Source: Treponemataceae bacterium
GTDB lineage: Bacteria; Spirochaetota; Spirochaetia; Treponematales; Rectinemataceae
Direction of reading: 5' to 3'
Assembly: GCA_963678065.2 (NCBI GenBank)
Contig: CAXXVZ010000003.1
Span: forward strand, 768,001-832,000
DNA: 64,000 nt
In this document: positions 1 through 64,000 of the stretch, piece by piece
Position numbering within the stretch: position 1 is the stretch's first letter
Layout: the number at the start of each line of letters is the position of its first letter
Made by a program: the position numbers and the translations under genes
Notes under the pieces: generated by a model
What the model saw: the letters and a program-made list of their open reading frames with translations, nothing else
Databases searched by the model: none
What the model was told of the DNA's origin: nothing

Positions 1-551
1 TGACGAAGCCTGCCTACGCGCGCAAGATCATCATCATGGATCCGCGCACCTCGACCCCGGGACTCGGCCTCGTTTCATGGGCCAAGAGTGTCTACGGCGA
101 AGGCTGGAAAGATTACTGGAGGGCTCTCAAACCCTCCATCCTGACGATGACTCCCGGATGGGATACCGGATACGGTCTCTTCACATCCGGAGAGGCTCCT
201 CTCGTCCTCTCGTACGCGACCAGCCCCGCCTACCACAAGGAGACCGAGAAGACCGATCGCTACAAGGCTCTGCTTTTCCCGGAAGGCCACCCCATCCAGA
301 TCGAACTCGCCGGGATACTGAAGAATGCCAAGCACAGAAAAAACGCGGAGAAATTCATGGACTTCCTCGTATCGGAGGCTTGCCAGAAGGAACTTCCCGC
401 CACCCAGTGGATGTACCCCGTCCTGCCCTCGACCCCGCTTCCCGCCTCGTTCTCGGCGGCGCCCAAGCCGGAAAAGACTCTCGTTCCGCCCCTGTCGGGG
501 CTCGAGGCGGACGCGCAGACAGCCGTGGATATACTTTCCGGAGCAAAATGA
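1..551 (+). CDS. thiB: Thiamine-type ABC transporter substrate-binding protein (5' partial)
   Basis: DPRTSTPGLG, LVLSYATSPAYH and TQWMYPV motifs typical of ThiB/TbpA; followed by permease and ATPase. Confidence 0.8.
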   Translation, partial: TKPAYARKIIIMDPRTSTPGLGLVSWAKSVYGEGWKDYWRALKPSILTMTPGWDTGYGLFTSGEAPLVLSYATSPAYHKETEKTDRYKALLFPEGHPIQIELAGILKNAKHRKNAEKFMDFLVSEACQKELPATQWMYPVLPSTPLPASFSAAPKPEKTLVPPLSGLEADAQTAVDILSGAK

Positions 552-552
552 C

Positions 553-2208
553 ATGAGGGGGGGATCCCGGCTGCAGGGAGAAAGCGCGCTTTTTCCGCGG
601 GCCGCAGTCATCGCCGTGCTCGCGGTATCGGTAGCTCCCCTCGCCGCAGTGATCCTCTCGGTCGAGCCTGAGCGACTTGCCGAGGCTCTCGGTCAGGCTC
701 TCGCGGGGCAGAGGACCCTCGCGGCGCTCGGTTTTACAATCACGCAGTCAGCCGCGAGCTGCCTTCTCGCCCTCGCCTTCGGTCTGCCCGGAGCATGGCT
801 TTACGCCCGCTACCGATTCCCCGGAAGGAGAGGACTCATGGTCCTCTCCGCCGTCCCGTTCTGCGTGCCTCCGGTGCTCGTGATCCTCGCCTTCGTCCTG
901 TATTTCGGAAACGCTGGCATCGTCAACCGGGTCCTTCTCGCGGTTTTCGGAATCAGGAACGAGGGGCCGAGCTTTCTGTACTCCTTCAAGGGTATCGTCC
1001 TCGTCCACGCATTCTACAACTTTCCCATCATCATCCAGATAGTCGGGGGAACCTGGACAAGGCTGCCTTCGTCCCGCGAGGATGCCGCACGGGTGCTCGG
1101 AGCGGGCGGTCTCAGAGCCTTCCTGACCGGCACCCTGCCGAGCCTCGGCCCCGCCATCGGTCAGGCGGCGAGCCTCGTCTTCCTGTTCTGTTTTTTCAGT
1201 TTTTCGGTTGTCCTGGTCTTCGGCGGATTGGGCGGGTCCACGCTCGAGGTCGAGGTTTACCGGAAAGCGAGGCTCGAGGCCGATCCCGCCGGAGCGGCGG
1301 CCGTCGCTCTTCTGGAAACACTCATCGCCCTGACCTGTGTTGCGATATTCGGCCTCTTCGAGCGAAAGGCCGCGCAGGGCGCCCGGCACACAGGATCGAA
1401 GGGCGAAACCAAGCGTCCCCATGGTCTCGTGCGGGTGCTGCTGGTATTCTACGGCCTGTTCCTGGCATTTTTCTTCCTGGGCCCCATACTCTCCCTCGTC
1501 GTGCAGGCATTCAGCCTGAGTTCCGGATGGGACAGGATGGCGGGCTTCGGTCTGGGCAATTTCCGGCGCCTTCTCGCAGGTCCCCGTCCTCCTCTGCTTC
1601 GCGCCCTCGGAGACAGCCTCGCGACTGCCACTCCGGCTGCTCTTCTCGCGACCGCGGCCGGAGTGGCGCTGGCCTACGCGAAGCTCGGATACTCCAAAAG
1701 GCGGCAGGAGGCCGGGGCCGGCATAGCGGGACAGGCACTCGACCTGGCCGGCAGCCTGCCGCTCGCCCTCTCCGGGGTAGTTACTGCCCTCGGCTGGGTT
1801 CTCCTGTTTCCCTCCGGAGGCGCCGGCCCCGTCATTCTCGCCCAGGCGACAGTGGCCTTTCCCTTCGTTCTCAGAGGCATATCCGGCGCCTTCTCTTCCC
1901 TGGAGGGAGGACCCCGACTGGCGGCCCGTTCCCTCGGGGCGAGTCCGCTGACAGTCTTCCTGACCGTCGACGTGCCGGCCGCCGCTCCGAGCATCGCCGC
2001 ATCCGCCGCCTTCGCCTTCTCGATGGCGGCCGGAGATGTGAACGCCCCTCTCATGCTGGGCTCGGGAGACTTCCAGAGCCTGCCCCTCCTCCTTTACCGC
2101 CTCGTCGCGTCGTACCGTTTCCCGGAAGCCTGCGCGGTCGGCCTCGTGCTCTCGGCGCTCACGGGGACAGTATTCCTCCTCAAGGAAAGGACTACCGATG
2201 GAACTTGA
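553..2208 (+). CDS. thiP: ABC transporter permease (ThiP/FbpB type, duplicated membrane domain)
   Basis: Hydrophobic ORF with two EAA-like loops (EDAARVLGA, LAARSLGA); ATG at 553 just after upstream stop. Confidence 0.75.
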   Translation: MRGGSRLQGESALFPRAAVIAVLAVSVAPLAAVILSVEPERLAEALGQALAGQRTLAALGFTITQSAASCLLALAFGLPGAWLYARYRFPGRRGLMVLSAVPFCVPPVLVILAFVLYFGNAGIVNRVLLAVFGIRNEGPSFLYSFKGIVLVHAFYNFPIIIQIVGGTWTRLPSSREDAARVLGAGGLRAFLTGTLPSLGPAIGQAASLVFLFCFFSFSVVLVFGGLGGSTLEVEVYRKARLEADPAGAAAVALLETLIALTCVAIFGLFERKAAQGARHTGSKGETKRPHGLVRVLLVFYGLFLAFFFLGPILSLVVQAFSLSSGWDRMAGFGLGNFRRLLAGPRPPLLRALGDSLATATPAALLATAAGVALAYAKLGYSKRRQEAGAGIAGQALDLAGSLPLALSGVVTALGWVLLFPSGGAGPVILAQATVAFPFVLRGISGAFSSLEGGPRLAARSLGASPLTVFLTVDVPAAAPSIAASAAFAFSMAAGDVNAPLMLGSGDFQSLPLLLYRLVASYRFPEACAVGLVLSALTGTVFLLKERTTDGT

Positions 2209-3322
2209 CATACACGAACTTGCCTTCGGACGGGGCAGCTTCAGGCTCCGCTCCGATCTGTCCCTGGGTTCGGAGGAATTCGGAGTGGTTCTTGGAGCAT
2301 CGGGTTGCGGAAAATCGACTCTTCTTCGCCTTGTGGCCGGACTCCTCTCCCCCGATTCCGGACAGATACTTCTCGGCGGCAGGAACCTCACGACCTTGCC
2401 GCCTGAAAAGCGGAATATGGGTTTCGTTTTCCAGGATTTCGCCCTGTTCCCCCATCTCAGCGCGCGAAAGAACATCGAGTACGGCCCGAGGCGCCATGGA
2501 TTTGCCCAGGATGAACGACAACGAATCTGCCAGGAGCTCGCGGGAGCACTGCACATCGACGAGCTTCTCGACAGACGGCCGCAGTTTCTTTCGGGGGGAG
2601 AGCAGCAGCGTGTCGCCCTCGCGAGAGCTCTCGCCGTCCGCCCGGACCTCGTCCTCATGGACGAGCCTCTCTCCTCCCTCGACGAAGTGCTGCGCAAGGA
2701 CCTCCGCTCCGTCATCCGGGAAAGGCTTGGCTCCCTCGGAGTCACGACCCTCTATGTCACGCACGACACGGGAGAGGCCCTCGCGATAGCTGATCGCCTT
2801 TTCGTCATGAAGAATGGCACCGTGAGCCACTCGGGAAAACCCGAGGATCTCCTGCGCGATCCGCCCGACGCCGCCTTCGTCCGGTTCATGTCACTGGGCC
2901 CCCTCCTGCCCGTATTGCGGACGAGCGAAGCTACCGGGGGAATCCTCTGCAGCACGCCCGTGGGGGACTTTCTCTGCCTTGCGGGGACTCTCCCTCCCTC
3001 CGTGGCTCCGGGAACCCGCCTCTTCCTGCACTTCCCAGGCTGGGCGGCTTCGACAGCCTCCGGGCTTGCCTTGCGGAAGCAGAACAGCTTCCGCGCCCTC
3101 GTACTGACATCCATCCCCGAGGGACGATCGAGAAAACTCGGAATCGCGATCCTGCCCGGGTCCGGCACAGGTGGATCGGAGCCCGTTCCTGGCAGCGCGA
3201 AGGGAGAAATCAGAGCGGAAATCGAAGTGGAAGCCGCAACCGCCCCGCGCGCGGGAGAACTCGTCTCTTTCTCCGTTCCTCCCGAAGACTGCAGGATCGT
3301 TCCCGAGGGATCGGATTCATGA
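2198..3322 (+). CDS. ABC transporter ATP-binding protein
   Basis: Walker A GASGCGKST, signature LSGGEQQ, Walker B LVLMDE, H-loop VTHD. Confidence 0.9.
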   Translation: MELDIHELAFGRGSFRLRSDLSLGSEEFGVVLGASGCGKSTLLRLVAGLLSPDSGQILLGGRNLTTLPPEKRNMGFVFQDFALFPHLSARKNIEYGPRRHGFAQDERQRICQELAGALHIDELLDRRPQFLSGGEQQRVALARALAVRPDLVLMDEPLSSLDEVLRKDLRSVIRERLGSLGVTTLYVTHDTGEALAIADRLFVMKNGTVSHSGKPEDLLRDPPDAAFVRFMSLGPLLPVLRTSEATGGILCSTPVGDFLCLAGTLPPSVAPGTRLFLHFPGWAASTASGLALRKQNSFRALVLTSIPEGRSRKLGIAILPGSGTGGSEPVPGSAKGEIRAEIEVEAATAPRAGELVSFSVPPEDCRIVPEGSDS

Positions 3323-4632
3323 TGGAGGGAGGTATGGCGACAAAACGGGATATCCTCGGCATGGATTCCGACGAGTTCATCGGCGACGCGCGCAGCCACA
3401 TCGGAAAAGGTTCGGGACTCGCCGCGGAAATTTACCGCAACGTTTTCAGCACGGAATTTCCATTTCCGACGAAGGGGGCACCGACAGAAAAGGGGCAGCC
3501 CTTCGTCCAGGCAGCCATGGATGCTTCAGCCGGGGAAAGGGATGCGTTACCTGACCCGTGGTCAGGCCGCTACAAAACGGGATACCTTGCCGTCGATTCT
3601 GTTCTTGAACAGGAAAGCGAAGCCGGTCTGACTTCCAAGGTGACCCTCCTCACCGCTGACGGCCACAGGGTCGAATGCGTCCGAGTCCCGATGAGCCGCC
3701 GCAATGACGCGTGCACGGCCACACTCTGTGTCTCATCGCAGATCGGGTGCAGAATGGGCTGCGCCTTCTGCCAGACTGGAACTATGGGCCTCGTGCGCAA
3801 TCTCGAAGCGGCCGAAATCGTTTCCCAGGTCGTGACGCTCAGGAAGGAATTCGGCTGGGACTTCCGGAACATCGTTTTCATGGGGATGGGTGAGCCTCTG
3901 GACAATTTCGACAACGTGACGAAGGCGATGAATGTATTCCATGACCAGAGAGGTCTCGGCCTCGCCTGGGACCGTATCACTTTATGCACATCCGGAAGTA
4001 TCTCCGGCATCAATCGACTGAAAGAGCTCGGCTTGAAACGACTCGGCCTGTCGATCAGCCTCAATTCCGGCCTGGACGAGGTGCGCAGTTCGATCATGCC
4101 GGTCAACCGGTCGTCGGGGCTTGCCGCCCTGGCCGAAGCTCTCGCATCCTACCCTCAGAGGAAAAATTTTGTTCTCGGCGTCAATTACTGCCTCCTGCCG
4201 GGGATCAACGATGGCCGGAAAGACGCAGTGGCCGTGGCCGGTTTTTGTTCCCGGGCGGGCCGCTGCCTTGTGAACCTCATCCCCTACAATCCAGGAACCA
4301 CCCCCCTCACCCGCGCGCCCTCGGAGGAGGAAGTCCTCGCATTCATCGGCCTTCTTGAATCCGAAGGGGTTCTGGTGAAGCGGCGGATCGAAAAAGGCCG
4401 CTCCATAATGGCCGGCTGCGGACAACTTGGGAGCAGCCGAGGCTGCGGACAACTTGGGAGCAGCCGAGGCTGCGGACAACTTGGGAGCAGCCGAGGCTGC
4501 GGACAACTTGGGAGCAGCCGAGGCTGCGGACAACTTGGGGCAGCCGAGGCTGCGGACAACTCGGCGGGAACAGACGAGAAGACCTCGGGCAACTCGGTGA
4601 ACACGGCGCCGACCGCGGCTGATCCCGCATGA
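3319..4632 (+). CDS. rlmN: RlmN-family radical SAM RNA methyltransferase with repeat-expanded C-terminus
   Basis: CVSSQIGCRMGCAFC (CxxxCxxC), MGMGEP, NLIPYN, AGCGQL motifs; start could be 3322 or 3334. Confidence 0.85.
   Translation: MMEGGMATKRDILGMDSDEFIGDARSHIGKGSGLAAEIYRNVFSTEFPFPTKGAPTEKGQPFVQAAMDASAGERDALPDPWSGRYKTGYLAVDSVLEQESEAGLTSKVTLLTADGHRVECVRVPMSRRNDACTATLCVSSQIGCRMGCAFCQTGTMGLVRNLEAAEIVSQVVTLRKEFGWDFRNIVFMGMGEPLDNFDNVTKAMNVFHDQRGLGLAWDRITLCTSGSISGINRLKELGLKRLGLSISLNSGLDEVRSSIMPVNRSSGLAALAEALASYPQRKNFVLGVNYCLLPGINDGRKDAVAVAGFCSRAGRCLVNLIPYNPGTTPLTRAPSEEEVLAFIGLLESEGVLVKRRIEKGRSIMAGCGQLGSSRGCGQLGSSRGCGQLGSSRGCGQLGSSRGCGQLGAAEAADNSAGTDEKTSGNSVNTAPTAADPA
4414..4560 (+). repeat. 27-bp tandem repeat, 4 exact copies, one 26-bp copy and one partial copy
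   Basis: ggctgcggacaacttgggagcagccga at 4414, 4441, 4468, 4495; variant at 4522; partial at 4548. Confidence 0.97.
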
Positions 4633-4675
4633 CCGGGGTTTGCTGAAAAAGAGAAGCTGCGAGGTTTTCACCCCG

Positions 4676-5677
4676 CTACATCATCGATTCGTCCATTACG
4701 GAGACCTGCTCCCGCAGATCGGCAAAGCGGGAGAGCCAGAAACCCTCTGTTTCCCAGTCGGGATTATTTATGAAAAAGGCACGGTCGGAAACCTGGCGGG
4801 CTGTCCAGGCCAGGTGGTACACCATGCGCATGAACCGCAGAGCTTCGACAAGACGCAGAGTTTCCGCCGGAAAGGGAAGAATCCTCTCGTATCCGTCGAT
4901 GAACGCCTCTATTTCCGGCCGGCACTGATCGACGGGACCGGGCAGGTTGAGCCAGAGGTCCTGGACCACCGGCCCCGTCATGCAGTCGTCGAAATCGATG
5001 AGCCTCAAGGAACCGTCCTTTTCGGAAAAAAGGTTGCCCCGGTGACAATCGCCATGGATCCGCTGCATCCGGAGTCCCTCGAACATCGGTGAAATGCGGT
5101 CGATGACCGAGCGGCACAGGCCGAGAAACGAGTCGCGGACGGTCGGATGGACAGCCCCGGAATACTCGAGTTCGTCGACGCTGCCCGCAGTCACGATGTC
5201 CGGATGGAGGATGGGCCTCGACGGGGCGTCCCGCCTCTTTCCCGCCTCGTGGCAGAGTCCTACGAGATTCCCGAGCCTTCTCCAATCCGTCGACGTTTCG
5301 GGATCGAAATTTCTGCTCCGTATGCGCGGATACATCGAGAAGAAAAACGTTTCGGCCTCCCCTCCGGGACCGGTATCCATCTCCATCTCCACGAGAGTCT
5401 CGCCTCCGGGGGAGACGAGGGGAGAGGCCACGGGAACTCCGGAGCGGCGACAGTCCTCCATGAACCGATGCTCCTCCTCGAGGGCATCCCGATCCCAGCG
5501 CCCGGGCCGGTAGAACTTGGCCACGACGCCGCTGCCGTCGTCCAGGGAAAACCCGTAGACCCGGTTGATATAGCTCGGGTATACGGCCCACTCCCCTGCC
5601 GGGATGAGGCCGAAGGCTGTTTCCACCGCCTCGGCGACAAGGTCGGGAGAAAGCAGATCGAAGGGCGCGTTTTCCAT
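4676..5677 (-). CDS. srkA: Stress response Ser/Thr kinase SrkA/RdoA (YihE) family
   Basis: SYINRVY, VAKFYRPGRW, IHGDCHRGN, IDFDD, QDLW motifs; start placed at MENAPF. Confidence 0.88.
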   Translation of the reverse strand: MENAPFDLLSPDLVAEAVETAFGLIPAGEWAVYPSYINRVYGFSLDDGSGVVAKFYRPGRWDRDALEEEHRFMEDCRRSGVPVASPLVSPGGETLVEMEMDTGPGGEAETFFFSMYPRIRSRNFDPETSTDWRRLGNLVGLCHEAGKRRDAPSRPILHPDIVTAGSVDELEYSGAVHPTVRDSFLGLCRSVIDRISPMFEGLRMQRIHGDCHRGNLFSEKDGSLRLIDFDDCMTGPVVQDLWLNLPGPVDQCRPEIEAFIDGYERILPFPAETLRLVEALRFMRMVYHLAWTARQVSDRAFFINNPDWETEGFWLSRFADLREQVSVMDESMM

Positions 5678-5771
5678 GGGAATCAGAGTACACTTGCCTG
5701 ACATATATATGCAACTTGATTGCATCAACCGATGGATTCTGGTATAAAGCGTTACTATAGGAAGTACCATA

Positions 5772-6608
5772 ATGAAGAACCTGAAACTCGCCGGACTCGG
5801 CAGCGATAAAATACGGACCGTCATCGACGTCAGCGGCGTGCGTCTCGGAGAGGAATTCGTGGTCATCGCGGGCCCCTGTGGCGTCGAGAACGAGAAGCAG
5901 ATCGTCGAAACGGCCATCGCGGTGAGAAAGGCAGGCGCCAAAATGCTCCGGGGAGGAGCCTTCAAGCCGAGGACGAGCCCCTACGCTTTCCAGGGACTCG
6001 GGCTCAAGGGACTTAAACTCCTCGCGATAGCCCGCCGTGAGACCGGCCTGCCCATCGTCACCGAGGTCATCGATCCACGCGACGTATCGTGGGTCGGCGA
6101 GTATGCCGACGTTCTGCAGATCGGCGCGAGGAACATGCAGAACTACTCCCTTCTGCGCGAAGTCGGCAAATCGGAGCGTCCCGTTCTCTTGAAGCGCGGC
6201 ATGTACTCCACACTCGAGGAGTGGGTCAACTGCGCCGAATACATTCTTGCCGAGGGGAATCCCAATGTCATCATGTGCGAGCGCGGCATCCGCAGCTTTG
6301 AAACCTACACGAGGAACACCCTCGACCTGGCCATCGTGCCCTCGGTCAAAGAGGTATCCCACCTTCCCGTGATCATCGACCCCTCCCACGGCACGGGTCG
6401 CAAGACCCTCATCGAGCCGATGAGCCTCGCGGCCATAGCGGCGGGCGCCGACGGCCTCGAGATCGAGGTCCACATCGATCCCCCCTCGGCCCTCAGCGAC
6501 AAGGAACAGCAGCTCTGGCCCGAGGAATTCGACCGGCTGATGCGGAAGATCGATATTCTCCTCGAGACCATGAAAAGCCTGAAGGCCCTCCCTCCGTGCG
6601 TGAGCTGA
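5772..6608 (+). CDS. aroF: 3-deoxy-7-phosphoheptulonate (DAHP) synthase, type I-beta
   Basis: [25 protein letters not shown] motifs. Confidence 0.93.
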
Positions 6609-7645
6609 AACTGGCAACATCCTCCGGAATTTCGAGGATAGGCATAGGGCAATCGATCGGGGAGCTCGCCGGTCTCGTGGACGGCAATCGCTGCCTTCTC
6701 GTCGTCGACTCCGCGGTGAGGGAGCTGCACGCGTCGAGACTTCCTCCCTTCCGTTACCTCGAGCTCCCGGCCGGCGAAGAGGGGAAGAACCTCGCCGCCG
6801 TGGAGAAGATATACGCGAGCCTGGCGGCGCTCGAGGCAGACAGGAGCTGGTCCCTCGTGGGCATAGGGGGTGGCACGGTCTCCGACATCGCCGGATTCGC
6901 TGCCTCGACCTACATGCGCGGCATCCGTTTCGGTTTCGCGCCGACGAGCCTCCTCGCCCAGGTCGACGCGGCCGTCGGGGGCAAAAACGGCGTCAACTTC
7001 GGCGGCTACAAGAATCTTGTGGGAACCTTCAAGCAGCCGGATTTTGTCATCTGCGACCAGGGCTTCCTGTCCACCCTCCCCGAGCGCGAATACCGCTCCG
7101 GCTTCGCGGAAATCATCAAGCACGCAATTCTCGCCTCGGAATCCTATTTTTCCTATCTCGAGTCGAATCAGGAAAAAGCGAAACTCCGCGACACTGCCTA
7201 CCTCGAACACGTGATAGGGCTTTCCATCGAAATCAAGGCTTCGGTCGTGACCGAGGATCCCGACGAGAAGGGGAAACGGAAGATATTGAACCTCGGACAC
7301 ACCGTCGGCCACGGGCTCGAACTCATCTGCGGCCTCTCTCACGGAGAGGCCGTCTCGATCGGCATCAACGCGGCCTGCATACTCGCGCGCGTGAAGGGCC
7401 TTCTCCAGCCGGCGCAGTCGGCCCGGATCGTGAATCTTCTGTCCTCCTACGGCCTTCCCCTCACCTTTGACGGAGGGAAAAGGCGCGAGAGCATCATAAG
7501 CTCCGTGCTCGAGGCCATACGGCACGACAAAAAACGCAACCGCGACACCATAGATTTCATCGTCCCGGAAAAAATCGGACTCGCCACGATCATGCCGGTC
7601 ACAGTGAATGAACTGGACCGCATTCTCAAGGGGGTTGTGACTTGA
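6596..7645 (+). CDS. aroB: 3-dehydroquinate synthase
   Basis: GGGTVSD, PTSLLAQVDAAVGGKNG, LNLGHTVGH, HGEAV. Confidence 0.95.
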   Translation: MRELKLATSSGISRIGIGQSIGELAGLVDGNRCLLVVDSAVRELHASRLPPFRYLELPAGEEGKNLAAVEKIYASLAALEADRSWSLVGIGGGTVSDIAGFAASTYMRGIRFGFAPTSLLAQVDAAVGGKNGVNFGGYKNLVGTFKQPDFVICDQGFLSTLPEREYRSGFAEIIKHAILASESYFSYLESNQEKAKLRDTAYLEHVIGLSIEIKASVVTEDPDEKGKRKILNLGHTVGHGLELICGLSHGEAVSIGINAACILARVKGLLQPAQSARIVNLLSSYGLPLTFDGGKRRESIISSVLEAIRHDKKRNRDTIDFIVPEKIGLATIMPVTVNELDRILKGVVT

Positions 7646-8652
7646 ACAGCATCGGACGCCTCTTCCGGTTTTCGGTTTTCGGCGAGTCCCACGGCCCCGT
7701 GATAGGATGCCTCCTCGACGGATGCCCTCCCGGTATCCCGCTCTGTGCACAGGATTTCGAAACCGATCTCGCCCGCAGAAGACCGGGAGCCCTGGGCACG
7801 ACCCCGAGGCGCGAGGCGGACCCCGTCGAAATCCTCTCGGGCCTGTATCGCGGCCACACGACTGGATCGCCCCTCGCCATCGTCGTCAGGAACAGCGACA
7901 CGCGCTCCTCCGACTACGACCGTTTCGCGAGCCAGCCAAGACCCGGGCACGCGGATTTCACGTCTCGCATCAAATATGAAGGATTTGCCGATCCGCGCGG
8001 GTCAGGCCACTTTTCCGGCAGAGTCACCGCGGGAGTCGTCCTCGCGGGAGTCGTCGCCAAAAAAATCCTCGCCGGAGTCAGCTTCGATACAAAGGTTCTG
8101 GAGATAGCCGGGATTTCCCGGACCAACGACCCGGAAGGCTGCGAGGCGGCGATCGCCCGCGCCGTCGAGGAGGGCGATTCGCTCGGCGGCATCATCGGCT
8201 GCACCATATCCGGCCTGGCCGCGGGCCTGGGCGAACCCTTCGCCGACTCCGCGGAATCCGTCCTCGCGCACTGGCTCTTCGCCATTCCCGCCATCCGTGG
8301 GCTCGAGTTCGGCGAGGGATTCGTCGCATCCCGCCGCAGAGGCAGCGAGCACAACGACCCGATTCTCGACGCGGAAGGGCGGACGGCGACCAACAATTGC
8401 GGGGGAATCAACGGCGGGATCACCAACGGAAACGACCTCGTCCTGCGGATTGCCGTAAAACCCGCGTCCAGCATCGGGAAGCCTCAGACCAGCTTCGATT
8501 TCGGGACAGGAAAACCGCAAACCCTCATCGTGGAAGGAAGACACGACGCGTGCATCGCCCAGAGGATGCCCGTCGTGGCCGAAGCGGCCTGCGCCCTCGC
8601 CCTAGCCGACCTCAGCCTCATCCGGAAAGCATACAGGAAGGAAACGCCATGA
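7642..8652 (+). CDS. aroC: Chorismate synthase
   Basis: FGESHG, RPGHAD, GGINGGITNG, GRHD. Confidence 0.95.
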   Translation: MNSIGRLFRFSVFGESHGPVIGCLLDGCPPGIPLCAQDFETDLARRRPGALGTTPRREADPVEILSGLYRGHTTGSPLAIVVRNSDTRSSDYDRFASQPRPGHADFTSRIKYEGFADPRGSGHFSGRVTAGVVLAGVVAKKILAGVSFDTKVLEIAGISRTNDPEGCEAAIARAVEEGDSLGGIIGCTISGLAAGLGEPFADSAESVLAHWLFAIPAIRGLEFGEGFVASRRRGSEHNDPILDAEGRTATNNCGGINGGITNGNDLVLRIAVKPASSIGKPQTSFDFGTGKPQTLIVEGRHDACIAQRMPVVAEAACALALADLSLIRKAYRKETP

Positions 8653-9710
8653 CACTGGAAGAACTCAGGGGAAACATCGACCGCATCGATTCGAGCATCC
8701 TGAAACTGCTCGCGGAACGGATGGAGAAGGCCGTCCTCCTGCGCCGTCTGAAGACGGGCATCCTGGACGACAAACGGGAAACCGAAGTCCTCTCGCGCGT
8801 GACGAAGCACTCGCTCGGGCTGCTCAAGCCGGAATTCAGCACGGAACTCTACGCGGATATCATGAAGGAGGCCCGGCGGCTCCAGGCGCTCGATCTCAAG
8901 ACCGTCGGGTTCCAGGGAGTGCACGGGGCCAACAGCGAGATGGCCGCGCTGGAGTGGAATCCCGAGTGGGTCACCATCCCCTGCACCGATTTCGCGGAGG
9001 TATTCGACCTCGTCTCCCTGGGCCTCCTCGATTACGGTGTCCTGCCCGTCGAAAACACCTCGGGCGGCTACATAGGCCCGGTGAACACTCTCCTCATCCA
9101 CACCGATCTCCACGTTGTCGGAGCGATCGACATGCCTATCAGCCACTGCCTCATGGCCGTACCGGGGACGGATCACCGCGATATCAGGGCCGCCTACTCC
9201 CATCCCCAGGCGCTCATGCAGTGCAGGGATTTCCTCGTCCGCAACCACCTCGAGGCGCGCGTCCACGAGGACACTGCCGGCGCGGCGCGCATGATCGCCG
9301 AGGAGAGACCCGCCGCAGCCGCGGCCATCGCCTCCCGCCTCGCCGCCGAGCTCTACGGCCTCGAGATCATCAAAGAAGACATCCAGGACGTCGACGACAA
9401 CCGGACACGCTTCCTCGTCCTCTCGAAGCAGGCCTCTACAACCGGAGCGAGCGGCACGAAGTGCTCCGTCGTGTTCACGCCCGAGCACAAGGCAGGATCC
9501 CTCTTCAAGGTGCTCGAGACCTTCGCGGGCGAAGGCATCAACCTCACGCGCATCGAATCCATCCCCGCCAAACCCGGCGAATTTTCCGTATTCATCGACT
9601 TCGCGGGCTCCGACAGAGAAGAGCGGGTCAGCCGTGCAATGGACACCATCCGCTCTTTCAACTCGAGCATCAGGATGCTCGGCTGCTACGACGAGAAGCG
9701 CATCAAATGA
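8649..9710 (+). CDS. pheA: Bifunctional chorismate mutase / prephenate dehydratase
   Basis: N-terminal CM (LRGNIDRID), PVENT, SHPQAL, NRTRF, ACT domain INLTRIESIP; ATGA overlap with aroC. Confidence 0.92.
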   Translation: MTLEELRGNIDRIDSSILKLLAERMEKAVLLRRLKTGILDDKRETEVLSRVTKHSLGLLKPEFSTELYADIMKEARRLQALDLKTVGFQGVHGANSEMAALEWNPEWVTIPCTDFAEVFDLVSLGLLDYGVLPVENTSGGYIGPVNTLLIHTDLHVVGAIDMPISHCLMAVPGTDHRDIRAAYSHPQALMQCRDFLVRNHLEARVHEDTAGAARMIAEERPAAAAAIASRLAAELYGLEIIKEDIQDVDDNRTRFLVLSKQASTTGASGTKCSVVFTPEHKAGSLFKVLETFAGEGINLTRIESIPAKPGEFSVFIDFAGSDREERVSRAMDTIRSFNSSIRMLGCYDEKRIK

Positions 9711-10480
9711 AAATCTGCATACTCGGCACAGGCCACATGGGCACCTGGTTCACGGAGGAGCTCTGCCACGACCACGACGTCGCCGTCTACGACAGGGATT
9801 CCCGCAAACTCAAGTACTTCATCAAGGTGACCCGCTGCACCGAGCTCTCGGAGATAGCGGATTTCGCCCCCGAGATGCTCATAAACTGTGTCAGTCTCGA
9901 GCACACAAAGGATGCCTTCGATTCCGTCCTTCCCCTTTTGCCCGCTGGCTGCATGCTCTGCGACATCGCCTCGGTCAAGGAGGGCTTGCCGGAGTATTAC
10001 AGGCAGGCGGGGCATCCCTTCCTCTCGACCCACCCCATGTTCGGCCCGACGCTTGCGAACTTCCACGACCTCTCCCAGGAAAGCGCCATCATCATCACGG
10101 AGTCGGACGAGAAGGGAAAAGAATTCCTCAGGAATTTCTACCGGGGCGTCAAGGTCAAGACTTTCGAGTACAGCTTCGACGAGCACGACAGGACGATCGC
10201 CTACTCGCTCTCGACACCCTTCGCCTCCACCCTCGTCTTCGCCGCCTGCATGAAAAAGCAGGAGGCGCCGGGGACCAATTTCAAGAAGCACATGAAGATA
10301 GCCGAGGGCCTTCTCGCCGAAGACGATTACCTGCTTTCGGAAATACTCTTCAGCCCCTACACCCTGGATCGGATCGAGAAGATAAACCAGAAGCTGTCCT
10401 ACCTGACCCACATCATCAAGGCCAAGGACTACGAGGAGATGATCCTCTTTCTCAACAAGCTCCGGGACAATATCAAATAG
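9707..10480 (+). CDS. tyrA: Prephenate dehydrogenase
   Basis: GTGHMG Rossmann motif, DIASVK, HPMFGP, EHD; ATGA overlap with pheA. Confidence 0.88.
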   Translation: MKICILGTGHMGTWFTEELCHDHDVAVYDRDSRKLKYFIKVTRCTELSEIADFAPEMLINCVSLEHTKDAFDSVLPLLPAGCMLCDIASVKEGLPEYYRQAGHPFLSTHPMFGPTLANFHDLSQESAIIITESDEKGKEFLRNFYRGVKVKTFEYSFDEHDRTIAYSLSTPFASTLVFAACMKKQEAPGTNFKKHMKIAEGLLAEDDYLLSEILFSPYTLDRIEKINQKLSYLTHIIKAKDYEEMILFLNKLRDNIK

Positions 10481-10512
10481 TGAGCCGACTGCGGCCGGGT
10501 TTCCCATCCGGA

Positions 10513-10561
10513 GAGATGGAAGGGCGGGTCTTCGCGTGCCGAAGACCCGCCCTTCCATCTC
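10513..10561. terminator. 22-bp perfect hairpin between convergent tyrA and aroA
   Basis: gagatggaagggcgggtcttcg - cgtgc - cgaagacccgcccttccatctc; no clear U-tract. Confidence 0.65.
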
Positions 10562-10566
10562 CTGCC

Positions 10567-11841
10567 TCAAGCAGGCATCTCCGATATCGCGGCGCCGAGC
10601 TTCCCGATATCGGAAAAGAATCCCGGATAGGACTTCGCGACACACTCGGCCCCTGTTATCGTGACAGGACTCTCTGCGCGCAGGGCTAGAACGCCGGCGG
10701 CCATGGCCATCCTGTGGTCTCCCCGCGCGCAAACCACGCCTCCCTTTATCCTGGCGGGAGGCCGAATCGTCATTTCGTCGCCATCCACCTCCACCCCGAT
10801 TCCGAGACGCGCAAATTCTTCCACGATGGCGGCGGCCCTGTCACTCTCCTTGTGCGCGAGGCGCAAGGCGCCGGCGATGCGCGATGGACTCCCGCAGAGG
10901 GCAGCGAGGGCAGCGAGCGGAGGAAAGAGGTCGGGGCAGTCGGTCGCGTCGAAGTCGAAGCCCTTCAGTTCCGAGCGCCTGACCTTCAGGATGCCCTGAG
11001 ATACCTCCATGTCGGCGCCGGCCATCCGGAGTGCGTCCAGGAGCGCCCTGTCCGCCTGGGCCGACTCAGGATCGAGGCCGAGGATGCCAAGGCCCTCGGG
11101 GCCGGATGCGACGAGGCCCGCCACGGCGAGAAAGGCCGCGCCGCTCCAGTCAGCCTCGATTTCGAAATCGCGCGGAGTGTAGGACTGCCCTCCCCTGATA
11201 TGGAATGTCTCGTAGGCATCATTCTCGACGACGACTCCGAAGGAGGCGAGCACGCCGATCGTGAGGTCGATGTAGGGCTTCGATGCGAGCCTGGAGACTT
11301 CGAGCACGGAATCACGGGGCGCGAGCGGCAGTGCAGTCAACAATCCGGTGAGAACCTGGGAACCCGCGGAGCCGTCGAGGCTGCAGTGCCCGCCGCGAAG
11401 GGGACCTTTGACCCTGACGGGCGCGAAACCGCCCGAGGTATCGCAGTCCGCTCCCAGCTGGCGGAGGGGGGACTCGAGGGCCGAAAGGGGACGCGACGCG
11501 AGCGAACCATGCCCGAGAAGACTGAGCGGTCTGTCCGCGAGTGCGGCGACAGGCGTGAACATCCTGATGCAGAGCCCCGATTCCCCGCAATCGAGACTCT
11601 CGGAGCGCGGCGCGAAACCGCCTTCGATGGCGACAGCTCCGGAATCCTCCACACAGATACTCGCGCCGAGGCTTCCGGCGACGCGAAGTGCCGCCTGACA
11701 GTCCTCGCATTCGGCGGGCTCCCGAAGGAGCGAGCGTCCCTCAGCGAGGAGGGAGACGGCGATCGCGCGCTGCATCGCGCTCTTGGAGCCGGGAGCGCGC
11801 AGTGTGCCTGAAAGTTCAGAGGCCTGTACACAGATGTTCAT
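10567..11841 (-). CDS. aroA: EPSP synthase
   Basis: PGSKS, CGESG, DCPD, HKESDR, DHRMAM, KSYPGF. Confidence 0.95.
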   Translation of the reverse strand: MNICVQASELSGTLRAPGSKSAMQRAIAVSLLAEGRSLLREPAECEDCQAALRVAGSLGASICVEDSGAVAIEGGFAPRSESLDCGESGLCIRMFTPVAALADRPLSLLGHGSLASRPLSALESPLRQLGADCDTSGGFAPVRVKGPLRGGHCSLDGSAGSQVLTGLLTALPLAPRDSVLEVSRLASKPYIDLTIGVLASFGVVVENDAYETFHIRGGQSYTPRDFEIEADWSGAAFLAVAGLVASGPEGLGILGLDPESAQADRALLDALRMAGADMEVSQGILKVRRSELKGFDFDATDCPDLFPPLAALAALCGSPSRIAGALRLAHKESDRAAAIVEEFARLGIGVEVDGDEMTIRPPARIKGGVVCARGDHRMAMAAGVLALRAESPVTITGAECVAKSYPGFFSDIGKLGAAISEMPA

Positions 11842-12355
11842 GGATTGACTCCGCGATGGATTGGACCGAGCGCGAGGCTTCGGTATCGACGATGAAATCC
11901 GCGCAGGCGCGGTAGAGTTCCTCTCGCGCCGCGAGCAACTCCCTCGCCCGGCCGAGAGGATCGGCGTGGTCGAGGAGGGGACGCGTCCCCGCGCTGAAGG
12001 ATGCGCGGCGCACGGCTTCCTCCGCGCTCACACGTATCCAGACAACATGGAATGATTCTCTGAGAATCGAGCGGTTTTCGGGCGCGATGACAATGCCGCC
12101 TCCGCAGGAGAGCACGATGCCCGTGTCCCGGGCGCAGGCGGCGAGGCAGGCCCGCTCCCGTGCGCGAAAACCGGCCTCACCCTCGGCCGCGAATATCGCC
12201 GGCACCGTCATTCCGGCTTCCCGCACTACCCTCTCGTCGAGGTCGACGAAAGGGTAGCCGAGCATGGGCGCGAGGAGCCTTCCGACCGAGGACTTGCCGC
12301 AGGCCATGAAGCCCGTGAGAGCCACGCGAGACGGGAAGAGCGCGGGCGCGGTCAA
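11816..12355 (-). CDS. aroK: Shikimate kinase
   Basis: GFMACGKS, GEAGFR, CGGG, RPLL. Confidence 0.93.
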   Translation of the reverse strand: MTAPALFPSRVALTGFMACGKSSVGRLLAPMLGYPFVDLDERVVREAGMTVPAIFAAEGEAGFRARERACLAACARDTGIVLSCGGGIVIAPENRSILRESFHVVWIRVSAEEAVRRASFSAGTRPLLDHADPLGRARELLAAREELYRACADFIVDTEASRSVQSIAESIHEHLCTGL

Positions 12356-14340
12356 ACCTCCCCCTTCCTGATCCTCTCGATCTCGTCGCGGAGGATGGCC
12401 GCCTCCTCGAACTCGAGGTTTTTCGCGTGCTCGAGCATACGATCCTCCAGCACCTTGATGAGGGACTTCTTCTGCGCAGGCACGAGGAGATTGTGCGACT
12501 TGAGGAGGGTGTCTATCTCGCCGTGAGTCGTATCGACCCTCTCCTCGTGGTGGCGCGAGAGGATGTCCTGGACGCTCTTCATGATGGTCGTGGGCGTAAT
12601 GCCGTGCTTCGCGTTGTATTCCAGCTGGAGTGCGCGCCTGTTCTTCGTCTCCTCGATGGCGAGCCGCATGGCCTCGCTCATCCTGTCGGCGTACATGACG
12701 ACCTTGCCAGCCGAGTTGCGCGCGGCGCGGCCGATTATCTGGATGAGGCTCGTCGCGGAGCGGAGGAAGCCTATCTTGTCCGCGTCGAGGATGGCGATGA
12801 AGGAGACTTCCGGCAGGTCGATGCCCTCGCGGAGGAGGTTGATGCCGACGAGGACGTCGTACTCGCCCATGCGGAGCTGCTTCAGGATCTCGACGCGCTC
12901 GATGGTCTCGACCTCGGAGTGGATGTAGCGCACGCGGAGCGAAAGCCCTGCGAGGTACTCCGTCAACTCCTCGGCCATGCGCTTGGTGAGAGTGAGGATG
13001 AGGCTCCGCTCGTTTTTGTCGATCCGCCGCCGTATTTCGGCGTAGATGTCTTCCATCTGGCCCGTGCTCGGCCTGACCTCTACCTCGGGATCGAGGAGAC
13101 CGGTCGGGCGGATGACCTGGCGGACGATATTTTTCGAGAGGGCGATCTCCGTCGCGCCGGGAGTCGCCGAAACGTAGACGACCTGGTCCACTATGGACGA
13201 GAACTCTTCGTACTTGAGCGGCCTGTTGTCGAGGGCCGAGGGCAGCCTGAAGCCGTAGTCGACGAGGCTGGTCTTGCGCGAGCGGTCGCCCGCGTACATG
13301 GCGCCTATCTGGGATACGGAGACGTGGGACTCGTCGATGAAGGTGAGGAAGCCTTTGGGGAAGTAGTCGAGGAGAACGCCCGGCCTCGTCCCCGGAGCGC
13401 GGCCCGAGAGCGGCCCGGAGTAGTTCTCGATGCCCGAACAGTAGCCCATCTCCCGGAGCATCTCTATGTCGTATTCCGTCCGGCTCTTTATCCTCTGGGC
13501 CTCGAGGAGCTTGTTGGCGGCGAGGAGTTCCTCGTAGCGCAGCTCGAGTTCGGCTGAGATCGAGTCCACGGCCTTCTGCACTCGATCCTCCGGCATGACG
13601 AAGTGCTTGGCGGGGTAGACCACGGCCTCGTCGAGGTCGGGGCCGAAAGCTCCCGAAATCGTATCGAACTTTCTGATCCGCACGACGGTGTCGTAGTCGA
13701 GTTCGATGCGGTAGGCCTCCTCCATGTAGGCGGGATAGATCTCGAGGACGTCGCCTCGCACGCGGAAGCGGCCGCGCTCGAGGACCGCGTCGTTGCGCTC
13801 GTACTGGAGGCTGACGAGCTGGCGCTTGATGTCGTCGAGGTCGATGGCCGAGCCGCGGTCGATGTAGACCCGCATGTCCTTGTAGAGGTCGGGAGAGCCC
13901 AGGCCGTAGATGCAGGACACCGTGGCGACGATGATGACATCCCGCCTCTCCATGAGGGAGGCCGTGGCGGCGAGGCGCATGCGGTCGATCTCTTCGTTGA
14001 TGCTCGAATCCTTCTCGATGTAGAGATCCTTGGACGGGACATAGGCCTCGGGCTGGTAATAGTCGTAGTAGGAGACGAAATACTCGACGGCGTTGTCCGG
14101 GAAAAAATCCTTGAACTCGCGGTAGAGCTGGGCCGAGAGAGTCTTGTTGTGCGAGATGACGAGGGTGGGGACCTGGAGTTCCTCGATGACCTTGGCCATC
14201 GTGTAAGTCTTTCCGGAGCCCGTGACCCCTTTCAGGGTCTGAAAACGGTAGCCTGAGCGGAGGCCTTCGGCCAGGCTCCGGATGGCCTCGGGCTGGTCTC
14301 CCGCTGGCTCGTAGGGAGCGACGACTCTGAATGGTTTCAT
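12352..14340 (-). CDS. uvrB: Excinuclease ABC subunit B
   Basis: GDQP, GVTGSGKT, YYDYYQPEAY, DESH, NLLREGIDLPEV, C-terminal UVR domain. Confidence 0.98.
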   Translation of the reverse strand: MKPFRVVAPYEPAGDQPEAIRSLAEGLRSGYRFQTLKGVTGSGKTYTMAKVIEELQVPTLVISHNKTLSAQLYREFKDFFPDNAVEYFVSYYDYYQPEAYVPSKDLYIEKDSSINEEIDRMRLAATASLMERRDVIIVATVSCIYGLGSPDLYKDMRVYIDRGSAIDLDDIKRQLVSLQYERNDAVLERGRFRVRGDVLEIYPAYMEEAYRIELDYDTVVRIRKFDTISGAFGPDLDEAVVYPAKHFVMPEDRVQKAVDSISAELELRYEELLAANKLLEAQRIKSRTEYDIEMLREMGYCSGIENYSGPLSGRAPGTRPGVLLDYFPKGFLTFIDESHVSVSQIGAMYAGDRSRKTSLVDYGFRLPSALDNRPLKYEEFSSIVDQVVYVSATPGATEIALSKNIVRQVIRPTGLLDPEVEVRPSTGQMEDIYAEIRRRIDKNERSLILTLTKRMAEELTEYLAGLSLRVRYIHSEVETIERVEILKQLRMGEYDVLVGINLLREGIDLPEVSFIAILDADKIGFLRSATSLIQIIGRAARNSAGKVVMYADRMSEAMRLAIEETKNRRALQLEYNAKHGITPTTIMKSVQDILSRHHEERVDTTHGEIDTLLKSHNLLVPAQKKSLIKVLEDRMLEHAKNLEFEEAAILRDEIERIRKGEV

Positions 14341-14464
14341 GCCTCTCCTTATACTGCGGCGCTGGCGAGGAGCGATACAGGAAAAGCGCCTTTATCTGTC
14401 ATCTGCCATGAGCCGCGCGATCCCACGAGGAACAGGGAGTCCCGCACGGTCTCCTCAAGGCTCG

Positions 14465-15790
14465 CTATTTGGACGCTGCCTGGCTGCGTTCGGAGAGCAG
14501 AACGGTCGTGGACTGCTTTTTTCCGCCACGCCAGTATTCCACGGCGACGCGCTCACCCGGCTTGTTGTCCTCGAGCGCCGCGTGGAGATCGGCCACGGAG
14601 GCCACCTCCATGCCATCCACCGAGACGATGATGTCCCCGCCCAGATTGAAGACGGCCGATCCGTAGCGCACAGGTGTTCCGCCGCCGTGCAGTCCGGCCT
14701 TCTCGGCGTTGCCGCCGCGCGGGACCTGGGAGACGAGGAGACCCTTCTCCACCGGGGCTTTGTAGCCGTTCTGCTTCATGTAGTCGACGAGGTCGGGGAA
14801 GAGCTGGATGCCCTGCACGTCGATCCATCCGCGCCGGACCTTGCCGTTCGCGATGAGGTCGGGCACGATGCGCTTGGCCGTATCCACGGGCACAGCAAAT
14901 CCGATCCCGACCGAGCCGCCGGAGGTGCTGTAGATCATGGCGTTGATGCCGATCATCTCCCCGCGGGAGTTAAGGAGGGGGCCGCCCGAGTTTCCGGGGT
15001 TGATGGATGCATCGGTCTGGATCATGTCCCTTATTATGGTCGAGTCGTCGACCTTGACCGGCCGGCCGATGCCGGAAATTATTCCTTGCGTCAGGGTGCG
15101 CTCGAGGCCGAAGGGGTTGCCGATGGCGAGGACCTTCTGGCCGACCTTGATCCCGGCCGAACTGCCGTAGGGGATGGTCTTGAGCGCCCTGTCGGCGGGA
15201 GGATCGAACTTGATGACGGCGAGGTCGTTTTCCGGGTCTGTGCCGACGACCTTCGCCTCGTAGCGCGCCCCTCCCGAGAGGTTCACGTAGAGTTTGACGG
15301 CGTCTTTGACGACATGGTTGTTGGTGAGGACATAGCCGCGTTTGTCGATGATCGAGCCGGAGCCGGAGCCGCCCTGCTGGGGCACGGGTTCGAGGAACCA
15401 GTTCACTCCGATGACCTCGGTCGTGATGTTGACGACTGCCTCGTTGTAGCGCTCGTAGACGTCGATGTTTTCCTGTTCGTCGATGTCGACGACGGGGAGG
15501 CCCGGAAGGGCTTCGGTGGAGGGCGCCCGACTTCCGGAAATTCCGGCGCTTCCCGGGCTTCCTGGTCCGGAGCTTTCTGTCGGGCGGGCCGCGGGAAGCG
15601 AATCTGCGGGGAGTGCGCCACTCCCTGCCCCGGCTCCCGCGGAAAGAGCGTTTTTTTTGCCAGAAAGATAGCCCAGAACCCGAGCCGCAAGGTCGGGGCG
15701 GAGAGCGGAGACAGAGAGCAGAAGCGCGAGGAGAACAGCCGCGCCGATCGCGGCCGACAGAGCGATATGACCCCTGGTATAGAGTTTCAT
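14465..15790 (-). CDS. HtrA/DegS-family serine protease with N-terminal anchor and one PDZ domain
   Basis: TNNHV, DLAV, INPGNSGGPL catalytic triad motifs; start MKLYTRG follows an aggaag RBS-like site. Confidence 0.92.
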   Translation of the reverse strand: MKLYTRGHIALSAAIGAAVLLALLLSVSALRPDLAARVLGYLSGKKNALSAGAGAGSGALPADSLPAARPTESSGPGSPGSAGISGSRAPSTEALPGLPVVDIDEQENIDVYERYNEAVVNITTEVIGVNWFLEPVPQQGGSGSGSIIDKRGYVLTNNHVVKDAVKLYVNLSGGARYEAKVVGTDPENDLAVIKFDPPADRALKTIPYGSSAGIKVGQKVLAIGNPFGLERTLTQGIISGIGRPVKVDDSTIIRDMIQTDASINPGNSGGPLLNSRGEMIGINAMIYSTSGGSVGIGFAVPVDTAKRIVPDLIANGKVRRGWIDVQGIQLFPDLVDYMKQNGYKAPVEKGLLVSQVPRGGNAEKAGLHGGGTPVRYGSAVFNLGGDIIVSVDGMEVASVADLHAALEDNKPGERVAVEYWRGGKKQSTTVLLSERSQAASK

Positions 15791-15875
15791 GATCTCTTCC
15801 TTATGTTTTTCAGGAGAAATATACCGCGAAGCGGGCCTCCTCGTAAATGATGAGGCGTTGGTGTAGAGTGCTTCC

Positions 15876-16967
15876 ATGCCGTCCCAGATAACACACATCC
15901 TCGCGGGAGAGGAGGCGCTTTCAATCCTGGGAGAGGACAGCCTGCGCCTGGCGGTCTCGCAGGCGCCCGCCTTTTTTCGTCTGGGATGTCAGGGCCCGGA
16001 CATCTTCTACCACAACCAGCGGACCCGTCCCTCCGGTATTCATTTCGGAAGCCTCCTCCACAAGAGGAATTACGGCACCATGCTGGCCGCAGCGTACGAA
16101 TATGCCCGCTCGATCGAATCTCTTCTTCCCCGCTCGGCCGCCCTGGCCTACCTCCTCGGCGTCTCGACGCACGCGGCGACCGACAGGATACTGCATCCCT
16201 TCATAATCCATTTTTCTGGCCGCCCCGAGCCGGCCAAGCCAGAGACCATGCGATTCACGGGCTGCCACGCATTTCTCGAACGGCTCGTCGACATGGCCCT
16301 TCTGAAGCGGTACCGACGGAGCAGCCCCGAATCCTTCGACATCGCCGCCTCCATGGACATCGGTCCCGGCCACGGCACGGAGAGCTCCGAAGCCCTCGCC
16401 GGATCATGGGAGGCCGGCCTCAGGGCGGCCTTTCCGAATTCGACGGCCAGGGACAGTTTTGTCCGACTCAGGGCACACAACGCCCTCGACGACGCGAGGC
16501 GTTTCTTCGCGATAACCAATCCTGTGACGGGCGGTGAGCGGAGCCCTCCCTTCGCGCGCTTCGTCGACCTGTCGCCCCGGGACAGGATCAGGGTAGCCGC
16601 CCTCCTCTACCCGCCCCGGCTGCCCGAAGGTCTCGATTTCATGAACGAGGAAGGAAGGTCCTGGGCCCACCCTTCGGGAGATGGCCGGTCCTCGCGCTCG
16701 GACGGCTACTCTCTCTTCGCGGAGGCTGTCGAGGAAAGCGCGCGCGGCATGCTGGCCTGCCGCGACTTTCTGGCGGAAGATTCCGGCCCGGAAGACTTCG
16801 CCGCGGCGATAGGCGAGGCTTGCCTCGGCTCATGCGACCGCGAGGGGAGGCCCTCTCCGGGAAATGCCACCGATCCGCTACCCCTCGGGGCTCTCCTCCT
16901 TCGGTGGAGCGAAGAACTTGCCGCCGGAGAGGCAGAGGACTCAGGCGTCCCGCCCGATCGCGGTTGA
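15876..16967 (+). CDS. Zinc-dependent phospholipase C-like family protein
   Basis: N-terminal MPSQITH, GCQGPDIF, THAATDRILHP, HAFLE motifs. Confidence 0.65.
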   Translation: MPSQITHILAGEEALSILGEDSLRLAVSQAPAFFRLGCQGPDIFYHNQRTRPSGIHFGSLLHKRNYGTMLAAAYEYARSIESLLPRSAALAYLLGVSTHAATDRILHPFIIHFSGRPEPAKPETMRFTGCHAFLERLVDMALLKRYRRSSPESFDIAASMDIGPGHGTESSEALAGSWEAGLRAAFPNSTARDSFVRLRAHNALDDARRFFAITNPVTGGERSPPFARFVDLSPRDRIRVAALLYPPRLPEGLDFMNEEGRSWAHPSGDGRSSRSDGYSLFAEAVEESARGMLACRDFLAEDSGPEDFAAAIGEACLGSCDREGRPSPGNATDPLPLGALLLRWSEELAAGEAEDSGVPPDRG

Positions 16968-16998
16968 CCGTGACCGCACAAGGTTGTACCCTTGGCCC

Positions 16999-17316
16999 AT
17001 GGACAGCCTTTCATCGCGGCCCGGAGCGGTCCGGGCCGCGAAACTTCTTCTCATTCTGGGTGAGCCTGCAGCGGTGCCTGTCATCGCCGCGCTGGGTGAC
17101 GGAATCGCCGAGCCTCTGGCGCGCGCTCTCTCGGGTATAGCTTCAGTAGGCCTCTCCGAGTCGGTCGGGATTCTCGCGGATTTTGTCGTGGCCTCATCGC
17201 CGGGACAGAAGTCCAACCGCGCTTTTCCGGGTGGGCCAAGGACCGCGGCCCGTCTCATGGCCGCCGCCTTCGGAGCCGAAAAGGCAGAATCGATCATGCA
17301 AAGAGCGCTCTCGTAA
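16999..17316 (+). CDS. Stand-alone FliG N-terminal-domain-like protein
   Basis: RAAKLLLILGE...GGPRTAARLMAAAFGAEKAESIM resembles the FliG_N pattern KAAILLxxLG...GGxxYARxLLxxALGxEKA. Confidence 0.55.
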   Translation: MDSLSSRPGAVRAAKLLLILGEPAAVPVIAALGDGIAEPLARALSGIASVGLSESVGILADFVVASSPGQKSNRAFPGGPRTAARLMAAAFGAEKAESIMQRALS

Positions 17317-17323
17317 AGGTGTA

Positions 17324-17851
17324 TCAGCCCTTCACGTAAGTGATCGCGCCCTTTTCCGACTCCTCTTTGCGCGCGAGAATATAGAGAAAATCGGAAAGTC
17401 TGTTGACGAAGCTTCTGAGGCTTTGGGAGACAGTATCCCGGCGGGCGAGCGTCACGATCCTGCGCTCGGCCCTCCGCGCGACTGTGCGGGCAAGATCGAG
17501 GGCCGCCGATCCGGGTGTCATCCCGGGAACCACGAATCCCTTCAGTCCGAGTTCGCCCTCGAAATTGCGGATTTTTGACGAGAGTCTCTCCTCGTCGGCG
17601 CCGACGAGAGGCGAGGCGGGAATCCTGGACGGAGACGCGAGCTCGGCCGCGACCCTGTAGAGATCCTTCTGGATGGCGAGGATTTCCTCCAGAACAATAG
17701 CCGAACTGCATGCGTGCCGGGCCATGCCGAGGATGGAAGAGAGCTCGTCGATGGTTCCGTAGCATTCCACCCTGACATCGTCCTTGTCGATCCTCTCACC
17801 GGACCACAACCCTGTCGTCCCTTTGTCGCCGGTCTTCGTCACAATGCTCAT
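17324..17851 (-). CDS. pduO: PduO-type cob(I)alamin adenosyltransferase
   Basis: IVTKTGDKGTT, YGTIDEL, ARTVARRAER, NRLSDFLY. Confidence 0.92.
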   Translation of the reverse strand: MSIVTKTGDKGTTGLWSGERIDKDDVRVECYGTIDELSSILGMARHACSSAIVLEEILAIQKDLYRVAAELASPSRIPASPLVGADEERLSSKIRNFEGELGLKGFVVPGMTPGSAALDLARTVARRAERRIVTLARRDTVSQSLRSFVNRLSDFLYILARKEESEKGAITYVKG

Positions 17852-17982
17852 GGGATCAAGATAGCACTGATGCTCGCTCGTACAAAGTCTGCAAACAACA
17901 ACCTCGCAGCAAGCTCCGCGGTACGGGTCCCACAGACCGAAGGCTGCTTGCTTCAGGGGAACCTTCCTGTACAATAGAGGTC

Positions 17983-18894
17983 ATGAACCAGAAAAACGGA
18001 CAGCCCGCGGGCGGAGCGGAAGGCGCGGCCCCGGCTTCCGAAGGTATACGGGTGCGCCTCGCAGACTACGGCGAGTGTCCTTATCTACCCGGGCGCAGGT
18101 GGACAGTCCTCGAGTCCGGGGAAAACGCCCTGAGTCCCGCCGCATACGGAGCGGCTCTGCAATACGGATGGAGGCGGAGCGGCACCTATTTTTACAGGAC
18201 AGTCTGCCATGGATGCCGCATGTGCGTTCCCATCCGACTCGATGCGCTATCCTGGCATCCTTCCCCTTCCCAGAAACGCCTTCAGTCCCGCAATGCCGAT
18301 GTCGTGCTCAGCGTCCGCGACACGGACTTTTCCGAAGAGCGATTCGACCTTTATCTGCGCTACCTGGCGGCGCAGCACGGCCGATCTTCTTGCGACAGGG
18401 CCTACGAAATCATGGCGTATCAGGCGGGATACTGCGCGGGCTTTGTCTCTGCCCTGCGGAAGGACGGAATATATCCTGGCCCCGGGCAAGCCAGTGCGCC
18501 GGGCCCGGGCTCGGCCGTCACCGAATACCGACTGCGCGCTTCGGGTGATCTCGTCGCCACCGGATACATCGACATCCTCCCCGACGGGGTCTCCTCAGTC
18601 TATTTCGCCTTCGACCCCGGACTGCGCTCGCGGAGTCTCGGCACATGGTCGGTCGGAAGGGAGCTAGAGCTTGTGCGGGAATTGGGCAAGCGCTATTACT
18701 ACCTCGGCTTCTGGGTCCCTGGTTCGCCGAAAATGGACTACAAGGCAAAATTCAGACCCTTCGAGATGGCTCCCGACGGGGAGTGGACAGCTGTCGCGGA
18801 CAGGGAGACGGCCCTCGCCGCCCTGCGCGACCGGCCCGGATTTCCGGAAGGGGTCGCTCGGAATGAGCTTTACAGGAATGAGACGCGACGTTGA
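17983..18894 (+). CDS. ATE/Bpt-family aminoacyl-tRNA-protein transferase
   Basis: CPYLP, GWRRSG, CxxCxxC, SSVYFAFDP, YYLGFWV, KMDYK. Confidence 0.88.
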   Translation: MNQKNGQPAGGAEGAAPASEGIRVRLADYGECPYLPGRRWTVLESGENALSPAAYGAALQYGWRRSGTYFYRTVCHGCRMCVPIRLDALSWHPSPSQKRLQSRNADVVLSVRDTDFSEERFDLYLRYLAAQHGRSSCDRAYEIMAYQAGYCAGFVSALRKDGIYPGPGQASAPGPGSAVTEYRLRASGDLVATGYIDILPDGVSSVYFAFDPGLRSRSLGTWSVGRELELVRELGKRYYYLGFWVPGSPKMDYKAKFRPFEMAPDGEWTAVADRETALAALRDRPGFPEGVARNELYRNETRR

Positions 18895-18944
18895 CAGTAC
18901 TCAGACCGACGTGGTACTGTGGCTCACTTTTACGGAAGGAAATC

Positions 18945-20528
18945 ATGGCAGCCCAGACAAACAAACCGCAAAACGGCGCTTCCTCCAAGCCCGACTCCGT
19001 CTTCAAATCCCGCTCGATGAAGAATCCCTTTCTGTTCGCGGGAACTCTCATCATCCTCGTCATCACGATCATCGCCTTCGTCTTCATTCCGGCGACGGGC
19101 TCTTCGAGCGGCGGCCGTTCCCAGGGCGCCCTCACCTTCGGCAGCTACAACGGAAAGCCGATAAGCTATGAGCCGGGCGGATACTTCGCCAGTCAGATCC
19201 AGAAGATCAACGACTACCTCCGCCAGCAGGGCCTGAATGATGCCAATTTCCAGCAATACGCCTTCCAGGTCTGGCGCTCCGCCTTCGAGAGCACGGTTCT
19301 CCGCACCGCCCTCATCGACGAAGTGAAAACGGCGGGATTCCGCGTTTCCCAGACTACCCTCGACGCCAAAGTCGCTGAAAACGACATCTTCAAGATCGAC
19401 GGTAAATTCTCGGCCCAAGCCTACCGCGACACAGCTCTGTCGCGCAAACTCGAGATCCGGAAGAGCGCCGAGGAAGACCTGTATATCCAGCGATACTACA
19501 CCGATGTGTACACCATGACCCCGGGCACAAAGGAGACCGACTTCATCTCCGCCATGGCCAAGGACAGAAGGACCATAAGCTACGCGGCCTTCTCTCTCGC
19601 GTCATACCCCGATTCCGAGCTCCTCGCCTGGGCCAAGAACAACAGCGGCTTCTTCCGCAAGGTCAAAATTTCCAGGATAACGCTCACCTCCTCCGAATCT
19701 GACGCCAAGAAAGTGCTCAAGCAGGTCCAGGACAAAGCCCTCACGTTCGAGGAAGCGGCCAAGAGTCACTCCAAAGACCCCTACGCCGACAAGGGCGGCG
19801 ATTCGGGCGCCCTCTTCTTCCACGACTTTGCTGATGGCTTTGCCAAGAAAGAGGACGCCGAGGCCGTAGCCGCGCTCAAGAAAGGCGATATCTCGGCTGT
19901 CTACAAGGTTTCCGACAAAGCCTGGGCTTTCTTCAAGGTGAACGAGGATATCGTCGCGACCAATCTTTCCGACCCGGCTACTCTCGCCGAGGCCCGCTCC
20001 TACATGAGTTCCAAGGAACGCGGCCTCATGGAAACCTGGGCGCTCGGAAAAGCGAAGGAGTTTGTCGCCACCGTGACGGGAGGCAATTTCGCCGCAGCCT
20101 CCAAAAAGGCCGGACTCAAAGTCAAATCGGCGGGTCCCTTCCCCATCAATTACAAGGCCCCGTCCTTCGTGGCCTACGGACAGCGCATTCCTCTCTTCGA
20201 CCAGATCAACGCCACTACTGCGGAAGAACTCGCCCCAGCGGCCAACAGCGAGAAGTTCTTCTCCGTGGTGTTCGGGCTCCCCAAAGGCGCCGTTTCCGAA
20301 CCTTTCGTCCTCGAGGACAACGTCATCGTCATGACCGTGACCGACGACACTCCGGCCAAGGACGAGGAAGTCGCGGTCGTCAAGTTCGCTTATCCCTATT
20401 TCAGTCAGGGTGCCATCGACAGCGACGTGCGGACACGTTTCCTCAAGAGTTCCAAATTCAAGGACAACTTTTCCACGGTCTTCTTCCAGTATTTCAAACC
20501 GGCCGCAAACGCCAAGACCTCGTCCTGA
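18945..20528 (+). CDS. Membrane-anchored SurA/PpiD-like chaperone with parvulin PPIase domain
   Basis: N-terminal TM helix, SurA_N-like region, FEEAAKSHSKD...GGD rotamase motif; aagga RBS. Confidence 0.75.
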   Translation: MAAQTNKPQNGASSKPDSVFKSRSMKNPFLFAGTLIILVITIIAFVFIPATGSSSGGRSQGALTFGSYNGKPISYEPGGYFASQIQKINDYLRQQGLNDANFQQYAFQVWRSAFESTVLRTALIDEVKTAGFRVSQTTLDAKVAENDIFKIDGKFSAQAYRDTALSRKLEIRKSAEEDLYIQRYYTDVYTMTPGTKETDFISAMAKDRRTISYAAFSLASYPDSELLAWAKNNSGFFRKVKISRITLTSSESDAKKVLKQVQDKALTFEEAAKSHSKDPYADKGGDSGALFFHDFADGFAKKEDAEAVAALKKGDISAVYKVSDKAWAFFKVNEDIVATNLSDPATLAEARSYMSSKERGLMETWALGKAKEFVATVTGGNFAAASKKAGLKVKSAGPFPINYKAPSFVAYGQRIPLFDQINATTAEELAPAANSEKFFSVVFGLPKGAVSEPFVLEDNVIVMTVTDDTPAKDEEVAVVKFAYPYFSQGAIDSDVRTRFLKSSKFKDNFSTVFFQYFKPAANAKTSS

Positions 20529-20565
20529 GACCTGGACACCGGCAGACATCCCTCAAGGGGAGCTC

Positions 20566-20603
20566 AAAAAGAAAGACCGCCTTCCGGGGCGGTCTTTCTT
20601 TTT
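20566..20603. terminator. Bidirectional intrinsic terminator
   Basis: aaaaagaaagaccgcc...ggcggtctttcttttt between convergent genes. Confidence 0.9.
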
Positions 20604-20628
20604 GCTGCCAGTTCTTCTTTGGCAGACT

Positions 20629-22449
20629 TCACTTGCTTCCGGACTCGTCCTCTCCCGAGCGAAGGACGGCGAGGAAGGCATCCTGGGAGAGCTCGACATT
20701 GCCGACCATCTTCATGCGCTTCTTTCCTTCCTTCTGCTTCTCGAGGAGCTTGCGCTTGCGGCTTATATCGCCGCCATAGCACTTGGCGAGGACGTCCTTG
20801 CGGACCGGGTTCACGGTCTCGCGCGCGATGACCATGCTGCCGATCGCGCCCTGGATGGCGATCTTGAACTGCTGGCGCGAGATCGTCCCCTGCAGCCTCT
20901 CGCAGACCTTTCGGGCCCTCTCGTAGGCCGTAGGCCTGTATACCATCATGGACAGTGCATCGACGATCTCGCCGTTGACCATGAAGTCGAGTTTGGCGAG
21001 ATCGGTGGGCTTGTATCCGACGACCTCATAGTCGAAGCTCGCGTAGCCGCGGCTCGTCGACTTGAGCTTGTCGTAGAAGTCGAAAAGAACCTCCGCAAGA
21101 GGCATCTCGAAGACGAGCTCGACGCGCTTCTCGTCGAGGTGGGTGAAGGACTGCTGGACGCCCCGCTTGCCGATGCACAGGGTGATGAGGTTGCCGATGT
21201 AGGCGACGGGCGTGATGACCTGGGCCTTGATGTACGGTTCGTCTGCGGAGTCGATGCGCGAGGGATCGGGGTACTCTGAAGGATTGTCGATGAAGACAGT
21301 ATCGCCGTTCATGAGCTTGAGCTTGTAGCGGACGCTCGGCGCCGTCATGATGATGGACTGGTTGTGCTCGCGCTCGAGTCTCTCCTGGACGATTTCCAGG
21401 TGCAGAAGGCCGAGGAAGCCGCAGCGGAAGCCGAATCCGAGGGCGAGGGAACTGTCCTTCTCGTAGATGAGGGAGGCATCGTTCAGCTTGAGCTTCTCGA
21501 TGCTCACCTTGAGTTCGTCATAATCGGCCGAGTCCATCGGGTAGATGGAGCTGAAAACGACCGGCTTCACTTCCTTGAAACCAGGCAATGGCGCCTCGCA
21601 AGGATTCGCGTCGTCGGTGATCGTGTCGCCGACCCTGACGTCGGAGATGTTTTTGATGCCCGCGACGATGTAGCCGACTTCTCCGGCCGAAAGCGCGTCG
21701 CACTTGACGAGCTGCATCTTGAAGAGCCCCGTCTCCTCGACCTCGTAGGCGGCCTTGCACCACATGAAGCGTATTTTCTGCCCGGGCGTAATTTTGCCCT
21801 TCATGACGCGGACATGGGCGATGACGCCGCGGTAGGGGTCGTAGTGCGAGTCGAAGATGATGGCCTGGGTCGGCTCGTCGGCCCTCCCGGTCGGATGGGG
21901 TATGCGCTCCACGATGGCCTCGAGGAGCTCGTCGATTCCGATGCCCATCTTGCCCGATACGGCCAGGGCCGAATCGCCGTCGAGCCCCAGCTCTTTGTCG
22001 ATCTGACGCCTGGTCTCGGGTATGTCGGCGGCAGGCATGTCGATCTTGTTGATGACGGGGATGATCTCCAGGTCGTGCTCGAGGGCCATGTACATGTTGG
22101 ACAGGGTCTGGGCCTCGACGCCTTGCGTCGCGTCGACGACGAGGACCGCGCCCTCACAGGAAGAGATGGCGCGGGAGACTTCGTAGGAAAAGTCGACGTG
22201 GCCGGGCGTGTCGACGAGGTTGAGGGTGTAGGTCCTGCCGTCGCGGGCCGTGTAGGGAAGGCTCACGGCCTGGCTTTTGATGGTGATTCCGCGCTCGCGC
22301 TCGATATCCATGTTGTCGAGCATCTGGTTCTGGAGCTTGCGCTCGTCGATGATCCTCGCCTTCTCGATGAAGCGGTCGGCAAGCGTCGATTTTCCGTGAT
22401 CGATGTGGGCGATGATACAGAAATTCCTGATGAGCTCGGGTTCGTGCAT
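20629..22449 (-). CDS. lepA: Elongation factor 4
   Basis: IRNFCIIAHIDHGKSTLADR, ERERGITIK, DTPGH, KCYGGDISRKRKL; start may be 22458. Confidence 0.97.
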   Translation of the reverse strand: MHEPELIRNFCIIAHIDHGKSTLADRFIEKARIIDERKLQNQMLDNMDIERERGITIKSQAVSLPYTARDGRTYTLNLVDTPGHVDFSYEVSRAISSCEGAVLVVDATQGVEAQTLSNMYMALEHDLEIIPVINKIDMPAADIPETRRQIDKELGLDGDSALAVSGKMGIGIDELLEAIVERIPHPTGRADEPTQAIIFDSHYDPYRGVIAHVRVMKGKITPGQKIRFMWCKAAYEVEETGLFKMQLVKCDALSAGEVGYIVAGIKNISDVRVGDTITDDANPCEAPLPGFKEVKPVVFSSIYPMDSADYDELKVSIEKLKLNDASLIYEKDSSLALGFGFRCGFLGLLHLEIVQERLEREHNQSIIMTAPSVRYKLKLMNGDTVFIDNPSEYPDPSRIDSADEPYIKAQVITPVAYIGNLITLCIGKRGVQQSFTHLDEKRVELVFEMPLAEVLFDFYDKLKSTSRGYASFDYEVVGYKPTDLAKLDFMVNGEIVDALSMMVYRPTAYERARKVCERLQGTISRQQFKIAIQGAIGSMVIARETVNPVRKDVLAKCYGGDISRKRKLLEKQKEGKKRMKMVGNVELSQDAFLAVLRSGEDESGSK

Positions 22450-22497
22450 GGCGTTCATGCTAGCGGAAAAGTGCGGTTTGCGCAATAATCGCTTTCC

Positions 22498-23781
22498 ATG
22501 ACTGCTTTTTCGCTCTTGCCCCGCAACGCCCGCATCTGTGTCCTCATCGAGCCCCTCTGGGCGATGTTCGGCCCTCTCGTGCTTTACTACGCCCCCCTCT
22601 ACCAAGAGGCGAGGGGCCTCGACGCCGTGCAGATGGGAATCGTCAACTCGGCGGGAATCGCGGCCGGATTCGTGTTTTTCCTCCTGGCCTCTCCCATCAC
22701 CGACAGACTCGGACGCCGCTGGACGAGCCTCATTTTCGACATCCTGTCCTGGACTGTCGCCATGCTGGTCTGGGCCTTCGCGCGGAGCTTCGTCTGGTTT
22801 CTCGTCGCGGCGGTCCTGAATGCCCTCGTCAGGATCGTCATCGTATCCTGGAATATGCTCATCACGGAGGACGCGCAGGCTGGCCAGCGTTCGACCATCC
22901 ACGGGTGGATGTATCTCATCGGATCGACTGGAGGCATCGTCACCTTCGTCGGGGGGCTCTTCGTCGCTTCGAAGGGCGTTCTTTCGGCCTTGCCGGTGAT
23001 CTATGTACTCGGCTCTGTCTCCATGACGACGATGTTCCTCATCCGCCACTTTACGACGCTGGAAACGAAGGCGGGACGCATCCTCATGGAAAAGAAAAAG
23101 GGGAAACCCTTCCTGCCGGAGCTCTTCGCGCAGTTCTCCCTTGCCCGCCGGGCCCTCGCCGACAGGCGTTTTCTCGCGAGCCTCTGTGTTTTCGCCATCG
23201 CGAACGTCATCTACACCATGGATTTTTACCGCGTCCTTTTTCTGGGAGAGGTCAAGAGAATAGCCCCCGTCGTCGTCGCCCTTATCCCTGCGGTCGGAGC
23301 GCTCTTGAGCCTCGCGGTGTTCTTCCTCCTCATTCCGAAGCTCGAAGCCCGATCCCCCTCCGGCAACCAGTACGGGAAGGACGCGCGCATACTCTCCTTC
23401 GCGTCCCTGTTCTGCGCGGCCTGTCAGGCTGCCGTCATTTTCCTGCCGGAGAGCTCTGCCCTCCCCGCCATTCTCGCCGTCGGCATGATCCAGTCGGGCT
23501 ACATCGTCCTCCAGACCTTCCGGGACGCCGTCTTCATGAACGGGACAGGGGAACTGGACAGGGGCAGCCTCTACAGCCTCGTGCAGGCCCTCACCTTCCT
23601 CGTCTCGATACCCGCCGGCTGGCTCGGAGGATGGCTGTACTCGAAAGACCCGGTATTCCCCTTCATCGTCTCCCTCGTCCTCTACCTGTGCTGCTTCGCG
23701 GTCGCAAGAGCGATGGAGACCATGGCAGGAGAAGAGGAGGAGGCCCGGACAAAAAGTTCGGCAGGAAGCGCGACTTCATGA
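22498..23781 (+). CDS. MFS transporter
   Basis: About 12 hydrophobic segments and motif A ITDRLGRR. Confidence 0.85.
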   Translation: MTAFSLLPRNARICVLIEPLWAMFGPLVLYYAPLYQEARGLDAVQMGIVNSAGIAAGFVFFLLASPITDRLGRRWTSLIFDILSWTVAMLVWAFARSFVWFLVAAVLNALVRIVIVSWNMLITEDAQAGQRSTIHGWMYLIGSTGGIVTFVGGLFVASKGVLSALPVIYVLGSVSMTTMFLIRHFTTLETKAGRILMEKKKGKPFLPELFAQFSLARRALADRRFLASLCVFAIANVIYTMDFYRVLFLGEVKRIAPVVVALIPAVGALLSLAVFFLLIPKLEARSPSGNQYGKDARILSFASLFCAACQAAVIFLPESSALPAILAVGMIQSGYIVLQTFRDAVFMNGTGELDRGSLYSLVQALTFLVSIPAGWLGGWLYSKDPVFPFIVSLVLYLCCFAVARAMETMAGEEEEARTKSSAGSATS

Positions 23782-23889
23782 TGCCGAAACAGCTCCGCTC
23801 CGGGACTCGTGTGGAAGTTCGACATGGATTCCTATACTTCCGCAATCCCGGCGTTGTATACTGAAAAGAACAGAGAACAATGAGGAGGC

Positions 23890-24192
23890 ATGATGCTCGA
23901 CACCCTGAAATACACTGAAGTGGATGGTCCGCGCCACGACCACGATATCACCGTCTACGCGCTTTCAACCTGTGGCTTCTGCAAACGCTGTATCGCATGG
24001 CTGGGAAACAAGGGTTTCGCCTATCGCTACATCCATGTCGACCAAATTCCCCTCGAAGTGAAGACCGAAGTAAAGAGGATTCTCAAGGAACGGTTCAAGG
24101 AAGATGTGGCCTTCCCCTTCGCCATCATCGATTCCGACAAACACCTCGTCGGCTTCATCGAGCCGGACTGGGCCAAGACTCTCGGACTCTGA
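23890..24192 (+). CDS. Glutaredoxin/NrdH-like protein
   Basis: YALSTCGFCK CxxC motif, cis-Pro AFP, VGF. Confidence 0.85.
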   Translation: MMLDTLKYTEVDGPRHDHDITVYALSTCGFCKRCIAWLGNKGFAYRYIHVDQIPLEVKTEVKRILKERFKEDVAFPFAIIDSDKHLVGFIEPDWAKTLGL

Positions 24193-24205
24193 AGAGGGCC
24201 ACACG

Positions 24206-24535
24206 ATGACTCCAAAGACAGAGGAACAGACCGCCACCTTCGCCTCCATGGTCGCAGCGAAACAGGGCTGGGTCCTCAATCCCGATACAGAGTTCACGGA
24301 GAGCCTCATCGCGGGACTCACCGTCAACTGGAACAGGTACGGCTACTATCTCTGTCCCTGCAGGGATTCGGAAGGCTCCCGCGAGGCCGACGCCTCCGTG
24401 ATCTGTCCCTGTTCCGTGAGCCACGCCGATGTCGACGAGTTCGGCCACTGCTTCTGCGCCCTCTACCTCTCGAGAGATTTCGCCGCCTCCGGCGCTGCTC
24501 CCCGCGGTATCAAAGATCGCCGTTTCGGTTCCTGA
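24206..24535 (+). CDS. Ferredoxin:thioredoxin reductase catalytic subunit-like protein
   Basis: CPC...CPC...CFC motif triplet. Confidence 0.9.
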   Translation: MTPKTEEQTATFASMVAAKQGWVLNPDTEFTESLIAGLTVNWNRYGYYLCPCRDSEGSREADASVICPCSVSHADVDEFGHCFCALYLSRDFAASGAAPRGIKDRRFGS

Positions 24536-24536
24536 C

Positions 24537-25742
24537 ATGCTCTTCCACGCGTGCTACCTCGATTGGGCCGCCACAAGCCCTCCAGACGGAGACTGTCTCT
24601 CCGAGGGTTTGCGGGCTGCTCTCGAATTTTACGCGAATCCCTCCAGCCTGCACCGCCAAGGCGCGGAGGCCCGCTCCTGTCTCGAAGGGGCGCGGGCCCG
24701 GATCGCCACGACTCTGAGTTCCGGCAAAGGGCAGATCGCCTTCACCGGCTCGGGCTCGGAGGCCGATTCCATCCCCCTTCTCGCCCTCCTCAGGCAGGTT
24801 TCCAAGCGCGGAAAGCCTGGATCGCTCTCGACCGGCGAGCCGCTTCACATCGTCACTACGGCCATCGAGCACGCAGCGATCCACGCGCAGGCTGCCGTCC
24901 TGGAAGCCGCCGGCTTTTCGGTCAGCTATCTGAGACCCGGCCCCGACGGCCGTGTGAGCCCCGAAGCGGTGACCGAGGCGCTCAGGCCCGAGACCGCCCT
25001 CGTCAGCGTCATGGCCGTCAACAACGAGACCGGGGCGATCCAGCCGCTCGCCGGAATTGCGGCGGCGGTCAGGAAGGCTTCGGAGCGGGTGGGAAAACGC
25101 ATGCCAGTCATCCACTCCGACGCCGTGCAGGCGTTCGGAAAGATCGACTTCAGGCCGGAGGAGATCGGTCTCGACTGCGCCTCGGTCTCGGCCCACAAGA
25201 TTCGGGGCCCTCGCGGAGTCGGCGCTCTCTGGTACGCCAAAGCATTCGACTCATTCGTGGTGGGAGGGGGACAGGAGCAGGGCATGCGGCCAGGCACCGA
25301 GAATCTCCAGGGTATCGTCGCCTTCGCCTGCGCGGCTGAAAAGGCCTTCGACCTGCTTCCTGACCTGCAGTCCCACGCGCGGGTTCTGGAATCCAGGCTA
25401 TTCGAAGGCCTTGCCGCCATCCGGGGAGCGACTGTCCTGCCCCTCGGCCGGAGAGCGGGTGACCCGAACTATTCTCCCTTCATCCTGAGCGTCGCCTTTC
25501 CCGGAATCTCTGGCGAGGTCATCCAGCGCGTTCTCTCGGACAAGGGGATAGCCGTTTCGACGGGTTCGGCCTGCTCCTCGCGCGCCCGGACAAAGACCCG
25601 CCGTATCCTGGATGCGATGGGCATCCCTGAAGACCTGGCCATGTCCGCCATACGCATATCCACGGGCGGACTCAGCACGGACTCGGAGATCGATCGTTTT
25701 CTCGAGAACGCGGAAATTCTCTACAGGACATTACGAACCTAG
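24537..25742 (+). CDS. Cysteine desulfurase (IscS/NifS group I)
   Basis: YLDWAATS, NPSSLH, NNETG, DAVQ, SAHK, STGSACSS. Confidence 0.92.
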   Translation: MLFHACYLDWAATSPPDGDCLSEGLRAALEFYANPSSLHRQGAEARSCLEGARARIATTLSSGKGQIAFTGSGSEADSIPLLALLRQVSKRGKPGSLSTGEPLHIVTTAIEHAAIHAQAAVLEAAGFSVSYLRPGPDGRVSPEAVTEALRPETALVSVMAVNNETGAIQPLAGIAAAVRKASERVGKRMPVIHSDAVQAFGKIDFRPEEIGLDCASVSAHKIRGPRGVGALWYAKAFDSFVVGGGQEQGMRPGTENLQGIVAFACAAEKAFDLLPDLQSHARVLESRLFEGLAAIRGATVLPLGRRAGDPNYSPFILSVAFPGISGEVIQRVLSDKGIAVSTGSACSSRARTKTRRILDAMGIPEDLAMSAIRISTGGLSTDSEIDRFLENAEILYRTLRT

Positions 25743-25756
25743 GCGGTAGCACAGAA

Positions 25757-26929
25757 ATGGAAGCTTTTTTTCTCATAAAGATCGGCGAGATCCTCCTCAA
25801 ACTCGGCAACCGGAAGGAATTCGAGACGAGGCTCCGCAACCAGCTCAAGAAAAAACTCGCCGGCATCCGGCACACAATAGAGGACTACCCTGGCCGTTAT
25901 TTCCTCATCGTCGACGAGGAGGATTCAGATCAGGCCGAAGAAGTCCTGTCGCACACGCCGGGGATAAACGGCTACGCCCGCGCCATAAAATGCAAAAAAA
26001 AGCCAGAGGACATCCTCTCCGCCGCGGAAAAGCTGGCCGAAGCCGCGATCTCCTCCGGCAAGCGCAGGTTCAAAGCTGAGACCAGGCGCTCCGACAAGAG
26101 TTTCCCCTGGAATTCCTACGAGACCTGCGCCGCGGTCGGCGAACGTATCTGCGAACTCCATCCTGAATGCTCTGTCGACCTCCACGATCCCGAGTTCATC
26201 ATCAACGTGGAAATCCGCGAGCGGGTCTATGTCTTCGGCGAAACGATTCCCGGCACGAGAGGCCTGCCTGTCGGCTCGGGCGGCATGGGGCTCCTCCTTC
26301 TGTCGGGCGGCATCGATTCTCCCGTCGCAGGTTACCTCATGGCCAAGCGGGGGCTCAATCTCAGCGCCGTCTATTTTCACGCCTATCCCTACACCTCGGA
26401 GGAGGCGAGGCTGAAAGTCGTCGAACTCGCGAAAGTCCTCGCCGTCTACACGGGGGGCATCCGGCTCTGGACTGTTCCCTTCACCGAGGTGCAGATGACC
26501 ATCAAAGCCAAGGCGCCCGAAAACGCCACGACACTGATGATGCGCGGCGCGATGATGGAGCTCTCCCACTGCCTCGCGAGGAAACTCCATGCGAACTGCC
26601 TCGTGACGGGCGAAAGCCTTGGCCAGGTGGCGAGCCAGACCGCGGAGAACCTCCGCTTCACGCAGAGCCGGACAACTCTCGCCGTCATGAGGCCTCTCAT
26701 CGGGACCGACAAAGAGGATACGGTCAATCTCGCCAAAACGATAGGAACATACAGGATCTCGATCCTTCCCTACGAGGACTGCTGCGTCCTCTTCTCGCCC
26801 AAGCATCCTGTCCTCAAGGCGAAACTCGGCGAAGCCATCTCGATCTATGAATCCCTCGGCCTCGCGCCCCTCCTCGAGAAAGCCCTGGCCGAGGCGGAAC
26901 TGCTGAAAATTCCCTACGGAAACCCGTAA
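25757..26929 (+). CDS. thiI: tRNA 4-thiouridine synthase, short form without rhodanese domain
   Basis: GEILLK, THUMP domain, LSGGIDSPVA PP-loop, GESLGQVASQT, PYEDCC. Confidence 0.95.
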   Translation: MEAFFLIKIGEILLKLGNRKEFETRLRNQLKKKLAGIRHTIEDYPGRYFLIVDEEDSDQAEEVLSHTPGINGYARAIKCKKKPEDILSAAEKLAEAAISSGKRRFKAETRRSDKSFPWNSYETCAAVGERICELHPECSVDLHDPEFIINVEIRERVYVFGETIPGTRGLPVGSGGMGLLLLSGGIDSPVAGYLMAKRGLNLSAVYFHAYPYTSEEARLKVVELAKVLAVYTGGIRLWTVPFTEVQMTIKAKAPENATTLMMRGAMMELSHCLARKLHANCLVTGESLGQVASQTAENLRFTQSRTTLAVMRPLIGTDKEDTVNLAKTIGTYRISILPYEDCCVLFSPKHPVLKAKLGEAISIYESLGLAPLLEKALAEAELLKIPYGNP

Positions 26930-26960
26930 GGGATCGGTGAGAGACATCGCGAAGGGCAAT

Positions 26961-26992
26961 AAAAAAGGGCGCGACATTTCTTTGTCGCGCCC
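26961..26992 (-). terminator. Intrinsic terminator after tRNA-Glu
   Basis: gggcgcgaca/tgtcgcgccc stem, T6 on the minus strand. Confidence 0.85.
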
Positions 26993-26996
26993 CGAC

Positions 26997-27068
26997 CATC
27001 CCCAAGGGGAATCGAACCCCTGTTGGCGGGATGAAAACCCGCTGTCCTAACCTCTAGACGATGGGGAC
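26997..27068 (-). tRNA. tRNA-Glu (TTC), CCA not encoded
   Basis: Minus strand gtccccatcgtctagaggttaggacagcggg-tt-TTC-at-cccgccaacaggggttcgattccccttggggatg folds as a cloverleaf. Confidence 0.95.
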
Positions 27069-27143
27069 ATCTAGAACGGGAAGCACTATACCTTCGGGCC
27101 CTCCCCTGTGTCAAGATCCGGAGGAATCCGCGAAATCCGGGAG

Positions 27144-28547
27144 TCAGAACTTGATCTTGGACCTCGCCATGTCGCGGAGGCCCGCGGCCAGCTTGTTGTC
27201 GGGCTTGAGCTTCAGGGCGGCCTCGCAGTCGGCCAGAGCCTGCGGGTAATCCGCGATCTGGAAGAAGGCCATGGCGCGCCGGTACCGCGACCAGAAATGG
27301 AAGGGATGGATGTCGAGAGCCAGATCGAAATCGGCGATCGCGCCGTGAAAATCCTGGATGACGCTCTTCACCACCCCGCGGTAGTACGCGGATTTGTAGC
27401 AGGCAGGATCGAACTCGAGGCTTCGGTCGAAGTCGGCTATCGCCTGTGTGTAGCAGGATTGGGAGAAGTAGGCCATCCCGCGGTGTTTCAGCACGACGGA
27501 GGCGATCTCTTTTCCCGGAATCTGGTCGAGTATTTCCGTGTACAGATCCGTCGCCCTCTTGTAATCTTCGCGGTTGTGGGCTTCCAGAGCGGAAAGAAGG
27601 AGCTCATCCATCGTCACCATTCGGGCCGGCAAAGCGTGCCCGGAGTATCCCGCGCCGTCCTCGAGGTCGACTGTTCCGAGGAGATGGGCTGCCGATGCTC
27701 CGCTTCGGGTAAAACCCTCCTCAGGAGCCAGAGCTATCTCAGGAGGCGCAGAGAAGCCCGCCTCTTTCCCTGCGTCGACCCGCGATCCCTCACCTGCGGC
27801 CGCATGGGCCTCTAACTGTGCGGCGGAGCCGACCGGGAGGTTCAGGGGCCTGTCCATCGTCTCCTCTATCTTGCCGTGGAAGGCGCTTCGTCTCCTCTCG
27901 AGTTCGGAATTGAGCCGGCGCTGGTAGTCGAGGATTTCCTGGAAGATGATGTCGGAAAGGGAGAGATTCGCGTTCAGGGCCGCGAGTTTCCTCTTGAGCG
28001 GTTCGTCGAATGGCGTGAACTCCGCCTTGTAGACGAGTTCATGCTCCACCTCGGCCCACGCTTCCTGAAGAATGGTTCTGAGCTGGATCTCGAATACTGG
28101 CTTGTCGAGTCCCACCGAAGCGTCACGGAGGTCGGGCGGCAGTTCGGCCAGCATGTGGATCGACTCATAACCGAACTCTTTGAAAGAGCGTTCGGAGCCT
28201 TTCCGTTCCAGCTCGACCACAGTGAAGGCGGAGCAGATAGCTTTCTCGGCCCGGTCGAGATCCCCGAGGAAGGGACAGATCGCCCGCACGGCTATGACGT
28301 CGGTGATCGGGATGGGCTCCTGTCCGGTCAGATGCGCCTTCATCTTTATGCGGATGCGCTTTGAATAGAGAGAATCGAAGCTTTTGATCCTGCCCTTTAT
28401 GGAAGGCCGGATCGAGATGGCCTCGAGGATCTCGCGGATGCGGTGCTCGAGGACGAGGAGTGCATATTGGTAAAGGGGATTGTTCTGCTGGAACTCGGCT
28501 TCCAGTGCCGATTTGTCGGGAATCCGTATGACATCATTTTGGTCCAT
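27144..28547 (-). CDS. RelA/SpoT synthetase-domain protein with C-terminal TPR repeats
   Basis: GRIKSFDS, DVIAVRAI, GYESIH, FEIQLRT, AWAEVEH.LVYK, then TPR helices. Confidence 0.88.
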   Translation of the reverse strand: MDQNDVIRIPDKSALEAEFQQNNPLYQYALLVLEHRIREILEAISIRPSIKGRIKSFDSLYSKRIRIKMKAHLTGQEPIPITDVIAVRAICPFLGDLDRAEKAICSAFTVVELERKGSERSFKEFGYESIHMLAELPPDLRDASVGLDKPVFEIQLRTILQEAWAEVEHELVYKAEFTPFDEPLKRKLAALNANLSLSDIIFQEILDYQRRLNSELERRRSAFHGKIEETMDRPLNLPVGSAAQLEAHAAAGEGSRVDAGKEAGFSAPPEIALAPEEGFTRSGASAAHLLGTVDLEDGAGYSGHALPARMVTMDELLLSALEAHNREDYKRATDLYTEILDQIPGKEIASVVLKHRGMAYFSQSCYTQAIADFDRSLEFDPACYKSAYYRGVVKSVIQDFHGAIADFDLALDIHPFHFWSRYRRAMAFFQIADYPQALADCEAALKLKPDNKLAAGLRDMARSKIKF

Positions 28548-28648
28548 CGTCCTACTCTACACCTGAATCCCGACTTTTCAAAGCACATAGCACTCCGGAT
28601 CCCTGTGTCGCGGGAACCGCTGATCCGGAACGAATTGCCTGTTGGGGT

Positions 28649-29152
28649 TCAGCGCACGCGGGGCAGTTTGGGCATGCCGCCCACGGTGACGAGCACGCGG
28701 TACTGTCCGGGCAAGCCCGCGGTGAGAGTCTTCGAAAGGGCCTTCACCCCGAGGGAGAGCGGTGGATCGAGGGAGAGGGAAGCCTCTGGAGAGAGGTCGA
28801 TGTAGATCGTTCCCGCGCGGTACAGGACAGATTCAACCCTGGTTCCCGCGGCGAACAGAGGACGCAGCGAGGCCGTGCGGGGACCGAGCACGAGCTCCGA
28901 GGCGAGGAGGGCAGCGTTGTTTTCGATTCCGCTTCCGAGCGGAAGGACCCGGGTCTCGCCGCGAAGGCTATGTCCCGAAGGCGAAGCGAAATACAGAAGC
29001 GTCTCGTACTTGGGACCGGAAGCGATCCAGACTGTCGACGAAAAGAGAAAAAGGGCGACAAGGAGGGTGAGAGCCTTGTTGAGTGGCAGGGAAATCCACT
29101 CGCGGAGGAAAGATACGGCGTGCTGAAAAAGGGGAAGGAACACGTTCTTCAT
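28649..29152 (-). CDS. GerMN-domain membrane protein
   Basis: N-terminal TM, LYF, ELVLGP, IYIDLS; downstream of amidase. Confidence 0.6.
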   Translation of the reverse strand: MKNVFLPLFQHAVSFLREWISLPLNKALTLLVALFLFSSTVWIASGPKYETLLYFASPSGHSLRGETRVLPLGSGIENNAALLASELVLGPRTASLRPLFAAGTRVESVLYRAGTIYIDLSPEASLSLDPPLSLGVKALSKTLTAGLPGQYRVLVTVGGMPKLPRVR

Positions 29153-30276
29153 TGCGAGGTCGAACCTTTCTGGCCTTCGAAATACAGGACAAAATCGACG
29201 ATGCCATTATAGATCGATTCGGATAGCCGGCGCAAGTAAGCCTCGTCGGAGAGAAGGGCCGCCTCTTCAGGGCTGGTCACGAATCCCGTCTCGATGAGAA
29301 CAGAAGGCATGTGGGCGTTGCGGACGACAAACCACTCCTCTGCGCGTATGCCGCGGCTCGGGCTATCCTTTCCTATATTTTTCTCCATCCGGCCGAGGAT
29401 ACTCCGGGCAAGGATGATGCTCTCGGTCGTGTACTCCTCCTCGAGCATCGCGTTCATTATCGGGACTATTTCTTCGCCTACTTTTTTGCTCATGTTCTCG
29501 TCGACCACGTTCCGGCGGTACTCCGGGTTGAGATACCAGACCTCGAAACCCTTCGCGCTCTTGTTGAAGGAGGCGTTGGCGTGGATCGAGACATAGATGA
29601 TGGCCTGATTATCTTCGAGAGTCTCGGAATTGGCCATGGACACCCTGTCCTCGAGAGTCGGATAGACATCCTTGTCCCGCGACAGGAGGATGCGCCTCTC
29701 GGGGAATCTGCGCTTGAGCTCCGCATAGACCTCGAGGGCGATTCTGAGGTTGAGATCCTTTTCCACGACCCGGAGCGTGCCCTGGGCCGTTTCGTGCTCG
29801 CCGATCGCGCCTGTGTCCTTGCCGCCGTGTCCAGGATCGATGAGGATGGCCGCGACGGAATAGCGGTTCGCGTTCTGCTTTTCGAGGGCGAGATATCGTT
29901 TTTCGAGGGCTGTCCGGAAATCAGCCTTGAAACTCGGTCCTCCGGATTCGTTCTCGGGGGCGGATACGGGCGTCTGATCCTTCCAGTCCCAGAGGATCCA
30001 GGGCACTCCCGTGGCGAACACCGCGTTGAGGCCGAAGCGCCGGAAATACCCGTAGCCGGTCAGACTGTCATAGAAGACCTCGGCCTTCAGGGCTTCTGCC
30101 AGGGCCGCCAGACTGAGGGCCCCCTGCGCGGCGGCCGGTTTCGCGGTCTGGCCCGATCCCGGAGACAGGGCTGGCTGGGTGACGGAAGACGCCGTCTTCT
30201 GCGCAGCCACGAGGAGAGGGGCGCAGCACAGCAAAAGACAGGCGGCCGCAAGCCGTAATTGAGAACGTTTCATCAT
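29149..30276 (-). CDS. N-acetylmuramoyl-L-alanine amidase (Amidase_3)
   Basis: Signal peptide, IDPGHGGKD, EK, SIHANA, PSVLIETGF. Confidence 0.92.
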   Translation of the reverse strand: MMKRSQLRLAAACLLLCCAPLLVAAQKTASSVTQPALSPGSGQTAKPAAAQGALSLAALAEALKAEVFYDSLTGYGYFRRFGLNAVFATGVPWILWDWKDQTPVSAPENESGGPSFKADFRTALEKRYLALEKQNANRYSVAAILIDPGHGGKDTGAIGEHETAQGTLRVVEKDLNLRIALEVYAELKRRFPERRILLSRDKDVYPTLEDRVSMANSETLEDNQAIIYVSIHANASFNKSAKGFEVWYLNPEYRRNVVDENMSKKVGEEIVPIMNAMLEEEYTTESIILARSILGRMEKNIGKDSPSRGIRAEEWFVVRNAHMPSVLIETGFVTSPEEAALLSDEAYLRRLSESIYNGIVDFVLYFEGQKGSTSQ

Positions 30277-31358
30277 GTATCGACAGACTCTCCCCACATT
30301 TCCACGAGGCCCCTTGAGTCGGTGGCGAAGCGGAAGGTATTCTCTTTGATCCAGGCCGCGAGAACCCTGAAACTGCGGAAGGCGCGCAGAGGATTTCCCC
30401 CGCGCCTCATCAGGAAACCCCAGAGCGATCCGATGGGAAGGACGGCGCTGTCTCCTTTATACACCGGAGCCATGTTCTTCAGCCAGAAGCGCGCAAAGTC
30501 CTCTCTTCCCCCACGGTTTTCGTCCGGAGGCCCGGAACCGCAGACCAGTTCGAGCGAGGGGAGAATACTCAGTCTTTCGCCCTGTAGCCAGGCCCTGAAG
30601 CCGAAATCGAGACACTCCCAGTAGGGAGAGTGAAATTCGCTGTCGTAGCCCCCTGTCGCGAGGAAGGCCGCCCGAGGGAAGAATCCCGTGAACCCGACAG
30701 GATAGAGGGTGGGAATCTCCACCTTGCCCGGGATGACGGCGACGGGCGAAAGTTCCTTCCTGTCGAAGGCAGGCAGAGCCGCCTGGGGAAGTTCGTTCCC
30801 CGACGTGTCGAAGATCCTGGGGGCCGCGCACAGAAGACCGGAATCGGCGAGTCTTTCGAAAAAGCGGCTGGAAAAACCTGCCCCGCGGAGAATCATGTCG
30901 CTCCACAGGACGAGCACATGGTTTCCCGCCGATTCCCTCATGGCGCAGTTCACCATAGTGCCGGGGCTCGTTTCTTCCGCGAACAGGACGAATTTGAGTC
31001 CCTGGAAAGTCTTCGTCTTCGCTTCCGCCATACCCGGCTCGATGGAGCCCGTCATGTACAGGATCGACGGAAATCCTGCCCTGAGGAGGTTTTCGATCAG
31101 GTCGAGGCGGAAGAGCCTTTCCTTCCTGCCGAGAATGACCGCAGACACAGCCACGGGAGTCTCGGAGGCTCTTCCCCCTCCTCCTCCGATGACCGTATAC
31201 CGGATGGAGGATGTTCCGTTGTGCGCCGCTTCTCCGTGCATTACTCTGAGTATCGGCCCGGATGCCCCGCTTCGTGAATCCGGGATCGAGACAATTTCCT
31301 CGCGGAAGACCGCACCGAAAAAATCGGCATTTTTCTGCGATTGGTGCTTGAATCCCAT
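30273..31358 (-). CDS. GT2-like glycosyltransferase-fold protein (start uncertain)
   Basis: [25 protein letters not shown] resemble the GT2 C-terminal pattern. Confidence 0.55.
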
Positions 31359-31384
31359 ACTGATTGGATATACAGTGCATGGCG

Positions 31385-31415
31385 GTACAACATATGGTGC
31401 CACTATATGTTGTAT
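31385..31415. promoter_or_regulatory. Two adjacent NrdR boxes upstream of nrdJ
   Basis: gcaCcAtATgTtGtac (minus) and ccaCtAtATgTtGtat (plus) match the consensus acaCwAtATaTwGtgt. Confidence 0.8.
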
Positions 31416-31463
31416 ATGCAAGACTTGACACCACTAGGAAAACCGGTGTCCGGAGGAAAGAGA

Positions 31464-34400
31464 TTGAAATTTGAGCGTCATTTTACCACGACGGAATCAG
31501 GCCCCTACGCGGGCATAAGCTGGGAAGCGCGGACAAGCGAGATCCGCAACCCTGACGGCAAATCGGTCTACAAGATGTCGGGCGCCATCGTGCCCTCGTT
31601 CTGGAGCCAGATAGCCACGGACATAATCTCGCAGAAATACTTCCGCAAGGCGGGGATCCCGGAGGACAAAGCCTGCGCCTGGGAAGAGTACCTGCCCGAA
31701 AACCAGAGATCCTGCGGCGCGAACGCAGGAAAGCCCGGCGCGGAATATGATGCCCGTCAGGTCTTCCACAGGCTCGCCCACACCTGGCGCGTTTGGGGGG
31801 AGAGCGCGGGCTATTTCGACAGCGCAGAAGACGCGAGGGTCTTCTACGAAGAACTGCTCTACATGCTCGCGCACCAGATGGCCGCGCCCAACAGCCCCCA
31901 GTGGTTCAACACGGGTCTCTACGCTGTCTACGGCATCGAGGGACCGCCTCAGGGGCATTTCTACGTCGACCCCGCCACGGGCGAGGTCACCAAGTCCGCC
32001 TCCGCTTACGCCCGGCCACAGCCCCACGCATGCTTCATTCTCGATGTCGAGGACGACCTCGTGAACGACGGCGGCATCATGGATCTCGTCACCCGCGAGG
32101 CCAGACTCTTCAAGTACGGCTCGGGGACAGGTTCCAACTTCTCGAAGATCCGCGCCCTCAACGAGACACTCTCGGGCGGCGGAGTCTCCTCCGGCCTCCT
32201 CTCCTTCCTGAAAATCGGCGACCGCTCCGCCAGCGCCATCAAGTCCGGCGGCACGACCCGCCGCGCGGCCAAGATGGTGACACTCGACGCCGACCACCCC
32301 GACATCGAGTCCTACGTCGGCTGGAAGGCAGAAGAAGAGTACAAGGTTGCCTGCCTCGCCGCAGGCAGCGCCCTCATCGTGACCCGCGCGGCCGAAATCC
32401 GGAGCGCCATCGAATCCCCGGGGCTCTCAGGCACGGAACGCTTCCTCCCCGAAACCAATCCGGCCCTGAGGATGGCCATCCGCTCGGCCCTCCGCTCCGG
32501 CGTCCCCGCGGCATACATCCACCACCTCATCTCCGCCTACCGCCAGGGCGACGGCATGGTCGACCTTCCCGTCTACACGACAGCATGGGAAGGCGAGGCC
32601 TACAACACGATTTCTGGACAGTCCTCCAACAACTCTGTCCGCGTCGACAACCGCTTCATGCAGGCCGTCCAGGACAACGGAGACTGGGAACTGAGGCGCC
32701 GCACGGACGGCACGGTCATGCGCACCATAAAAGCGCGCCAGCTCTGGGACAAGATTGCCAAATCGGCCTGGATCTGCGCAGATCCGGGGCTCCAGTTCCA
32801 CGGGACCATCAACGAGTGGCACACCTGCCCGACGGACGGGTCCATCCGCGCATCCAATCCCTGCTCCGAATACATGTTCCTCGACGATACGGCCTGCAAC
32901 CTCGCCTCCCTCAACCTCCTTGCGTTCTACGACAAGAAGTCGGGTATCTTCGACGACGAGGCCTACCGTCACGCTACGCGGCTCTGGACTACCGTCCTCG
33001 AAATCTCCGTCGTCATGGCGCAGTTCCCCTCGCGGGAAATCGCCCGCAAGAGTTACGATTACCGGACCCTGGGACTCGGATTCGCCAATCTCGGGACCCT
33101 CCTCATGGTCATGGGCCTCGCCTACGACTCCGACGAGGGGCGCGGCGTCGCGGCGGGGCTCGCGGCCATCCTCACGGGCGAAGCCTACGCCCAGTCCGCC
33201 CGCATGGCCGCGGAGTGGGGGGCCTTCGCCCGCTACGAGGCCAACAGGGAATCCATGCTCGCCGTCATCCGCAACCACAGACGGGCCGCCTACGACAGGC
33301 CCGAGGCGGAGTACGAGAACCTCACCATAAAGCCCAACGCCCTCAAGGAATGGGCCTGCCCCGCCAACCTCGTCGCCGCGGCCCGGGACGCCTGGGACCA
33401 GGCGCTGAAGCTCGGCGAGGCGGAGGGATACCGCAACGCCCAGGTCACCGCGATCGCCCCGACAGGCACCATCGGACTCCTCATGGACTGTGACACGACC
33501 GGCGTCGAACCCGATTTCGCCCTCGTCAAGTTCAAGAAACTGGCCGGGGGAGGTTACTTCAAGATCATCAATGCCTCGGTTCCGCCCGCCCTCGAGGCCC
33601 TCGGCTACGCTCCCGCAGAGATCGAGAGCATCCTCTTCTACGCCCTCGGCCACGGCACACTGGAGGGAGCTCCCGGAATCTCCCTCGCCGATCTTGCGGC
33701 AAAAGCCCTCTCCCCCGCCATCCTCGCCAAGACCGAGGCCGCGATCAAGGACGCGATCAGTATCGAGAGCTGCTTCGCTCCCCACATCGTCGGAGCGGAG
33801 GGATTCGCGTCGCTCGGCATTCCGGAAGCCACCTGGAAACAGCCGGGTTTCAGTCTCCTCAAACATCTCGGATACTCCGAGGAGACCATCGCGGCCGCCG
33901 AGCTCTACACCTGCGGGGCAATGGGACTCGAAGGAGCACCCGGCCTCAAGCCTGAGGATCTTCCCGTCTTCGACACGGCCACGCCTTCCGGCAAAAAGGG
34001 CACACGCTCCATCCAGTGGCAGGCGCACATCGCCATGATGGCCGCCGTCCAGCCCTTCGTCACCGGAGCCATCTCCAAGACCATCAACATGCCGAACACG
34101 GCCACCTACGAGGAAGTGAAGGGCGCCTACATGCTGGCCTGGAAATCGATGCTGAAATCCATCGCCCTCTACAGGGACGGATCCAAGCTCTCCCAGCCGC
34201 TCTCGGCCCTCGCACCCGGAACCGACCTCGTCGCCGACTCCATCGTCTCCCTCCAGACGGAAGGTCTCGACGAGCCGGAAGAGGAAGCGAAACCCGCCGC
34301 GAAGGCGCCGGAGCGCAGCGACGCGCTCCGGCAGCCCGAGCCCGAATTGCCGGGCATGCCCAAGGCGCCCCGGGGCATACGCCGCGCCCTTCCCAACCGG

Positions 34401-35018
34401 AGAGCAGGCTACACCCAGAAGGCCAAGATCGGCGGACACTCTGTGTTCGTCAGGACGGGCGAATACGAGGATGGCGGCCTCGGCGAGATATTCCTCGACA
34501 TGCACAAGGAAGGCGCAGCCTTCCGCAGCATCCTCAACTCCTTCGCCATCGCGGTCTCTCTCGGCCTCCAGTACGGTGTCCCCCTCGAAGAATACATGGA
34601 CGCCTTCACCTTCACCAAATTCGAGCCCAACGGCATGGTCCAGGGCCACGACTACATCAAGATGGCCTCGAGCGTCCTGGACTTCATCTTCCGCGATCTC
34701 GGGATCTCCTACCTGGACCGCCACGACCTCGGGCAGGTGAAGCCGGAGGATGTGGATATCGCCTCTCCCCAGAACAAATCCGCGCCGAAACCCGTGATGC
34801 TCGCCTTCGAGAATGGACGGGTGCACGCCCCCGCAAAACCTCAAGCCGAGAGCTCCCAGGCCAAGGCCGCCCTGAACGCGGCGAGAGAGAGCACACGCAC
34901 GGCGAGGCTCAAGGGCTACGAGGGCGACCCCTGCCCTGTCTGCGGTCACATGACACTGGTCCGCAACGGCACCTGCCTCAAGTGCGAGACCTGCGGCAGC
35001 ACGACCGGGTGTAGCTGA
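31464..35018 (+). CDS. nrdJ: Class II (B12-dependent) ribonucleotide reductase with TSCPD and C-terminal Cys cluster
   Basis: [39 protein letters not shown]...CETCG...GCS; TTG start 7 nt after ggagg gives MKFERHFT. Confidence 0.95.
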
Positions 35019-35020
35019 AT

Positions 35021-35056
35021 AAAAAGAGGAGCCGGTTCGTTCCGGCTCCTCTTTTT
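35021..35056. terminator. Bidirectional intrinsic terminator
   Basis: aaaaagaggagccgg-ttcgtt-ccggctcctcttttt. Confidence 0.92.
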
Positions 35057-35148
35057 ATGGCGAATGTCGCTGTAGCCGAATCGGGACGGGTCGCGGCTGA
35101 AACCGGGCAGGCAGGCCTTCGGGACGACCTGAAAGCCGCGCTTCAGGC

Positions 35149-36393
35149 TCAGAGGTTCTCCCGCTCGACAGGCATGGTCATGCAGCGCGCGCCGCCGCCG
35201 CCGCGTGCAAGCTCTATCCCCTCGAATGTGACGACGAGCCTTCCGAAGGACGATGTCTTTTCGCCGCCTGAGATGAAGTCCGAGGCGGTGCGCAGGGCGA
35301 AGCCCCGCTCCGAAAGGGCATCCACCGTCCTTGAGTTGCAGGAATACATCACGATCTGGCCGGGCGCGAAGGCGAAGGAGTTGGCCCCCGACCACCACTG
35401 CTCGCGTTCCTGGAAGAGGCTGTCGCCCGAGCCGCAGCGGATGGGTTCGAGGTCGACGCCCTCGGACTTGAGTCCCTCGATGAGACCCGGCACCTCGGTC
35501 ATAGCCACCTCGCCCGAACTCCGGGCCTCGACCCTGATGACGCGCGCCTTGTTGCGGTCCAATATCACTGGCGCATAGACGAGGGCTGCGTCTCTATCGA
35601 TCACGGTGAAGACCATGTCGAGATGGATAGTCGCCCTCTCTTTCGGCAGAAGGACGGCGAACAGGGTCATGGGCTCGTCGAAGGATCTTGCCGCGCTGAC
35701 CGCGAGGCGCTGGACGGCGTCTGGCGTCGTACGCTCCGAAATCCCCATGGCCAGGACCCGGGGCGAAATCACGATGACGTCCCCGCCTTCCAGGGTCATG
35801 AAGCGGTTCCGCTCGCGCGGTCCGTCGAAGAGGAGCCCGCGTGCGAGAAAATCCGGATGATGGCGGAAAATGAAGCGCGTGACGAGCGACTCGATGAGCC
35901 TGACGTCGAAGGCCGTCGCGCAGGAAATAGCGCAGTCCCGGAACACGGCGGCCGAATCCCGCATGAAGTAGGCGTTGGGCAGGGGTCTCACGGAGAAGCT
36001 GTGGGGATTCAAGGCAGAGGCGAGGCTGCCGGCCGGAGCCGGGATGCCCTGGATGATGCCCCGGGCGAGCCTGTCCGGGGCCATGGACATCAACTCGTCG
36101 ATGCGGTCTCCGATAGGGCAGAGCCCCGCCAGCGTCGACAGAAACTCGAGGCGGTCGCCCGTATTTGCCAGAGTCTGGGCGAGGAGTTCAGACACTTCGT
36201 AGGTCTTCGCGACGGTATCGAGGAAGGCTTTCAGCCTGTCGTACTCGCCCCGGACGGCGGAGAGGGGAATGATATCGTTGTACAGGTCCTGCTCCGCCTC
36301 CTTCGGCGTCATGGCCTCGATCTCGGGGCCGGGGCTGTGGAGGATGACGCGTTTCAGGGTTCCGATTTCGCTCGTGATGTTCAGACTCGACAT
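35149..36393 (-). CDS. arcA: Arginine deiminase
   Basis: SEIGTLKRVILHSPG, PLPNAYFMRD, LEGGD, IHLDMV, ELARGGGGARCMTMP. Confidence 0.93.
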   Translation of the reverse strand: MSSLNITSEIGTLKRVILHSPGPEIEAMTPKEAEQDLYNDIIPLSAVRGEYDRLKAFLDTVAKTYEVSELLAQTLANTGDRLEFLSTLAGLCPIGDRIDELMSMAPDRLARGIIQGIPAPAGSLASALNPHSFSVRPLPNAYFMRDSAAVFRDCAISCATAFDVRLIESLVTRFIFRHHPDFLARGLLFDGPRERNRFMTLEGGDVIVISPRVLAMGISERTTPDAVQRLAVSAARSFDEPMTLFAVLLPKERATIHLDMVFTVIDRDAALVYAPVILDRNKARVIRVEARSSGEVAMTEVPGLIEGLKSEGVDLEPIRCGSGDSLFQEREQWWSGANSFAFAPGQIVMYSCNSRTVDALSERGFALRTASDFISGGEKTSSFGRLVVTFEGIELARGGGGARCMTMPVERENL

Positions 36394-36570
36394 GACCGAA
36401 CTATGCACACTTTTTCCGAAAAAATCTCTACCTCGCCTCTCGCGCGCTAAATGCAAGAATATCGAAACCTCGGAGCCCATTCGGTATCCAGACCGGATAC
36501 TCGAGGCAATTCCCTGCATATTGATTCAGAAACAGGCAAAAACGGCGGTTTTGTCCCGAAAAAAAGATTC

Positions 36571-36599
36571 TTGACAGCGAATTTTCACCCTCCTAAGAT
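36571..36599 (+). promoter_or_regulatory. Putative sigma70 promoter
   Basis: TTGACA-17 bp-TAAGAT upstream of the 36690 ORF. Confidence 0.6.
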
Positions 36600-36689
36600 G
36601 AAACTGCAGCGCAAACAGGGTGAGAATCTCCAGTTCGTGAACGCCACGTTTATGTCTGCCAGACAGGATAGTGCAAAAGGATGGTCTTC

Positions 36690-38024
36690 ATGGCGAGAAG
36701 AAGAATTATCATCATCGGTGCCGCCGGACGCGATTTCCACAACTTCAACACGCGATTCAGGGATAATGAGGATTTCGAGGTGCTCGCCTTCACGGCAGCC
36801 CAGATTCCCGACATCGACGGCAGGAAATACCCCGCCGAACTCGCAGGCAGTCTCTATCCTGACGGGATTCCCATCCACGCGGAATCCGAGCTTTCGAAGC
36901 TCATCTCTGAGTTGATGGTCGACGAATGCGTCTTCGCCTACTCGGATGTCCCCTACCAGCACGTCATGGGGATGTCGGCCATCGTCAACGCGGCAGGTGC
37001 ATCCTTCACCCTCCTCGGGCCGACGGATACCCAGATCAGGTCGACAAAGCCCGTCATCGCCGTAGGCGCCGTGCGCACAGGCGCGGGCAAGAGCCAGACT
37101 TCGCGCAAGATCGTGCAGATGCTGATGGCCAAAGGGCTCAAGGTGGTGGCCATCCGCCATCCGATGCCTTACGGAGACCTTGTCGCGCAGAAGGTCCAGC
37201 GCTTCGCGACAGTGGAGGACCTGAAGAAACACAGGTGCACCATCGAGGAGATGGAAGAGTATGAGCCCCATGTCGTGCGCGGGAATGTCATCTACGCCGG
37301 CGTGGACTACGAGGCCATCCTCCGCGAGGCCGAGAAGGAAGCGGACGTCATCCTCTGGGATGGCGGCAACAACGACTTCCCCTTCTACAAGCCCGACCTC
37401 ATGATCACGGTCGCCGATCCCCACCGCCCTGGCAACGAAGTCTCCTTCTATCCCGGCGAGGCCACCCTCCGCATGGCCGACGTCGTCATCATCAACAAGA
37501 TAGACACCGCATCCCCGGAAAATATCCAGACCGTGCGCGAGAATATCGCCAGGGTCAATCCCGGCGCCACCGTCATCGACGCCGCCTCCCCCATCACGGT
37601 GGACCGACCCGAACTCATCAAAGGCAAGCGCGTGCTCTGTGTCGAGGACGGCCCCACCCTCACCCACGGCCACATGAAGATCGGCGCGGGCGTCGTCGCG
37701 GCCCGCAAGTTCGGCGCGCGCGAAATCGTCGATCCCCGCCCCTTCGCCGTCGGAAAACTCGCAGCCACGTTCAGGATCTATCCGAACATCGGCACCCTCT
37801 TGCCGGCCATGGGCTACGGCGAGGAACAGGTGCGCGACCTCGAGGCGACAATCGCAGAGACCGACTGCGACACAGTACTCATCGCCACGCCCATCGATCT
37901 CAACCGGATACTGAAGATCGATAAACCCACGGTCAAAGTCGGCTATGATCTCCAGGAGATCGGTTCACCCAACCTCGACGAAGTCCTCGCAGATTTCATC
38001 CGGAAATTCGATCTCGCGAGGTGA
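36690..38024 (+). CDS. arcE: CpgS-like P-loop NTPase (COG2403), probable arginine synthetase ArcE
   Basis: GAAGRDFHNFN, TAAQIP, RTGAGKSQ, RHPMPYGDL, WDGGNND, EDGPTLTHG, LPAMGY; divergent from arcA. Confidence 0.7.
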   Translation: MARRRIIIIGAAGRDFHNFNTRFRDNEDFEVLAFTAAQIPDIDGRKYPAELAGSLYPDGIPIHAESELSKLISELMVDECVFAYSDVPYQHVMGMSAIVNAAGASFTLLGPTDTQIRSTKPVIAVGAVRTGAGKSQTSRKIVQMLMAKGLKVVAIRHPMPYGDLVAQKVQRFATVEDLKKHRCTIEEMEEYEPHVVRGNVIYAGVDYEAILREAEKEADVILWDGGNNDFPFYKPDLMITVADPHRPGNEVSFYPGEATLRMADVVIINKIDTASPENIQTVRENIARVNPGATVIDAASPITVDRPELIKGKRVLCVEDGPTLTHGHMKIGAGVVAARKFGAREIVDPRPFAVGKLAATFRIYPNIGTLLPAMGYGEEQVRDLEATIAETDCDTVLIATPIDLNRILKIDKPTVKVGYDLQEIGSPNLDEVLADFIRKFDLAR

Positions 38025-38045
38025 TGCGCCTCCACGGTGACAACA

Positions 38046-38095
38046 GAATTGTCAAGCATCCTCGGATGCCGATTTCTCAGGATGCTTGACAATTC
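38046..38095. repeat. 17-bp perfect inverted repeat overlapping the TTGACA upstream of tRNA-Gly
   Basis: gaattgtcaagcatcct ... aggatgcttgacaattc, 16-nt spacer. Confidence 0.85.
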
Positions 38096-38146
38096 GGCCC
38101 GAAAAAGTATACCGTAGTTCTGGTCGCGTTCGCGACCTTCATCGAT

Positions 38147-38218
38147 GCGACCGTCGTATAACGGCTATTACCCCAGCCTTCCAAGCTGGAGACGTGGGTT
38201 CGACTCCCATCGGTCGCT
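38147..38218 (+). tRNA. tRNA-Gly (TCC), CCA not encoded; likely integration site
   Basis: gcgaccg...ccagc-ct-TCC-aa-gctgg...gtgggttcgactcccat cggtcgc t cloverleaf; AT-rich sequence and integrase follow. Confidence 0.95.
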
Positions 38219-38328
38219 TAAAAATATATCATTATATCGCAAGTAATTGCGATCTGGTCAACCGAAAACGGAGACCGACATTCAACCACTGTTACCGGAT
38301 TGGTTACTAATCTGGCGAAGGGGAAAAA

Positions 38329-39579
38329 ATGCGGGCTCCGTTTTCTATTTTCAAACGCGAAAAATCGGGGAAAGTCGTCTATTGTGTGCGATTTTTCGCA
38401 GATGATGGCTCTATTGTAAAAACCGTTTCCCTGCATTCAGCCAAAAACCGGACAGCGGCCTCCAGGATGGCTCAGGCACTCCTCCTCAAAGATGGCATCC
38501 CGGTTTCTAGACAAGACAACCCTCCCGCGCTCGACTACTTGAAAGCCTTCTGGTCCATCGATTCCGATTACTACCTGTCGCGCTCCCTTCGGGGAGTGAA
38601 AATCTCAGCCCGCTATGTTGCTGAATCGTGGCGGGTCATCCACAACCACGGAGAATCCTTTCTCAAGGGAAAACGTTTCTATGACATCTCTCCTCTCCTT
38701 CTGGAAAAAATAGTGCGGGACCTGAGTCGTGCGGGAAAGGGACCACGGGTCATCAACCGACTTTTGCAGGCGATAAAGGTTCCCTATGCCGATTACTGCC
38801 GGCTGCACCGCCTGCCCAATCCACTCACTGCGGTGCTCAAACTACGCGAAAATCCTCTGGAACGTGGCTCCCTCACTCGTGATGAAGTCTCCGGCATGAT
38901 TGCATTTAAGGATATCAATCCTCGGGTGTACGCGGCATTCCTCTGCGGATCCCTTCTCGGCATGCGCATGGGGGAGGTCCGCGGGCTCGAATGGGGCGAT
39001 ATTGATGAAAAACGGAACCTTGTGCACATTCGCCACAACTGGGTTGAATCCAGTGAAGGCACAAAAGAGCCGAAATGGGGTAGCAGCAGGGATGTTCCGC
39101 TTCCTTCCATAGTCCTCAATGCTCTTCGTACTCTCGGGGAAATCTGTCCCCAAAAATATGCTGGCAGGTTTGTATTTTTCAATCAGACTACTAGGGAGCA
39201 TCCGATTTCCTCCCAATTCATGCAGACAGGTTTCAGGGAAATGCTGGACAGGTTTGGGATTGATGCGGATATGCGGGCTACCCGGAATATCTCCTTTCAT
39301 AGTTTGCGCCATACCTTCATCAGCCTTTCCCGTGCCGCAGGTGTCTCCGACTTCACTATACAACAGCTCGCAGGGCACTCGACTATTCAGATGACTGACA
39401 GGTACTCACACTCGAACGTGGTAGACTTTGCCGATGCCTGCCGGAAACTGGAAACAAGCTTGAAAGCGAAAGTGGTATCGCTTCCTGAAGATGCTGATGA
39501 CAAACGGCTTGCCGAACTCGAAGCCGAACTCGCCTCGCTCCATAGAAAAAAAGAACTTCGTACAGTCAATAGTGTATAA
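38329..39579 (+). CDS. Tyrosine recombinase / phage integrase
   Basis: GMRMGE (R), PKWG (K), FHSLRH (HxxR), LAGH, DRYSH (Y) all present. Confidence 0.93.
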   Translation: MRAPFSIFKREKSGKVVYCVRFFADDGSIVKTVSLHSAKNRTAASRMAQALLLKDGIPVSRQDNPPALDYLKAFWSIDSDYYLSRSLRGVKISARYVAESWRVIHNHGESFLKGKRFYDISPLLLEKIVRDLSRAGKGPRVINRLLQAIKVPYADYCRLHRLPNPLTAVLKLRENPLERGSLTRDEVSGMIAFKDINPRVYAAFLCGSLLGMRMGEVRGLEWGDIDEKRNLVHIRHNWVESSEGTKEPKWGSSRDVPLPSIVLNALRTLGEICPQKYAGRFVFFNQTTREHPISSQFMQTGFREMLDRFGIDADMRATRNISFHSLRHTFISLSRAAGVSDFTIQQLAGHSTIQMTDRYSHSNVVDFADACRKLETSLKAKVVSLPEDADDKRLAELEAELASLHRKKELRTVNSV

Positions 39580-39924
39580 AATTTGTGAAAGCCTCAGGGA
39601 TTCCTCTGAGACTTTCCTTTTTTCTGGAACTTCACGCCTTCCTAATGATCGCATTTGATAATGAAGAAACTATATCGCTCAAGGGAGTGGGGCTCATTTT
39701 CAGCCTGAGCGATTTCCAGGATGTGTCTTTGATCGTGAAAGGTGATACTAGAGTGGATTTTCGCAATTACTACACACTGTGACTGCAAATAATCATATTA
39801 AGATTACAAAAATGGCAAAAACAAATATACATTTACACCTTATACATTTATATTATTTTAAAGTTTTCTTGACTATTTGTTTTCCATGAATTATGATAAT
39901 TACATACTATACATGGAGGTACGT

Positions 39925-40689
39925 ATGAATAAAGAGAACCGGGCAAGATATCTAAAGACCAAGAAAAAGTGTAAATCTATTTCTGATGAAGCCAGATTCA
40001 AGCGTTCACATGGGTATACGGTTGCAGAGGATATACTACAACGTTCCAGTAGGAAAACCTTGGTTTACAAAGAATTTATTTCCCCGAAGGGTCTACCAAA
40101 TGAACCGATTGTGATTGTCCAGGGCGATCAAGTCTCCCAATTCTACAATGTCAGTACCTGGATGGGGGACGATCCAAAATGGCATATTGTCGCACGTCTT
40201 TTACAGCGGAAGGACCGGCATACTACCTGGTACAAGCGCATGCGAGTTGATAGGGATGGGAATCTCTGGATGAAACCTGGTCAATTCTGGCGAGTATTTG
40301 ATGATGTGAGCAAAGAGGCAGTGAATGCCGATTTGATCATGAAAATGGCTACGGTACTGGAAACGAAGGGGTACAAGCCGAAAACTATCAAAGGCTATGT
40401 GACAGCGATCAAAGCGTTTTCCGAATCGCTCAGGCTGAAAACCTTACAGGACGTTCGCGCTGATGATGTGATTGTCTACCTGACAGGGATTGAAAACACA
40501 TCGCTTTCTTTAACAGCGAAGAACCGAACCGTATGCGCACTACAATTCTTTTTTTCGTGGACCCTCGGGACTCCGCTCGTATTCCCGAAACCTCCTCGGC
40601 ATGGCGGGGAACGTGTGAACGTGTCACAGAGTGTGGCACGGATACGCAAGCCGCTTCCCTCACCTTCCCCGCTCAACGTTTTCATCTGA
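39925..40689 (+). CDS. Protein with C-terminal integrase N-terminal SAM-like domain, no catalytic domain
   Basis: GYKPKTIKGY...DVIVYL...TAKNRTVCALQFFF matches the Phage_int_SAM_4 pattern; ggaggt RBS. Confidence 0.6.
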   Translation: MNKENRARYLKTKKKCKSISDEARFKRSHGYTVAEDILQRSSRKTLVYKEFISPKGLPNEPIVIVQGDQVSQFYNVSTWMGDDPKWHIVARLLQRKDRHTTWYKRMRVDRDGNLWMKPGQFWRVFDDVSKEAVNADLIMKMATVLETKGYKPKTIKGYVTAIKAFSESLRLKTLQDVRADDVIVYLTGIENTSLSLTAKNRTVCALQFFFSWTLGTPLVFPKPPRHGGERVNVSQSVARIRKPLPSPSPLNVFI

Positions 40690-41154
40690 ATTTGTCCAGT
40701 GTGGGACAAAACGAAACGAGATCCGCGAATACCAGGTATGCCGCTACTGACAACAATCATGAGAGGTCAATGATGGCTTCGCTGCTCTATTAGGAAAGCG
40801 CGCCCGCCGAATGGATGAGCTGGAGCCCGCTATAAACGGGCGGATGCTCATCCATGACTGCGGGCGGATCACGGCCCGATGCTGGCCCGGGCCGTGATCT
40901 TTAGCACATGCCCACCAACCAAGCCCACACACACTCAGAACAGGCCCGGGCTCTGAAAGCACGCTCTTTCTGACCGGAAGGATATCGAACACTCGTCTGA
41001 ATGAAGCTAGGGCGGGAATGTCGGACAGCAGTATGTACCCCCTTCTTTCCACCCACTTGTGTGAATATTTATGAATTTTAATGCTAGGCAGTATTACTAT
41101 TTCATAGCATATTCCCTTATAAATCCTGATAAACAGGACGGAACAGGAGGGTTG

Positions 41155-41550
41155 GTGGAGACGAAGAAGCGGGGCAAGTTTGTGAAAGGCCAGTCGGGAA
41201 ATCCAGCGGGAAGACCAAAATCAGGCGATGCTGTGACTGATTTGTTCCGCAAATACTTGGGCAAAAAGGAAAAGGGAGACCGTGTAACACGCAAGCAGAG
41301 GCTGGTAGAGGAACTCTACCAGAGGGCGCTCGGAAGGACGATCGTGGATGGGGATGGTAAGACTGTGAGAATTCCGGGCTCGGATGAGATTCTAAAATAT
41401 ATCGTGAACAGGCTGGATGGGATGCCGAAACAGGCGGTGGATTTGGATGCGCTGATGCATTCGGATGACTCGCTGACGGTGTTCATTGGAAAGAAGCCGG
41501 AGGAGTCTGATGGGGAGAAGGAGGGCTGTGGGGGTGTAAGTGGAGCTTAG
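41155..41550 (+). CDS. Probable terminase small subunit (DUF5681-like)
   Basis: GKFVKGQSGNPAGRPK motif, aggagg RBS, overlaps terL start. Confidence 0.7.
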   Translation: METKKRGKFVKGQSGNPAGRPKSGDAVTDLFRKYLGKKEKGDRVTRKQRLVEELYQRALGRTIVDGDGKTVRIPGSDEILKYIVNRLDGMPKQAVDLDALMHSDDSLTVFIGKKPEESDGEKEGCGGVSGA

Positions 41551-42973
41551 TCTGCATCCGAAGCAGGTGGAGGTTCTGTTGTCTCCGGCGACAGAGATTC
41601 TGTTTGGCGGAGCTGCAGGGCCTGGCAAGTCGCATCTTTTGAGAGTGGCAGCGATTATCTGGTGCAATGATATTCCAGGCTTGCAGGTTTATTTATTCCG
41701 GAGAACGTATGGGGAGCTGTGGGATAACCACATGACGGGACCGCACTCGTTTCCGGCGATGCTGGCGGGGTGGGTGGATTCGGGGAAGTGCAAGATCGTC
41801 GATACGGATATCAGGTTTCTGCACAATGGTGCGTGTATCCACCTCAGGCATTGCCAGTATGAGAAGAACAAGTACGATTACCACGGGGCGGAGATGCATG
41901 TGCTCATGGTAGATGAGCTGACGACGTTTCCGAAGTCGATCTACATCTACCTCAGGGGTCGGGTACGGATGATCGGGATTGTGGTGCCGAGACGGTGGGC
42001 GGGAGTTTTCCCGCGGATTGTTGTGGGTTCGAATCCGGGAAATGTCGGACACAACTGGGTGAAGGCAGACTTTGTCAATCTAGGGCCTGGGGTCCACAAG
42101 ATGGGCGATGATGAGGGCGGGATGCAGCGGCAATTCATTCCTGCGAGGATGGCAGATAATCCGGATCTGTTGCGGGACGATCCGGGGTACCGGATGCGGC
42201 TGAAGGGGCTCGGGAGTCCGGAGCTGGTACGGGCTCTGGAGGAGGGAGACTGGGACATTGTGGCGGGCGGGGCGGTGGATGATGTGTGGGACCGCTCGAA
42301 GCATGTGGTGAGGCCGTTCAGGATTCCGGCGACGTGGCGGGTAGATCGGTCGTTTGACTGGGGGAGCTCTCGTCCGTTCAGCGTGGGGTGGTGGGTGGAG
42401 TCGGATGGGACTGAGGCGACGCTCGCGGATGGGAGGCGGCGGAGCTGGCCCCGGGGGACGCTTTTCAGAGTTTCGGAGTGGTATGGGTGGAATGGCAAGC
42501 CGAATGAGGGATGCAAGCTGGAAGATACTGAGATCGGGAGGGGGATCGCGGCACGGGAGAAGGTGCTGGTTCAGAGGCTGGGTATCCGCACTGTGGAGGC
42601 GGGGCCGGCGGATTCGTCGATTTTTGACGCGGATCCGGGGAAGGCGTCGATCGCGAAGGGGATCGATCAGGGGTATGGGCGCAGCGGGTGTTTTGTGCGT
42701 GCGGACAAGAGTCCGGGGTCGAGGACAAAGCGGCTGGCGGTGCTCCGGAGGCTCTTGAAGGCGGGGTTGGCGGAGCGGATGGAGGAGCCGGGGATTTTCT
42801 TTTTCGATACGTGTACAGAGGGAGCGATCAGGACGGTGCCTACGCTGCCGAGGGACCAGTTGAAGCCGGACGATGTGGATACGAATGCGGAAGATCATGC
42901 GTTTGACGATATCGGATACCGGATAATAGCGGCGCGGAGTGTGACGTGTTCGGTGCGGCTGGAGGCGGCATAG
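41540..42973 (+). CDS. Terminase large subunit
   Basis: GGAAGPGKS Walker A, VDELT Walker B, SNPG, FDWG nuclease Asp, EDHAFD. Confidence 0.93.
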   Translation: MELSLHPKQVEVLLSPATEILFGGAAGPGKSHLLRVAAIIWCNDIPGLQVYLFRRTYGELWDNHMTGPHSFPAMLAGWVDSGKCKIVDTDIRFLHNGACIHLRHCQYEKNKYDYHGAEMHVLMVDELTTFPKSIYIYLRGRVRMIGIVVPRRWAGVFPRIVVGSNPGNVGHNWVKADFVNLGPGVHKMGDDEGGMQRQFIPARMADNPDLLRDDPGYRMRLKGLGSPELVRALEEGDWDIVAGGAVDDVWDRSKHVVRPFRIPATWRVDRSFDWGSSRPFSVGWWVESDGTEATLADGRRRSWPRGTLFRVSEWYGWNGKPNEGCKLEDTEIGRGIAAREKVLVQRLGIRTVEAGPADSSIFDADPGKASIAKGIDQGYGRSGCFVRADKSPGSRTKRLAVLRRLLKAGLAERMEEPGIFFFDTCTEGAIRTVPTLPRDQLKPDDVDTNAEDHAFDDIGYRIIAARSVTCSVRLEAA

Positions 42974-43051
42974 AGTGTTGTGGGTTGGGGAAGGAGTGGG
43001 CAGATTGGGTGCATGCAGGGGATAGGAGTTGAGGGTACTAAAGGAGGTGGG

Positions 43052-44476
43052 GTGAGGGGGATTTCTCAGACGCATAGGCGGTATGACGAGTTTTTGTCGA
43101 GGTGGAAGCGGTGTCGAGATGCGTTTGCGGGTTCGGATGCGGTGAAGGAGGCTGGGGAGGTCTACTTGCCGCGGCTTCCGGGGCAGGATCAGGCGGCGTA
43201 TGACGCCTATAGAATGCGGACCGTGTTTTATGGCGCAGCGGGGCATACGCTGACGCTATACATGGGGTTGGCGTTTTCAAAGGCGCCGGTTATTTCGGGG
43301 CTCGTCGCGAATGATCCGCTTCTGGTGGATGCGAATATGGCGGGAAAGCCGTTTTTGGAGATTCTTGAGGATGCGCTCGAGAATGTGATCGGGATGGGCC
43401 GGTACGGGATTCTCGTGGATTATGCGGGGGAGATTCGGGCAGGGATGACGAAGGGGGATGCGGTGCGGGAACGGACGCGGCCGTATCTCGCAGCGTATGG
43501 GGCTCTGGATATAACCTTCTGGCACGAGGGGCGGCGCTCCGGGTATACGGTGCCGGATCATGTGGTGCTGCACGAGTTTTTCGAGTCGGAGGAGGCGTGT
43601 GAGGAGGAACAGTTCAGGGAGCTGATCCTCAGCGCTGAAGGGTATGTCGTGAGACTCTGGCGGAAGGTGAAGAACGAGGATGAGAAGGAAGAGTGGACGG
43701 TAGTGTCGACGGTGAGGCCGCTTCTGGATGACGCGCCGCTAGACCGGATTCCGTTTTTCTTTCTGGATCCGGAGTATGGCTCGTCGGAACCGGCCTGCCC
43801 TCCCCTGTTGGGTTTGGTGGATGTGAATATGTCGCATTACCGGACGATGGCGGATCTGGAGCACGGGAGGTTCTTTTGTGGTTTGCCGACGCCGATCTTT
43901 GCGGGGTTTTCGTTCCAGGAGGGAGAGACAGTGAAGCTTGGCTCGATGCGGGGGATCGCGTCGAGCGCTCCGGACGCAAAGGCGTATTACCTTGAGTTTA
44001 CAGGGGCGGGATTGTCGGCGCTTGAGTCGGCGGCACGTCAGAAGGAGCAGTGGATGTCGCAACTCGGCGGGTCGATGCTGGACTCGGAGAAGACGGGGAT
44101 CGAGGCGGCGGAGACGATACGGATGAAGAGGACGGGGTCGAATGCGACGCTCGCGAGTATGGCGCAGGCGGTGTCGGCGGTGATGACGAAGGTGTTGAAG
44201 TTGATGGTGCGGTGGGCTGGGGGAAATTCTGAGGGGGTGAGCGTGATGCTCTTGACGGAGTATATGCCAGCAGCGATTACGCCTGATGAGTTGTCGGTGT
44301 TGCTTCAGGCGGTGCAATCGGGGGATTTTAGGCGGGTGGATTGGCTTGCTCGGTGCAAGGTGGCGGGGATTCTCGCGCAGGATATGGATGCGGGGGAGAT
44401 TGAGAGGGAGCTTGGGAAAACCCAGAGCTATAGAATTCCCAAGAGGGAGACGGAAGGGGAACGAAAGGTTGCATAG
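43052..44476 (+). CDS. Portal protein (DUF4055-like)
   Basis: WKRCRDAFAG...VKEAGEVYLP...YDAYRMR, PPLLGL..VN..HYR..AD; follows terL; aaggaggt RBS before GTG. Confidence 0.85.
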   Translation: MRGISQTHRRYDEFLSRWKRCRDAFAGSDAVKEAGEVYLPRLPGQDQAAYDAYRMRTVFYGAAGHTLTLYMGLAFSKAPVISGLVANDPLLVDANMAGKPFLEILEDALENVIGMGRYGILVDYAGEIRAGMTKGDAVRERTRPYLAAYGALDITFWHEGRRSGYTVPDHVVLHEFFESEEACEEEQFRELILSAEGYVVRLWRKVKNEDEKEEWTVVSTVRPLLDDAPLDRIPFFFLDPEYGSSEPACPPLLGLVDVNMSHYRTMADLEHGRFFCGLPTPIFAGFSFQEGETVKLGSMRGIASSAPDAKAYYLEFTGAGLSALESAARQKEQWMSQLGGSMLDSEKTGIEAAETIRMKRTGSNATLASMAQAVSAVMTKVLKLMVRWAGGNSEGVSVMLLTEYMPAAITPDELSVLLQAVQSGDFRRVDWLARCKVAGILAQDMDAGEIERELGKTQSYRIPKRETEGERKVA

Positions 44477-44524
44477 GCGGTGAGAGTCCGGGACTAGAAG
44501 GTTTTCCATAGTGAACGGAGGATT

Positions 44525-44965
44525 ATGGGAAGGAAGAAGAAGGAAAATACTGTCTATGTCATGAGGAGGGAGGGATGGAAGGCGCATTTTGAGGTGCATG
44601 TTTCGCCATCAGCACGGACCATGCGGGAGCATGTAGCGGAGATTTATGAACGGTATGGTTTGATTCTTCCTTCCGAGCTGGATAGTACGCTTGGGCTCGT
44701 GTGTCCGATCATGCGGCTGGATAGTATATCAGGGGCCTCGGACGGGCTCTTTGCAGTGATGTTCGTGAATATGGAGAATTGCGGAACCGAAATCCTGTGT
44801 CATGAATGTCTGCATGTGGCTCTGGCTCATGAGCGGCATGTGTTGATGTTCGGGATGGACTATGGTCCCGAATGCGGGGAACACGAGGAACGACTAGCCT
44901 ATTTTCTTGGAGCGGCTATGGCGGGTGTTGTGGCAACATTGCGGGAGAATGGGCACATCGCATAA
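44525..44965 (+). CDS. Hypothetical protein with HExxH motif
   Basis: ILCHECLH and downstream EERLAY; ggagga RBS. Confidence 0.6.
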   Translation: MGRKKKENTVYVMRREGWKAHFEVHVSPSARTMREHVAEIYERYGLILPSELDSTLGLVCPIMRLDSISGASDGLFAVMFVNMENCGTEILCHECLHVALAHERHVLMFGMDYGPECGEHEERLAYFLGAAMAGVVATLRENGHIA

Positions 44966-45263
44966 CAGGCGGCTTTCGATCGATGGGGAAGCAGAATTCT
45001 CTGGATGCGATGGCAGCAGGATGATGAATTACGGAGGAAGAGCGAATGGGGACCCGGACGAGAGATCTCCGATCCTAGAGGAGGTCTCGAGGACGGGTGT
45101 CGGCAGGAGATGGCCGGAAGGTGCGATTCCGGGGCCGGGAGGCGAAGCCTTCCGGATGCAACAGGTGGATGTGGAAACGTTTTTTTTTGAGGAATGCGGG
45201 GAGACCGGAGCGGGTGGAGTCCGTTGACCGGAGACTCGTACGGAGGCCGCGACGGGATCCCCG

Positions 45264-45584
45264 GCCTCCTGTCACCACGTCCGTCGACCAGAGGTCCGGG
45301 CGTGGTGACAGGAGGCTATATAGCTGTGAGCCGAAGCGAATGCGAGCGAGGGTATTGTAAACATTTTTACGTGAGGCAGTGACGCCGTTCGGAGGACGCC
45401 CGTCGGCCGGAGGTCCGGGCGGACGGAGGACGACGGCACTGGCCCTTCTGGAGACGTCCGTCGGCCGGAGGCCCGGACGCCGACAGGAGGGCTTATGAGG
45501 ATTTTCAGGGTTGGAGGTTATGCGAACCGTCCAGAAACGGGGCTCATGTCACAAAAGGCCGCAGGCCGTGGCATGAGCCCCGTT
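45264..45584. repeat. Cluster of REP-like hairpins and a three-copy 25-bp motif
   Basis: cgyccgtcgrccrgaggyccggrcg at 45278, 45397, 45455; 16-bp stem 45264-45316; aaacggggctcatg/catgagccccgttt stem. Confidence 0.75.
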
Positions 45585-45687
45585 TGGGGTCGGTGAGCCC
45601 CAGGCGAGACTGATATGTGAGCCTGGGTTGATTTGTCAGTTGGTCCATGTGCAGCTGGTGAATTATTAGGTGCAGAAAAACGAGTCG

Positions 45688-45909
45688 TGGCACCCCTTCG
45701 TCCGATTTAAAGTGGCGGCATTTCCGCTAATGGTGTTGTATACGCCGGACCGGGCGGATCTTCCCCTACTGATTTTCAAACCATGATCCGCCCGGTCTGG
45801 GGCGAAGCCCGAGCGGAGCTCCCCATAGGAGCGGAGCGAGCGTGTACAACCCTTAGCGGATGTGCCGGGGTTTTACAACATTACTTTAGCTTCGGACGAA
45901 GGGGTGCCA
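45688..45909. repeat. Nested ~220-bp imperfect palindrome containing a degenerate attC-like unit
   Basis: 18-bp perfect IR tggcaccccttcgtccga/tcggacgaaggggtgcca; inner tccgctaa...ttagcgga and gaccgggcggatc/gatccgcccggtc. Confidence 0.75.
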
Positions 45910-46142
45910 TTGGTCGGGGGCCCATGAATTGTAGGACCAAGAATGTAAAACGTCCGGGAGCGTTCCAGGAGAACTCGGGAGCGACGTCCATGCGTCGAGT
46001 GCTGGCACTCGGGTGCTTTGTACAAGGAGCGTACCTGTACTGCGTGTGCGCATGAACGGGCACGATGGCTGCGCTGTATTGTTTATCGTAAACTGAAAGT
46101 CCCCTTTCCGGCAATTTACCATCGGCGCCGACAGTTGCCTGC

Positions 46143-46647
46143 ATGAGGATGTACTGGAAGTTTAACAGCAGCCCTACAATCCTGATTTTCCGGTTATCTG
46201 TATGGACGAGAAGCCCTACCAACTTCTTGGCGAGACGTGAGAGTCGATTCCCATGAAGAGGGGAACCAGCGCCCGACAGGACGGCGAATATATTCGGAAT
46301 GGAACCTGCTGCATCTTTTTGTTCACGGAAGCTTTGACTGGCTGGCGACATACCGATCCATGGGAATATAGAACCAAAGTCGAGTGGGCGAATCAGATCC
46401 GGTATCTGCTTGAAGTTGAATACCATGGAAGCTGGCTGAATAGTGCAGAAATCGAATTGAGTGCCATGAGCAAGCAGTACCTAGATCGAAGGATCGATAC
46501 AATAGATTCTTTGACAACGGGACTTCAGGCTTGGAAAACTAATCGAAATACTATACAGAAGGGTGCCGACTGGCAGTTCACCACACAAGATGCCCGGATC
46601 AAACTCAAGAGACTTTACCCACAGATTAAGATGTGATAAAATACTAG
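46143..46647 (+). pseudogene. IS630-family transposase remnant
   Basis: EDVLEV*QQPY...VICMDEKPYQL, HGSWLNSAEIE, WQFTTQDARIKLKRLYP; internal stop, frameshift and deletion; ends in ctag. Confidence 0.85.
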
Positions 46648-46746
46648 CCGCAACAGAATCATTTCATAGTCCGACCACAAATATTAGAAAGTAATGATCT
46701 TTTTGTTTCGGAGCATGAACATTTCATTATGAAAAAACGCAATTTC

Positions 46747-47859
46747 TTATTGATAAAACACTTGATCCATATTGCTCTTTATAATGCCCAACTTGTCCCA
46801 GACGCCCCAATGTGATCCTTGAGGTCCTTCATAGGAGGCTTTCCAACTTTCGTCAAAAGCCTCGAAATAGTAATAATCCACGTTGTTTTTACGAGCCCAT
46901 GAAATGAAATCACTAAAATATTTGACTGCGTTAGCAAGTGAAGGAATAGCATTCCCAATTGAGTTGCCATCGCTTGGCCAACCAGTCTCCGAAGCGATCA
47001 CAGCCTTCCCTCCTGCAGCAGCAACAATTTGTTTGTGAACGGTATCTATTCTCGATAGGGCTTTTCCAATATTTATGCCTTCCCAGTAGGGATAATAGTT
47101 TACCATGACTACATCAACAGCATTGATTACTGCAGGATGCGACAATAGAACCGAGTAGGTGTCAGCATAGGTCACCGGAATTCCAGGCGCAAGATATTTG
47201 ACACGATTAATGTAATCGATCAGCTGGGTTTCAGTGAGCTCACCACGAAGAAGAACTTCACTCCCTACAATGAGCATATCGGCATCCCCCGCCTTTGCGA
47301 GGGCAATTAGATTTGAAAGTTCCAACTCATTAACATCGCTATCACTGCTGATCCATGCGCCGATAGCGGTCTTAAGTCCTAACTCATGCGCCATCGAACC
47401 GGTTTTTTCGAGACCATTTGTACAGCCAAATGTCCGTATGTTTGTGGTGTAGGGGGCGATTATTTTTAGTCGAGACTGGATCTGCTTTATGCTCAGTGAC
47501 GAACCCTTGTTAGGATCCTGACCATCAACGTAGGGGCTGAAATCAAATCCATATGCCTTGTAAGTGACTGGTGTAGGTGCCAAGGTCGTAGTTGTTGTTG
47601 CTGTCATGGTTGTTGTCGTGGTGACAGAGGGTAAAGTAGTTGTCGTCGTCGTGGTGACAGAAGGTAAGGTGGTTGTTGTTGTCGTGGTGACAGAAGGTAA
47701 GGTAGTTGTTGTCGTTGTGGTGACAGAAGGTAAGGTAGTTGTTGTCGTTGTGGTGACAGAAGGTAAGGTAGTTGTTGTCGTCGAGTCGGTGATATTTTTA
47801 CATGCAACGGATGAAAAAGCTGTTAGCACTACTAGAAACCATATATGGTTAATTTTCAA
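46747..47859 (-). CDS. Lipoprotein with Thr-rich stalk and GH17-like beta-1,3-glucanase domain
   Basis: SSVAC lipobox, FSPY, VGSEVLLR, NYYPYWEG, SETGWPS, YFEAFDE.WK. Confidence 0.85.
   Translation of the reverse strand: MKINHIWFLVVLTAFSSVACKNITDSTTTTTLPSVTTTTTTTLPSVTTTTTTTLPSVTTTTTTTLPSVTTTTTTTLPSVTTTTTMTATTTTTLAPTPVTYKAYGFDFSPYVDGQDPNKGSSLSIKQIQSRLKIIAPYTTNIRTFGCTNGLEKTGSMAHELGLKTAIGAWISSDSDVNELELSNLIALAKAGDADMLIVGSEVLLRGELTETQLIDYINRVKYLAPGIPVTYADTYSVLLSHPAVINAVDVVMVNYYPYWEGINIGKALSRIDTVHKQIVAAAGGKAVIASETGWPSDGNSIGNAIPSLANAVKYFSDFISWARKNNVDYYYFEAFDESWKASYEGPQGSHWGVWDKLGIIKSNMDQVFYQ
47609..47782 (-). repeat. 33-bp coding tandem repeat, about 5 copies (TTTTTTTLPSV)
   Basis: ggtgacagaaggtaaggtagttgttgtcgttgt units with synonymous variation. 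Confidence 0.93.
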
Positions 47860-48118
47860 TTTCCTCTTCCTACGGGCTATGTTTGTCCAATACGCAAATT
47901 CCTATCGCTCTTCTATATCTATTGTCATTTGAACTCACACAAGGGAGCATACTCAATTCTCCAGATGACCCAGTCGCTGAAACACATTATGACTCTTTCA
48001 GCTTCGCCAAGTACTTTTATTTTCGTGGATGATACAAACTTCGAGACTACCTTGGTTTCACAGCTCGCCAACAGGACAGAAACACTTCCCGAGGAATCGA
48101 AAGCTTCTGGCTGCGAGG

Positions 48119-50104
48119 TTACTTCTTATGCATTTTCTCCAACATGGCATCCACCTGCTTTAATATTGCCTGAGCTCCAGTACTCCGCGGATCATTGGCC
48201 GGCATAAGTTTAAGGGAAAGCATTATTTCTTCCTTACTATGTTCCAAATACTTGTCTTCGATGCATGTCATCAACGCTTGCATAAGCTTAGGACCCTTTT
48301 CGAGCTTAGCGGCGGCATGTGTTGCCAGATAGTAAGCCGATCCAAGGTTAAGATGAGCCTGGGGATCGTTTGCATTTGCATCTACGCTCTTCTTCAGTTC
48401 TGGCAACAATCCCTGAAAAGTAGTCCATGCCTGCTCATACTTACCCTCGTTAATTAATATAAGGCCATCTCGTATCTTCTTTGAGTCTGGATCCTGCGCG
48501 GGGGGCACCTTCACACCTTCGGGTACATCTTTTAAGAGGGTGGCTAAACGGGTCTTCTCCGTAGCGAGGTCAGAGATCTCTTTGGAGTATTTGTTTTCCA
48601 CATCGATAGAATGTGCTTTATCTAGCACAGACTGTATAGTTTTCAAAACATACTCAAGATCGGATTTTTGCATGGCGAAGGCGTATCTGACTTCAGGGGT
48701 TGTCAAAGCCGCGACATTCATGGAAGCAAGATTAAGTAGATTACTAGCAATAGCGAGCAACGGATATGGAAGCCATTTTACGGTGCCTTTCACCTCACCT
48801 GTGACAATCTCTCCCTGTGAGGCTGACGGATCGATGCTCAGGACAAGCAGCCATCGGAGTGTTATGCCTGTTCTCCAGTTCTGAACTTGCTCTTTCTCCT
48901 TGGTCGAGAGGACCTTGCCATCATTGATGCCTTTTTCAATATCTATTTTTTGCATCGTTGCCTCAGAGAGGGCGTTTGGCAATGGTACATCAATTGCCAA
49001 AGATCCAAGATCAGGAGCACCGATCACCGCATTCAGCGACTCTACAAGACGTTTGCCCCACAAGCCGGCACGCTCCATAAAATACACCATTTCCTGGACA
49101 CATAGTTCTTTGGACAGCTTCGGATAGGCTTCGCCATACAGGGATGCCATCTGAAGCGATGAAGAACACGATGCGTATGCGATGCTCGCCGCTAGTAAGG
49201 CAGCACGTAGACTGTCCTGCCCCGTCAAGGCATTCTTAACGGTAAGCTTCGTATAGGCGTCTTCGTATCGCTCATTCAGGATTGCGTCGAGGCCAAGCGC
49301 ATATGTCTCCTTCTCCGGCCTTAATTGCGCTGCAGGGACCTGTTGGCGCGTTTCCGTGACGACGACATCCACGAAATCCTGGAGACAGAGGTAGGATATA
49401 GCTGCAATTGATGTGTCAGACTTTGGAAGGCTCAATACATGGAGATCCTTATGAATGTCTGGCCTCTTCCTTGGGAGTAGAAACCTCGCATAGATAGCCG
49501 CGAGTTGTGGATTCTCCTTTTCGTGAATGACCGTTATCTCAACTCGCGCTTCTTTCATCATCTCTTTCGTCCTATAAGCCACATTGTCCTTGAGAAAGAG
49601 AATGGCGCGCGGGTATATACCATCTCTCGTAGGTAGAAGTTCGACGGTCTTGACAAATTGTGCATAGAATGGTTGCACCTTGGCTATGGTCGGCGTGCAC
49701 TCCAAGTATCGGAACATCGCTAGAGCCATGCCTTTATCGTCTTCCTTCCAGCCATCGAGAGTGAATCTCCCAAGGGTAAACTTAGGGTGTTCTTTAACGA
49801 AGGTCTCAAGTTCTTTGTAGGAAGAGACGAATTGGGCAGCCAAACGTAAACCGCAGAGCGAGGCAAAACGGAGGTCCAGGTTGCTGGGTTCAGCGTCAGA
49901 TGCCTGCATAAGCAAACGACATGCTTTTATCTCCCCTTCCGAACCTGAGCTACGAATCTTGAGGTTTTCGCTAATTTCCAGGTTTTGATCAATAATGGCC
50001 AGTGCCCCTCTGACAATGGTTTCGGTTGGCGTTCCTGACTGTGCGTGGCCGAAGATTAGGAAAGGAACAAGGTAACAGATGCAGAATAGTAAAAATGCCT
50101 TCAT
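48119..50104 (-). CDS. Secreted helical/TPR-like protein, cassette-borne
   Basis: Signal peptide MKAFLLFC..., TPR-like DPQAHLNLGSAYY; starts after GTTCGGC and an aggag RBS. Confidence 0.7.
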   Translation of the reverse strand: MKAFLLFCICYLVPFLIFGHAQSGTPTETIVRGALAIIDQNLEISENLKIRSSGSEGEIKACRLLMQASDAEPSNLDLRFASLCGLRLAAQFVSSYKELETFVKEHPKFTLGRFTLDGWKEDDKGMALAMFRYLECTPTIAKVQPFYAQFVKTVELLPTRDGIYPRAILFLKDNVAYRTKEMMKEARVEITVIHEKENPQLAAIYARFLLPRKRPDIHKDLHVLSLPKSDTSIAAISYLCLQDFVDVVVTETRQQVPAAQLRPEKETYALGLDAILNERYEDAYTKLTVKNALTGQDSLRAALLAASIAYASCSSSLQMASLYGEAYPKLSKELCVQEMVYFMERAGLWGKRLVESLNAVIGAPDLGSLAIDVPLPNALSEATMQKIDIEKGINDGKVLSTKEKEQVQNWRTGITLRWLLVLSIDPSASQGEIVTGEVKGTVKWLPYPLLAIASNLLNLASMNVAALTTPEVRYAFAMQKSDLEYVLKTIQSVLDKAHSIDVENKYSKEISDLATEKTRLATLLKDVPEGVKVPPAQDPDSKKIRDGLILINEGKYEQAWTTFQGLLPELKKSVDANANDPQAHLNLGSAYYLATHAAAKLEKGPKLMQALMTCIEDKYLEHSKEEIMLSLKLMPANDPRSTGAQAILKQVDAMLEKMHKK

Positions 50105-50124
50105 GGTTTCTCTCCTTTCCTGTT

Positions 50125-50194
50125 GCCGAACGTCACAAATCAGCGGACCTGAGCCTGTTGCGGGCTCGAGGTCCGCTGATTTGTGACGTTCGGC
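50125..50194 (-). other. attC-like recombination site (70 bp)
   Basis: GCCGAAC...GTTCGGC ends, 26-bp stem, overlaps the upstream TAG, followed by RBS and ATG. Confidence 0.75.
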
Positions 50195-51192
50195 TATTGA
50201 TTCTCGTTCTTCCACGATTCGTATCTCTCGAAGGTATCAGGATCGATCGTACCGTTGAGATTTCGATCACCGAGCGTGAATGCGGCCTTGATCGTCTTGC
50301 CAATCAGAACCTTCCCTTGCTTGTCGATTCTGACTTGGCTCTTTTTCGCGAAGACAACGTCCTGTCCAGCGGCTTGCACAAAGATGGCAGAGTCCTGCGC
50401 AAGTCGTCCCTTCCATATCTGATTCTTAATCTGATTTTTAGTCTGGAACTCGATCACATCTTGGGCGTCCTTGGTTTTCGCCTTGGTAAGTTCATTGACA
50501 ATGTCGTCAATGATTTTCACAGTTTCGTCCGAAGGTTTGTTAATGGGTAATTTGGAAAAACGTTTGTATCGCCCAAAGCTCTGGCAGCCCCAGATAATTT
50601 GCCAACCGCCAAGAATGGCAAAGAAGCTGTGGCCACCATCAGATACAGAGTTCGTAATCGTTATGATGATGTTCCACAACCCTACAATGATGAGAGCAAC
50701 TCCATAGACAATCATCCCGAACGGTGTTGGGGAAGTGACTATCCAGACACCTTCGACGAGTAGGAATATCCCGATTAACCCGAGAATCACGTTGATTGGG
50801 TTATCTCCCATTCCTCTGAAACCCATTGCAATCGCAATGAGACCGAAAACTATGCTCCCGATCCCCGACGGTCTGAGGATCTTCCTTATTAGCCTGTAGT
50901 TTGAAACTCTTTGCAGATCGTCTAATCGCGTGTCTGTGTGCTCCGAGCCCAGTTTTTGGCTTAGTGACTCTATGATGTGCTCTGCTGCAATCCGTGCGTC
51001 CTCAAGCTGCCTATCGTGGGTTCTCAGTTTCTCCTCTATGCAGTCTCCTTTGCCTCTTTGTAGCAAGAGGGATCGTGCATAGTCGATTGCTTCAGTCGTG
51101 TAGTCTTCCGGTTTGTCGAGCATGCACAAGAGTTTCTCGTCATTGCACCTCTCCAATCGCTCTCTGATGTCTGCCTGTAGTGTCATGTTCAT
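50194..51192 (-). CDS. Membrane protein (about 4 TM helices), gene cassette
   Basis: Hydrophobic core; flanked by GTTCGGC (51210-51204) and its exact complement GCCGAAC (50194-50188). Confidence 0.75.
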   Translation of the reverse strand: MNMTLQADIRERLERCNDEKLLCMLDKPEDYTTEAIDYARSLLLQRGKGDCIEEKLRTHDRQLEDARIAAEHIIESLSQKLGSEHTDTRLDDLQRVSNYRLIRKILRPSGIGSIVFGLIAIAMGFRGMGDNPINVILGLIGIFLLVEGVWIVTSPTPFGMIVYGVALIIVGLWNIIITITNSVSDGGHSFFAILGGWQIIWGCQSFGRYKRFSKLPINKPSDETVKIIDDIVNELTKAKTKDAQDVIEFQTKNQIKNQIWKGRLAQDSAIFVQAAGQDVVFAKKSQVRIDKQGKVLIGKTIKAAFTLGDRNLNGTIDPDTFERYESWKNENQ

Positions 51193-51203
51193 CCCCCTCG
51201 ATT

Positions 51204-51222
51204 GCCGAACATACGTTTATCC
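51204..51222 (-). other. Right half of an attC site
   Basis: ggataaacgtat-GTTCGGC just before RBS gaggggg and ATG 51192; left half replaced by IS110 remnant. Confidence 0.55.
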
Positions 51223-51242
51223 TTCTTCTATGAGAACATCCG

Positions 51243-51716
51243 TTAAGCGGCAGTTTGAAGGATTTTTTCGAGTTCTCGCACCTTTCGGCGGTAGATGCGG
51301 GCGTCGAAATAGCGATAGACCTCCTGGTTTTTCAGCATGAAGTACATCGCGACGAAGGTCTTGCGGACGATGGCGGCCTGTACTTTGTTCCTCCGCTTCG
51401 ACGAATGTCGGGCGCGAAAACGCTCAAAACCCTCGTTCCCACGAACGACGTGCTCGAGCCCCTGCAGGATGAATCGATACGAGGTCCTGCGTCCTCGGCG
51501 GTTCAGCCCTCCTTCACGCAGCCTCTTTCCTGACGCATCGACCTTCTCCACGCTCGAGAGATAGGACGTCATGTTCTTCACGGAGGAAGGAAAGCGCTCG
51601 ATCCTCACGATATCCGACATGAATACGACGGCCCCAAGGATGCTTATGCCCGAGATACTGATCAAAAGTTCCGTTTCCCGCTGAAATCGGCGCACCCCTA
51701 TGTCTGACCTGTACTG
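51243..51716 (-). pseudogene. IS110-family transposase C-terminal remnant
   Basis: LLISISGISILGA...DI..IERF...SY......DASG...G...RRG...AIVRK pattern; RuvC (DEDD) domain missing. Confidence 0.75.
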
Positions 51717-53645
51717 GTCGAGTAGACATGTCATCCTCAAAGCGTTGTACAACGAGTAAGAGAATGCACACCCCTCATAGAACCGAACTTGCGGATTTCA
51801 AGCATTCGGCTCTTCGACGATATTCACCACATGCGCTCTTGAGAGAATACAGGTAATGGTAGATTCGTGGTTTCGGCAGCTCGTGGCGTTCTAGGTAGAT
51901 GGAAAAGGCAACCCAGTCCATGCAATTCTTCTGGCTCCGCCTATTTATCCACTTGAACACCATTCGCCGTACCCTATGTAAAAGTTTATAATACTTTGAG
52001 AGTTTCTGCTTATCCCATAGTAGCGAAAATGACCCAGAAGTTTGGCCTTGAGTATTGTCCACCATTCCTGTATTGGTACTCGGTTTCTGATATTCTTCAA
52101 CCATTGGTTCATTTCCTTCAGCTTCACAGCCAGTTTCTTGCGATCAGTCTTGTGGCCGAGCTCGAAGAATCCGCTTCGCGTTTTATCCATGTAATGGGTA
52201 AAATCGAGGAAATTGAATGTCTCCGGCTTCGTACCATTCCCCTTCGCGTCCCATCCGGCGAATCGTCCGAACTCAATAATCCGCGTCTTCTCTTTTGTCA
52301 GCTCCAGATTGAATTTATCAAGCCGTCCCATGAGCGCTTTGAGTATCTTTTCCGCTTCGTCCTTGTACTGTACGCAGATTACAAAGTCATCAGCATACCA
52401 CGGCCATTTCCACTACCCCACGGCATCGAGGCTTCACTACGCGCTTAAGCCCAATAGGTCGAGCACATAATGAAGATATACGTTGGCGAGTATGGGGGAG
52501 ACGATCCCACCTTGGGGAGTTCCCGTAACACTCTCGTGAAACGTTCCTTCCTCCATCTAGCCGTTGTGTAGAAAGCGGGCGATCAGGTGCAGCAGGTTCG
52601 GGTCGCTTATCCTGTGCTCCAGGAACTTCAGTACCCAGGAATGCAAAACGTTGTCGAAAAATCCCTTGATGTCGCAGTCAATCACATGATTGACCGGTTT
52701 CGTCATGATGATCTTGTCGACACGTTCCACTGCCTGGTGACAGCTCCTCTTGGGGCGAAATCCATAGGAGCAGTCGAGAAAGTTGGCTTCGTATACCGCT
52801 TCCAGTATCCGGGCTATCCCTGTTTGGACTATCTTGTCCTCTGTCGAGGGGATACCAAGCGGCTGCAGTTTCTTGTTGGCCTTGGGGTGTATTGTATACT
52901 CCTCGCACCGGCTGTGGCTTATAGGCCTGACTTTTCTATCTCACCACGAGATTCATCAAGTTTTCGTCGAGGGTTCGTCCGTGTTCTTCTATTCCGATCC
53001 CGTCGATTCCCGCCGCCTTTCCTTCCTTGAGTATCTCAGAGCACTCTCTCAGATTCGCTTCATTGAGCAAATAGGCCGCGTTGTTGATCTTTTCCCCGTT
53101 TCCTCTCCTTGTGATCTCGGCCATGAGGGTCAGTTTCGTTTGTATGGTAGCCTCGTCTCCTGTACGATCTATGTCCCTCTGCATACCGCCGCCGATCCCT
53201 TCGAGTGAACTGTAGTCCTCGCGGGCCGTTACCCCGCTACACCTCTACTACGAATCAGTCCGACTCCCGATGGTCATCTCCGCGTCCTCGCCTTTCCAGC
53301 TTGTCAGCGGATATCCCCATATTTCGGGAACCCAGCAGGGCCCCCAAGTTCCTGTGTTTTCCGTTCGTGGCCAGACCGCGGCCTTCGACACCGATGAAGC
53401 GATGCAGCGCTCGCCCTGACGTGCCGTACCGTGTTGCCTTCCGGCTATTGAACGCCGTCGGCCTCCATGACTTGTCCATTTCGGAGCTCAATACCTTCGC
53501 TCGCGTTGCGGTCTAGGCAATTCCTTCAAGCGGCTTTATCGCTTCCCGTTACCGGTAACGATGCGCTGTCAGTGGCAGGTGGTCGGCTCGACCTTGCCTG
53601 CGCCGGACTCTAGCCGGCAAGAAAACACAAGCTTTCTTGGCGCAC
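51717..53645 (-). mobile_element. Full-length group II intron with decayed RT (class E-like)
   Basis: 5' GTGCGCCAAG at 53645; domain V gagccgaatgcttgaaatccgcaagttcggttc; domain VI ending ctactcgac at 51717. Confidence 0.88.
51830..53184 (-). pseudogene. ltrA: Group II intron reverse transcriptase/maturase with stops and frameshifts
   Basis: KAAGIDG, PLGIP, SYGFRP, DIKGFFD, GTPQGG, YADDF (52398-52384), FNFLDFTH, GHFRYYG; no endonuclease domain seen. Confidence 0.9.
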
Positions 53646-53659
53646 TCAATAGTGGACAA

Positions 53660-53704
53660 ATGGGGCGCAGCGGAATCCCCGTCCAGTGTAGCGCGTTGTT
53701 AATC
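53660..53704 (-). other. Left half of an attC site, truncated 14 bp before the intron 5' end
   Basis: GATTAAC-aacgcgctacactggacggggattccgctgcgccccat, 5 nt after the cassette gene stop. Confidence 0.65.
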
Positions 53705-53709
53705 GATAC

Positions 53710-54570
53710 TCATGTCTGTTTGTCCACGTGGCCACTTTCCATAGTGTCCGGATTCTTGACGACAACCGCACCTGCTCCAGACGGAATCCATGCACTCAGA
53801 CGCATTTCCTCATCCTGTGTCAACGGGAAAGCTGTTAGCGTCGCATGTGACCCCCATGCTTGAAGGATTGCCTTAAGATACCAGACCTGCGGCTTTGTCA
53901 ATGCGCTTACGAATTCGACTTGAACGGCCTTGGGATACATCTGCCAAACGAGATTGCGGAAGACCTCCGCGTTGTCAGGCAAACAGTTAGCCCAGATCTG
54001 TTCTGTTCTTTGCGATCGCTCGCGAAAGAGACACGATCCCCATTCGTCGGGAATAGCTGAGAGAAGCTCGTCTATATCTGAGTCAGGTGAATACGCAGTC
54101 AAACACCAAAAAGGCCGTTTCTGAGTGATTTCAGATTCAATCTTTGTGCTATTGATCTTCGTTCTCACTCGCGCAAGGACGTCATCTGGTGTTGGATGCA
54201 CCAACGAAAGAGCCCGCGCAACATACTCAAGGGGAGTTCCACCTTCGTCTCCCAAGGAATCAGATGTCAGATAGAAGTTCCCAAGGTTCGCTTGAGCTAC
54301 ACTGTTCCAGATATTCAGTCTTATCGCCTCCCGACCAAGGGAGATCGCAGTCACCAAATCCTGTTTGAGCCATGCCTGTGCCGCTGCAGTTGCTCTTTGT
54401 CCTGACTCTCTACGAGCAGCAGCGTGTTCCTCAACCGTTTCTATTCGATTTGAGCGACAATGAGGACAGGCATATAGACCCGGTGCCATTAACCTGTGAC
54501 AATCGATACATCGGTCAAGGCCTCTGAGGAACATGTATCCAAATGATTTGCGTTGTGTTGATTCTTCCAT
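53710..54570 (-). CDS. Zn-ribbon plus TPR-like protein, gene cassette
   Basis: CIDC...CPHC, AIRLN...AQANLG; ATG follows GTTAGTT and a ggag RBS. Confidence 0.7.
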   Translation of the reverse strand: MEESTQRKSFGYMFLRGLDRCIDCHRLMAPGLYACPHCRSNRIETVEEHAAARRESGQRATAAAQAWLKQDLVTAISLGREAIRLNIWNSVAQANLGNFYLTSDSLGDEGGTPLEYVARALSLVHPTPDDVLARVRTKINSTKIESEITQKRPFWCLTAYSPDSDIDELLSAIPDEWGSCLFRERSQRTEQIWANCLPDNAEVFRNLVWQMYPKAVQVEFVSALTKPQVWYLKAILQAWGSHATLTAFPLTQDEEMRLSAWIPSGAGAVVVKNPDTMESGHVDKQT

Positions 54571-54581
54571 ATTCTGTCTCC

Positions 54582-54643
54582 AACTAACGTCTGCGGCATC
54601 AGCGGCAGGGCGAAGCGCTGTCCGTCTGGATGCTGTTGTAGAC
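54582..54643 (-). other. attC site (canonical architecture, R'' one base short)
   Basis: gtcta(a)caacaGCATCCAGacggacagcgcttcgccctgccgCTGATGCcgcagacGTTAGTT; L''/L' boxes with extrahelical bases. Confidence 0.85.
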
Positions 54644-54706
54644 ATCCCGACACCAACACAACAAGCAGCACGGGCTCTCTACGCCTGGCAGCTCGGAGCG
54701 CATCCG

Positions 54707-55275
54707 TCACTGGGCAGGCACGAAGCCCATCACGGACATGACCTCTGCGCTCAGCAGATGATCGCTTCCGCTGGGATACACGTATCTACCATCCTTCACG
54801 CAAGCGTCGAAGCCGAGATCGACTTCTCTGCACATGGCGTGGAACTCGTCTATCGTCCTCAAGACGCCCAGCGTCGTGCAACCAACGTAGCCTTCTACTG
54901 CAGCGCGCACTAGCGAATCATGAATGTAGCTGAGAGTTGCGACGTGGTCTGACCATACTGCGACCACGTACGGTCTGAACCCCAACGCACTGGTGTTCTG
55001 GCGCGTGATGAAGTCCTTCTCAACTCCGGTGGCCGAATCATTCACAAGGTGCTCTCCAGACCTGACCCAGCTGTCAAGGTCTCCCCAGTTCGACGAGTCA
55101 ATTGGGGACACACGCAGCTCAAAGAAGGCTGTTCGGGCCTGGGCGTGCAGGTGTCATTCTCCGGACAGACGGTCTCCAGGATGGACTGGCAGAAGTACCT
55201 CTGCGGATTGAACTGCGCCCGGAATGTGGAGTCAAAGACGAACACTACTCCACCTTCGCGATCGACAGTATTCAT
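54707..55275 (-). pseudogene. Cassette gene of unknown function, probably frameshifted (ORFs 55275-55042 and 55111-54707)
   Basis: Two overlapping minus ORFs fill the interval between two attC sites. Confidence 0.45.
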
Positions 55276-55318
55276 GCGCACACCCCCTTCTGCGTAGATG
55301 GACGTCTGTTGCCGGTGT

Positions 55319-55425
55319 GCCCAACATTGGCTTGACCTTTAAACCCCGTGCTTGAGCGAAGCGATGGCTTGTCGTGGTTCTTGCGTAATCTTCTCGCAAG
55401 AACCACGACAAAGGGGCTTTATAAG
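55319..55425 (-). other. Long attC site whose left end is replaced by a group II intron 3' end
   Basis: cttataaagcccc pairs with ggggtttaaagg; internal ttgtcgtggttcttgcg stem; ends aagccaat-GTTGGGC. Confidence 0.75.
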
Positions 55426-55850
55426 GTCGAGTAGGCCAGGGAAATTTCACCCCCAGCCCCTCACAGAACCGTACGTGATAGGCTCCCATCATACGGCTCT
55501 TTATATTCAACCAGTACCATACCAGCTTAGTTCCCAGTGCTCGAAAAGCTGCGGCAATCGTCTGGCTTCATTTGCGATAAACGCGAAGGCCATGTACCAA
55601 CTCCGCTTGAGTTTCCTGTATCGATTCTTTGCCCACTTAACTAAAATCGCATTGAACATCTCACAGATGCCGACCAACGCAGTTCATCGAGACTTCCCAT
55701 AATAGTTTAGCCATCTCCTCTGCGATCGGAGCGATCACTTCATTATGACTAAGCAATACAACTATGCCTTTATTGCTGCATAAGGTTTTTGCTTTATCAC
55801 CGTTAGGAGGGTGGTAATTCTTTTGAGGACAAAAATTAGATGTGCGCAAC
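55426..55850 (-). mobile_element. Second group II intron, 3' fragment (class D-like)
   Basis: Domain V gagccgtatgatgggagcctatcacgtacggttc, domain VI ...ccctggcctactcgac; maturase remnant WLNYYG...LVKWAKNRYRKL...PQLFEHW; left boundary approximate. Confidence 0.85.
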
Positions 55851-56011
55851 TTCCCTCGCCGCAACAGAGTGGAAGCATGACAACGCATCCTTACTCATCG
55901 ACGCGGGGAACACCTCCACAAGTATGACTCTATTTTATTCTTGTTTTGCATGCTGTCAACTAAGAATCTTCTCAATAACAAGAGGCTGTCTAGGAAATGA
56001 TTCCCGGACAT

Positions 56012-56101
56012 GAAAGGGCGCGATTGGCTGTTCACTACTTAGGATGCTCGGATCAAACTCAAGAGACTTTATCCACAGATTAGCATGTAACAGAGTACAA
56101 G
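56012..56101 (+). pseudogene. Second IS630 3'-end remnant
   Basis: gatgctcggatcaaactcaagagactttatccacagatta is nearly identical to the first remnant around 46590-46630. Confidence 0.85.
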
Positions 56102-56270
56102 CTACAAATATTATTTAAAATTTGGGGTCTTCTCAAACCAAAAGCCTCATCGTACACCTACATCTGAGTATTATGAAGTTATTGCGGTTTTTCATGCTTT
56201 GACCGCGGGTATCGGGTATGGAGACCGCGGATAGTTAGCTGGCGGAAAGGAAATCTGGGAGAGGAAAGGA

Positions 56271-57011
56271 GTGACGAGAGGGATGACGTTGAAGGAGTTG
56301 GTGAGCGCCGCGAGGGTGGAGATTGAGAAGGGAGAGGGGGCGGATCGGGGGGTGCTTGCGGAGCTTGTGGGGAAGATGGAGCCGCAGGTTGTGAGGGATC
56401 AGGCGGCGCTCGCGCGGCTTGAGAAGAGGTCGCTGGTGGTGGGGGATCGGAGTCCTGAGGAGGTGGCGAAGGTTTTTCAGGATTTTGAGGATTTGAAGAA
56501 TGCAGTTGAGGAGCTGCGGGCGGCTTCGGAGGAGAAGGATCGGAGGCTTGAGAAGGTGGCGAAGGAGCGGGCGGTTTCGGAGAAGGGGCTCGCTGATGCG
56601 CTTGCGGGGGAGAAGTCGGCGGTGGCGCGGTTAGTCTTGGACAATGGGCTGACGGCGGAGTTGTTGCGGGCGAATGTGAAGGCTTCGTTGATTCCGGCGG
56701 CGAAGGCGTTGATTCGGGAGAAGGGGATTCTGTCGATTGAGTCGGAGGGGGATATCAGGCGGGCGGTGGCAACGCTGAAGCGGGAGGGGAAAGAATCGAG
56801 GGTGGAGCTTGCGGCCTATATCACGGAGTTTGCGGCTTCGGATGAGGGGAAGGAGTTTGTTCAAGCTCCGGCGAATTCGGGAGGTGGCGCGAGTGAGGCG
56901 AGGGGTGCGGGGGCTGTGCAGGGGAAGGTGATGCGGGAGGAGGTTTTCGCGGCGCTGCCACCGAAGGAGAAGGCCCGGTTTATGGCGGAGAAGGGGGCGC
57001 TGGTGGCGTAG
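56271..57011 (+). CDS. Capsid scaffold protein
   Basis: Coiled-coil charged sequence, FVQAPANSGGGA, terminal FAALPPKEKARFM; directly upstream of capsid. Confidence 0.75.
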   Translation: MTRGMTLKELVSAARVEIEKGEGADRGVLAELVGKMEPQVVRDQAALARLEKRSLVVGDRSPEEVAKVFQDFEDLKNAVEELRAASEEKDRRLEKVAKERAVSEKGLADALAGEKSAVARLVLDNGLTAELLRANVKASLIPAAKALIREKGILSIESEGDIRRAVATLKREGKESRVELAAYITEFAASDEGKEFVQAPANSGGGASEARGAGAVQGKVMREEVFAALPPKEKARFMAEKGALVA

Positions 57012-57127
57012 GTCAGGGATTCGAGAGTGGTTGGGTGGTGGTGCGGGGCGGGCCTGTCGGGAGACAGTCCCCTACCCTCGCGTTCTTTTTTTGAAGGGCC
57101 ACTGTCGGGAGACAGAGGGAGTTCGGG

Positions 57128-58276
57128 GTGGGAAATGTGTTTACGGCTCTGATGCCGGTGCTGTTTTCGGCGGCTCAGGAGATTTCCTGCGAGCCGTTCG
57201 GGATCATCAGTGCGATTTCGTCAAATTTTGACGATAAGCAGGTGGCGAAGGGCGATGTGGTGAAGGTGCCGCTCGCGTCGGGCGGGGTACCTGAGGATTT
57301 TGTGCCGGCGAATGTGCCGCCGCAGGGGGATTCGGATACTGCGGGTGAGGTGGATGTTCAGATTACGGCTTCGAAGAAGCGGTCCTGGCATCTGACGGGA
57401 GAGCAGCGGCGCTCGCTCGAGAATGCGGGGACGGACAAGGAGTGGCTCCGGCAGAAGGTTATGCAGGAGATGCGGGCGCTCCGGAATGCCGCGGAGGCGG
57501 ACTGTGGGCTCGCGATTGTGGAGGGTGCGTCGCGGGCGTTCGGGGTGGCGGGGACGACGCCGTTTGCATCGAGTCTTGATGACCTCATCGGGGTGCGGAA
57601 GGTTTTGAAGGACAATGGGGCTCCGATGGCGGACTTGCAGTTTGTCTGCGATACGGCGGCTGAGGCGAACCTTTTAAAGTTGGCGACGATTCAGCAGGCG
57701 TACGCGGCGGGTTCCGATGAGGAGCGCCGGCTGGGGCGGATCGGGCGACAGTTCGGTTTTGCGATTTCGAATTCGGCCCAGATCGGGCTGCACACAAAAG
57801 GGACAGGCACTACCTACCTCATCAATGCGACGACGCCGATGGCGGTCGGGGACTGTGAAACGGTTCTCTCCGCGGCTGGGGGCGGGTCGGGGACGATTCT
57901 TGCAGGCGATGTGGTGACGTTCGCGGCGGATGCGGTGAACAAGTATGTGGTGAATGAGGGTGTGTCGGCGATCGCGCAACGGCTCGCGATCGGGCGGCCG
58001 GGCGTGCGAAAGGCGATTGCGGTTTCGAATGCAATCACGGTGGGGGCTTCGTATACGCCGAGTCTCGCGTTTGAGCGCGGGGCTGTGGTGGGGATCATGC
58101 GGCCTCCGGTGATGCCGGCGAATCCGACGATGAGTCAGACGATGATCTGCGACGCAAAGGGGATGACGTATCTGCTGATCGAGATTGCGCAGTACGGGCA
58201 GGTGTCCTGGGAGTTGCACCTGGCCTGGGGTTTCCGGGTGATTCAGTCGGAGCATGTGGCGCTCCTTCTCGGGTAG
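57128..58276 (+). CDS. Major capsid protein (P22 coat-protein-like)
   Basis: 382 aa, ILAGDVVTFA, LAFERGA, terminal LAWG...EHVALLLG. Confidence 0.85.
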   Translation: MGNVFTALMPVLFSAAQEISCEPFGIISAISSNFDDKQVAKGDVVKVPLASGGVPEDFVPANVPPQGDSDTAGEVDVQITASKKRSWHLTGEQRRSLENAGTDKEWLRQKVMQEMRALRNAAEADCGLAIVEGASRAFGVAGTTPFASSLDDLIGVRKVLKDNGAPMADLQFVCDTAAEANLLKLATIQQAYAAGSDEERRLGRIGRQFGFAISNSAQIGLHTKGTGTTYLINATTPMAVGDCETVLSAAGGGSGTILAGDVVTFAADAVNKYVVNEGVSAIAQRLAIGRPGVRKAIAVSNAITVGASYTPSLAFERGAVVGIMRPPVMPANPTMSQTMICDAKGMTYLLIEIAQYGQVSWELHLAWGFRVIQSEHVALLLG

Positions 58277-58308
58277 CCGTTTGTCTTAACGGTGACGGGG
58301 TATGTTGC

Positions 58309-58812
58309 GTGAGTCTCGTGGTGGAAGACGGGTCGGGGGTTGCGGGGGCCGAGAGCTATGCGTCGGTGGCGCGGTTTATCGGGTACCGGAGTGTCTCGGG
58401 GCTGTCGATTCCAACGGAGACGAGGGAAGAGAATCTGGAATGGGCGCTGATCGGGGGGACTGCGTATCTCAACTTCCGGTATGCCTGGCTGTGGCCGGGG
58501 CGGCGATGGTCGAGAGAGCAGGGCTTAGCCTGGCCGCGAGCGGGAGCCTGCGACAAGGAGGGAGTTGCGCTTGTAGGACTTCCGCTCGGGGTTGTGCACG
58601 CGGCGATGGAGGCGGCTCTGGTGGATCTGAATCAGCCGGGGATTCTGTGGGATTCGCTGAACGGGAACGGGACGGTTCGGGCGGAGTCCGAGGGTGGGGT
58701 CAGGAAGGAGTACGAACGGGGGATTCCGGGTCTGCGTTCGTTTCCGGCGATTCATGCTCAGGTGGCGGGTTTCCTCGTGGCTGAGTCGGGTATCCGGGTG
58801 GAGCGCGGGTGA
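58309..58812 (+). CDS. Head-tail connector (DnaT-like phage family)
   Basis: LVVEDGSGVAGAESYASV and QGLAWPR motifs. Confidence 0.8.
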   Translation: MSLVVEDGSGVAGAESYASVARFIGYRSVSGLSIPTETREENLEWALIGGTAYLNFRYAWLWPGRRWSREQGLAWPRAGACDKEGVALVGLPLGVVHAAMEAALVDLNQPGILWDSLNGNGTVRAESEGGVRKEYERGIPGLRSFPAIHAQVAGFLVAESGIRVERG

Positions 58813-59096
58813 AACGACGGGATCTGCTCGCGCTCTATGCGCCGGTGGATGGGTTGAGCGTGGAGCAGGTGCGGACTCGTTCGTATGTGTTTGTGAAGTC
58901 GGTGGCGGGGACTGTGCAGCCTGCGCCGGGGAAGCTGGGAGCGGAGGGGCGGGGTTTTGTGGTGTTCTGTGATCCGGATGCGGCGATCGGCGAGGATTCG
59001 GCCTTTGGGTATGGCGGGGCGCTTTATCGCGTCGGGGCTTTGGCGGTGTGGAAGAAGCATGTGCGGGTGGCGCTCGTTCGTGTGGAAGGGGGATGA
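58809..59096 (+). CDS. Probable head-closure protein
   Basis: Size, position, GTVQP motif, GTGA coupling. Confidence 0.5.
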   Translation: MKRRDLLALYAPVDGLSVEQVRTRSYVFVKSVAGTVQPAPGKLGAEGRGFVVFCDPDAAIGEDSAFGYGGALYRVGALAVWKKHVRVALVRVEGG

Positions 59097-59471
59097 GTGG
59101 TGAATGTAAAGGCGTGGTTGTTGCCGCGGCTTGTACATGATGCGGGGATTTTGGGGGTGTTGGGGAGTCCGGGGAAGCTGGTGTACGGGGCGCCGACGAC
59201 GCCGCCGGCCCTCCCCTTTCTCGCATACAGGGAGTCGGGGAATCGGGATTCGCACTTTTCGATCGAGGGGGTTTGGGGGGTGGAGTCGACGTTTTCGTTC
59301 GCTCTGTACGACAGGGTAAGTACGTCGGCGCTCGAGGAGGCGCTGGATCGGGCGATGCGGGGGATGGGATTCTACCGAATGCTTGGAAGGGATGTTCCGA
59401 ATGGGCATGGGGAGTGGGTGCAGAGGAGCGTAGGGTACAGGAGGGTGCTCAGTGACAGGGAGGTTGCGTGA
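59097..59471 (+). CDS. Probable tail-terminator-like protein
   Basis: Position and the pattern LPFLAYRE...DRAMRGMGFYR. Confidence 0.55.
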   Translation: MVNVKAWLLPRLVHDAGILGVLGSPGKLVYGAPTTPPALPFLAYRESGNRDSHFSIEGVWGVESTFSFALYDRVSTSALEEALDRAMRGMGFYRMLGRDVPNGHGEWVQRSVGYRRVLSDREVA

Positions 59472-59656
59472 GGGGATTTTGTTTGGAAGAGCAGGATGCG
59501 CAAGATGCACAGGACTCGCAGGATGCACAGGATGTGCGGGAGAAGCGTGAGGGGGAAGGGGTCAGGATTCGGATGATCGACGAAGAGAGTCCACTTGCAG
59601 CGCTGCGGGCTGTGCGGGAGATCGCTCGGGAGTTGGCGTTGCGGGCTGGCATGTAG
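59468..59656 (+). CDS. 62-aa ORF, possible tape-measure C-terminal vestige
   Basis: Directly upstream of Dit; ends ESPLAALRAVREIARELAL; contains QDA 9-bp repeats. Confidence 0.4.
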   Translation: MRGFCLEEQDAQDAQDSQDAQDVREKREGEGVRIRMIDEESPLAALRAVREIARELALRAGM

Positions 59657-59668
59657 GTCGGATTCGGG

Positions 59669-60553
59669 ATGCGGGTCTGGTTTGAGAGTGCTTCGGGGGA
59701 GGTGCTGGATTTTTCGGCGCATCCGTTCAGGATCACCGAGGTGACGGGGGTGGATCGGGCGGCTGTGGCGGTGGAGGGGTCTCGTGCGCCGGCTCAGGAT
59801 GGGTTTTCGGTGGTGGGGTCGTGTTTTGAGGCGCGGACGGTGGGGGTTTCGGGGGTGCTGACGCCCTACCCGGCTGATGCGGAGTCTGTGGATGCGGTGC
59901 GGCGGCGGATGGTGCGAGCGCTGTGTCCGAAGTCAGGATGCGGGCGGTTCGTGGTGGAGTCGGGCCAGAAGGGGTTCGTAATCCAGGCGATGGCGGTGGA
60001 TTCACCGTTTTTTCCGCAGGTTGATGTCAGGCGGCCGCATCAGCGGTTTGTGCTGCGGTTTGTGTGTCCGAATCCGTACTGGCTGGATCTCGCGGAAACG
60101 GAAGTGGTGATTCTGTACTTCGGGGTGCAAACGGAGTTTTCCGAGGCGGGGATCGCGTTCGGGGCTGGCGGGATCGAGATTGCGCGGTACGAGTGGACCG
60201 AAGGCAGACGGATTGAGGTACTGAATCCTGGGGATGTGGTCGCGCCGATGGTGATTGTGTTCTCGGGGCCGGTCTTGAATCCGACGGTACACAACCGGAC
60301 GACGGGGGAGTTTATCCAGATTCTGAAGGATGTGCGCGCGTGCGAGGTGGTGCGGATCGATTCGGGGTTTGGGCGGAAGACGGTTCGGATTGAGTCGGGG
60401 GGCTGTTCGATGAGCGGGATGCAGTTCCTGAATCTCGATTCCTCGTTTCTGTCGCTCGTGCCGGGGATGAATGCGATCGAGTTTGTGGACGAGGCGCCGG
60501 GGGAAGGGTCGGTGGCCCGGATTGTGTTCCGGGCGCGGTATGCGGGGGTGTGA
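59669..60553 (+). CDS. Distal tail protein (siphovirus Dit-like)
   Basis: APAQDG...FEARTV, FVCPNPYW, NPGDV..P, NP...N.TTGE, LVPGMN. Confidence 0.85.
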   Translation: MRVWFESASGEVLDFSAHPFRITEVTGVDRAAVAVEGSRAPAQDGFSVVGSCFEARTVGVSGVLTPYPADAESVDAVRRRMVRALCPKSGCGRFVVESGQKGFVIQAMAVDSPFFPQVDVRRPHQRFVLRFVCPNPYWLDLAETEVVILYFGVQTEFSEAGIAFGAGGIEIARYEWTEGRRIEVLNPGDVVAPMVIVFSGPVLNPTVHNRTTGEFIQILKDVRACEVVRIDSGFGRKTVRIESGGCSMSGMQFLNLDSSFLSLVPGMNAIEFVDEAPGEGSVARIVFRARYAGV

Positions 60554-60559
60554 ATCGGG

Positions 60560-62065
60560 ATGGCTCAGGTTTCGGGGTTTTTTACGAGTGTGGGCGGGGA
60601 CAGGGCATATCCGGCGGGGTTTTTCAACGCGCGGCTGCACGAGGCGTTTCAGCGGGCGGATGGGGTCCTGCTGGGTGCAGATGGGGAGCTCGCGGTGTCG
60701 GGGACGGGCGGGCTTTCGGTGATGGTGAATTCCGGGGTGGCGTTCAAGGCGGGGGTTCTGTATCTGAACGATGCGCCGGAGGTTGTGGCGCTGGGGAATC
60801 TGACGTCGGGGTTCCGGCGGATCGATCGGGTTGTGCTGCGGCTCGACAAAGCGGCGCGAACGATGCTCGCGGTGGTGATTCCCGGGTCGGCTGGGATGGA
60901 GCCTGTGGCACCGGCAGTTGTGGCACAGACGGATATTCTGTTGGCGCGTGTGCTCATAGACCGGCGTACGGGAGCATATGCGTTTTCAGTGACGGATGAA
61001 AGACAGTACCGGCCGCACTTTATAAACTCGCAGGACTGTCTGGACGATGTTCCGGATGGGGCGACATGGAAGAGGATTCGGGCTGAAGTGGCGGATGCAC
61101 TGAATGCGGGGGTTTTTCAGGTTTCCTGTACGATCTTTCAGTATCTTGCGAGGCTCGGATCGCAGACGGCGGTGTGCTGTCTCGTAAAAGGCAATTTGAC
61201 AGGGATTCTTGCGGGAACGGCTCCTGAAGCACGGATCTTCCGGAGTCTCGACGCAGGGGTGAGCTGGACAGATACGGGGAGGCTCGGGGGCGAGACTCAG
61301 GTTTTGTCGATGCTGGCGCTGGACGGGAATGTTGTGATCGCGGGGACCGGAATGACGGGGCACATTTTTCGTAGCGCGAACGACGGGGCGACGTGGGTAG
61401 ATGGGGGGCGGCTCGGGGGGTCGGAGTACGTGGCGGCCGTCGCTTCAAACGTGCATGCAACGGGAGGAAGTGGGGCGCCGATGATCACGCTTGTGGGGAC
61501 GGCACCGAATGGCGAGGTATTCCGGAGTCTGGATTCTGGAGTGAGCTGGAGTCTTGCCGGCAGGGTGGGAAGCGAGTCAGGGATCCGGGCGCTTGTGTCC
61601 CTCGGGGGAGGGATTTTCCTTGCGGGTACGGAAGGGACGGGGCGGATCTACCGGAGTACGGATGGGGGATTGAGCTGGAATCTCATGAAGACGCTCTCGG
61701 CGGATGCGATCAACGTGCTCTGTCTGTTCTCGCTCGGGGATGGGGTGATTCTCGCGGGAACGGGAGAAGGGGCAGAGATTCACCGGTCTGAGGACTCGGG
61801 ACTGAGCTGGGAGCGGGTGGCCCTGCTCGAGGGCTGTGTGGCGGTGAATGGATTTGTGAGGCTCGACTCGGGGAGGATTCTCGCGGCGGCGGAAGGGAGG
61901 TTTGGCATCTTTGAGAGTCGGGATTTCGGCGTTCGCTGGCGAGCGAATCAGCGTCTGGCGACGGAGCCAGGAGCGACGGCGATTGTGAAGGTGTATCCGG
62001 ACTGTGTGCTCGCGGGGACGAATGGAAACGCACAGATCCACCGCGGATCGACGGTGATTCTATAA
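60560..62065 (+). CDS. Baseplate/receptor-binding protein with BNR (Asp-box) beta-propeller
   Basis: N-terminal SGFF.SVGGDR.Y...RIDRVVLRLD virion domain; repeated IFRSxDxGxSW motifs. Confidence 0.8.
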   Translation: MAQVSGFFTSVGGDRAYPAGFFNARLHEAFQRADGVLLGADGELAVSGTGGLSVMVNSGVAFKAGVLYLNDAPEVVALGNLTSGFRRIDRVVLRLDKAARTMLAVVIPGSAGMEPVAPAVVAQTDILLARVLIDRRTGAYAFSVTDERQYRPHFINSQDCLDDVPDGATWKRIRAEVADALNAGVFQVSCTIFQYLARLGSQTAVCCLVKGNLTGILAGTAPEARIFRSLDAGVSWTDTGRLGGETQVLSMLALDGNVVIAGTGMTGHIFRSANDGATWVDGGRLGGSEYVAAVASNVHATGGSGAPMITLVGTAPNGEVFRSLDSGVSWSLAGRVGSESGIRALVSLGGGIFLAGTEGTGRIYRSTDGGLSWNLMKTLSADAINVLCLFSLGDGVILAGTGEGAEIHRSEDSGLSWERVALLEGCVAVNGFVRLDSGRILAAAEGRFGIFESRDFGVRWRANQRLATEPGATAIVKVYPDCVLAGTNGNAQIHRGSTVIL

Positions 62066-62097
62066 AGGAAGAGAGTACGGAGGCTCTGGCTGTTCGC

Positions 62098-63255
62098 GTG
62101 TTTACACCGCTTCTGGAACTCGTGTGCGAGATCGACGAGTACGTGTCGCTAGTGTGGACGTCGTCCTTCGCCGAGGCGGGGGATTTCCGGATCGCGATGC
62201 GGCGGGGATCGCTGTGGGCGTGCGAGCTTAAAAGGGGTCGGATTCTCATTCCGGTGGGAGACGAAACGCATTGCGGGATTGTCACGGAGCTGCGGTTAAC
62301 GATGGCGGGCGGGTCGGTGGGGTCGGAGCGGGTGACGGCGATCGGGTATGAGCTTGTGCATATTCTGTCGTGGCGGCGGGTATTGCCGACGGCGGGCTGT
62401 GCGCGGTACGAGCATGCCGGCGCTGCGGAGACGGTATTGAAGACATTGGTGGCGAGTCAGTGCGGGGCGTACGCCCTCCCCGCTTCACGGCGGTTTGACC
62501 GGGCTTCGGGGAGCTGTGCGGATCTCGTGGTGGCGCCTGATGAGGGTCGAGGGGATGCGTACCTGGTTTCGTCGCGCTTTGCGACGGTTCTGGCGGAGGT
62601 GGAGCGCTGTGCCTGGACGACGGGGGCAGGGCCGGCGATCAGGGTGGACGTGCGAGAACGGCGATTTGTCTTTGATGTGCGTTTCGGAACGGACAGGCGG
62701 GAGGGTCAGTGCGCGAATCCGCGTGCTCTCTTCGCAGCTGCCTTTGATACCCTCTCGGATGCTGAGTTGCGAAGGTCGGATCTTCTGTGGCGGAATTGTA
62801 TCATCGTGGGGGGATCGGGGAGCGGAGCCGGGCGCCTTGTCGCGACGGTGTTTGCGGGGGAGGAACCATGCGGGATGGACAGGCGGGAGGAGTTTCTGGA
62901 TGCCCGAGAGCTCGGGACGGAGGCGGAGCTGCGTGCGCGGGCTCGGACGCGGCTTCTGGAATGCGGGTGCGAGGATTTCTTTGAGGCGTCGGCACCAGCG
63001 TCGGCAGCGCCTGCTTTGCCGGCAAATCAGGCGGCGGGGTTGGTGTACGGGGTCGACTATGCTTTGGGGGACCTTGTGACGGTCCGGGCGTTTGGCGAGA
63101 CGCGCGATGCGCGGATCACGAGTGTAACGGAGTGCCGCTACGCGGGCGGCTGTGATTTCCGGCTCGGTTTTGACCGACCGTACCCGGAATTGTCCTGGCT
63201 GACGGCCCGGTATCGGCAGGACACCGAGGCGATTCTCAACACGGCTGAGGGATGA
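62098..63255 (+). CDS. Siphovirus Gp37-like (Tal-type) baseplate protein
   Basis: EIDEYVSLVW...GDF, IVGGSG.G..R, GMDRREEFLDAR, YGVDYALGDLVTV. Confidence 0.8.
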   Translation: MFTPLLELVCEIDEYVSLVWTSSFAEAGDFRIAMRRGSLWACELKRGRILIPVGDETHCGIVTELRLTMAGGSVGSERVTAIGYELVHILSWRRVLPTAGCARYEHAGAAETVLKTLVASQCGAYALPASRRFDRASGSCADLVVAPDEGRGDAYLVSSRFATVLAEVERCAWTTGAGPAIRVDVRERRFVFDVRFGTDRREGQCANPRALFAAAFDTLSDAELRRSDLLWRNCIIVGGSGSGAGRLVATVFAGEEPCGMDRREEFLDARELGTEAELRARARTRLLECGCEDFFEASAPASAAPALPANQAAGLVYGVDYALGDLVTVRAFGETRDARITSVTECRYAGGCDFRLGFDRPYPELSWLTARYRQDTEAILNTAEG

Positions 63256-63264
63256 AGGGGGGCG

Positions 63265-63612
63265 ATGGAAAATCTCGTGGCGACGTTCGCGGATGCAGCG
63301 ATCGCTCTCGTGGCGACAGCGATCGCGGGTCTCGTGTGGCTGAATCTGAAGTGGCTGTTCGCGTCCAAGAAGACGATGGAGCTCGTGCTGGCCGAGTCCC
63401 GTGCGAACGGGCGGAGTATCCGGACGCTGTTCCGGTTGCAGGGCTCGCAACTTGCGAGCTTGAAGGCGAGTCTTGAGGCGCAGAGGGATGGCGAGTGCAA
63501 CGGGAATGTGATGCACGCGCTTTCTTCCATAGAAGAGGCACAAGGGATCTACGACGAGCACCTTCTGTCCATGCTCGGGCATGAGGATGAGAAGAAGGAG
63601 CGGGCGGCGTGA
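63265..63612 (+). CDS. Probable holin
   Basis: Single N-terminal TM and NGNV..AL motif; upstream of lysin. Confidence 0.55.
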   Translation: MENLVATFADAAIALVATAIAGLVWLNLKWLFASKKTMELVLAESRANGRSIRTLFRLQGSQLASLKASLEAQRDGECNGNVMHALSSIEEAQGIYDEHLLSMLGHEDEKKERAA

Positions 63613-63646
63613 TTCTTCGGCATCAAAAAGAGGGAGGAAAAAGAGC

Positions 63647-64000
63647 TTGATGCCGGTGAAAGGTGGACGGGTGACGGCGGGCTTTCGCGACGCGCGGCCA
63701 CTTTCGAATCCTGGGGAACATATCCACGGGGCGCTCGATATCGCGGGGGGTGAGGGGATCATACGGGCGCCGTGTTCCGGGGCAGCACGGGGATACGCGA
63801 TTTTCCGGCGAGAGGGTTTTTCCTTTGGTCCCGGCGAGAAGGCGGAGATTCTCGGGCTACCGTTTGCGCACTACTACGAGGATATTTTCGGGGCATTCGT
63901 CGCAATCGAGGAGTCTGGATCAAGGCGATTGCATCTTCTGTGCCATATCTGGCCGGCGGCGATTCTGAATGTGTCGACGCGACGTCCGTTTTCGTTCGAT
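63647..64000 (+). CDS. M23 peptidase, probable endolysin (3' partial)
   Basis: My translation MPVKGGRVTAGFRDARP...HIHGALDIAG...RAP gives HxxxD; open to the window end; ggagg RBS. Confidence 0.7.
   Translation, partial: MMPVKGGRVTAGFRDARPLSNPGEHIHGALDIAGGEGIIRAPCSGAARGYAIFRREGFSFGPGEKAEILGLPFAHYYEDIFGAFVAIEESGSRRLHLLCHIWPAAILNVSTRRPFSFD

Follow-up and report, generated by a model that had tools for sequence, protein, structure and literature searches.

An integron cassette array without an integrase, lodged among the head genes of a prophage, raises the question of how the cassettes came there and whether they can still be exchanged. Such an array was proposed in the initial annotation of a window of 64,000 nucleotides from a Treponemataceae bacterium; positions below refer to this window, and those prefixed C3 to the whole contig. 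The array is a decayed CALIN in a prophage-like element, which is a known kind of arrangement (Qi 2023). Phage-embedded arrays were rightly called uncommon, but they have been described: 17 CALINs are given for 10,705 phage genomes in the accessible text of PMC9892861.

Cores and attC sites of the array

The four GTT-core heptamers that had been reported were found on the minus strand (GTTGGGC at 55325, GTTAGTT at 54588 and GTTCGGC at 51210 and 50131), and the genes indeed begin shortly past them, with 18–50 nt to the ATG codons at 55275, 54570, 51192 and 50104. Because a relaxed core was present within 60 nt upstream of only 65 of 649 long host ORFs, a core before four out of four island genes is well above chance. 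Three complementary AAC heptamers had also been described. One of these is a full complement (50188–50194) and the other two are imperfect: the heptamer at 53698–53704 matches the start core of its cassette at 5 of 7 positions and belongs to a left arm only, and at 54637–54643 one base is missing from the core, so that the AAC read there previously is out of register with the L box.

The sites were scored with two covariance models, one made from 14 host attC sites, all outside the window, and a general one made from 13 sites of other genomes; both models are home-made and small, and the E-values are rough. Site A (55319–55425, minus strand) gave 62.4 bits (E 3.6e-14) with the host model, which bears out the attC proposed there. 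It is a host-family (long) attC, presumably the published Treponema family, with 76–81% identity to 9 host copies, and has lost R'' and the beginning of L'' to the 3' end of a group II intron at 55426. Site B (54582–54643, minus strand) is a short, canonical-type attC and ranked second in the 64-kb window, its 16.6 bits corresponding to a borderline E of 0.15; the extrahelical bases noted in its L boxes are present, but the R'' core is one base short. Searches for relatives of site B gave chance matches only. The top rank in the window was taken by site D (50125–50194, minus strand; 26.4 and 25.5 bits on the two strands), also in line with the earlier proposal, and sites D and B outrank 7 other matches of the general model. 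Site D is an attC-like perfect palindrome with 26-bp arms that contain neither an extrahelical base nor an unpaired spacer. The 5.27-Mb genome contains 5 perfect inverted repeats of at least 22 bp, of which site D alone has AAC/GTT cores at its ends; no relatives of it were found in plasmids, viral contigs or 300 other genomes of the order. Both R cores of site D are intact, which would speak against decay. Two further sites are fragments on the same strand. The half site at 53660–53704, read from the sequence and missed by the general model, is the left arm of a short attC, made up of R'', a box resembling L'' and a terminal hairpin. Site C (51204–51224) is the right arm (L'–R') of a host-type attC directly behind the end of an IS110 element, a junction identical to that of the IS110 that splits a host-array attC at C3:113908–115460.

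The attC architecture is thus real, yet every site is damaged. None of the five whole or half sites keeps all of the canonical features (R''/R' cores, L box with extrahelical base and unpaired spacer). Imperfections of this kind (EHB, UCS) determine bottom-strand selectivity, according to the accessible part of PMC8946536. A CALIN, as defined by Cury et al. (2016), has at least two clustered attC sites and intI not nearby; here the clustered sites are D (26 bits), B (16.6 bits, borderline) and A (62 bits), as scored by the home-made models.

Integron integrase and host integron

The proposed cassette architecture without a neighbouring intI was borne out by the cores, the covariance matches and a profile search with TIGR02249. 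The search gave at most 27.9 bits in the window, the phage-type integrase of the element included, in agreement with the reported invisibility of intI. The search of the genome suggested earlier yielded a sole match above the cut-off (450.6 bits, cut-off 265), an intact host intI (C3:97196–98137) without stops and with the catalytic motifs, about 720 kb from the window array along the contig. The host cassettes lie downstream of intI on the same strand. Sites A and C belong to the host attC family and bear the same kinds of parasites as the host array, whereas sites B, D and the half site are short types, unlike those of the main array. The intI gene and heading attI of a complete integron are both absent from the window array: the genome has two copies of the attI-like 19-nt core, neither of them within the slot that holds the array. 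Whole attC sites do occur elsewhere in the element, in a second array at C3:847–867 kb, which starts at a copy of the likely host attI (C3:866944).

Genes of the array and its neighbours

All four island genes are on the minus strand. Cassette gene 1 (54707–55275) carries a frameshift near 55141–55147 and has intact homologues of 190–205 aa; cassette gene 2 (53710–54570) encodes a zinc-ribbon/TPR-like protein of 286 aa, and cassette gene 3 (50194–51192) a membrane protein of 332 aa, for which 20 homologues besides itself (43–67%), none with a named function, and no plasmid match were found. The gene that follows site D (48119–50104) encodes 661 aa with a weak TPR likeness, and its single-sequence fold was unusable (pLDDT 41). 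Since an attC is missing at its end, the earlier designation of this gene as a fourth cassette could not be upheld. Cassette genes 1–3 matched no Pfam, PHROG or PADLOC family, and the protein atlas gave only TPR-like leads, for the 661-aa gene and cassette gene 2. A defence role for the cassette genes is not supported. Because the rest of the genome holds no DNA match to any of the four island genes, an origin from the host array is argued from the site families and the common parasites. Beyond the 661-aa gene lies a GH17 glycoside hydrolase lipoprotein-like gene (46747–47859, minus strand; PF00332) with Thr-rich 33-nt repeats, which is not bounded as a cassette.

The carrier element and its cargo slot

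The element spans about 73 kb between an attL core in the tRNA-Gly(TCC) gene (38176–38224 within 38147–38218, plus strand) and an identical 49-nt attR at C3:879122–879170. It has the integrase, att sites, terminase, portal and capsid of a temperate phage, excisionase-like and replication-initiator-like ORFs, and many IS insertions; the nearest cultured phages of the same capsid type measure 54 kb. The integrase (38329–39579, plus strand; PF00589, phrog_1) is a phage-type tyrosine recombinase and not IntI. A plus-strand ORF at 39877–40689 has a SAM-like integrase N-terminal domain (PF13495) and no catalytic domain; it was considered as an intI remnant, which is unproven, the match spanning only positions 2–84 of TIGR02249.

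The terS-like, terL and portal genes (41071–44476, plus strand) have the same order in relatives. They are followed by a slot of 11.8 kb (44477–56270) with lower GC and no GC skew; GC skew defined no replichore. The island does have the portal gene on one side and those for scaffold and major head protein on the other, as first described, but the idea of an integron-specific capture between portal and scaffold did not hold: elements of this family generally carry cargo at this place. In the four out of four elements with linked portal and scaffold the slot measures 11,794, 10,157, 8,794 and 5,643 bp, and the relatives' cargo is unrelated and without attC: restriction-modification, NACHT-like plus dinB/dnaE2, or nuclease/lipoprotein genes (names read from translations). 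Host-type attC sites were absent from 11 relative loci, and the general model gave nothing convincing in 7, its best match being 36 AT-rich nt with 16.1 bits. The scaffold was not found in 60 related genomes, the capsid had distant matches only, in 2 of 400 genomes of the phylum, and single-protein scans for the portal, and for the capsid in genome contigs, gave no matches.

The head-to-tail module (56271–63612, plus strand) comprises scaffold, major head protein, adaptor, small neck ORFs, Dit, a BNR-repeat protein, a Gp37-like protein and a holin-like ORF. Tail tube and tape-measure genes were not found in the 73-kb element; TIGR01760 and PF10145 were absent genome-wide in searches whose controls gave matches, and a divergent gene may lie elsewhere. 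Only 197 bp separates Dit from a terminator-like ORF of 124 aa at 59097, which matched the phrog_78 terminator with E 0.014 (3 of 5 members). Its model (pLDDT 64.5) had weak similarity to a GTA virion chain (Z 5.0) and a Mu terminator/trunk chain (Z 4.3), among unrelated rows, and Foldseek returned nothing. The tube-less gene order is the same in every relative long enough to judge, which would suggest design rather than decay.

Introns and insertion sequences

Site A adjoins a group II intron, apparently RmInt1-like (class D), of which only the 3' part is left (55426–55713, minus strand; RF00029, 63 bits). It is co-oriented with the cassettes, ends inside the L'' box and over 61 aa is 51% identical to the protein of the intact host intron. 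The intact host copy (409 aa) shows 55.8% identity in protein and 68% in DNA to an S. meliloti ltrA (LtrA) record, which we take to be RmInt1-type. The lineage appears to be RmInt1-like (class D), as judged from identity to this one record and, for the window remnant, from 61 aa only. Its members lie at one fixed attC position in 10 of 11 junctions from 4 genomes: on the top (sense) strand, co-oriented with the cassettes, 7 nt past the AAC core and inside L''. In the host main array intron 3' ends abut host-type attC arms just as at site A, and this type of intron appears to home to attC sites. None of 19 viral contigs with the junction pattern matched the intron, these hits being due to chance. 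The hexamer first chosen as EBS1 was dropped, as it sits in a stem, and the loop was used instead. Fixed attC insertion by RmInt1-like introns was not found in print, though earlier papers or supplements may mention non-IIC attC introns.

About 2.5 kb within the array, absent from the initial annotation, consists of a dead group II intron inside an IS110 remnant. The intron (51717–53645, minus strand; RF02005, RF00029) has stops and frameshifts in its RT and does not lie within an attC. The IS110-family remnant (51228–51716, minus strand; PF02371) is a C-terminal part with 69% identity to the host-array copy. The IS110 junction in attC is the same in two out of two genome copies, with short inverted ends visible. 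The array is flanked by IS630-like pieces: on the left a 3' half (46134–46653, plus strand; 83–90% to C3:249832–250478) and on the right a second 3' end (56012–56107, plus strand; 78% to 46558–46653 and 87% to C3:250390–250478). Because both pieces are truncated, they do not establish a composite transposon.

Origin and fate of the array

We consider it likely that the array is a decayed, host-derived cassette cluster without an integrase of its own, carried as a block into the variable slot of the 73-kb phage-like element and probably frozen there. Host IntI would have assembled it elsewhere, either in the main integron or in the element's second array, which starts at the likely attI copy. 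Parasites that target attC (the class D intron and IS110) would next have split sites A and C, and deletions together with IS630-bounded or recombinational movement may then have left the fragment in the slot. With the hairpins broken, excision by IntI would be poor or nil, and the genes would act as ordinary fixed cargo. Long decay fits badly with the seemingly intact state of the element's integrase, att sites and head genes. That hairpins of terminators or chance repeats were mistaken for attC sites, or that the island is misassembled, is hardly credible and largely refuted. Site D is a perfect palindrome unique among the 301 genomes searched, site B has an E of only 0.15, and no single public contig spans the whole island; but site A scores 62 bits, site C matches the host attC family, and runs of two studies give contigs that tile 41000–60500, the main pieces without differences. 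These contigs bridge the portal to 45797, 47752–55402 and 55376–60500, and one may be the source sample.

The initial annotation suggested that the element ferries cassettes between hosts or receives them from a host IntI. For the window array both are doubtful, because canonical sites and an attI in the slot are wanting and the 73-kb carrier yielded neither tail tube nor tape measure. A live shuttle seems to us rather improbable; in this view the element, as a tube-less mobile particle or as a satellite dependent on a helper, would retain attI and arrays, borrow host IntI and move cassettes between hosts. This view would agree with the intact integrase, the identical attL and attR, the excisionase-like and replication-initiator-like ORFs, the second array with its whole sites and the tube-less order of every judgeable relative, and tail-less GTA particles exist (accessible text of PMC12946183). 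However, the window sites are all damaged, the element exceeds its nearest cultured counterparts (73 versus 54 kb) and carries many IS insertions, attC is found in the slot of no relative, and public contigs show no qualifying joint, the element being known here from its genes alone. Cassettes inserted singly by host IntI in trans, at a secondary GTT site upstream of a non-cassette 661-aa gene, and decayed in place would be about as improbable. The gene past the last attC lacks an attC of its own, as target DNA would, the host IntI is intact, and secondary-site insertion is one of four CALIN origins proposed in the accessible text of PMC4889954; but at least three insertions at non-attI sites are required and the empty allele was not found, and an empty site cannot be read because the intron remnant and an IS630 end cut the upstream end of the array.

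A broader reading, fairly unlikely as a whole, is that of a family of spirochaete integrative elements that form tube-less phage-like particles and have an open head-operon slot, of which this member would be an integrase-less satellite integron with its own attI copy, two arrays and host IntI in trans. Its cassettes would be locked by a class D intron that reads the R'' core via EBS2 and enters L'' on the sense strand; this would be another way of homing to attC, programmed by base pairing and different from that of the IIC-attC introns.

The window array itself adds one decayed example to the described class of prophage CALINs. Since the genome holds intact copies of the RmInt1-like intron that appears to home to attC, it can be tested directly how class D introns find structure-defined sites, and whether an attC split in DNA, together with RNA splicing, freezes cassettes without silencing the array. 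Taken by itself, the intron part is quite likely. If particles form, the tube-less family with its standing head-module slot would be a little-described vehicle for spirochaete accessory genes.

Relation to known systems

The closest likeness is to the cryptic Shewanella prophage M16-3 (Qi et al. 2023, PMC9892861), which, in the accessible text of that report, is an integrated and perhaps inactive phage with an attC cluster that lies between virion genes and has no intI beside it, and with a second array that has its own attI. M16-3 has its own intI and a full tail, whereas here intI is on the host chromosome only, tube and tape measure were not found and all window sites are damaged. The host integron resembles the Treponema-type 'inverted' chromosomal integron, as far as the accessible parts of PMC4889954 and PMC3607928 describe it, in that intI is co-oriented with the cassettes, and it is the source of the attC family to which sites A and C belong; unlike that type, the window array lies 720 kb off and has no platform. 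The tail-less, GTA-like particles of the FpGTA type (PMC12946183, accessible text), likened here by description, share a compact head gene set without long-tail genes, but the present element has an integrase, att sites and a large cargo, and is known from its genes alone.

Among attC-associated mobile elements, the IS1111-attC group (accessible parts of PMC11187229) likewise comprises IS110/IS1111-family elements at a fixed attC point, which here is just before L'; the window copy, a fragment, would be a candidate member by its junction. The group IIC-attC introns are also group II introns at a fixed attC point, but, according to the accessible parts of PMC3001079, PMC4424553 and PMC7923331, their insertion is into the bottom strand, at R'' and in the orientation opposite to that of the cassettes, whereas the present lineage is RmInt1-like and appears to enter the sense strand inside L''. 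The IIB introns of Sonbol and Siam, as described in the accessible part of their work, lie just downstream of attC and not inside it, in contrast to the L'' position found here.

Cassette architecture and assembly of the slot

The cassette architecture in the window is real, because GTT cores before ATGs and covariance-model matches are both present. The four minus-strand GTT cores described in the initial annotation were found at the positions claimed, each just before a minus-strand ATG; as a control, the same core-before-ATG pattern is present in 65 of 649 ORFs. A host-site covariance model, built from 14 host attC sites all lying outside the window, matched site A (55319-55425) at 55319-55441 with 62.4 bits. 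A general attC model was built from 13 sites of other genomes, which were selected with an in-house heuristic (among them 3 of the 19 sites of Gemmatirosa), and ranked site D (50125-50194) first of 10 window matches. The site proposed at 54582-54643 (site B) came second with this model, but was borderline (E 0.15).

The suspicion that the island could be a misassembly was not borne out: two runs, each from a different study, yield contigs that together cover 41000-60500 and whose main pieces match the window without differences, no one contig covering the whole range and one run possibly being the source sample. Single contigs bridge the portal to 45797, 47752-55402 and 55376-60500. Odd joins at 44717/60473 and 57024/54817 were seen in one contig each, below the joint threshold (runs X1, depth 4; X5, depth 14), and are either deletion variants or chimeras.

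Damage to the attC sites

No attC site in the window is undamaged. In site A, the 3' end of a group II intron takes the place of R'' and of the beginning of L''; the R'' core of site B is one base short; the left arm alone remains of the attC after gene 2 (53710..54570); and site C (51204-51224) is a right arm alone, directly behind an IS110 end. In the host array, an attC is interrupted at this same position by a related IS110 (69% protein identity), and inside the window IS110 remnant lies a second, dead group II intron. Site D, a perfect palindrome with 26-bp arms, is one of five perfect inverted repeats of at least 22 bp in the genome and the sole one with AAC/GTT ends. Its model score is equal on both strands, and it has neither an extrahelical base nor an unpaired spacer, the features that confer strand choice on attC (PMC8946536). 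Gene 1 (54707..55275) is frameshifted relative to homologues of 190-205 aa, and no closing attC of the 661-aa gene (48119..50104) was found. The analysis yielded no functional assignment for any of the cassette genes.

A group II intron lineage inside attC

The full intron is present in two copies in the genome (1,919 nt, 95% alike), at 118121-120039 of contig C3, which holds the window, and at C5:773494-775412; its protein of 409 aa has 55.8% identity to an S. meliloti LtrA. Matches to the intron were obtained in 10 of 69 genomes of the family. Ten of the 11 counted 5' junctions lie exactly 7 nt past the AAC core on the sense strand, in the source genome (G000, 5) and the related genomes G024 (2), G535 (2) and G513 (1), which represent 3 genera, the junctions being related by descent and not independent events. 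The 11th belongs to a 76%-identical intron outside attC, and two junctions outside the count, of a 20-nt remnant at C4:118170 and in G019, lie one base further. An L'-to-GTT arm follows 10 of 13 intron 3' ends. In the remnant of the window, a copy in the main array and a copy in G005, attC resumes 5 nt later, which would reflect a small loss or a sister lineage. The RmInt1-like lineage was seen in G000, G024, G535, G513 and G028, and G535 has two ORF-less copies (~710 nt) in adjacent attC sites.

EBS2 was assigned by analogy to the S. meliloti intron, and six copies were examined. In five of them 4 of the 5 EBS2 bases pair with the R'' core; in the remaining one 3 do so, with a wobble in addition. 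The pairing of EBS1 varies between 3.5 and 6 of 7 bases, which suggests that structure or protein may help to guide the intron too.

The carrier element and its cargo slot

The integrated element is ~73 kb long and is bounded by two identical 49-nt copies, one in tRNA-Gly (38176) and the other at C3:879170. It carries integrase, terminase, portal, scaffold, capsid, adaptor, Dit, Gp37-like and holin-like genes, followed by a DUF499/DUF1156/SNF2 defence-like cluster, IS elements, a second array, dinB/dnaE2 and a replication-initiator-like ORF. Neither a tail tube nor a tape measure gene was found in the element. Its close relatives are present in a Treponemataceae MAG, which makes a spirochaete the probable host. 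The defence-like cargo behind the lysis genes (C3:835567-847152) comprises a DUF499 ATPase, a DUF1156 methylase, a PLD-SNF2 helicase (Hma/restriction-like), FRG and a HEC-01B-like gene. At the left cargo edge, 45960-46079 is a copy (83%) of a small-ORF region in the lysis module of the element (C3:832216-832335), and 45100-45910 holds a GC-rich hairpin and short-repeat cluster with no copies elsewhere in the genome.

The slot between portal and scaffold (44477..56270) does hold the array, as proposed, but it is a cargo site across the element family, since linked relatives have long unrelated cargo there, none with attC. The relatives comprise 12 loci (L numbers) with capsid identities of 69-79%, L020 and L025 being the same DNA. 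In four of four linked elements, window included, the portal-scaffold gap contains 5.6-11.8 kb of unrelated cargo, and neither the host-site model (11 relative loci) nor the general model (7 loci) revealed convincing attC in the slot of relatives. The portal and scaffold genes of the nearest cultured phage (capsid 55.6%, 54-kb genome) are 544 bp apart. In five loci (L023, L026, L027, L028, L036) the scaffold is preceded by ~9 kb of genes for transport or metabolism, the portal not being in view; a further genome feature seen once is a pair of capsid modules with a single portal. Adaptor-to-Dit is equally compact in the relatives long enough to judge (L020/L025, L021, L022, L027, L034, L035, L036).

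Head, neck, Dit and Gp37-like genes are present in the family (window 56271-63612, L020-L036), with no tube or tape measure. A DUF72-like/dinB/dnaE2 module lies in the slot at L021:4059-8984 and near the element's right end at G000 C3:867400-872398. Some copies of the scaffold-to-lysis module sit among host-like transport genes, portal not in view, with neighbours common to L026 and L036, hinting at domestication.

Host integron and other arrays

The genome-wide search for intI proposed in the initial annotation yielded a single intact gene for an integron integrase (C3:97196-98137, 450.6 bits); the cassettes that follow it downstream share its strand. The integrase frame (C3:96954-98138) has ~80 additional N-terminal residues ahead of the TIGR02249 match. 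More host arrays are found at C3:2.36 Mb and on C5. A large array without intI occupies C5:756-901 kb, with at least 6 minus-strand attC copies of 141-143 nt that belong to another family.

The likely attI is a 19-nt core that lies between intI and the cassette nearest to it; it has exactly two copies in the genome, the second at C3:866944, within the same element as the window array; the search for exact copies gave none in the window slot. This second copy heads the element's other array (C3:847500-866950, loci L011-L012), which lies beyond the window on the minus strand, has whole attC sites and has no intI beside it. Three copies are present of a 2.6-kb unit that encodes a tyrosine recombinase together with a probable IS91-type transposase (C3:851758-854390, 864303-866935, 2358746-2361491); each copy begins at a GTT core and finishes at an attC-like arm, and the unit therefore behaves as a cassette. 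A start resembling that of this unit was seen in G005.

Origin of the array and relation to known systems

Host IntI would probably have built the array at another place, where attC-seeking parasites would then have struck it, and the array would have remained in the slot as a fragment flanked by two IS630-like ends. Two points speak against this reading: the phage genes appear intact, and none of the cassette genes has a second copy in the genome. That the element is a live cassette shuttle is unlikely, and so is insertion of the cassettes one at a time at a secondary site.

The host integron resembles those of Treponema, for which PMC4889954 reports the same-strand arrangement of intI and cassettes. 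The attC-linked introns found in print (PMC7923331, PMC4424553, PMC3001079) are IIC-attC introns on the bottom strand, a single IIC intron on the top strand, and IIB introns that neighbour attC. The probable class D (RmInt1-like) lineage described here lies on the sense strand inside attC, an arrangement not found for class D in the literature searched, coverage of which was incomplete. CALINs, that is attC clusters without a nearby intI, have already been described in phages, one example being a cryptic prophage that holds both a CALIN and an integron (PMC9892861), and the window array is a further, decayed case of such phage-borne CALINs.

Follow-up and report, generated by a model that had tools for sequence, protein, structure and literature searches.

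Organization of the locus

The window analysed here is a continuous 64,000-nt stretch of a Treponemataceae genome, and the locus of interest lies on its minus strand. Read in that direction, the locus runs from a cassette ORF that terminates at 53710 through an attC left part, 14 nt, a group II intron, 12 nt, an IS110-family remnant and the right part of another attC to a second cassette ORF (51192–50194). A sequence-only reading of the window had proposed this layout, which is present with corrections and with one overlooked layer, an IS3-family element. The upstream attC remnant (attC-A, 53704–53660) contains R'', L'' and the left arm and is broken at a deletion point. It matches the intact attC of locus L122 as far as 53660, which bears out the left half that had been proposed. 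The downstream remnant (attC-B, 51221–51204) retains L', the spacer and R' and precedes the second cassette ORF. As had also been proposed, the two parts do not pair, and no attC stem is formed. A viral match (L121) considered as a relative of attC-A is not an attC, and a search of 69 family genomes for intact alleles of the cassettes at 55274–53710 returned attC matches only.

Between the attC remnants, nucleotides 53658–53646 belong to the right inverted repeat of an IS3-family element, of which they form the inner 13 bp, and comprise IBS2 (exon positions −13 to −8), a single base and IBS1 (−6 to −1). The preceding base, 53659, fits neither the attC-A nor the IS3 side specifically. The intron, which is of IIB type and has both ends intact, spans 1929 nt (53645–51717) and is followed by the outer 12 bp of the same repeat (51716–51705), with the terminal CA at the end. 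The IS110-family remnant (51704–51227) consists of the last 153 transposase codons (stop at 51245–51243) and an intact right end. It is followed by a 2-nt recombination core (51226–51225) and then, up to 51222, by 3 nt beyond the arrangement seen in 22 of 24 relatives; these may be a short duplication or the result of a shifted insertion. Contigs from two public runs, belonging to two studies (one of them possibly the source sample), span 47752–55402 without a difference, so misassembly is unlikely.

A prophage head module, with its portal gene at 42980–44476 and its scaffold gene at 56271–57011, encloses the cassette cluster together with a gene for a glycoside hydrolase 17 protein (45000–56200). 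A tRNA followed by a tyrosine-integrase-like ORF, whose translation was read by eye, is positioned at 38147–39579 and is probably the left border of the prophage. The sole IntI scoring over the cut-off is ~700 kb from the cluster. IS630-like right-end remnants at 46134–46653 and 56012–56107 (+) bracket the cluster in like orientation and are 78% alike over 96 nt; they may represent a composite transposon or a recombination scar. The remnant at 56012–56107 lies immediately upstream of the truncated 5' side of another intron, described below. Two repeats were also observed within the cluster. One, between two cassette ORFs (50194–50125, minus strand), is a near-perfect inverted repeat of 26 bp whose symmetry far exceeds that of the other attC sites. 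The other, a 33-bp tandem repeat at 47576–47816, codes for a linker rich in Thr within the glycoside hydrolase 17 protein.

The group II intron and its pairing partners

The intron is recognized above threshold by Rfam models RF02005 and RF00029, with a D1-D4-6 match at 53611–53379 (125.9 bits) and a DV/DVI match at 51814–51717 (43.7 bits). It has a GUGYG 5' end, a DV containing an AGC triad, a DVI and an AC 3' end. The description of the intron as complete-ended therefore stands for its ends and fails for its protein gene (53172–51841), in which the YADD motif is present and the reading frame is interrupted by frame changes and, within the RT match, by one TGA and three TAG codons. The intron is thus without the intact RT/maturase gene expected of a mobile element. 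The protein may resemble those of bacterial class E, and no endonuclease domain is present in the protein of an intact relative (L006). Introns in three related genomes are 74–81% identical to the focal intron in DNA sequence. Its sense is that of the cassettes and of the lost IS3 transposase.

The Id3 loop and the EBS2 stretch were placed by the Rfam alignment, without use of the exon sequence. EBS2 (53478–53473) forms 6/6 Watson-Crick pairs with exon positions −13 to −8, and EBS1 in the Id3 loop (53451–53446) forms 6/6 with positions −6 to −1. A G at 53386 that pairs with the C at +1 is the probable EBS3; its position is derived from co-variation rather than a full fold, and the aligned base also fits +1 in both relatives (2/2) for which both ends are available. 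Together the three guides account for 13/13 pairs with the flanking exons. The pairing expected between the intron and its current 5' exon is therefore perfect, and the exon concerned is IS3 repeat rather than attC. The 14 nt that had been set aside as a spacer are the intron's predicted binding site, and with the first 12 nt after the intron they contain the 25-bp IS3 right inverted repeat.

The same guides fit attC sites poorly. Against nine intact attC sites of the genome the best score is 9/13, a value also reached at 5656 positions in the genome, and against attC-A it is 8/13; no other 13/13 site is present in the genome. This difference argues that the intron homed to the IS3 end and not to attC, contrary to the attC-directed insertion first supposed. 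Related introns appear to carry guides suited to their own sites. Those of L008 and L011 pair with their exons at 6/6 (EBS1) and 5/6 (EBS2) with EBS3 paired, and those of L012 at 11/12, including two wobbles. L006 reaches only 8/13 with its own exon, which fits the L012 guides at 11/13. The guides of the window intron match the exons of three relatives at merely 2–5 of 13 positions. Three relatives, all from one genome, have their junctions in a repeated hairpin; other junctions are before a transposase gene or in intergenic sequence, and none of the relatives with readable junctions is inside an attC. The three hairpin copies (L012, L014 and L018 in G013) interrupt their repeated element at the identical base and represent a further variant of homing to repeats.

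The IS3 right inverted repeat

Removal of the intron joins 53658–53646 to 51716–51705 in a motif of 25 bp. A degenerate version of this motif was found at 12 loci in the genome collection. In four of these an IS3 transposase frame ends just inside the repeat, and L034 is a whole element of 1273 bp with both repeats and a NF033516 score of 347.9 bits (cut-off 160). Three loci in one Spirochaetia genome are identical to the window at 25/25 positions; they have a common inner flank and three different outer flanks, as is the behaviour of IS ends. These three are located at contig ends, and their inner flank reads as an IS3 C-terminus by hand translation; an IS3 transposase was not found in that assembly. 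The remaining five loci are stubs or contig ends. The assignment to the IS3 family is thus made through the relatives, in which a terminal repeat of ~25 bp ending in CA lies beside an IS3 transposase; in the window copy the transposase and the left end are deleted, and searches yielded no intact allele. The IS3 element itself is absent from this genome, where the best other match (20/25) is an IS3-like stub. A fit to the intron is confined to the right repeat; the left repeat of L034 differs across the IBS1 stretch.

The codon directly after the IS3 tip encodes Asp, and the corresponding position is Asp in 7/41 and Glu in 12/41 IS110 relatives. The codon therefore fits the IS110 protein family, indicating that the IS3 element had inserted into the IS110 gene. 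No further intron within an IS3 repeat turned up among 301 genomes of another class, where 16 pattern matches comprised four empty IS3 ends and otherwise unrelated sequence, or in five genomes with the IS3 end, viral contigs or plasmids. Homing of this intron lineage to IS3 ends is consequently represented by one perfect site. A phylum-wide search with the repeat pattern gave matches in 12/401 genomes, about equal to the reversed control.

An IS110 lineage directed to attC sites

The remnant in the window matches PF02371 (E 3.8e-7), only the C-terminal domain being present, which confirms the C-terminal fragment of the sequence-only reading; its sequence begins at 51704 and not at the intron end. 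It shares 68–69% amino acid identity with L052 (G000 C3:114012–115445), an intact copy elsewhere in this genome that occupies an attC of the resident integron, ~700 kb away. L052 has a readable predicted upstream guide RNA and is a ready candidate for assay. Searches of the family and of metagenomes yielded 35 loci, of which six distant ones (36–39% amino acid identity, other targets) and one fragment were left out, giving a set of 28 loci with protein identities of 60–91%. Three of the distant relatives (L054, L055 and L084) share another short repeat as target, which suggests reprogramming within the clade.

The right end is present in 24 of the 28 loci, and in 22 of these (19 of 21 distinct right flanks) it abuts an attC L'/R' motif; many loci are near-identical copies and hence not independent. 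The two exceptions are the window copy, shifted by 3 nt, and L065, with a changed target. An attC left half is present in 11 of 14 long left flanks, and nine rebuilt empty sites fold as attC hairpins. The proteins contain the DEDD and Transposase_20 domains (PF01548 and PF02371), score above the NF033542 cut-off and are 385 aa long. A non-coding region of 237–278 nt precedes the transposase gene, and only 16 nt follow it. Sub-terminal inverted repeats of the lineage span only 5–6 bp, and an SG motif is present without GL-P.

The upstream non-coding region, judged by sequence, has the design of a bridge/seek RNA. The 5' strand of an internal loop is complementary to the core and right target at 9/9 positions in 16 of 19 cases, at 8/9 in two and at 7/9 in one, and the 3' strand matches the left target and core at 4–6 of 6 positions. 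Guide changes in L060, L062 and L065 track changes in their targets. Of the candidate donor-binding guides, one, a 7-nt match to the right end and core, is kept in 22/22 aligned upstream regions, and a putative second one matches at only 6/9 by eye. The window copy has lost its own guide, and the usual 5' guide is a poorer fit to the target of this copy. The intact relatives thus insert at one fixed attC position and have predicted guides that match and co-vary with their targets, in accord with the earlier proposal that this IS110 lineage is attC-directed. The guide RNA would be expressed and would function in target choice.

The lineage appears to be unnamed and new in detail. No element name was found among 78 IS110 homologues, and among the best 25 of 219 plasmid proteins none exceeded about 28% identity.

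A second intron lineage at attC sites

The other intron of the window is a 3' fragment on the minus strand (55426–55700, Rfam D1-D4-2) with its 3' end at 55426. It belongs to a different lineage, whose protein is 56% identical to multicopy proteins of Sinorhizobium meliloti and which appears class D-like by sequence. Copies are found in this genome (G000 C3:118121–120039, C3:121079, C3:124612, C3:125593, C3:849865 and C5:773494–775412) and at L097, and two full-length copies in this genome have open RT frames. The insertions are in the top strand of attC, on the R''/L'' side and in cassette sense. All five 5' junctions in this genome follow the attC R'' box and spacer, and all four 3' junctions lead into attC, in two cases at a point 5 nt further on. 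A relative in another genus (86% amino acid identity) likewise occupies an attC, unlike one at 74%.

EBS1 pairing in the attC copies is only 3/6 to 5/6 by eye, so structure may help targeting by this lineage. The proposal that attC hairpins act as a shared landing pad thus receives some support from the second intron. It is not supported by the focal intron, whose guides fit an IS3 terminal repeat, and is weakened further for IS110, where sequence guides explain the targeting.

A probable nest of three insertions trimmed by a deletion

We interpret the junction as a nest, in which an intron occupies an IS3 end, the IS3 element an IS110 element and the IS110 element an attC, cut by one deletion; we assign this reading a probability of roughly 85%. 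An IS110 element with an upstream-encoded bridge/seek RNA would have recombined into attC-B, with the 2-nt core just before the L' box. An IS3-family element would then have entered the IS110 transposase gene at a codon boundary, with 153 codons left before the stop; the nesting places the IS110 insertion before that of IS3. Guided by ordinary EBS1, EBS2 and EBS3 pairing, the IIB-type intron would have entered the right inverted repeat of the IS3 element by reverse splicing, at a point 12 bp from the tip, and the split repeat should immobilise that IS3 end. A deletion from the middle of upstream attC-A to the inner edge of the IS3 repeat would have removed the right half of attC-A, possible intervening cassettes, the left half of attC-B and the IS3 body. 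The left two thirds of the IS110 element, comprising the left end, the guide RNA and the first ~230 codons, would have been lost in the same step. Each of these mechanisms has published precedent. The intron insertion and the deletion may have occurred in either sequence. None of the three elements is functional any longer, and the junction has ceased to be usable as an attC. An earlier scheme of successive attC-directed insertions followed by a deletion is therefore retained for the multiple insertions, the deletion and the attC-directed IS110 element, and is replaced for the intron, which targeted the IS3 end.

The attC-A sequence runs to 53660 and the IS3 sequence begins at 53658. No more than 1 nt thus separates the end of the deletion from the inner limit of the repeat, a boundary shared by IBS2; random deletion does not predict such a coincidence. 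Chance, a bound transposase or intron-induced loss may each account for this end point. IntI is rejected as the cause on the argument that the join does not fall at an R box, and microhomology between attC-A and IS3 3' ends does not fit in spacing.

The junction without the intron had been described as an imperfect hairpin. It does fold, at −10.2 kcal/mol relative to −5.05 ± 1.79 for shuffled sequences, a value reached by 1% of 500 shuffles for a window picked post hoc. Its arms derive from the attC remnant and from IS110 codons, so the hairpin is not an attC. It arises only after the deletion and could matter only if the deletion preceded the intron.

The intron might instead have been directed, like the IS110 element, to an attC hairpin or to this hybrid one. 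Folding of the intron-less junction better than 99% of shuffles, occupation of attC by the second intron lineage (5/5 and 4/4 of its 5' and 3' junctions) and the published occurrence of IIB introns beside attC (PMC7923331, in excerpt) are consistent with such a model. It is nevertheless highly improbable, given that the paired exon is IS3 sequence, that the guides reach at best 9/13 at nine intact attC sites and 8/13 at attC-A, and that relatives lie in other repeats, IS ends or intergenic sequence. The right arm of the hairpin is moreover IS110 coding sequence, and the EBS2, the AGC triad and the cassette sense are all unlike those of IIC-attC introns. A more plausible variant, which we still regard as doubtful, places the deletion first and has the intron home last into the orphan IS3 repeat of the fused junction, perhaps helped by the chance hairpin. 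The whole −13 to +1 target survives and the hairpin exists solely after deletion, which speaks for this order. Against it, contigs of four runs (which drop rare variants) contain no intron-less allele, and the intron gene is heavily decayed, suggesting that the intron is not recent.

It is unlikely, though conceivable, that the deletion was caused by arrival of the intron, with DNA upstream of the RNA–DNA hybrid lost in repair and the paired IBS2–IBS1 segment spared. The IS3 sequence kept on the 5' side is 13 nt, or 14 at most, exactly the IBS2–IBS1 segment, and no microhomology with known IS3 inner flanks is seen. Since the deletion stops where the EBS2–IBS2 hybrid stops, retrohoming would on this model have produced a one-sided deletion of several kilobases. 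The case is a single event, however, and the edge is also that of the inverted repeat, so a bound transposase or chance explains it equally well; a shallow look at the 5' junctions of relatives gave no clear sign of such losses.

Relation to known systems

Published systems are compared here as described in excerpts of the papers cited. The closest precedent for the intron target is RmInt2 of S. meliloti GR4, which resides in inverted repeats of ISRm17 (PMC4615759, PMC5894124). It is likewise an IIB-type intron without endonuclease, and its IBS region (−14 to +1) coincides with the IS terminal inverted repeat. The focal intron differs in targeting an IS3-family right repeat and in being a single dead copy. 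Nor is it RmInt1-like: the best S. meliloti match to its intact relative is a protein of 45% identity. With group IIC-attC introns such as S.ma.I2 (PMC3001079, PMC7923331) the focal intron shares a position at a cassette junction. Those introns insert in the bottom strand, against cassette sense, lack EBS2 and use the hairpin; none of these properties applies to the focal intron, which is in cassette sense in IS3 sequence, without the TTGT/T site, and has an EBS2 (6/6) and an AGC rather than a CGC triad. One IIB intron directly after an attC is described in the excerpted text of PMC7923331.

For the IS110 lineage, the nearest functional counterparts are the IS1111-attC elements ISKpn4, ISPst6 and ISPa25, which have seekRNAs encoded downstream (PMC11187229). 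Both groups have a DEDD transposase and each inserts at one fixed position at one attC end, and in both, two short guides overlap at the core with the top-strand complement 5' of the bottom-strand match. The lineage differs in its upstream RNA region (237–278 nt), its 16-nt downstream segment and its 385-aa protein. It also lacks the long downstream non-coding region, sufficiently long sub-terminal repeats and GL-P----S(t)G motif of IS1111 elements, of which a few relatives do have an upstream non-coding region (PMC11187229). The upstream non-coding region, the 2-nt core and the absence of a target duplication are shared with IS621 and ISEc21, and the protein is similar in length to those of the ISEc21 cluster (345–385 aa; PMC11208160, PMC11187229). 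In contrast to these elements, the lineage targets attC and, read in transposase sense, has the guide order of IS1111.

Among the main texts of open-access papers, our searches listed no report of an upstream-RNA IS110 element in attC, of class D introns at such sites or of introns that occupy an IS3 end. The IS3-end target of the focal intron accordingly appears new in detail, from one case.

Implications

The junction itself is wreckage and carries little weight. The intron would add IS3 right ends to the IS ends that serve as homing sites, and its position illustrates that an intron beside half an attC need not target attC. If the intron-induced deletion, unlikely as we consider it, did occur, an intron without endonuclease would have fused an IS end to an attC half, and group II introns would reshape integron arrays by repair accident, leaving a signature of 13–14 nt. 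Because it joins an upstream RNA to the IS1111 guide order, the IS110 lineage lends itself to testing whether the placement of the RNA and the order of the guides are linked. Its intact copy in this genome and the three naturally occurring guide changes are useful assets, and the lineage would constitute a natural set of RNA-guided recombinases for one base step of one attC type.

Follow-up and report, generated by a model that had tools for sequence, protein, structure and literature searches.

A class D group II intron remnant at the L'' box of an integron attC site and its relatives at fixed top-strand attC registers

Introduction

In reviews, the targeting of integron attC sites is treated as a speciality of class C group II introns, guided by a DNA hairpin of the bottom strand. 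Base pairing of a class D lineage with the conserved attC boxes on the top strand would amount to a second, mechanistically independent route into integrons. The group IIC-attC introns are described as class C elements that occupy the bottom strand and run counter to the cassettes (PMC3001079 and PMC4424553), and the same account of the well-studied cases in an earlier note on the DNA analysed below agrees with these sources. One top-strand IIC case is cited by Sonbol and Siam (PMC7923331), and for the IIB introns in integrons of hypersaline sites the same paper reports poor exon conservation and speculates that a hairpin is recognised. In the part of PMC7923331 drawn on here, neither a class D intron nor a repeated register inside attC occurs among the hypersaline-site introns. 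Likewise, searches of the open-access literature turned up no class D attC intron.

The RmInt1-type introns favour the lagging-strand template (PMC4615759, PMC5894124), and sedentary integrons mostly place the bottom strand of attC on the leading-strand template (25 of 30; PMC5371416). Such a placement would offer the top strand to these introns. Do sedentary integrons, then, expose the top strand to lagging-strand-homing introns, and do such introns freeze or reshuffle the cassettes? Are ORF-less bacterial introns, called rare in the cited part of PMC4424553, common in arrays? These questions on attC homing are testable with existing RmInt1-type plasmid assays.

Here we analyse a 64,000-nt stretch of a Treponemataceae genome (the window; C3:768001-832000 of assembly GCA_963678065.2, our G000), in which the 3' end of a group II intron is joined to part of an attC site. 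We consider it likely that a class D intron homed onto the top strand of this attC, 12 nt past the R'' box (+12), and was later truncated.

Results

The intron remnant and the attC part at its junction

The minus strand of the window carries a group II intron 3' remnant, made up of a maturase tail and domains V-VI, from 55426 to about 55735. Domains V and VI (55426..55501) match RF00029 with 63.1 bits (55501-55426, minus strand) and fold with the AGC triad of domain V (55499-55466) and a bulged A in domain VI; the fold has a z of -4.68, and none of 200 shuffles was equally stable. Upstream of domain V, a decayed reading frame ending ...LFEHWELSWYGTG represents the C-terminal part of the intron-encoded protein (IEP; 55507..55735, minus strand), with the end of the maturase domain, a C-tail in ...LFEHW and one internal stop. 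Its stop codon falls eight codons past LFEHW, so that no endonuclease domain is present, and over 61-66 aa it is 50-55% identical to class D IEPs. The earlier note had extended the intron to 55850, and this holds only as far as about 55735: positions 55600-55735 score above all 200 shuffles against 7 of 7 relatives, and positions 55735-55870 stay at shuffle level against seven relatives (43-199 of 200 shuffles as high). Domain I and the 5' exon are both absent, and the register of this dead copy of a class D (IIB3, RmInt1-like) intron is known from its 3' junction alone.

The intron end CCTACTCGAC (55426) runs straight into CTTATAAAGCCCC and then into an inner hairpin of 17 perfect base pairs (55369-55411). 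The RF00029 match, the fold and the attC boxes show that this direct joining of intron end and attC part, as first reported, is real. The attC right part (55319..55425, minus strand) consists of the last L'' base, the variable arms, the inner hairpin, L' (GGTCAAG, 55337-55331), a 5-nt spacer and R' (GTTGGGC, 55325-55319); R'' and seven of the eight L'' bases are gone. It has nine other matches in the genome at 71-81% identity, six of them complete attC sites. The lost arm had been predicted as the mirror image of the right arm, but intact copies instead have R'', a 5-nt spacer and an L'' that ends TCAACC in 10 of 11 main-array sites and TCGACC in one. The window attC was therefore cut inside L'', after base 7 of 8 and 12 nt past R''. 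The intron, R' and the next ORFs share one strand both here and in the main array, in keeping with the top-strand, cassette orientation claimed before.

The attC boxes R''-L''...L'-R', the 5-nt spacers and the extrahelical base are present in all 11 intact main-array copies, and bottom-strand attC folds give z values of -7.3 and -6.9. Of the attC features, the window copy retains only L', R' and the arms. Restoration of a working attC by the intron end was considered and rejected, since the end, although pairing with L', supplies neither an R box nor an extrahelical base; for want of an R box the split attC should be inert.

Surroundings of the remnant

The remnant stands at the head of an 11-kb piece, of about 50% GC, in which cassette-like ORFs and attC-like sites are accompanied by an IS110 remnant and a second intron. 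At about 45000-56270, this low-GC piece of cassette array and IS remnants splits the head module of a prophage, with the portal gene (42980-44476) on one side and the scaffold and major head genes (56271-58276) on the other. No integron integrase was identified beside the piece, which is an orphan array, and by eye R'' matches the reverse complement of the preceding R' only partially within it. The first cassette-like unit downstream (54582..55318, minus strand) holds ORFs 55281-55042 and 55111-54707, without family match, and ends in an attC-like repeat (54641-54582, minus strand) that fails the strict L-box rule. The second (53660..54645, minus strand) holds a 311-aa ORF, also without family match, and ends in an attC-like left half, read by eye, with an R''-like GATTAAC (53704-53698, minus strand). 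A complete attC-like site between cassette-like ORFs (50125..50194, minus strand) has perfect 26-bp arms and passes the L-box rule.

The second group II intron (51717..53645, minus strand; RF02005 and RF00029) is of another class, unrelated and frameshifted; the best match of its IEP is 38%, to a neighbouring IEP in locus L133. Its 5' flank lies 14 nt past the attC-like left half and its 3' flank is the IS110 remnant. As its junction is off any attC box, it was rejected as an attC-targeting intron. Its flanks presumably resemble an IS terminal repeat; searches of the genome and of plasmids gave nothing in favour of a location in a repeat of IS3 type.

Several other elements occur in this region. 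An IS-end remnant (56012..56107, plus strand), which we take to belong to the IS630 family, is 78% identical to 46558-46653 and has no Pfam match; these two similar IS ends flank most of the array piece. IS110-family elements, presumably IS1111-attC-like, lie against or inside attC right arms at 51752-51200 (minus strand) and at C3:114012-115450, and are 67% identical. The inserted piece also encodes a predicted secreted glycoside hydrolase family 17 protein (47859-46747, minus strand) with a Thr-rich linker derived from a 33-bp tandem repeat.

The main array and other class D copies in the same genome

The same attC family forms the main array of this genome (C3:99-125 kb), behind the integrase IntI (C3:96956-98140) that heads it and scores 450 bits against TIGR02249 (cut-off 265). 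IntI has 394 aa, lies on the same strand as the cassettes and carries an extra N-terminal stretch, the TIGR02249 match beginning at residue 81. Eleven intact sites pass the L-box rule, and since in 9 of 10 steps (C3:99414-117817) an R' is followed by an R'' that equals its reverse complement, the main-array sites are true cassette attCs. The array region is crowded with mobile elements, including IS110, IS256-family and a second intron.

Each of the four class D 3' ends in the genome is joined on the top strand to the right part of an attC, two at +7 and two at +12. The +7 introns (C3:118121-120039 and C5:775412-773494) are full length, each of 1919 nt with an open 409-aa IEP, which in the C3 copy carries YADD; they share their first 640 nt exactly and show 101 differences thereafter. 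The second +12 remnant (C3:124612) lies behind an IS256-family gene. Among 13 genome matches to the 5'-end motif, five follow R'' at +7 and one follows it at +8, with about 14 intron-like bases; the other seven have no R'' and are seemingly unrelated over the 40 bases inspected. C2:725064 was discarded as a further intron start, the DNA after it not being intron-like. Two runs, X6 and X10, contain the intron with other 5' flanks, and that of X10 ends in another R'' at +7 (a loose end, from 2 contigs, agreement 0.78). In the 4 runs mapped out of 22 listed (DNA-type or unrecorded), no exact joint skipping the full-length +7 copy was found, short joints that skip parts of the intron ORF being set aside from this count, and no contig joining both flanks of a full-length copy occurred in the runs mapped.

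Relatives and rebuilt empty sites

At the protein level a scan yielded 77 loci, the majority of them distantly related class D introns (50-60% identity; one 66%). Closer relatives came from genome searches and from a scan of metagenomes for a domain V-VI pattern that fixed two pyrimidines after the intron end (56 loci, 48 distinct 3' exons). Neither the searches of 61 and 401 genomes nor the 56 metagenome loci gave a full-length intron close to the remnant itself; the best matches to it are confined to the final 85-120 nt. None of 401 class-level genomes contained the 5' junction pattern for +12, and the domain V-VI pattern had no match in viral contigs.

Both junctions lie at +12 in L114 (full length, 1889 nt), L128 (ORF-less, 664 nt) and L165 (ORF-less, 674 nt), and genome G102 provides a second +12 5' junction. 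At +7, both junctions are present in three relatives beyond G000, full-length and ORF-less ones counted. We rebuilt 25 empty sites and scored them by the R''/L''/L'/R' rule, which was passed by 5/5 sites at +7, 3/3 at +12, 2/4 at +36, 0/1 at +8 (L167) and 0/2 at +47/49 (L181, L186); the sites of L167, L181 and L186 are attC-like by eye, with other spacers. As controls, 0/10 other relatives and 2/3000 random positions passed, and with an earlier form of the rule none of 16 distant class D introns with parsable junctions rebuilt attC. The lineage groups were labelled after the junctions were known, and the weight of these counts rests on the base-exact registers. According to the earlier note, intact relatives at sites unrelated to attC would speak against its reading; at +7 and +12, all eight two-junction introns rebuild attC. 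Non-attC sites are used by at least five members of the remnant's subclade (L005, L147, L151, L157, L163). Only 15 of the 48 distinct metagenomic 3' exons resemble an attC right arm (L'-spacer-R'), a descriptive count since these exons had in part served to shape the rule.

Among the 15 attC-associated introns known from both ends, nine lack an ORF and measure 645-712 nt. Such short class D-type introns are frequent in attC (L128, L165, L115, L167, L133, L146, L148, L171), and L115 has two of them in successive cassettes. L133 and L146 have a common 3' flank but different 5' flanks and EBS1 loops, a pattern left either by recombination among copies of the intron or by a chimeric assembly. The full-length class D introns L181 and L186 (genome G359) are identical to each other, belong to a clade of their own and lie in the variable loop of attC-like repeats (+47/+49); their EBS1 pairs 7/7 by eye, and EBS3 is unpaired with exon +1. 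Close non-attC relatives occur in other hairpin repeats: L157 lies in an IS-end-like inverted repeat, L163 and L170 are inserted in a long palindromic repeat family, and L147 is also in a non-attC hairpin repeat.

Class assignment and the position of the remnant

The full-length IEPs are 50-51% identical to Sr.md.I1 (class D) versus 28-36% to three class C IEPs, and the remnant IEP matches Sr.md.I1 with E 1.6e-7 versus 0.10, no match and 0.35 for three class C rows. As the class D reference we used Sr.md.I1 (L190), recognised by its 419 aa, its four copies in WSM419 and the G-C pair at EBS3 that PMC4615759 describes, in place of an S. meliloti match (L189) whose identity as RmInt1 was not borne out. 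The full-length +7 IEP has RVT_1 and GIIM domains only, without an endonuclease domain. LFxHW is present in 5/5 class D rows tested and in the remnant (A-x3-P-x-LFEHW) and in 0/3 class C rows; the strict C-tail pattern LX3AX3PXLF[V/A]HW given in PMC4615759 fits 0/5 class D rows, the reference included. Domain VI of the remnant is of IIB type, and its AGC triad differs from the CGC of class C introns in the same genome. Together with the grouping of the full-length relatives' IEPs with class D, these two ribozyme features uphold the non-IIC, class D-like nature proposed from the sequence, and the grouping with class C that the earlier note had named as evidence against it was not found for the full-length IEPs.

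Trees of 38 and 25 rows, picked from 96 IEPs, were built under LG+G4. They split the full-length relatives from the three class C rows (100/100) and place the remnant in a class D subclade with +7, +12 and non-attC introns (98-99/99-100). Within it, the remnant is sister to L114, the only full-length +12 IEP and one that carries an internal stop, with only 59-66% bootstrap, a weak sequence-based indication that the remnant may belong to the +12 lineage. That the IEPs at +7, at +12 and at the loop site (L181) form a single clade is rejected (p-AU 1.9e-5); attC use therefore arose more than once or was repeatedly lost.

Could the window junction be secondary, +12 not being a true site? On this account a +7-type insertion (intron end TCGAC, exon TCAAC, alike in 4/5 bases) lost a 5-nt unit by slippage or suffered a larger microhomology deletion, in a heavily rearranged locus of a genome where +7 introns are common. 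We hold this to be improbable. In a 97-nt DNA tree without starred branches, the domains V-VI of the remnant are closest to a +7 copy (86%); the 14 nt before domain V, however, match +12 introns at 9-11 positions versus 7-9 for +7 introns. AU tests on the 65-aa remnant reject neither its grouping with +7 IEPs (p-AU 0.25) nor a forced grouping with class C (p-AU 0.28), yet its protein is 51% identical to the +7 IEP, to which +7 copies are about 79-93% identical over the main aligned stretches. Moreover, +12 occurs elsewhere as a genuine register that has an EBS1 and an EBS3 of its own, and the second remnant of this genome, likewise joined at +12, has 91-92% identity with the ORF-less introns of that register. 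Loss of the unit was seen in 0/8 of the +7-lineage 3' ends compared, and this also disfavours the tcgac/ttgac microhomology deletion raised by the earlier note, which is conceivable for a single truncated copy.

EBS/IBS pairing and target recognition

EBS loops could be parsed in 24 of 27 rows (L181, L186 and L137 failed; two copies, from G019 and G024, had been excluded beforehand as interrupted or cut). EBS1 forms at least 5/6 Watson-Crick pairs in 15/24 cognate versus 9/504 cross-group comparisons, so the EBS1/IBS1 pairing that the earlier note had suggested checking is present in the relatives. For EBS2 the corresponding counts are 12/24 versus 34/504, and EBS3 pairs with exon +1 in 22/23 introns. 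In the +12 lineage, EBS1 GUUGAA forms 6, 6 and 5 of 6 pairs with TTCAAC of L'', against 2-3/6 for the +7 EBS1 loops, and EBS3 G faces C; these TTCAAC and C partners are matched by the window 3' exon and the intact sites. The remnant's own EBS loops, by analogy with these relatives, would have paired with attC. In the +7 lineage, EBS3 A faces T, EBS2 pairs 4-5/6 with the R'' core, including one mismatch, and EBS1 is loose (4-5/6 counting G-U). Overall, the pairing points to ordinary base-pair retrohoming onto attC and not to the bottom-strand, hairpin-guided IIC-attC mode; structure or protein may have a role in targeting by the +7 lineage.

It is quite unlikely that the lineage recognises the attC hairpin, as a top-strand fold, through its protein in the manner of IIC introns, EBS pairing being secondary. 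The +7 cut does stay 7 nt from R'' while IBS1 varies (ACTGCT, CCCGCT, ATTCAT, TCCAGT, ACCATT, CCTGCT), and the loose EBS1 and mismatched EBS2 of that lineage fit such a role; relaxed pairing, however, is known for RmInt2 (PMC4615759). From lineage to lineage, those at non-attC sites included, EBS1, EBS2 and EBS3 change together with the flanks, and the lineages cutting at +7, +8, +12, +36 and +47/49 each have their own matching EBS1. Chance retrotransposition into an AT-rich, selectively neutral array, without attC specificity, has next to no probability because the registers are fixed, being base-exact in at least four genomes and several metagenomes against 2/3000 random positions passing the rule, even though the array region gathers many mobile elements and many relatives lie away from attC.

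Discussion

The repeated attC box most probably served a class D intron as the site of ordinary retrohoming, and homing at +12, followed by truncation, could have proceeded as follows. The RNP would reverse-splice into single-stranded top-strand DNA, EBS1 GUUGAA binding the conserved L'' TTCAAC, EBS2 binding partly R'' or spacer bases and EBS3 G pairing with the exon +1 C, and the IEP would then copy the RNA from a replication-fork primer. The sister lineage of the same genome would cut 5 nt earlier (+7), with EBS2 on the R'' core and EBS1 loosely matched. Insertion would part R'' from the rest of the site, and the attC would no longer recombine; as the intron is co-oriented, its splicing would mend the cassette transcripts and leave them nearly unchanged. 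The 5' 1.6 kb and the left attC arm would have been lost when a piece of the array was excised and moved into the prophage. For the window copy itself, we infer its former splicing, mobility and priming, the loss of attC activity and this truncation history.

GC skew, which is weak here, bears on the lagging-template bias: the main array and the C5 copy fit it, but the window and C3:849865 do not. There are hints of exchange between intron copies, from L133/L146 and from the two full-length copies of this genome, and assembly collapse could explain both. More speculatively, and as a reading that we consider rather doubtful, the attC top strand may be a niche colonised more than once by class D introns, each lineage having retuned its EBS loops to a different portion of attC, with ORF-less satellites mobilised in trans. 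Copies in the same register might then lock a cassette in place while leaving it expressed, and might also provide transferable homology through which attC halves are exchanged and arrays rearranged with no need for an integrase.

How do these introns compare with the systems described so far? The non-IIC, top-strand insertion that the earlier note had put forward as a less-described mode of attC homing gains support from the fixed registers of the relatives and from their EBS/IBS covariation. The nearest relatives in kind are RmInt1, RmInt2 and Sr.md.I1 of Sinorhizobium (class D, IIB3), which share the GTGTG...AC ends and the AGC triad, an IEP with RT and maturase but no endonuclease domain and with an LFxHW tail, and EBS1/2/3 pairing with a 1-2 nt linker. 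The RmInt1 group targets insertion sequences (ISRm2011-2, ISRm17, IS66), whereas the introns described here target an integron attC box, their sister lineages use several registers in one type of site, and ORF-less derivatives of 645-712 nt are frequent. The IIB introns of hypersaline-site integrons are likewise non-IIC introns in cassette arrays, and one of them, UHB.I2, lies in cassette orientation; they differ, as far as described in the part of PMC7923331 drawn on, in belonging to other IEP classes (UHB.I2 to CL1, H.ha.F1/F2 to class E) and in being single cases just downstream of attC (Sonbol and Siam 2021). Group IIC-attC introns (S.ma.I2 and relatives) resemble the present ones in inserting into the attC sites of arrays and in parting a cassette gene from a working attC. 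They are class C introns in the bottom strand, opposite to the cassettes, which insert at TTGT/T in R'' and use a hairpin in place of IBS2 (PMC3001079, PMC7923331); the introns described here, in contrast, are class D, with IEPs only 28-36% identical to class C, use EBS2 pairing, and insert in the top strand, inside L'' at +7 or +12.
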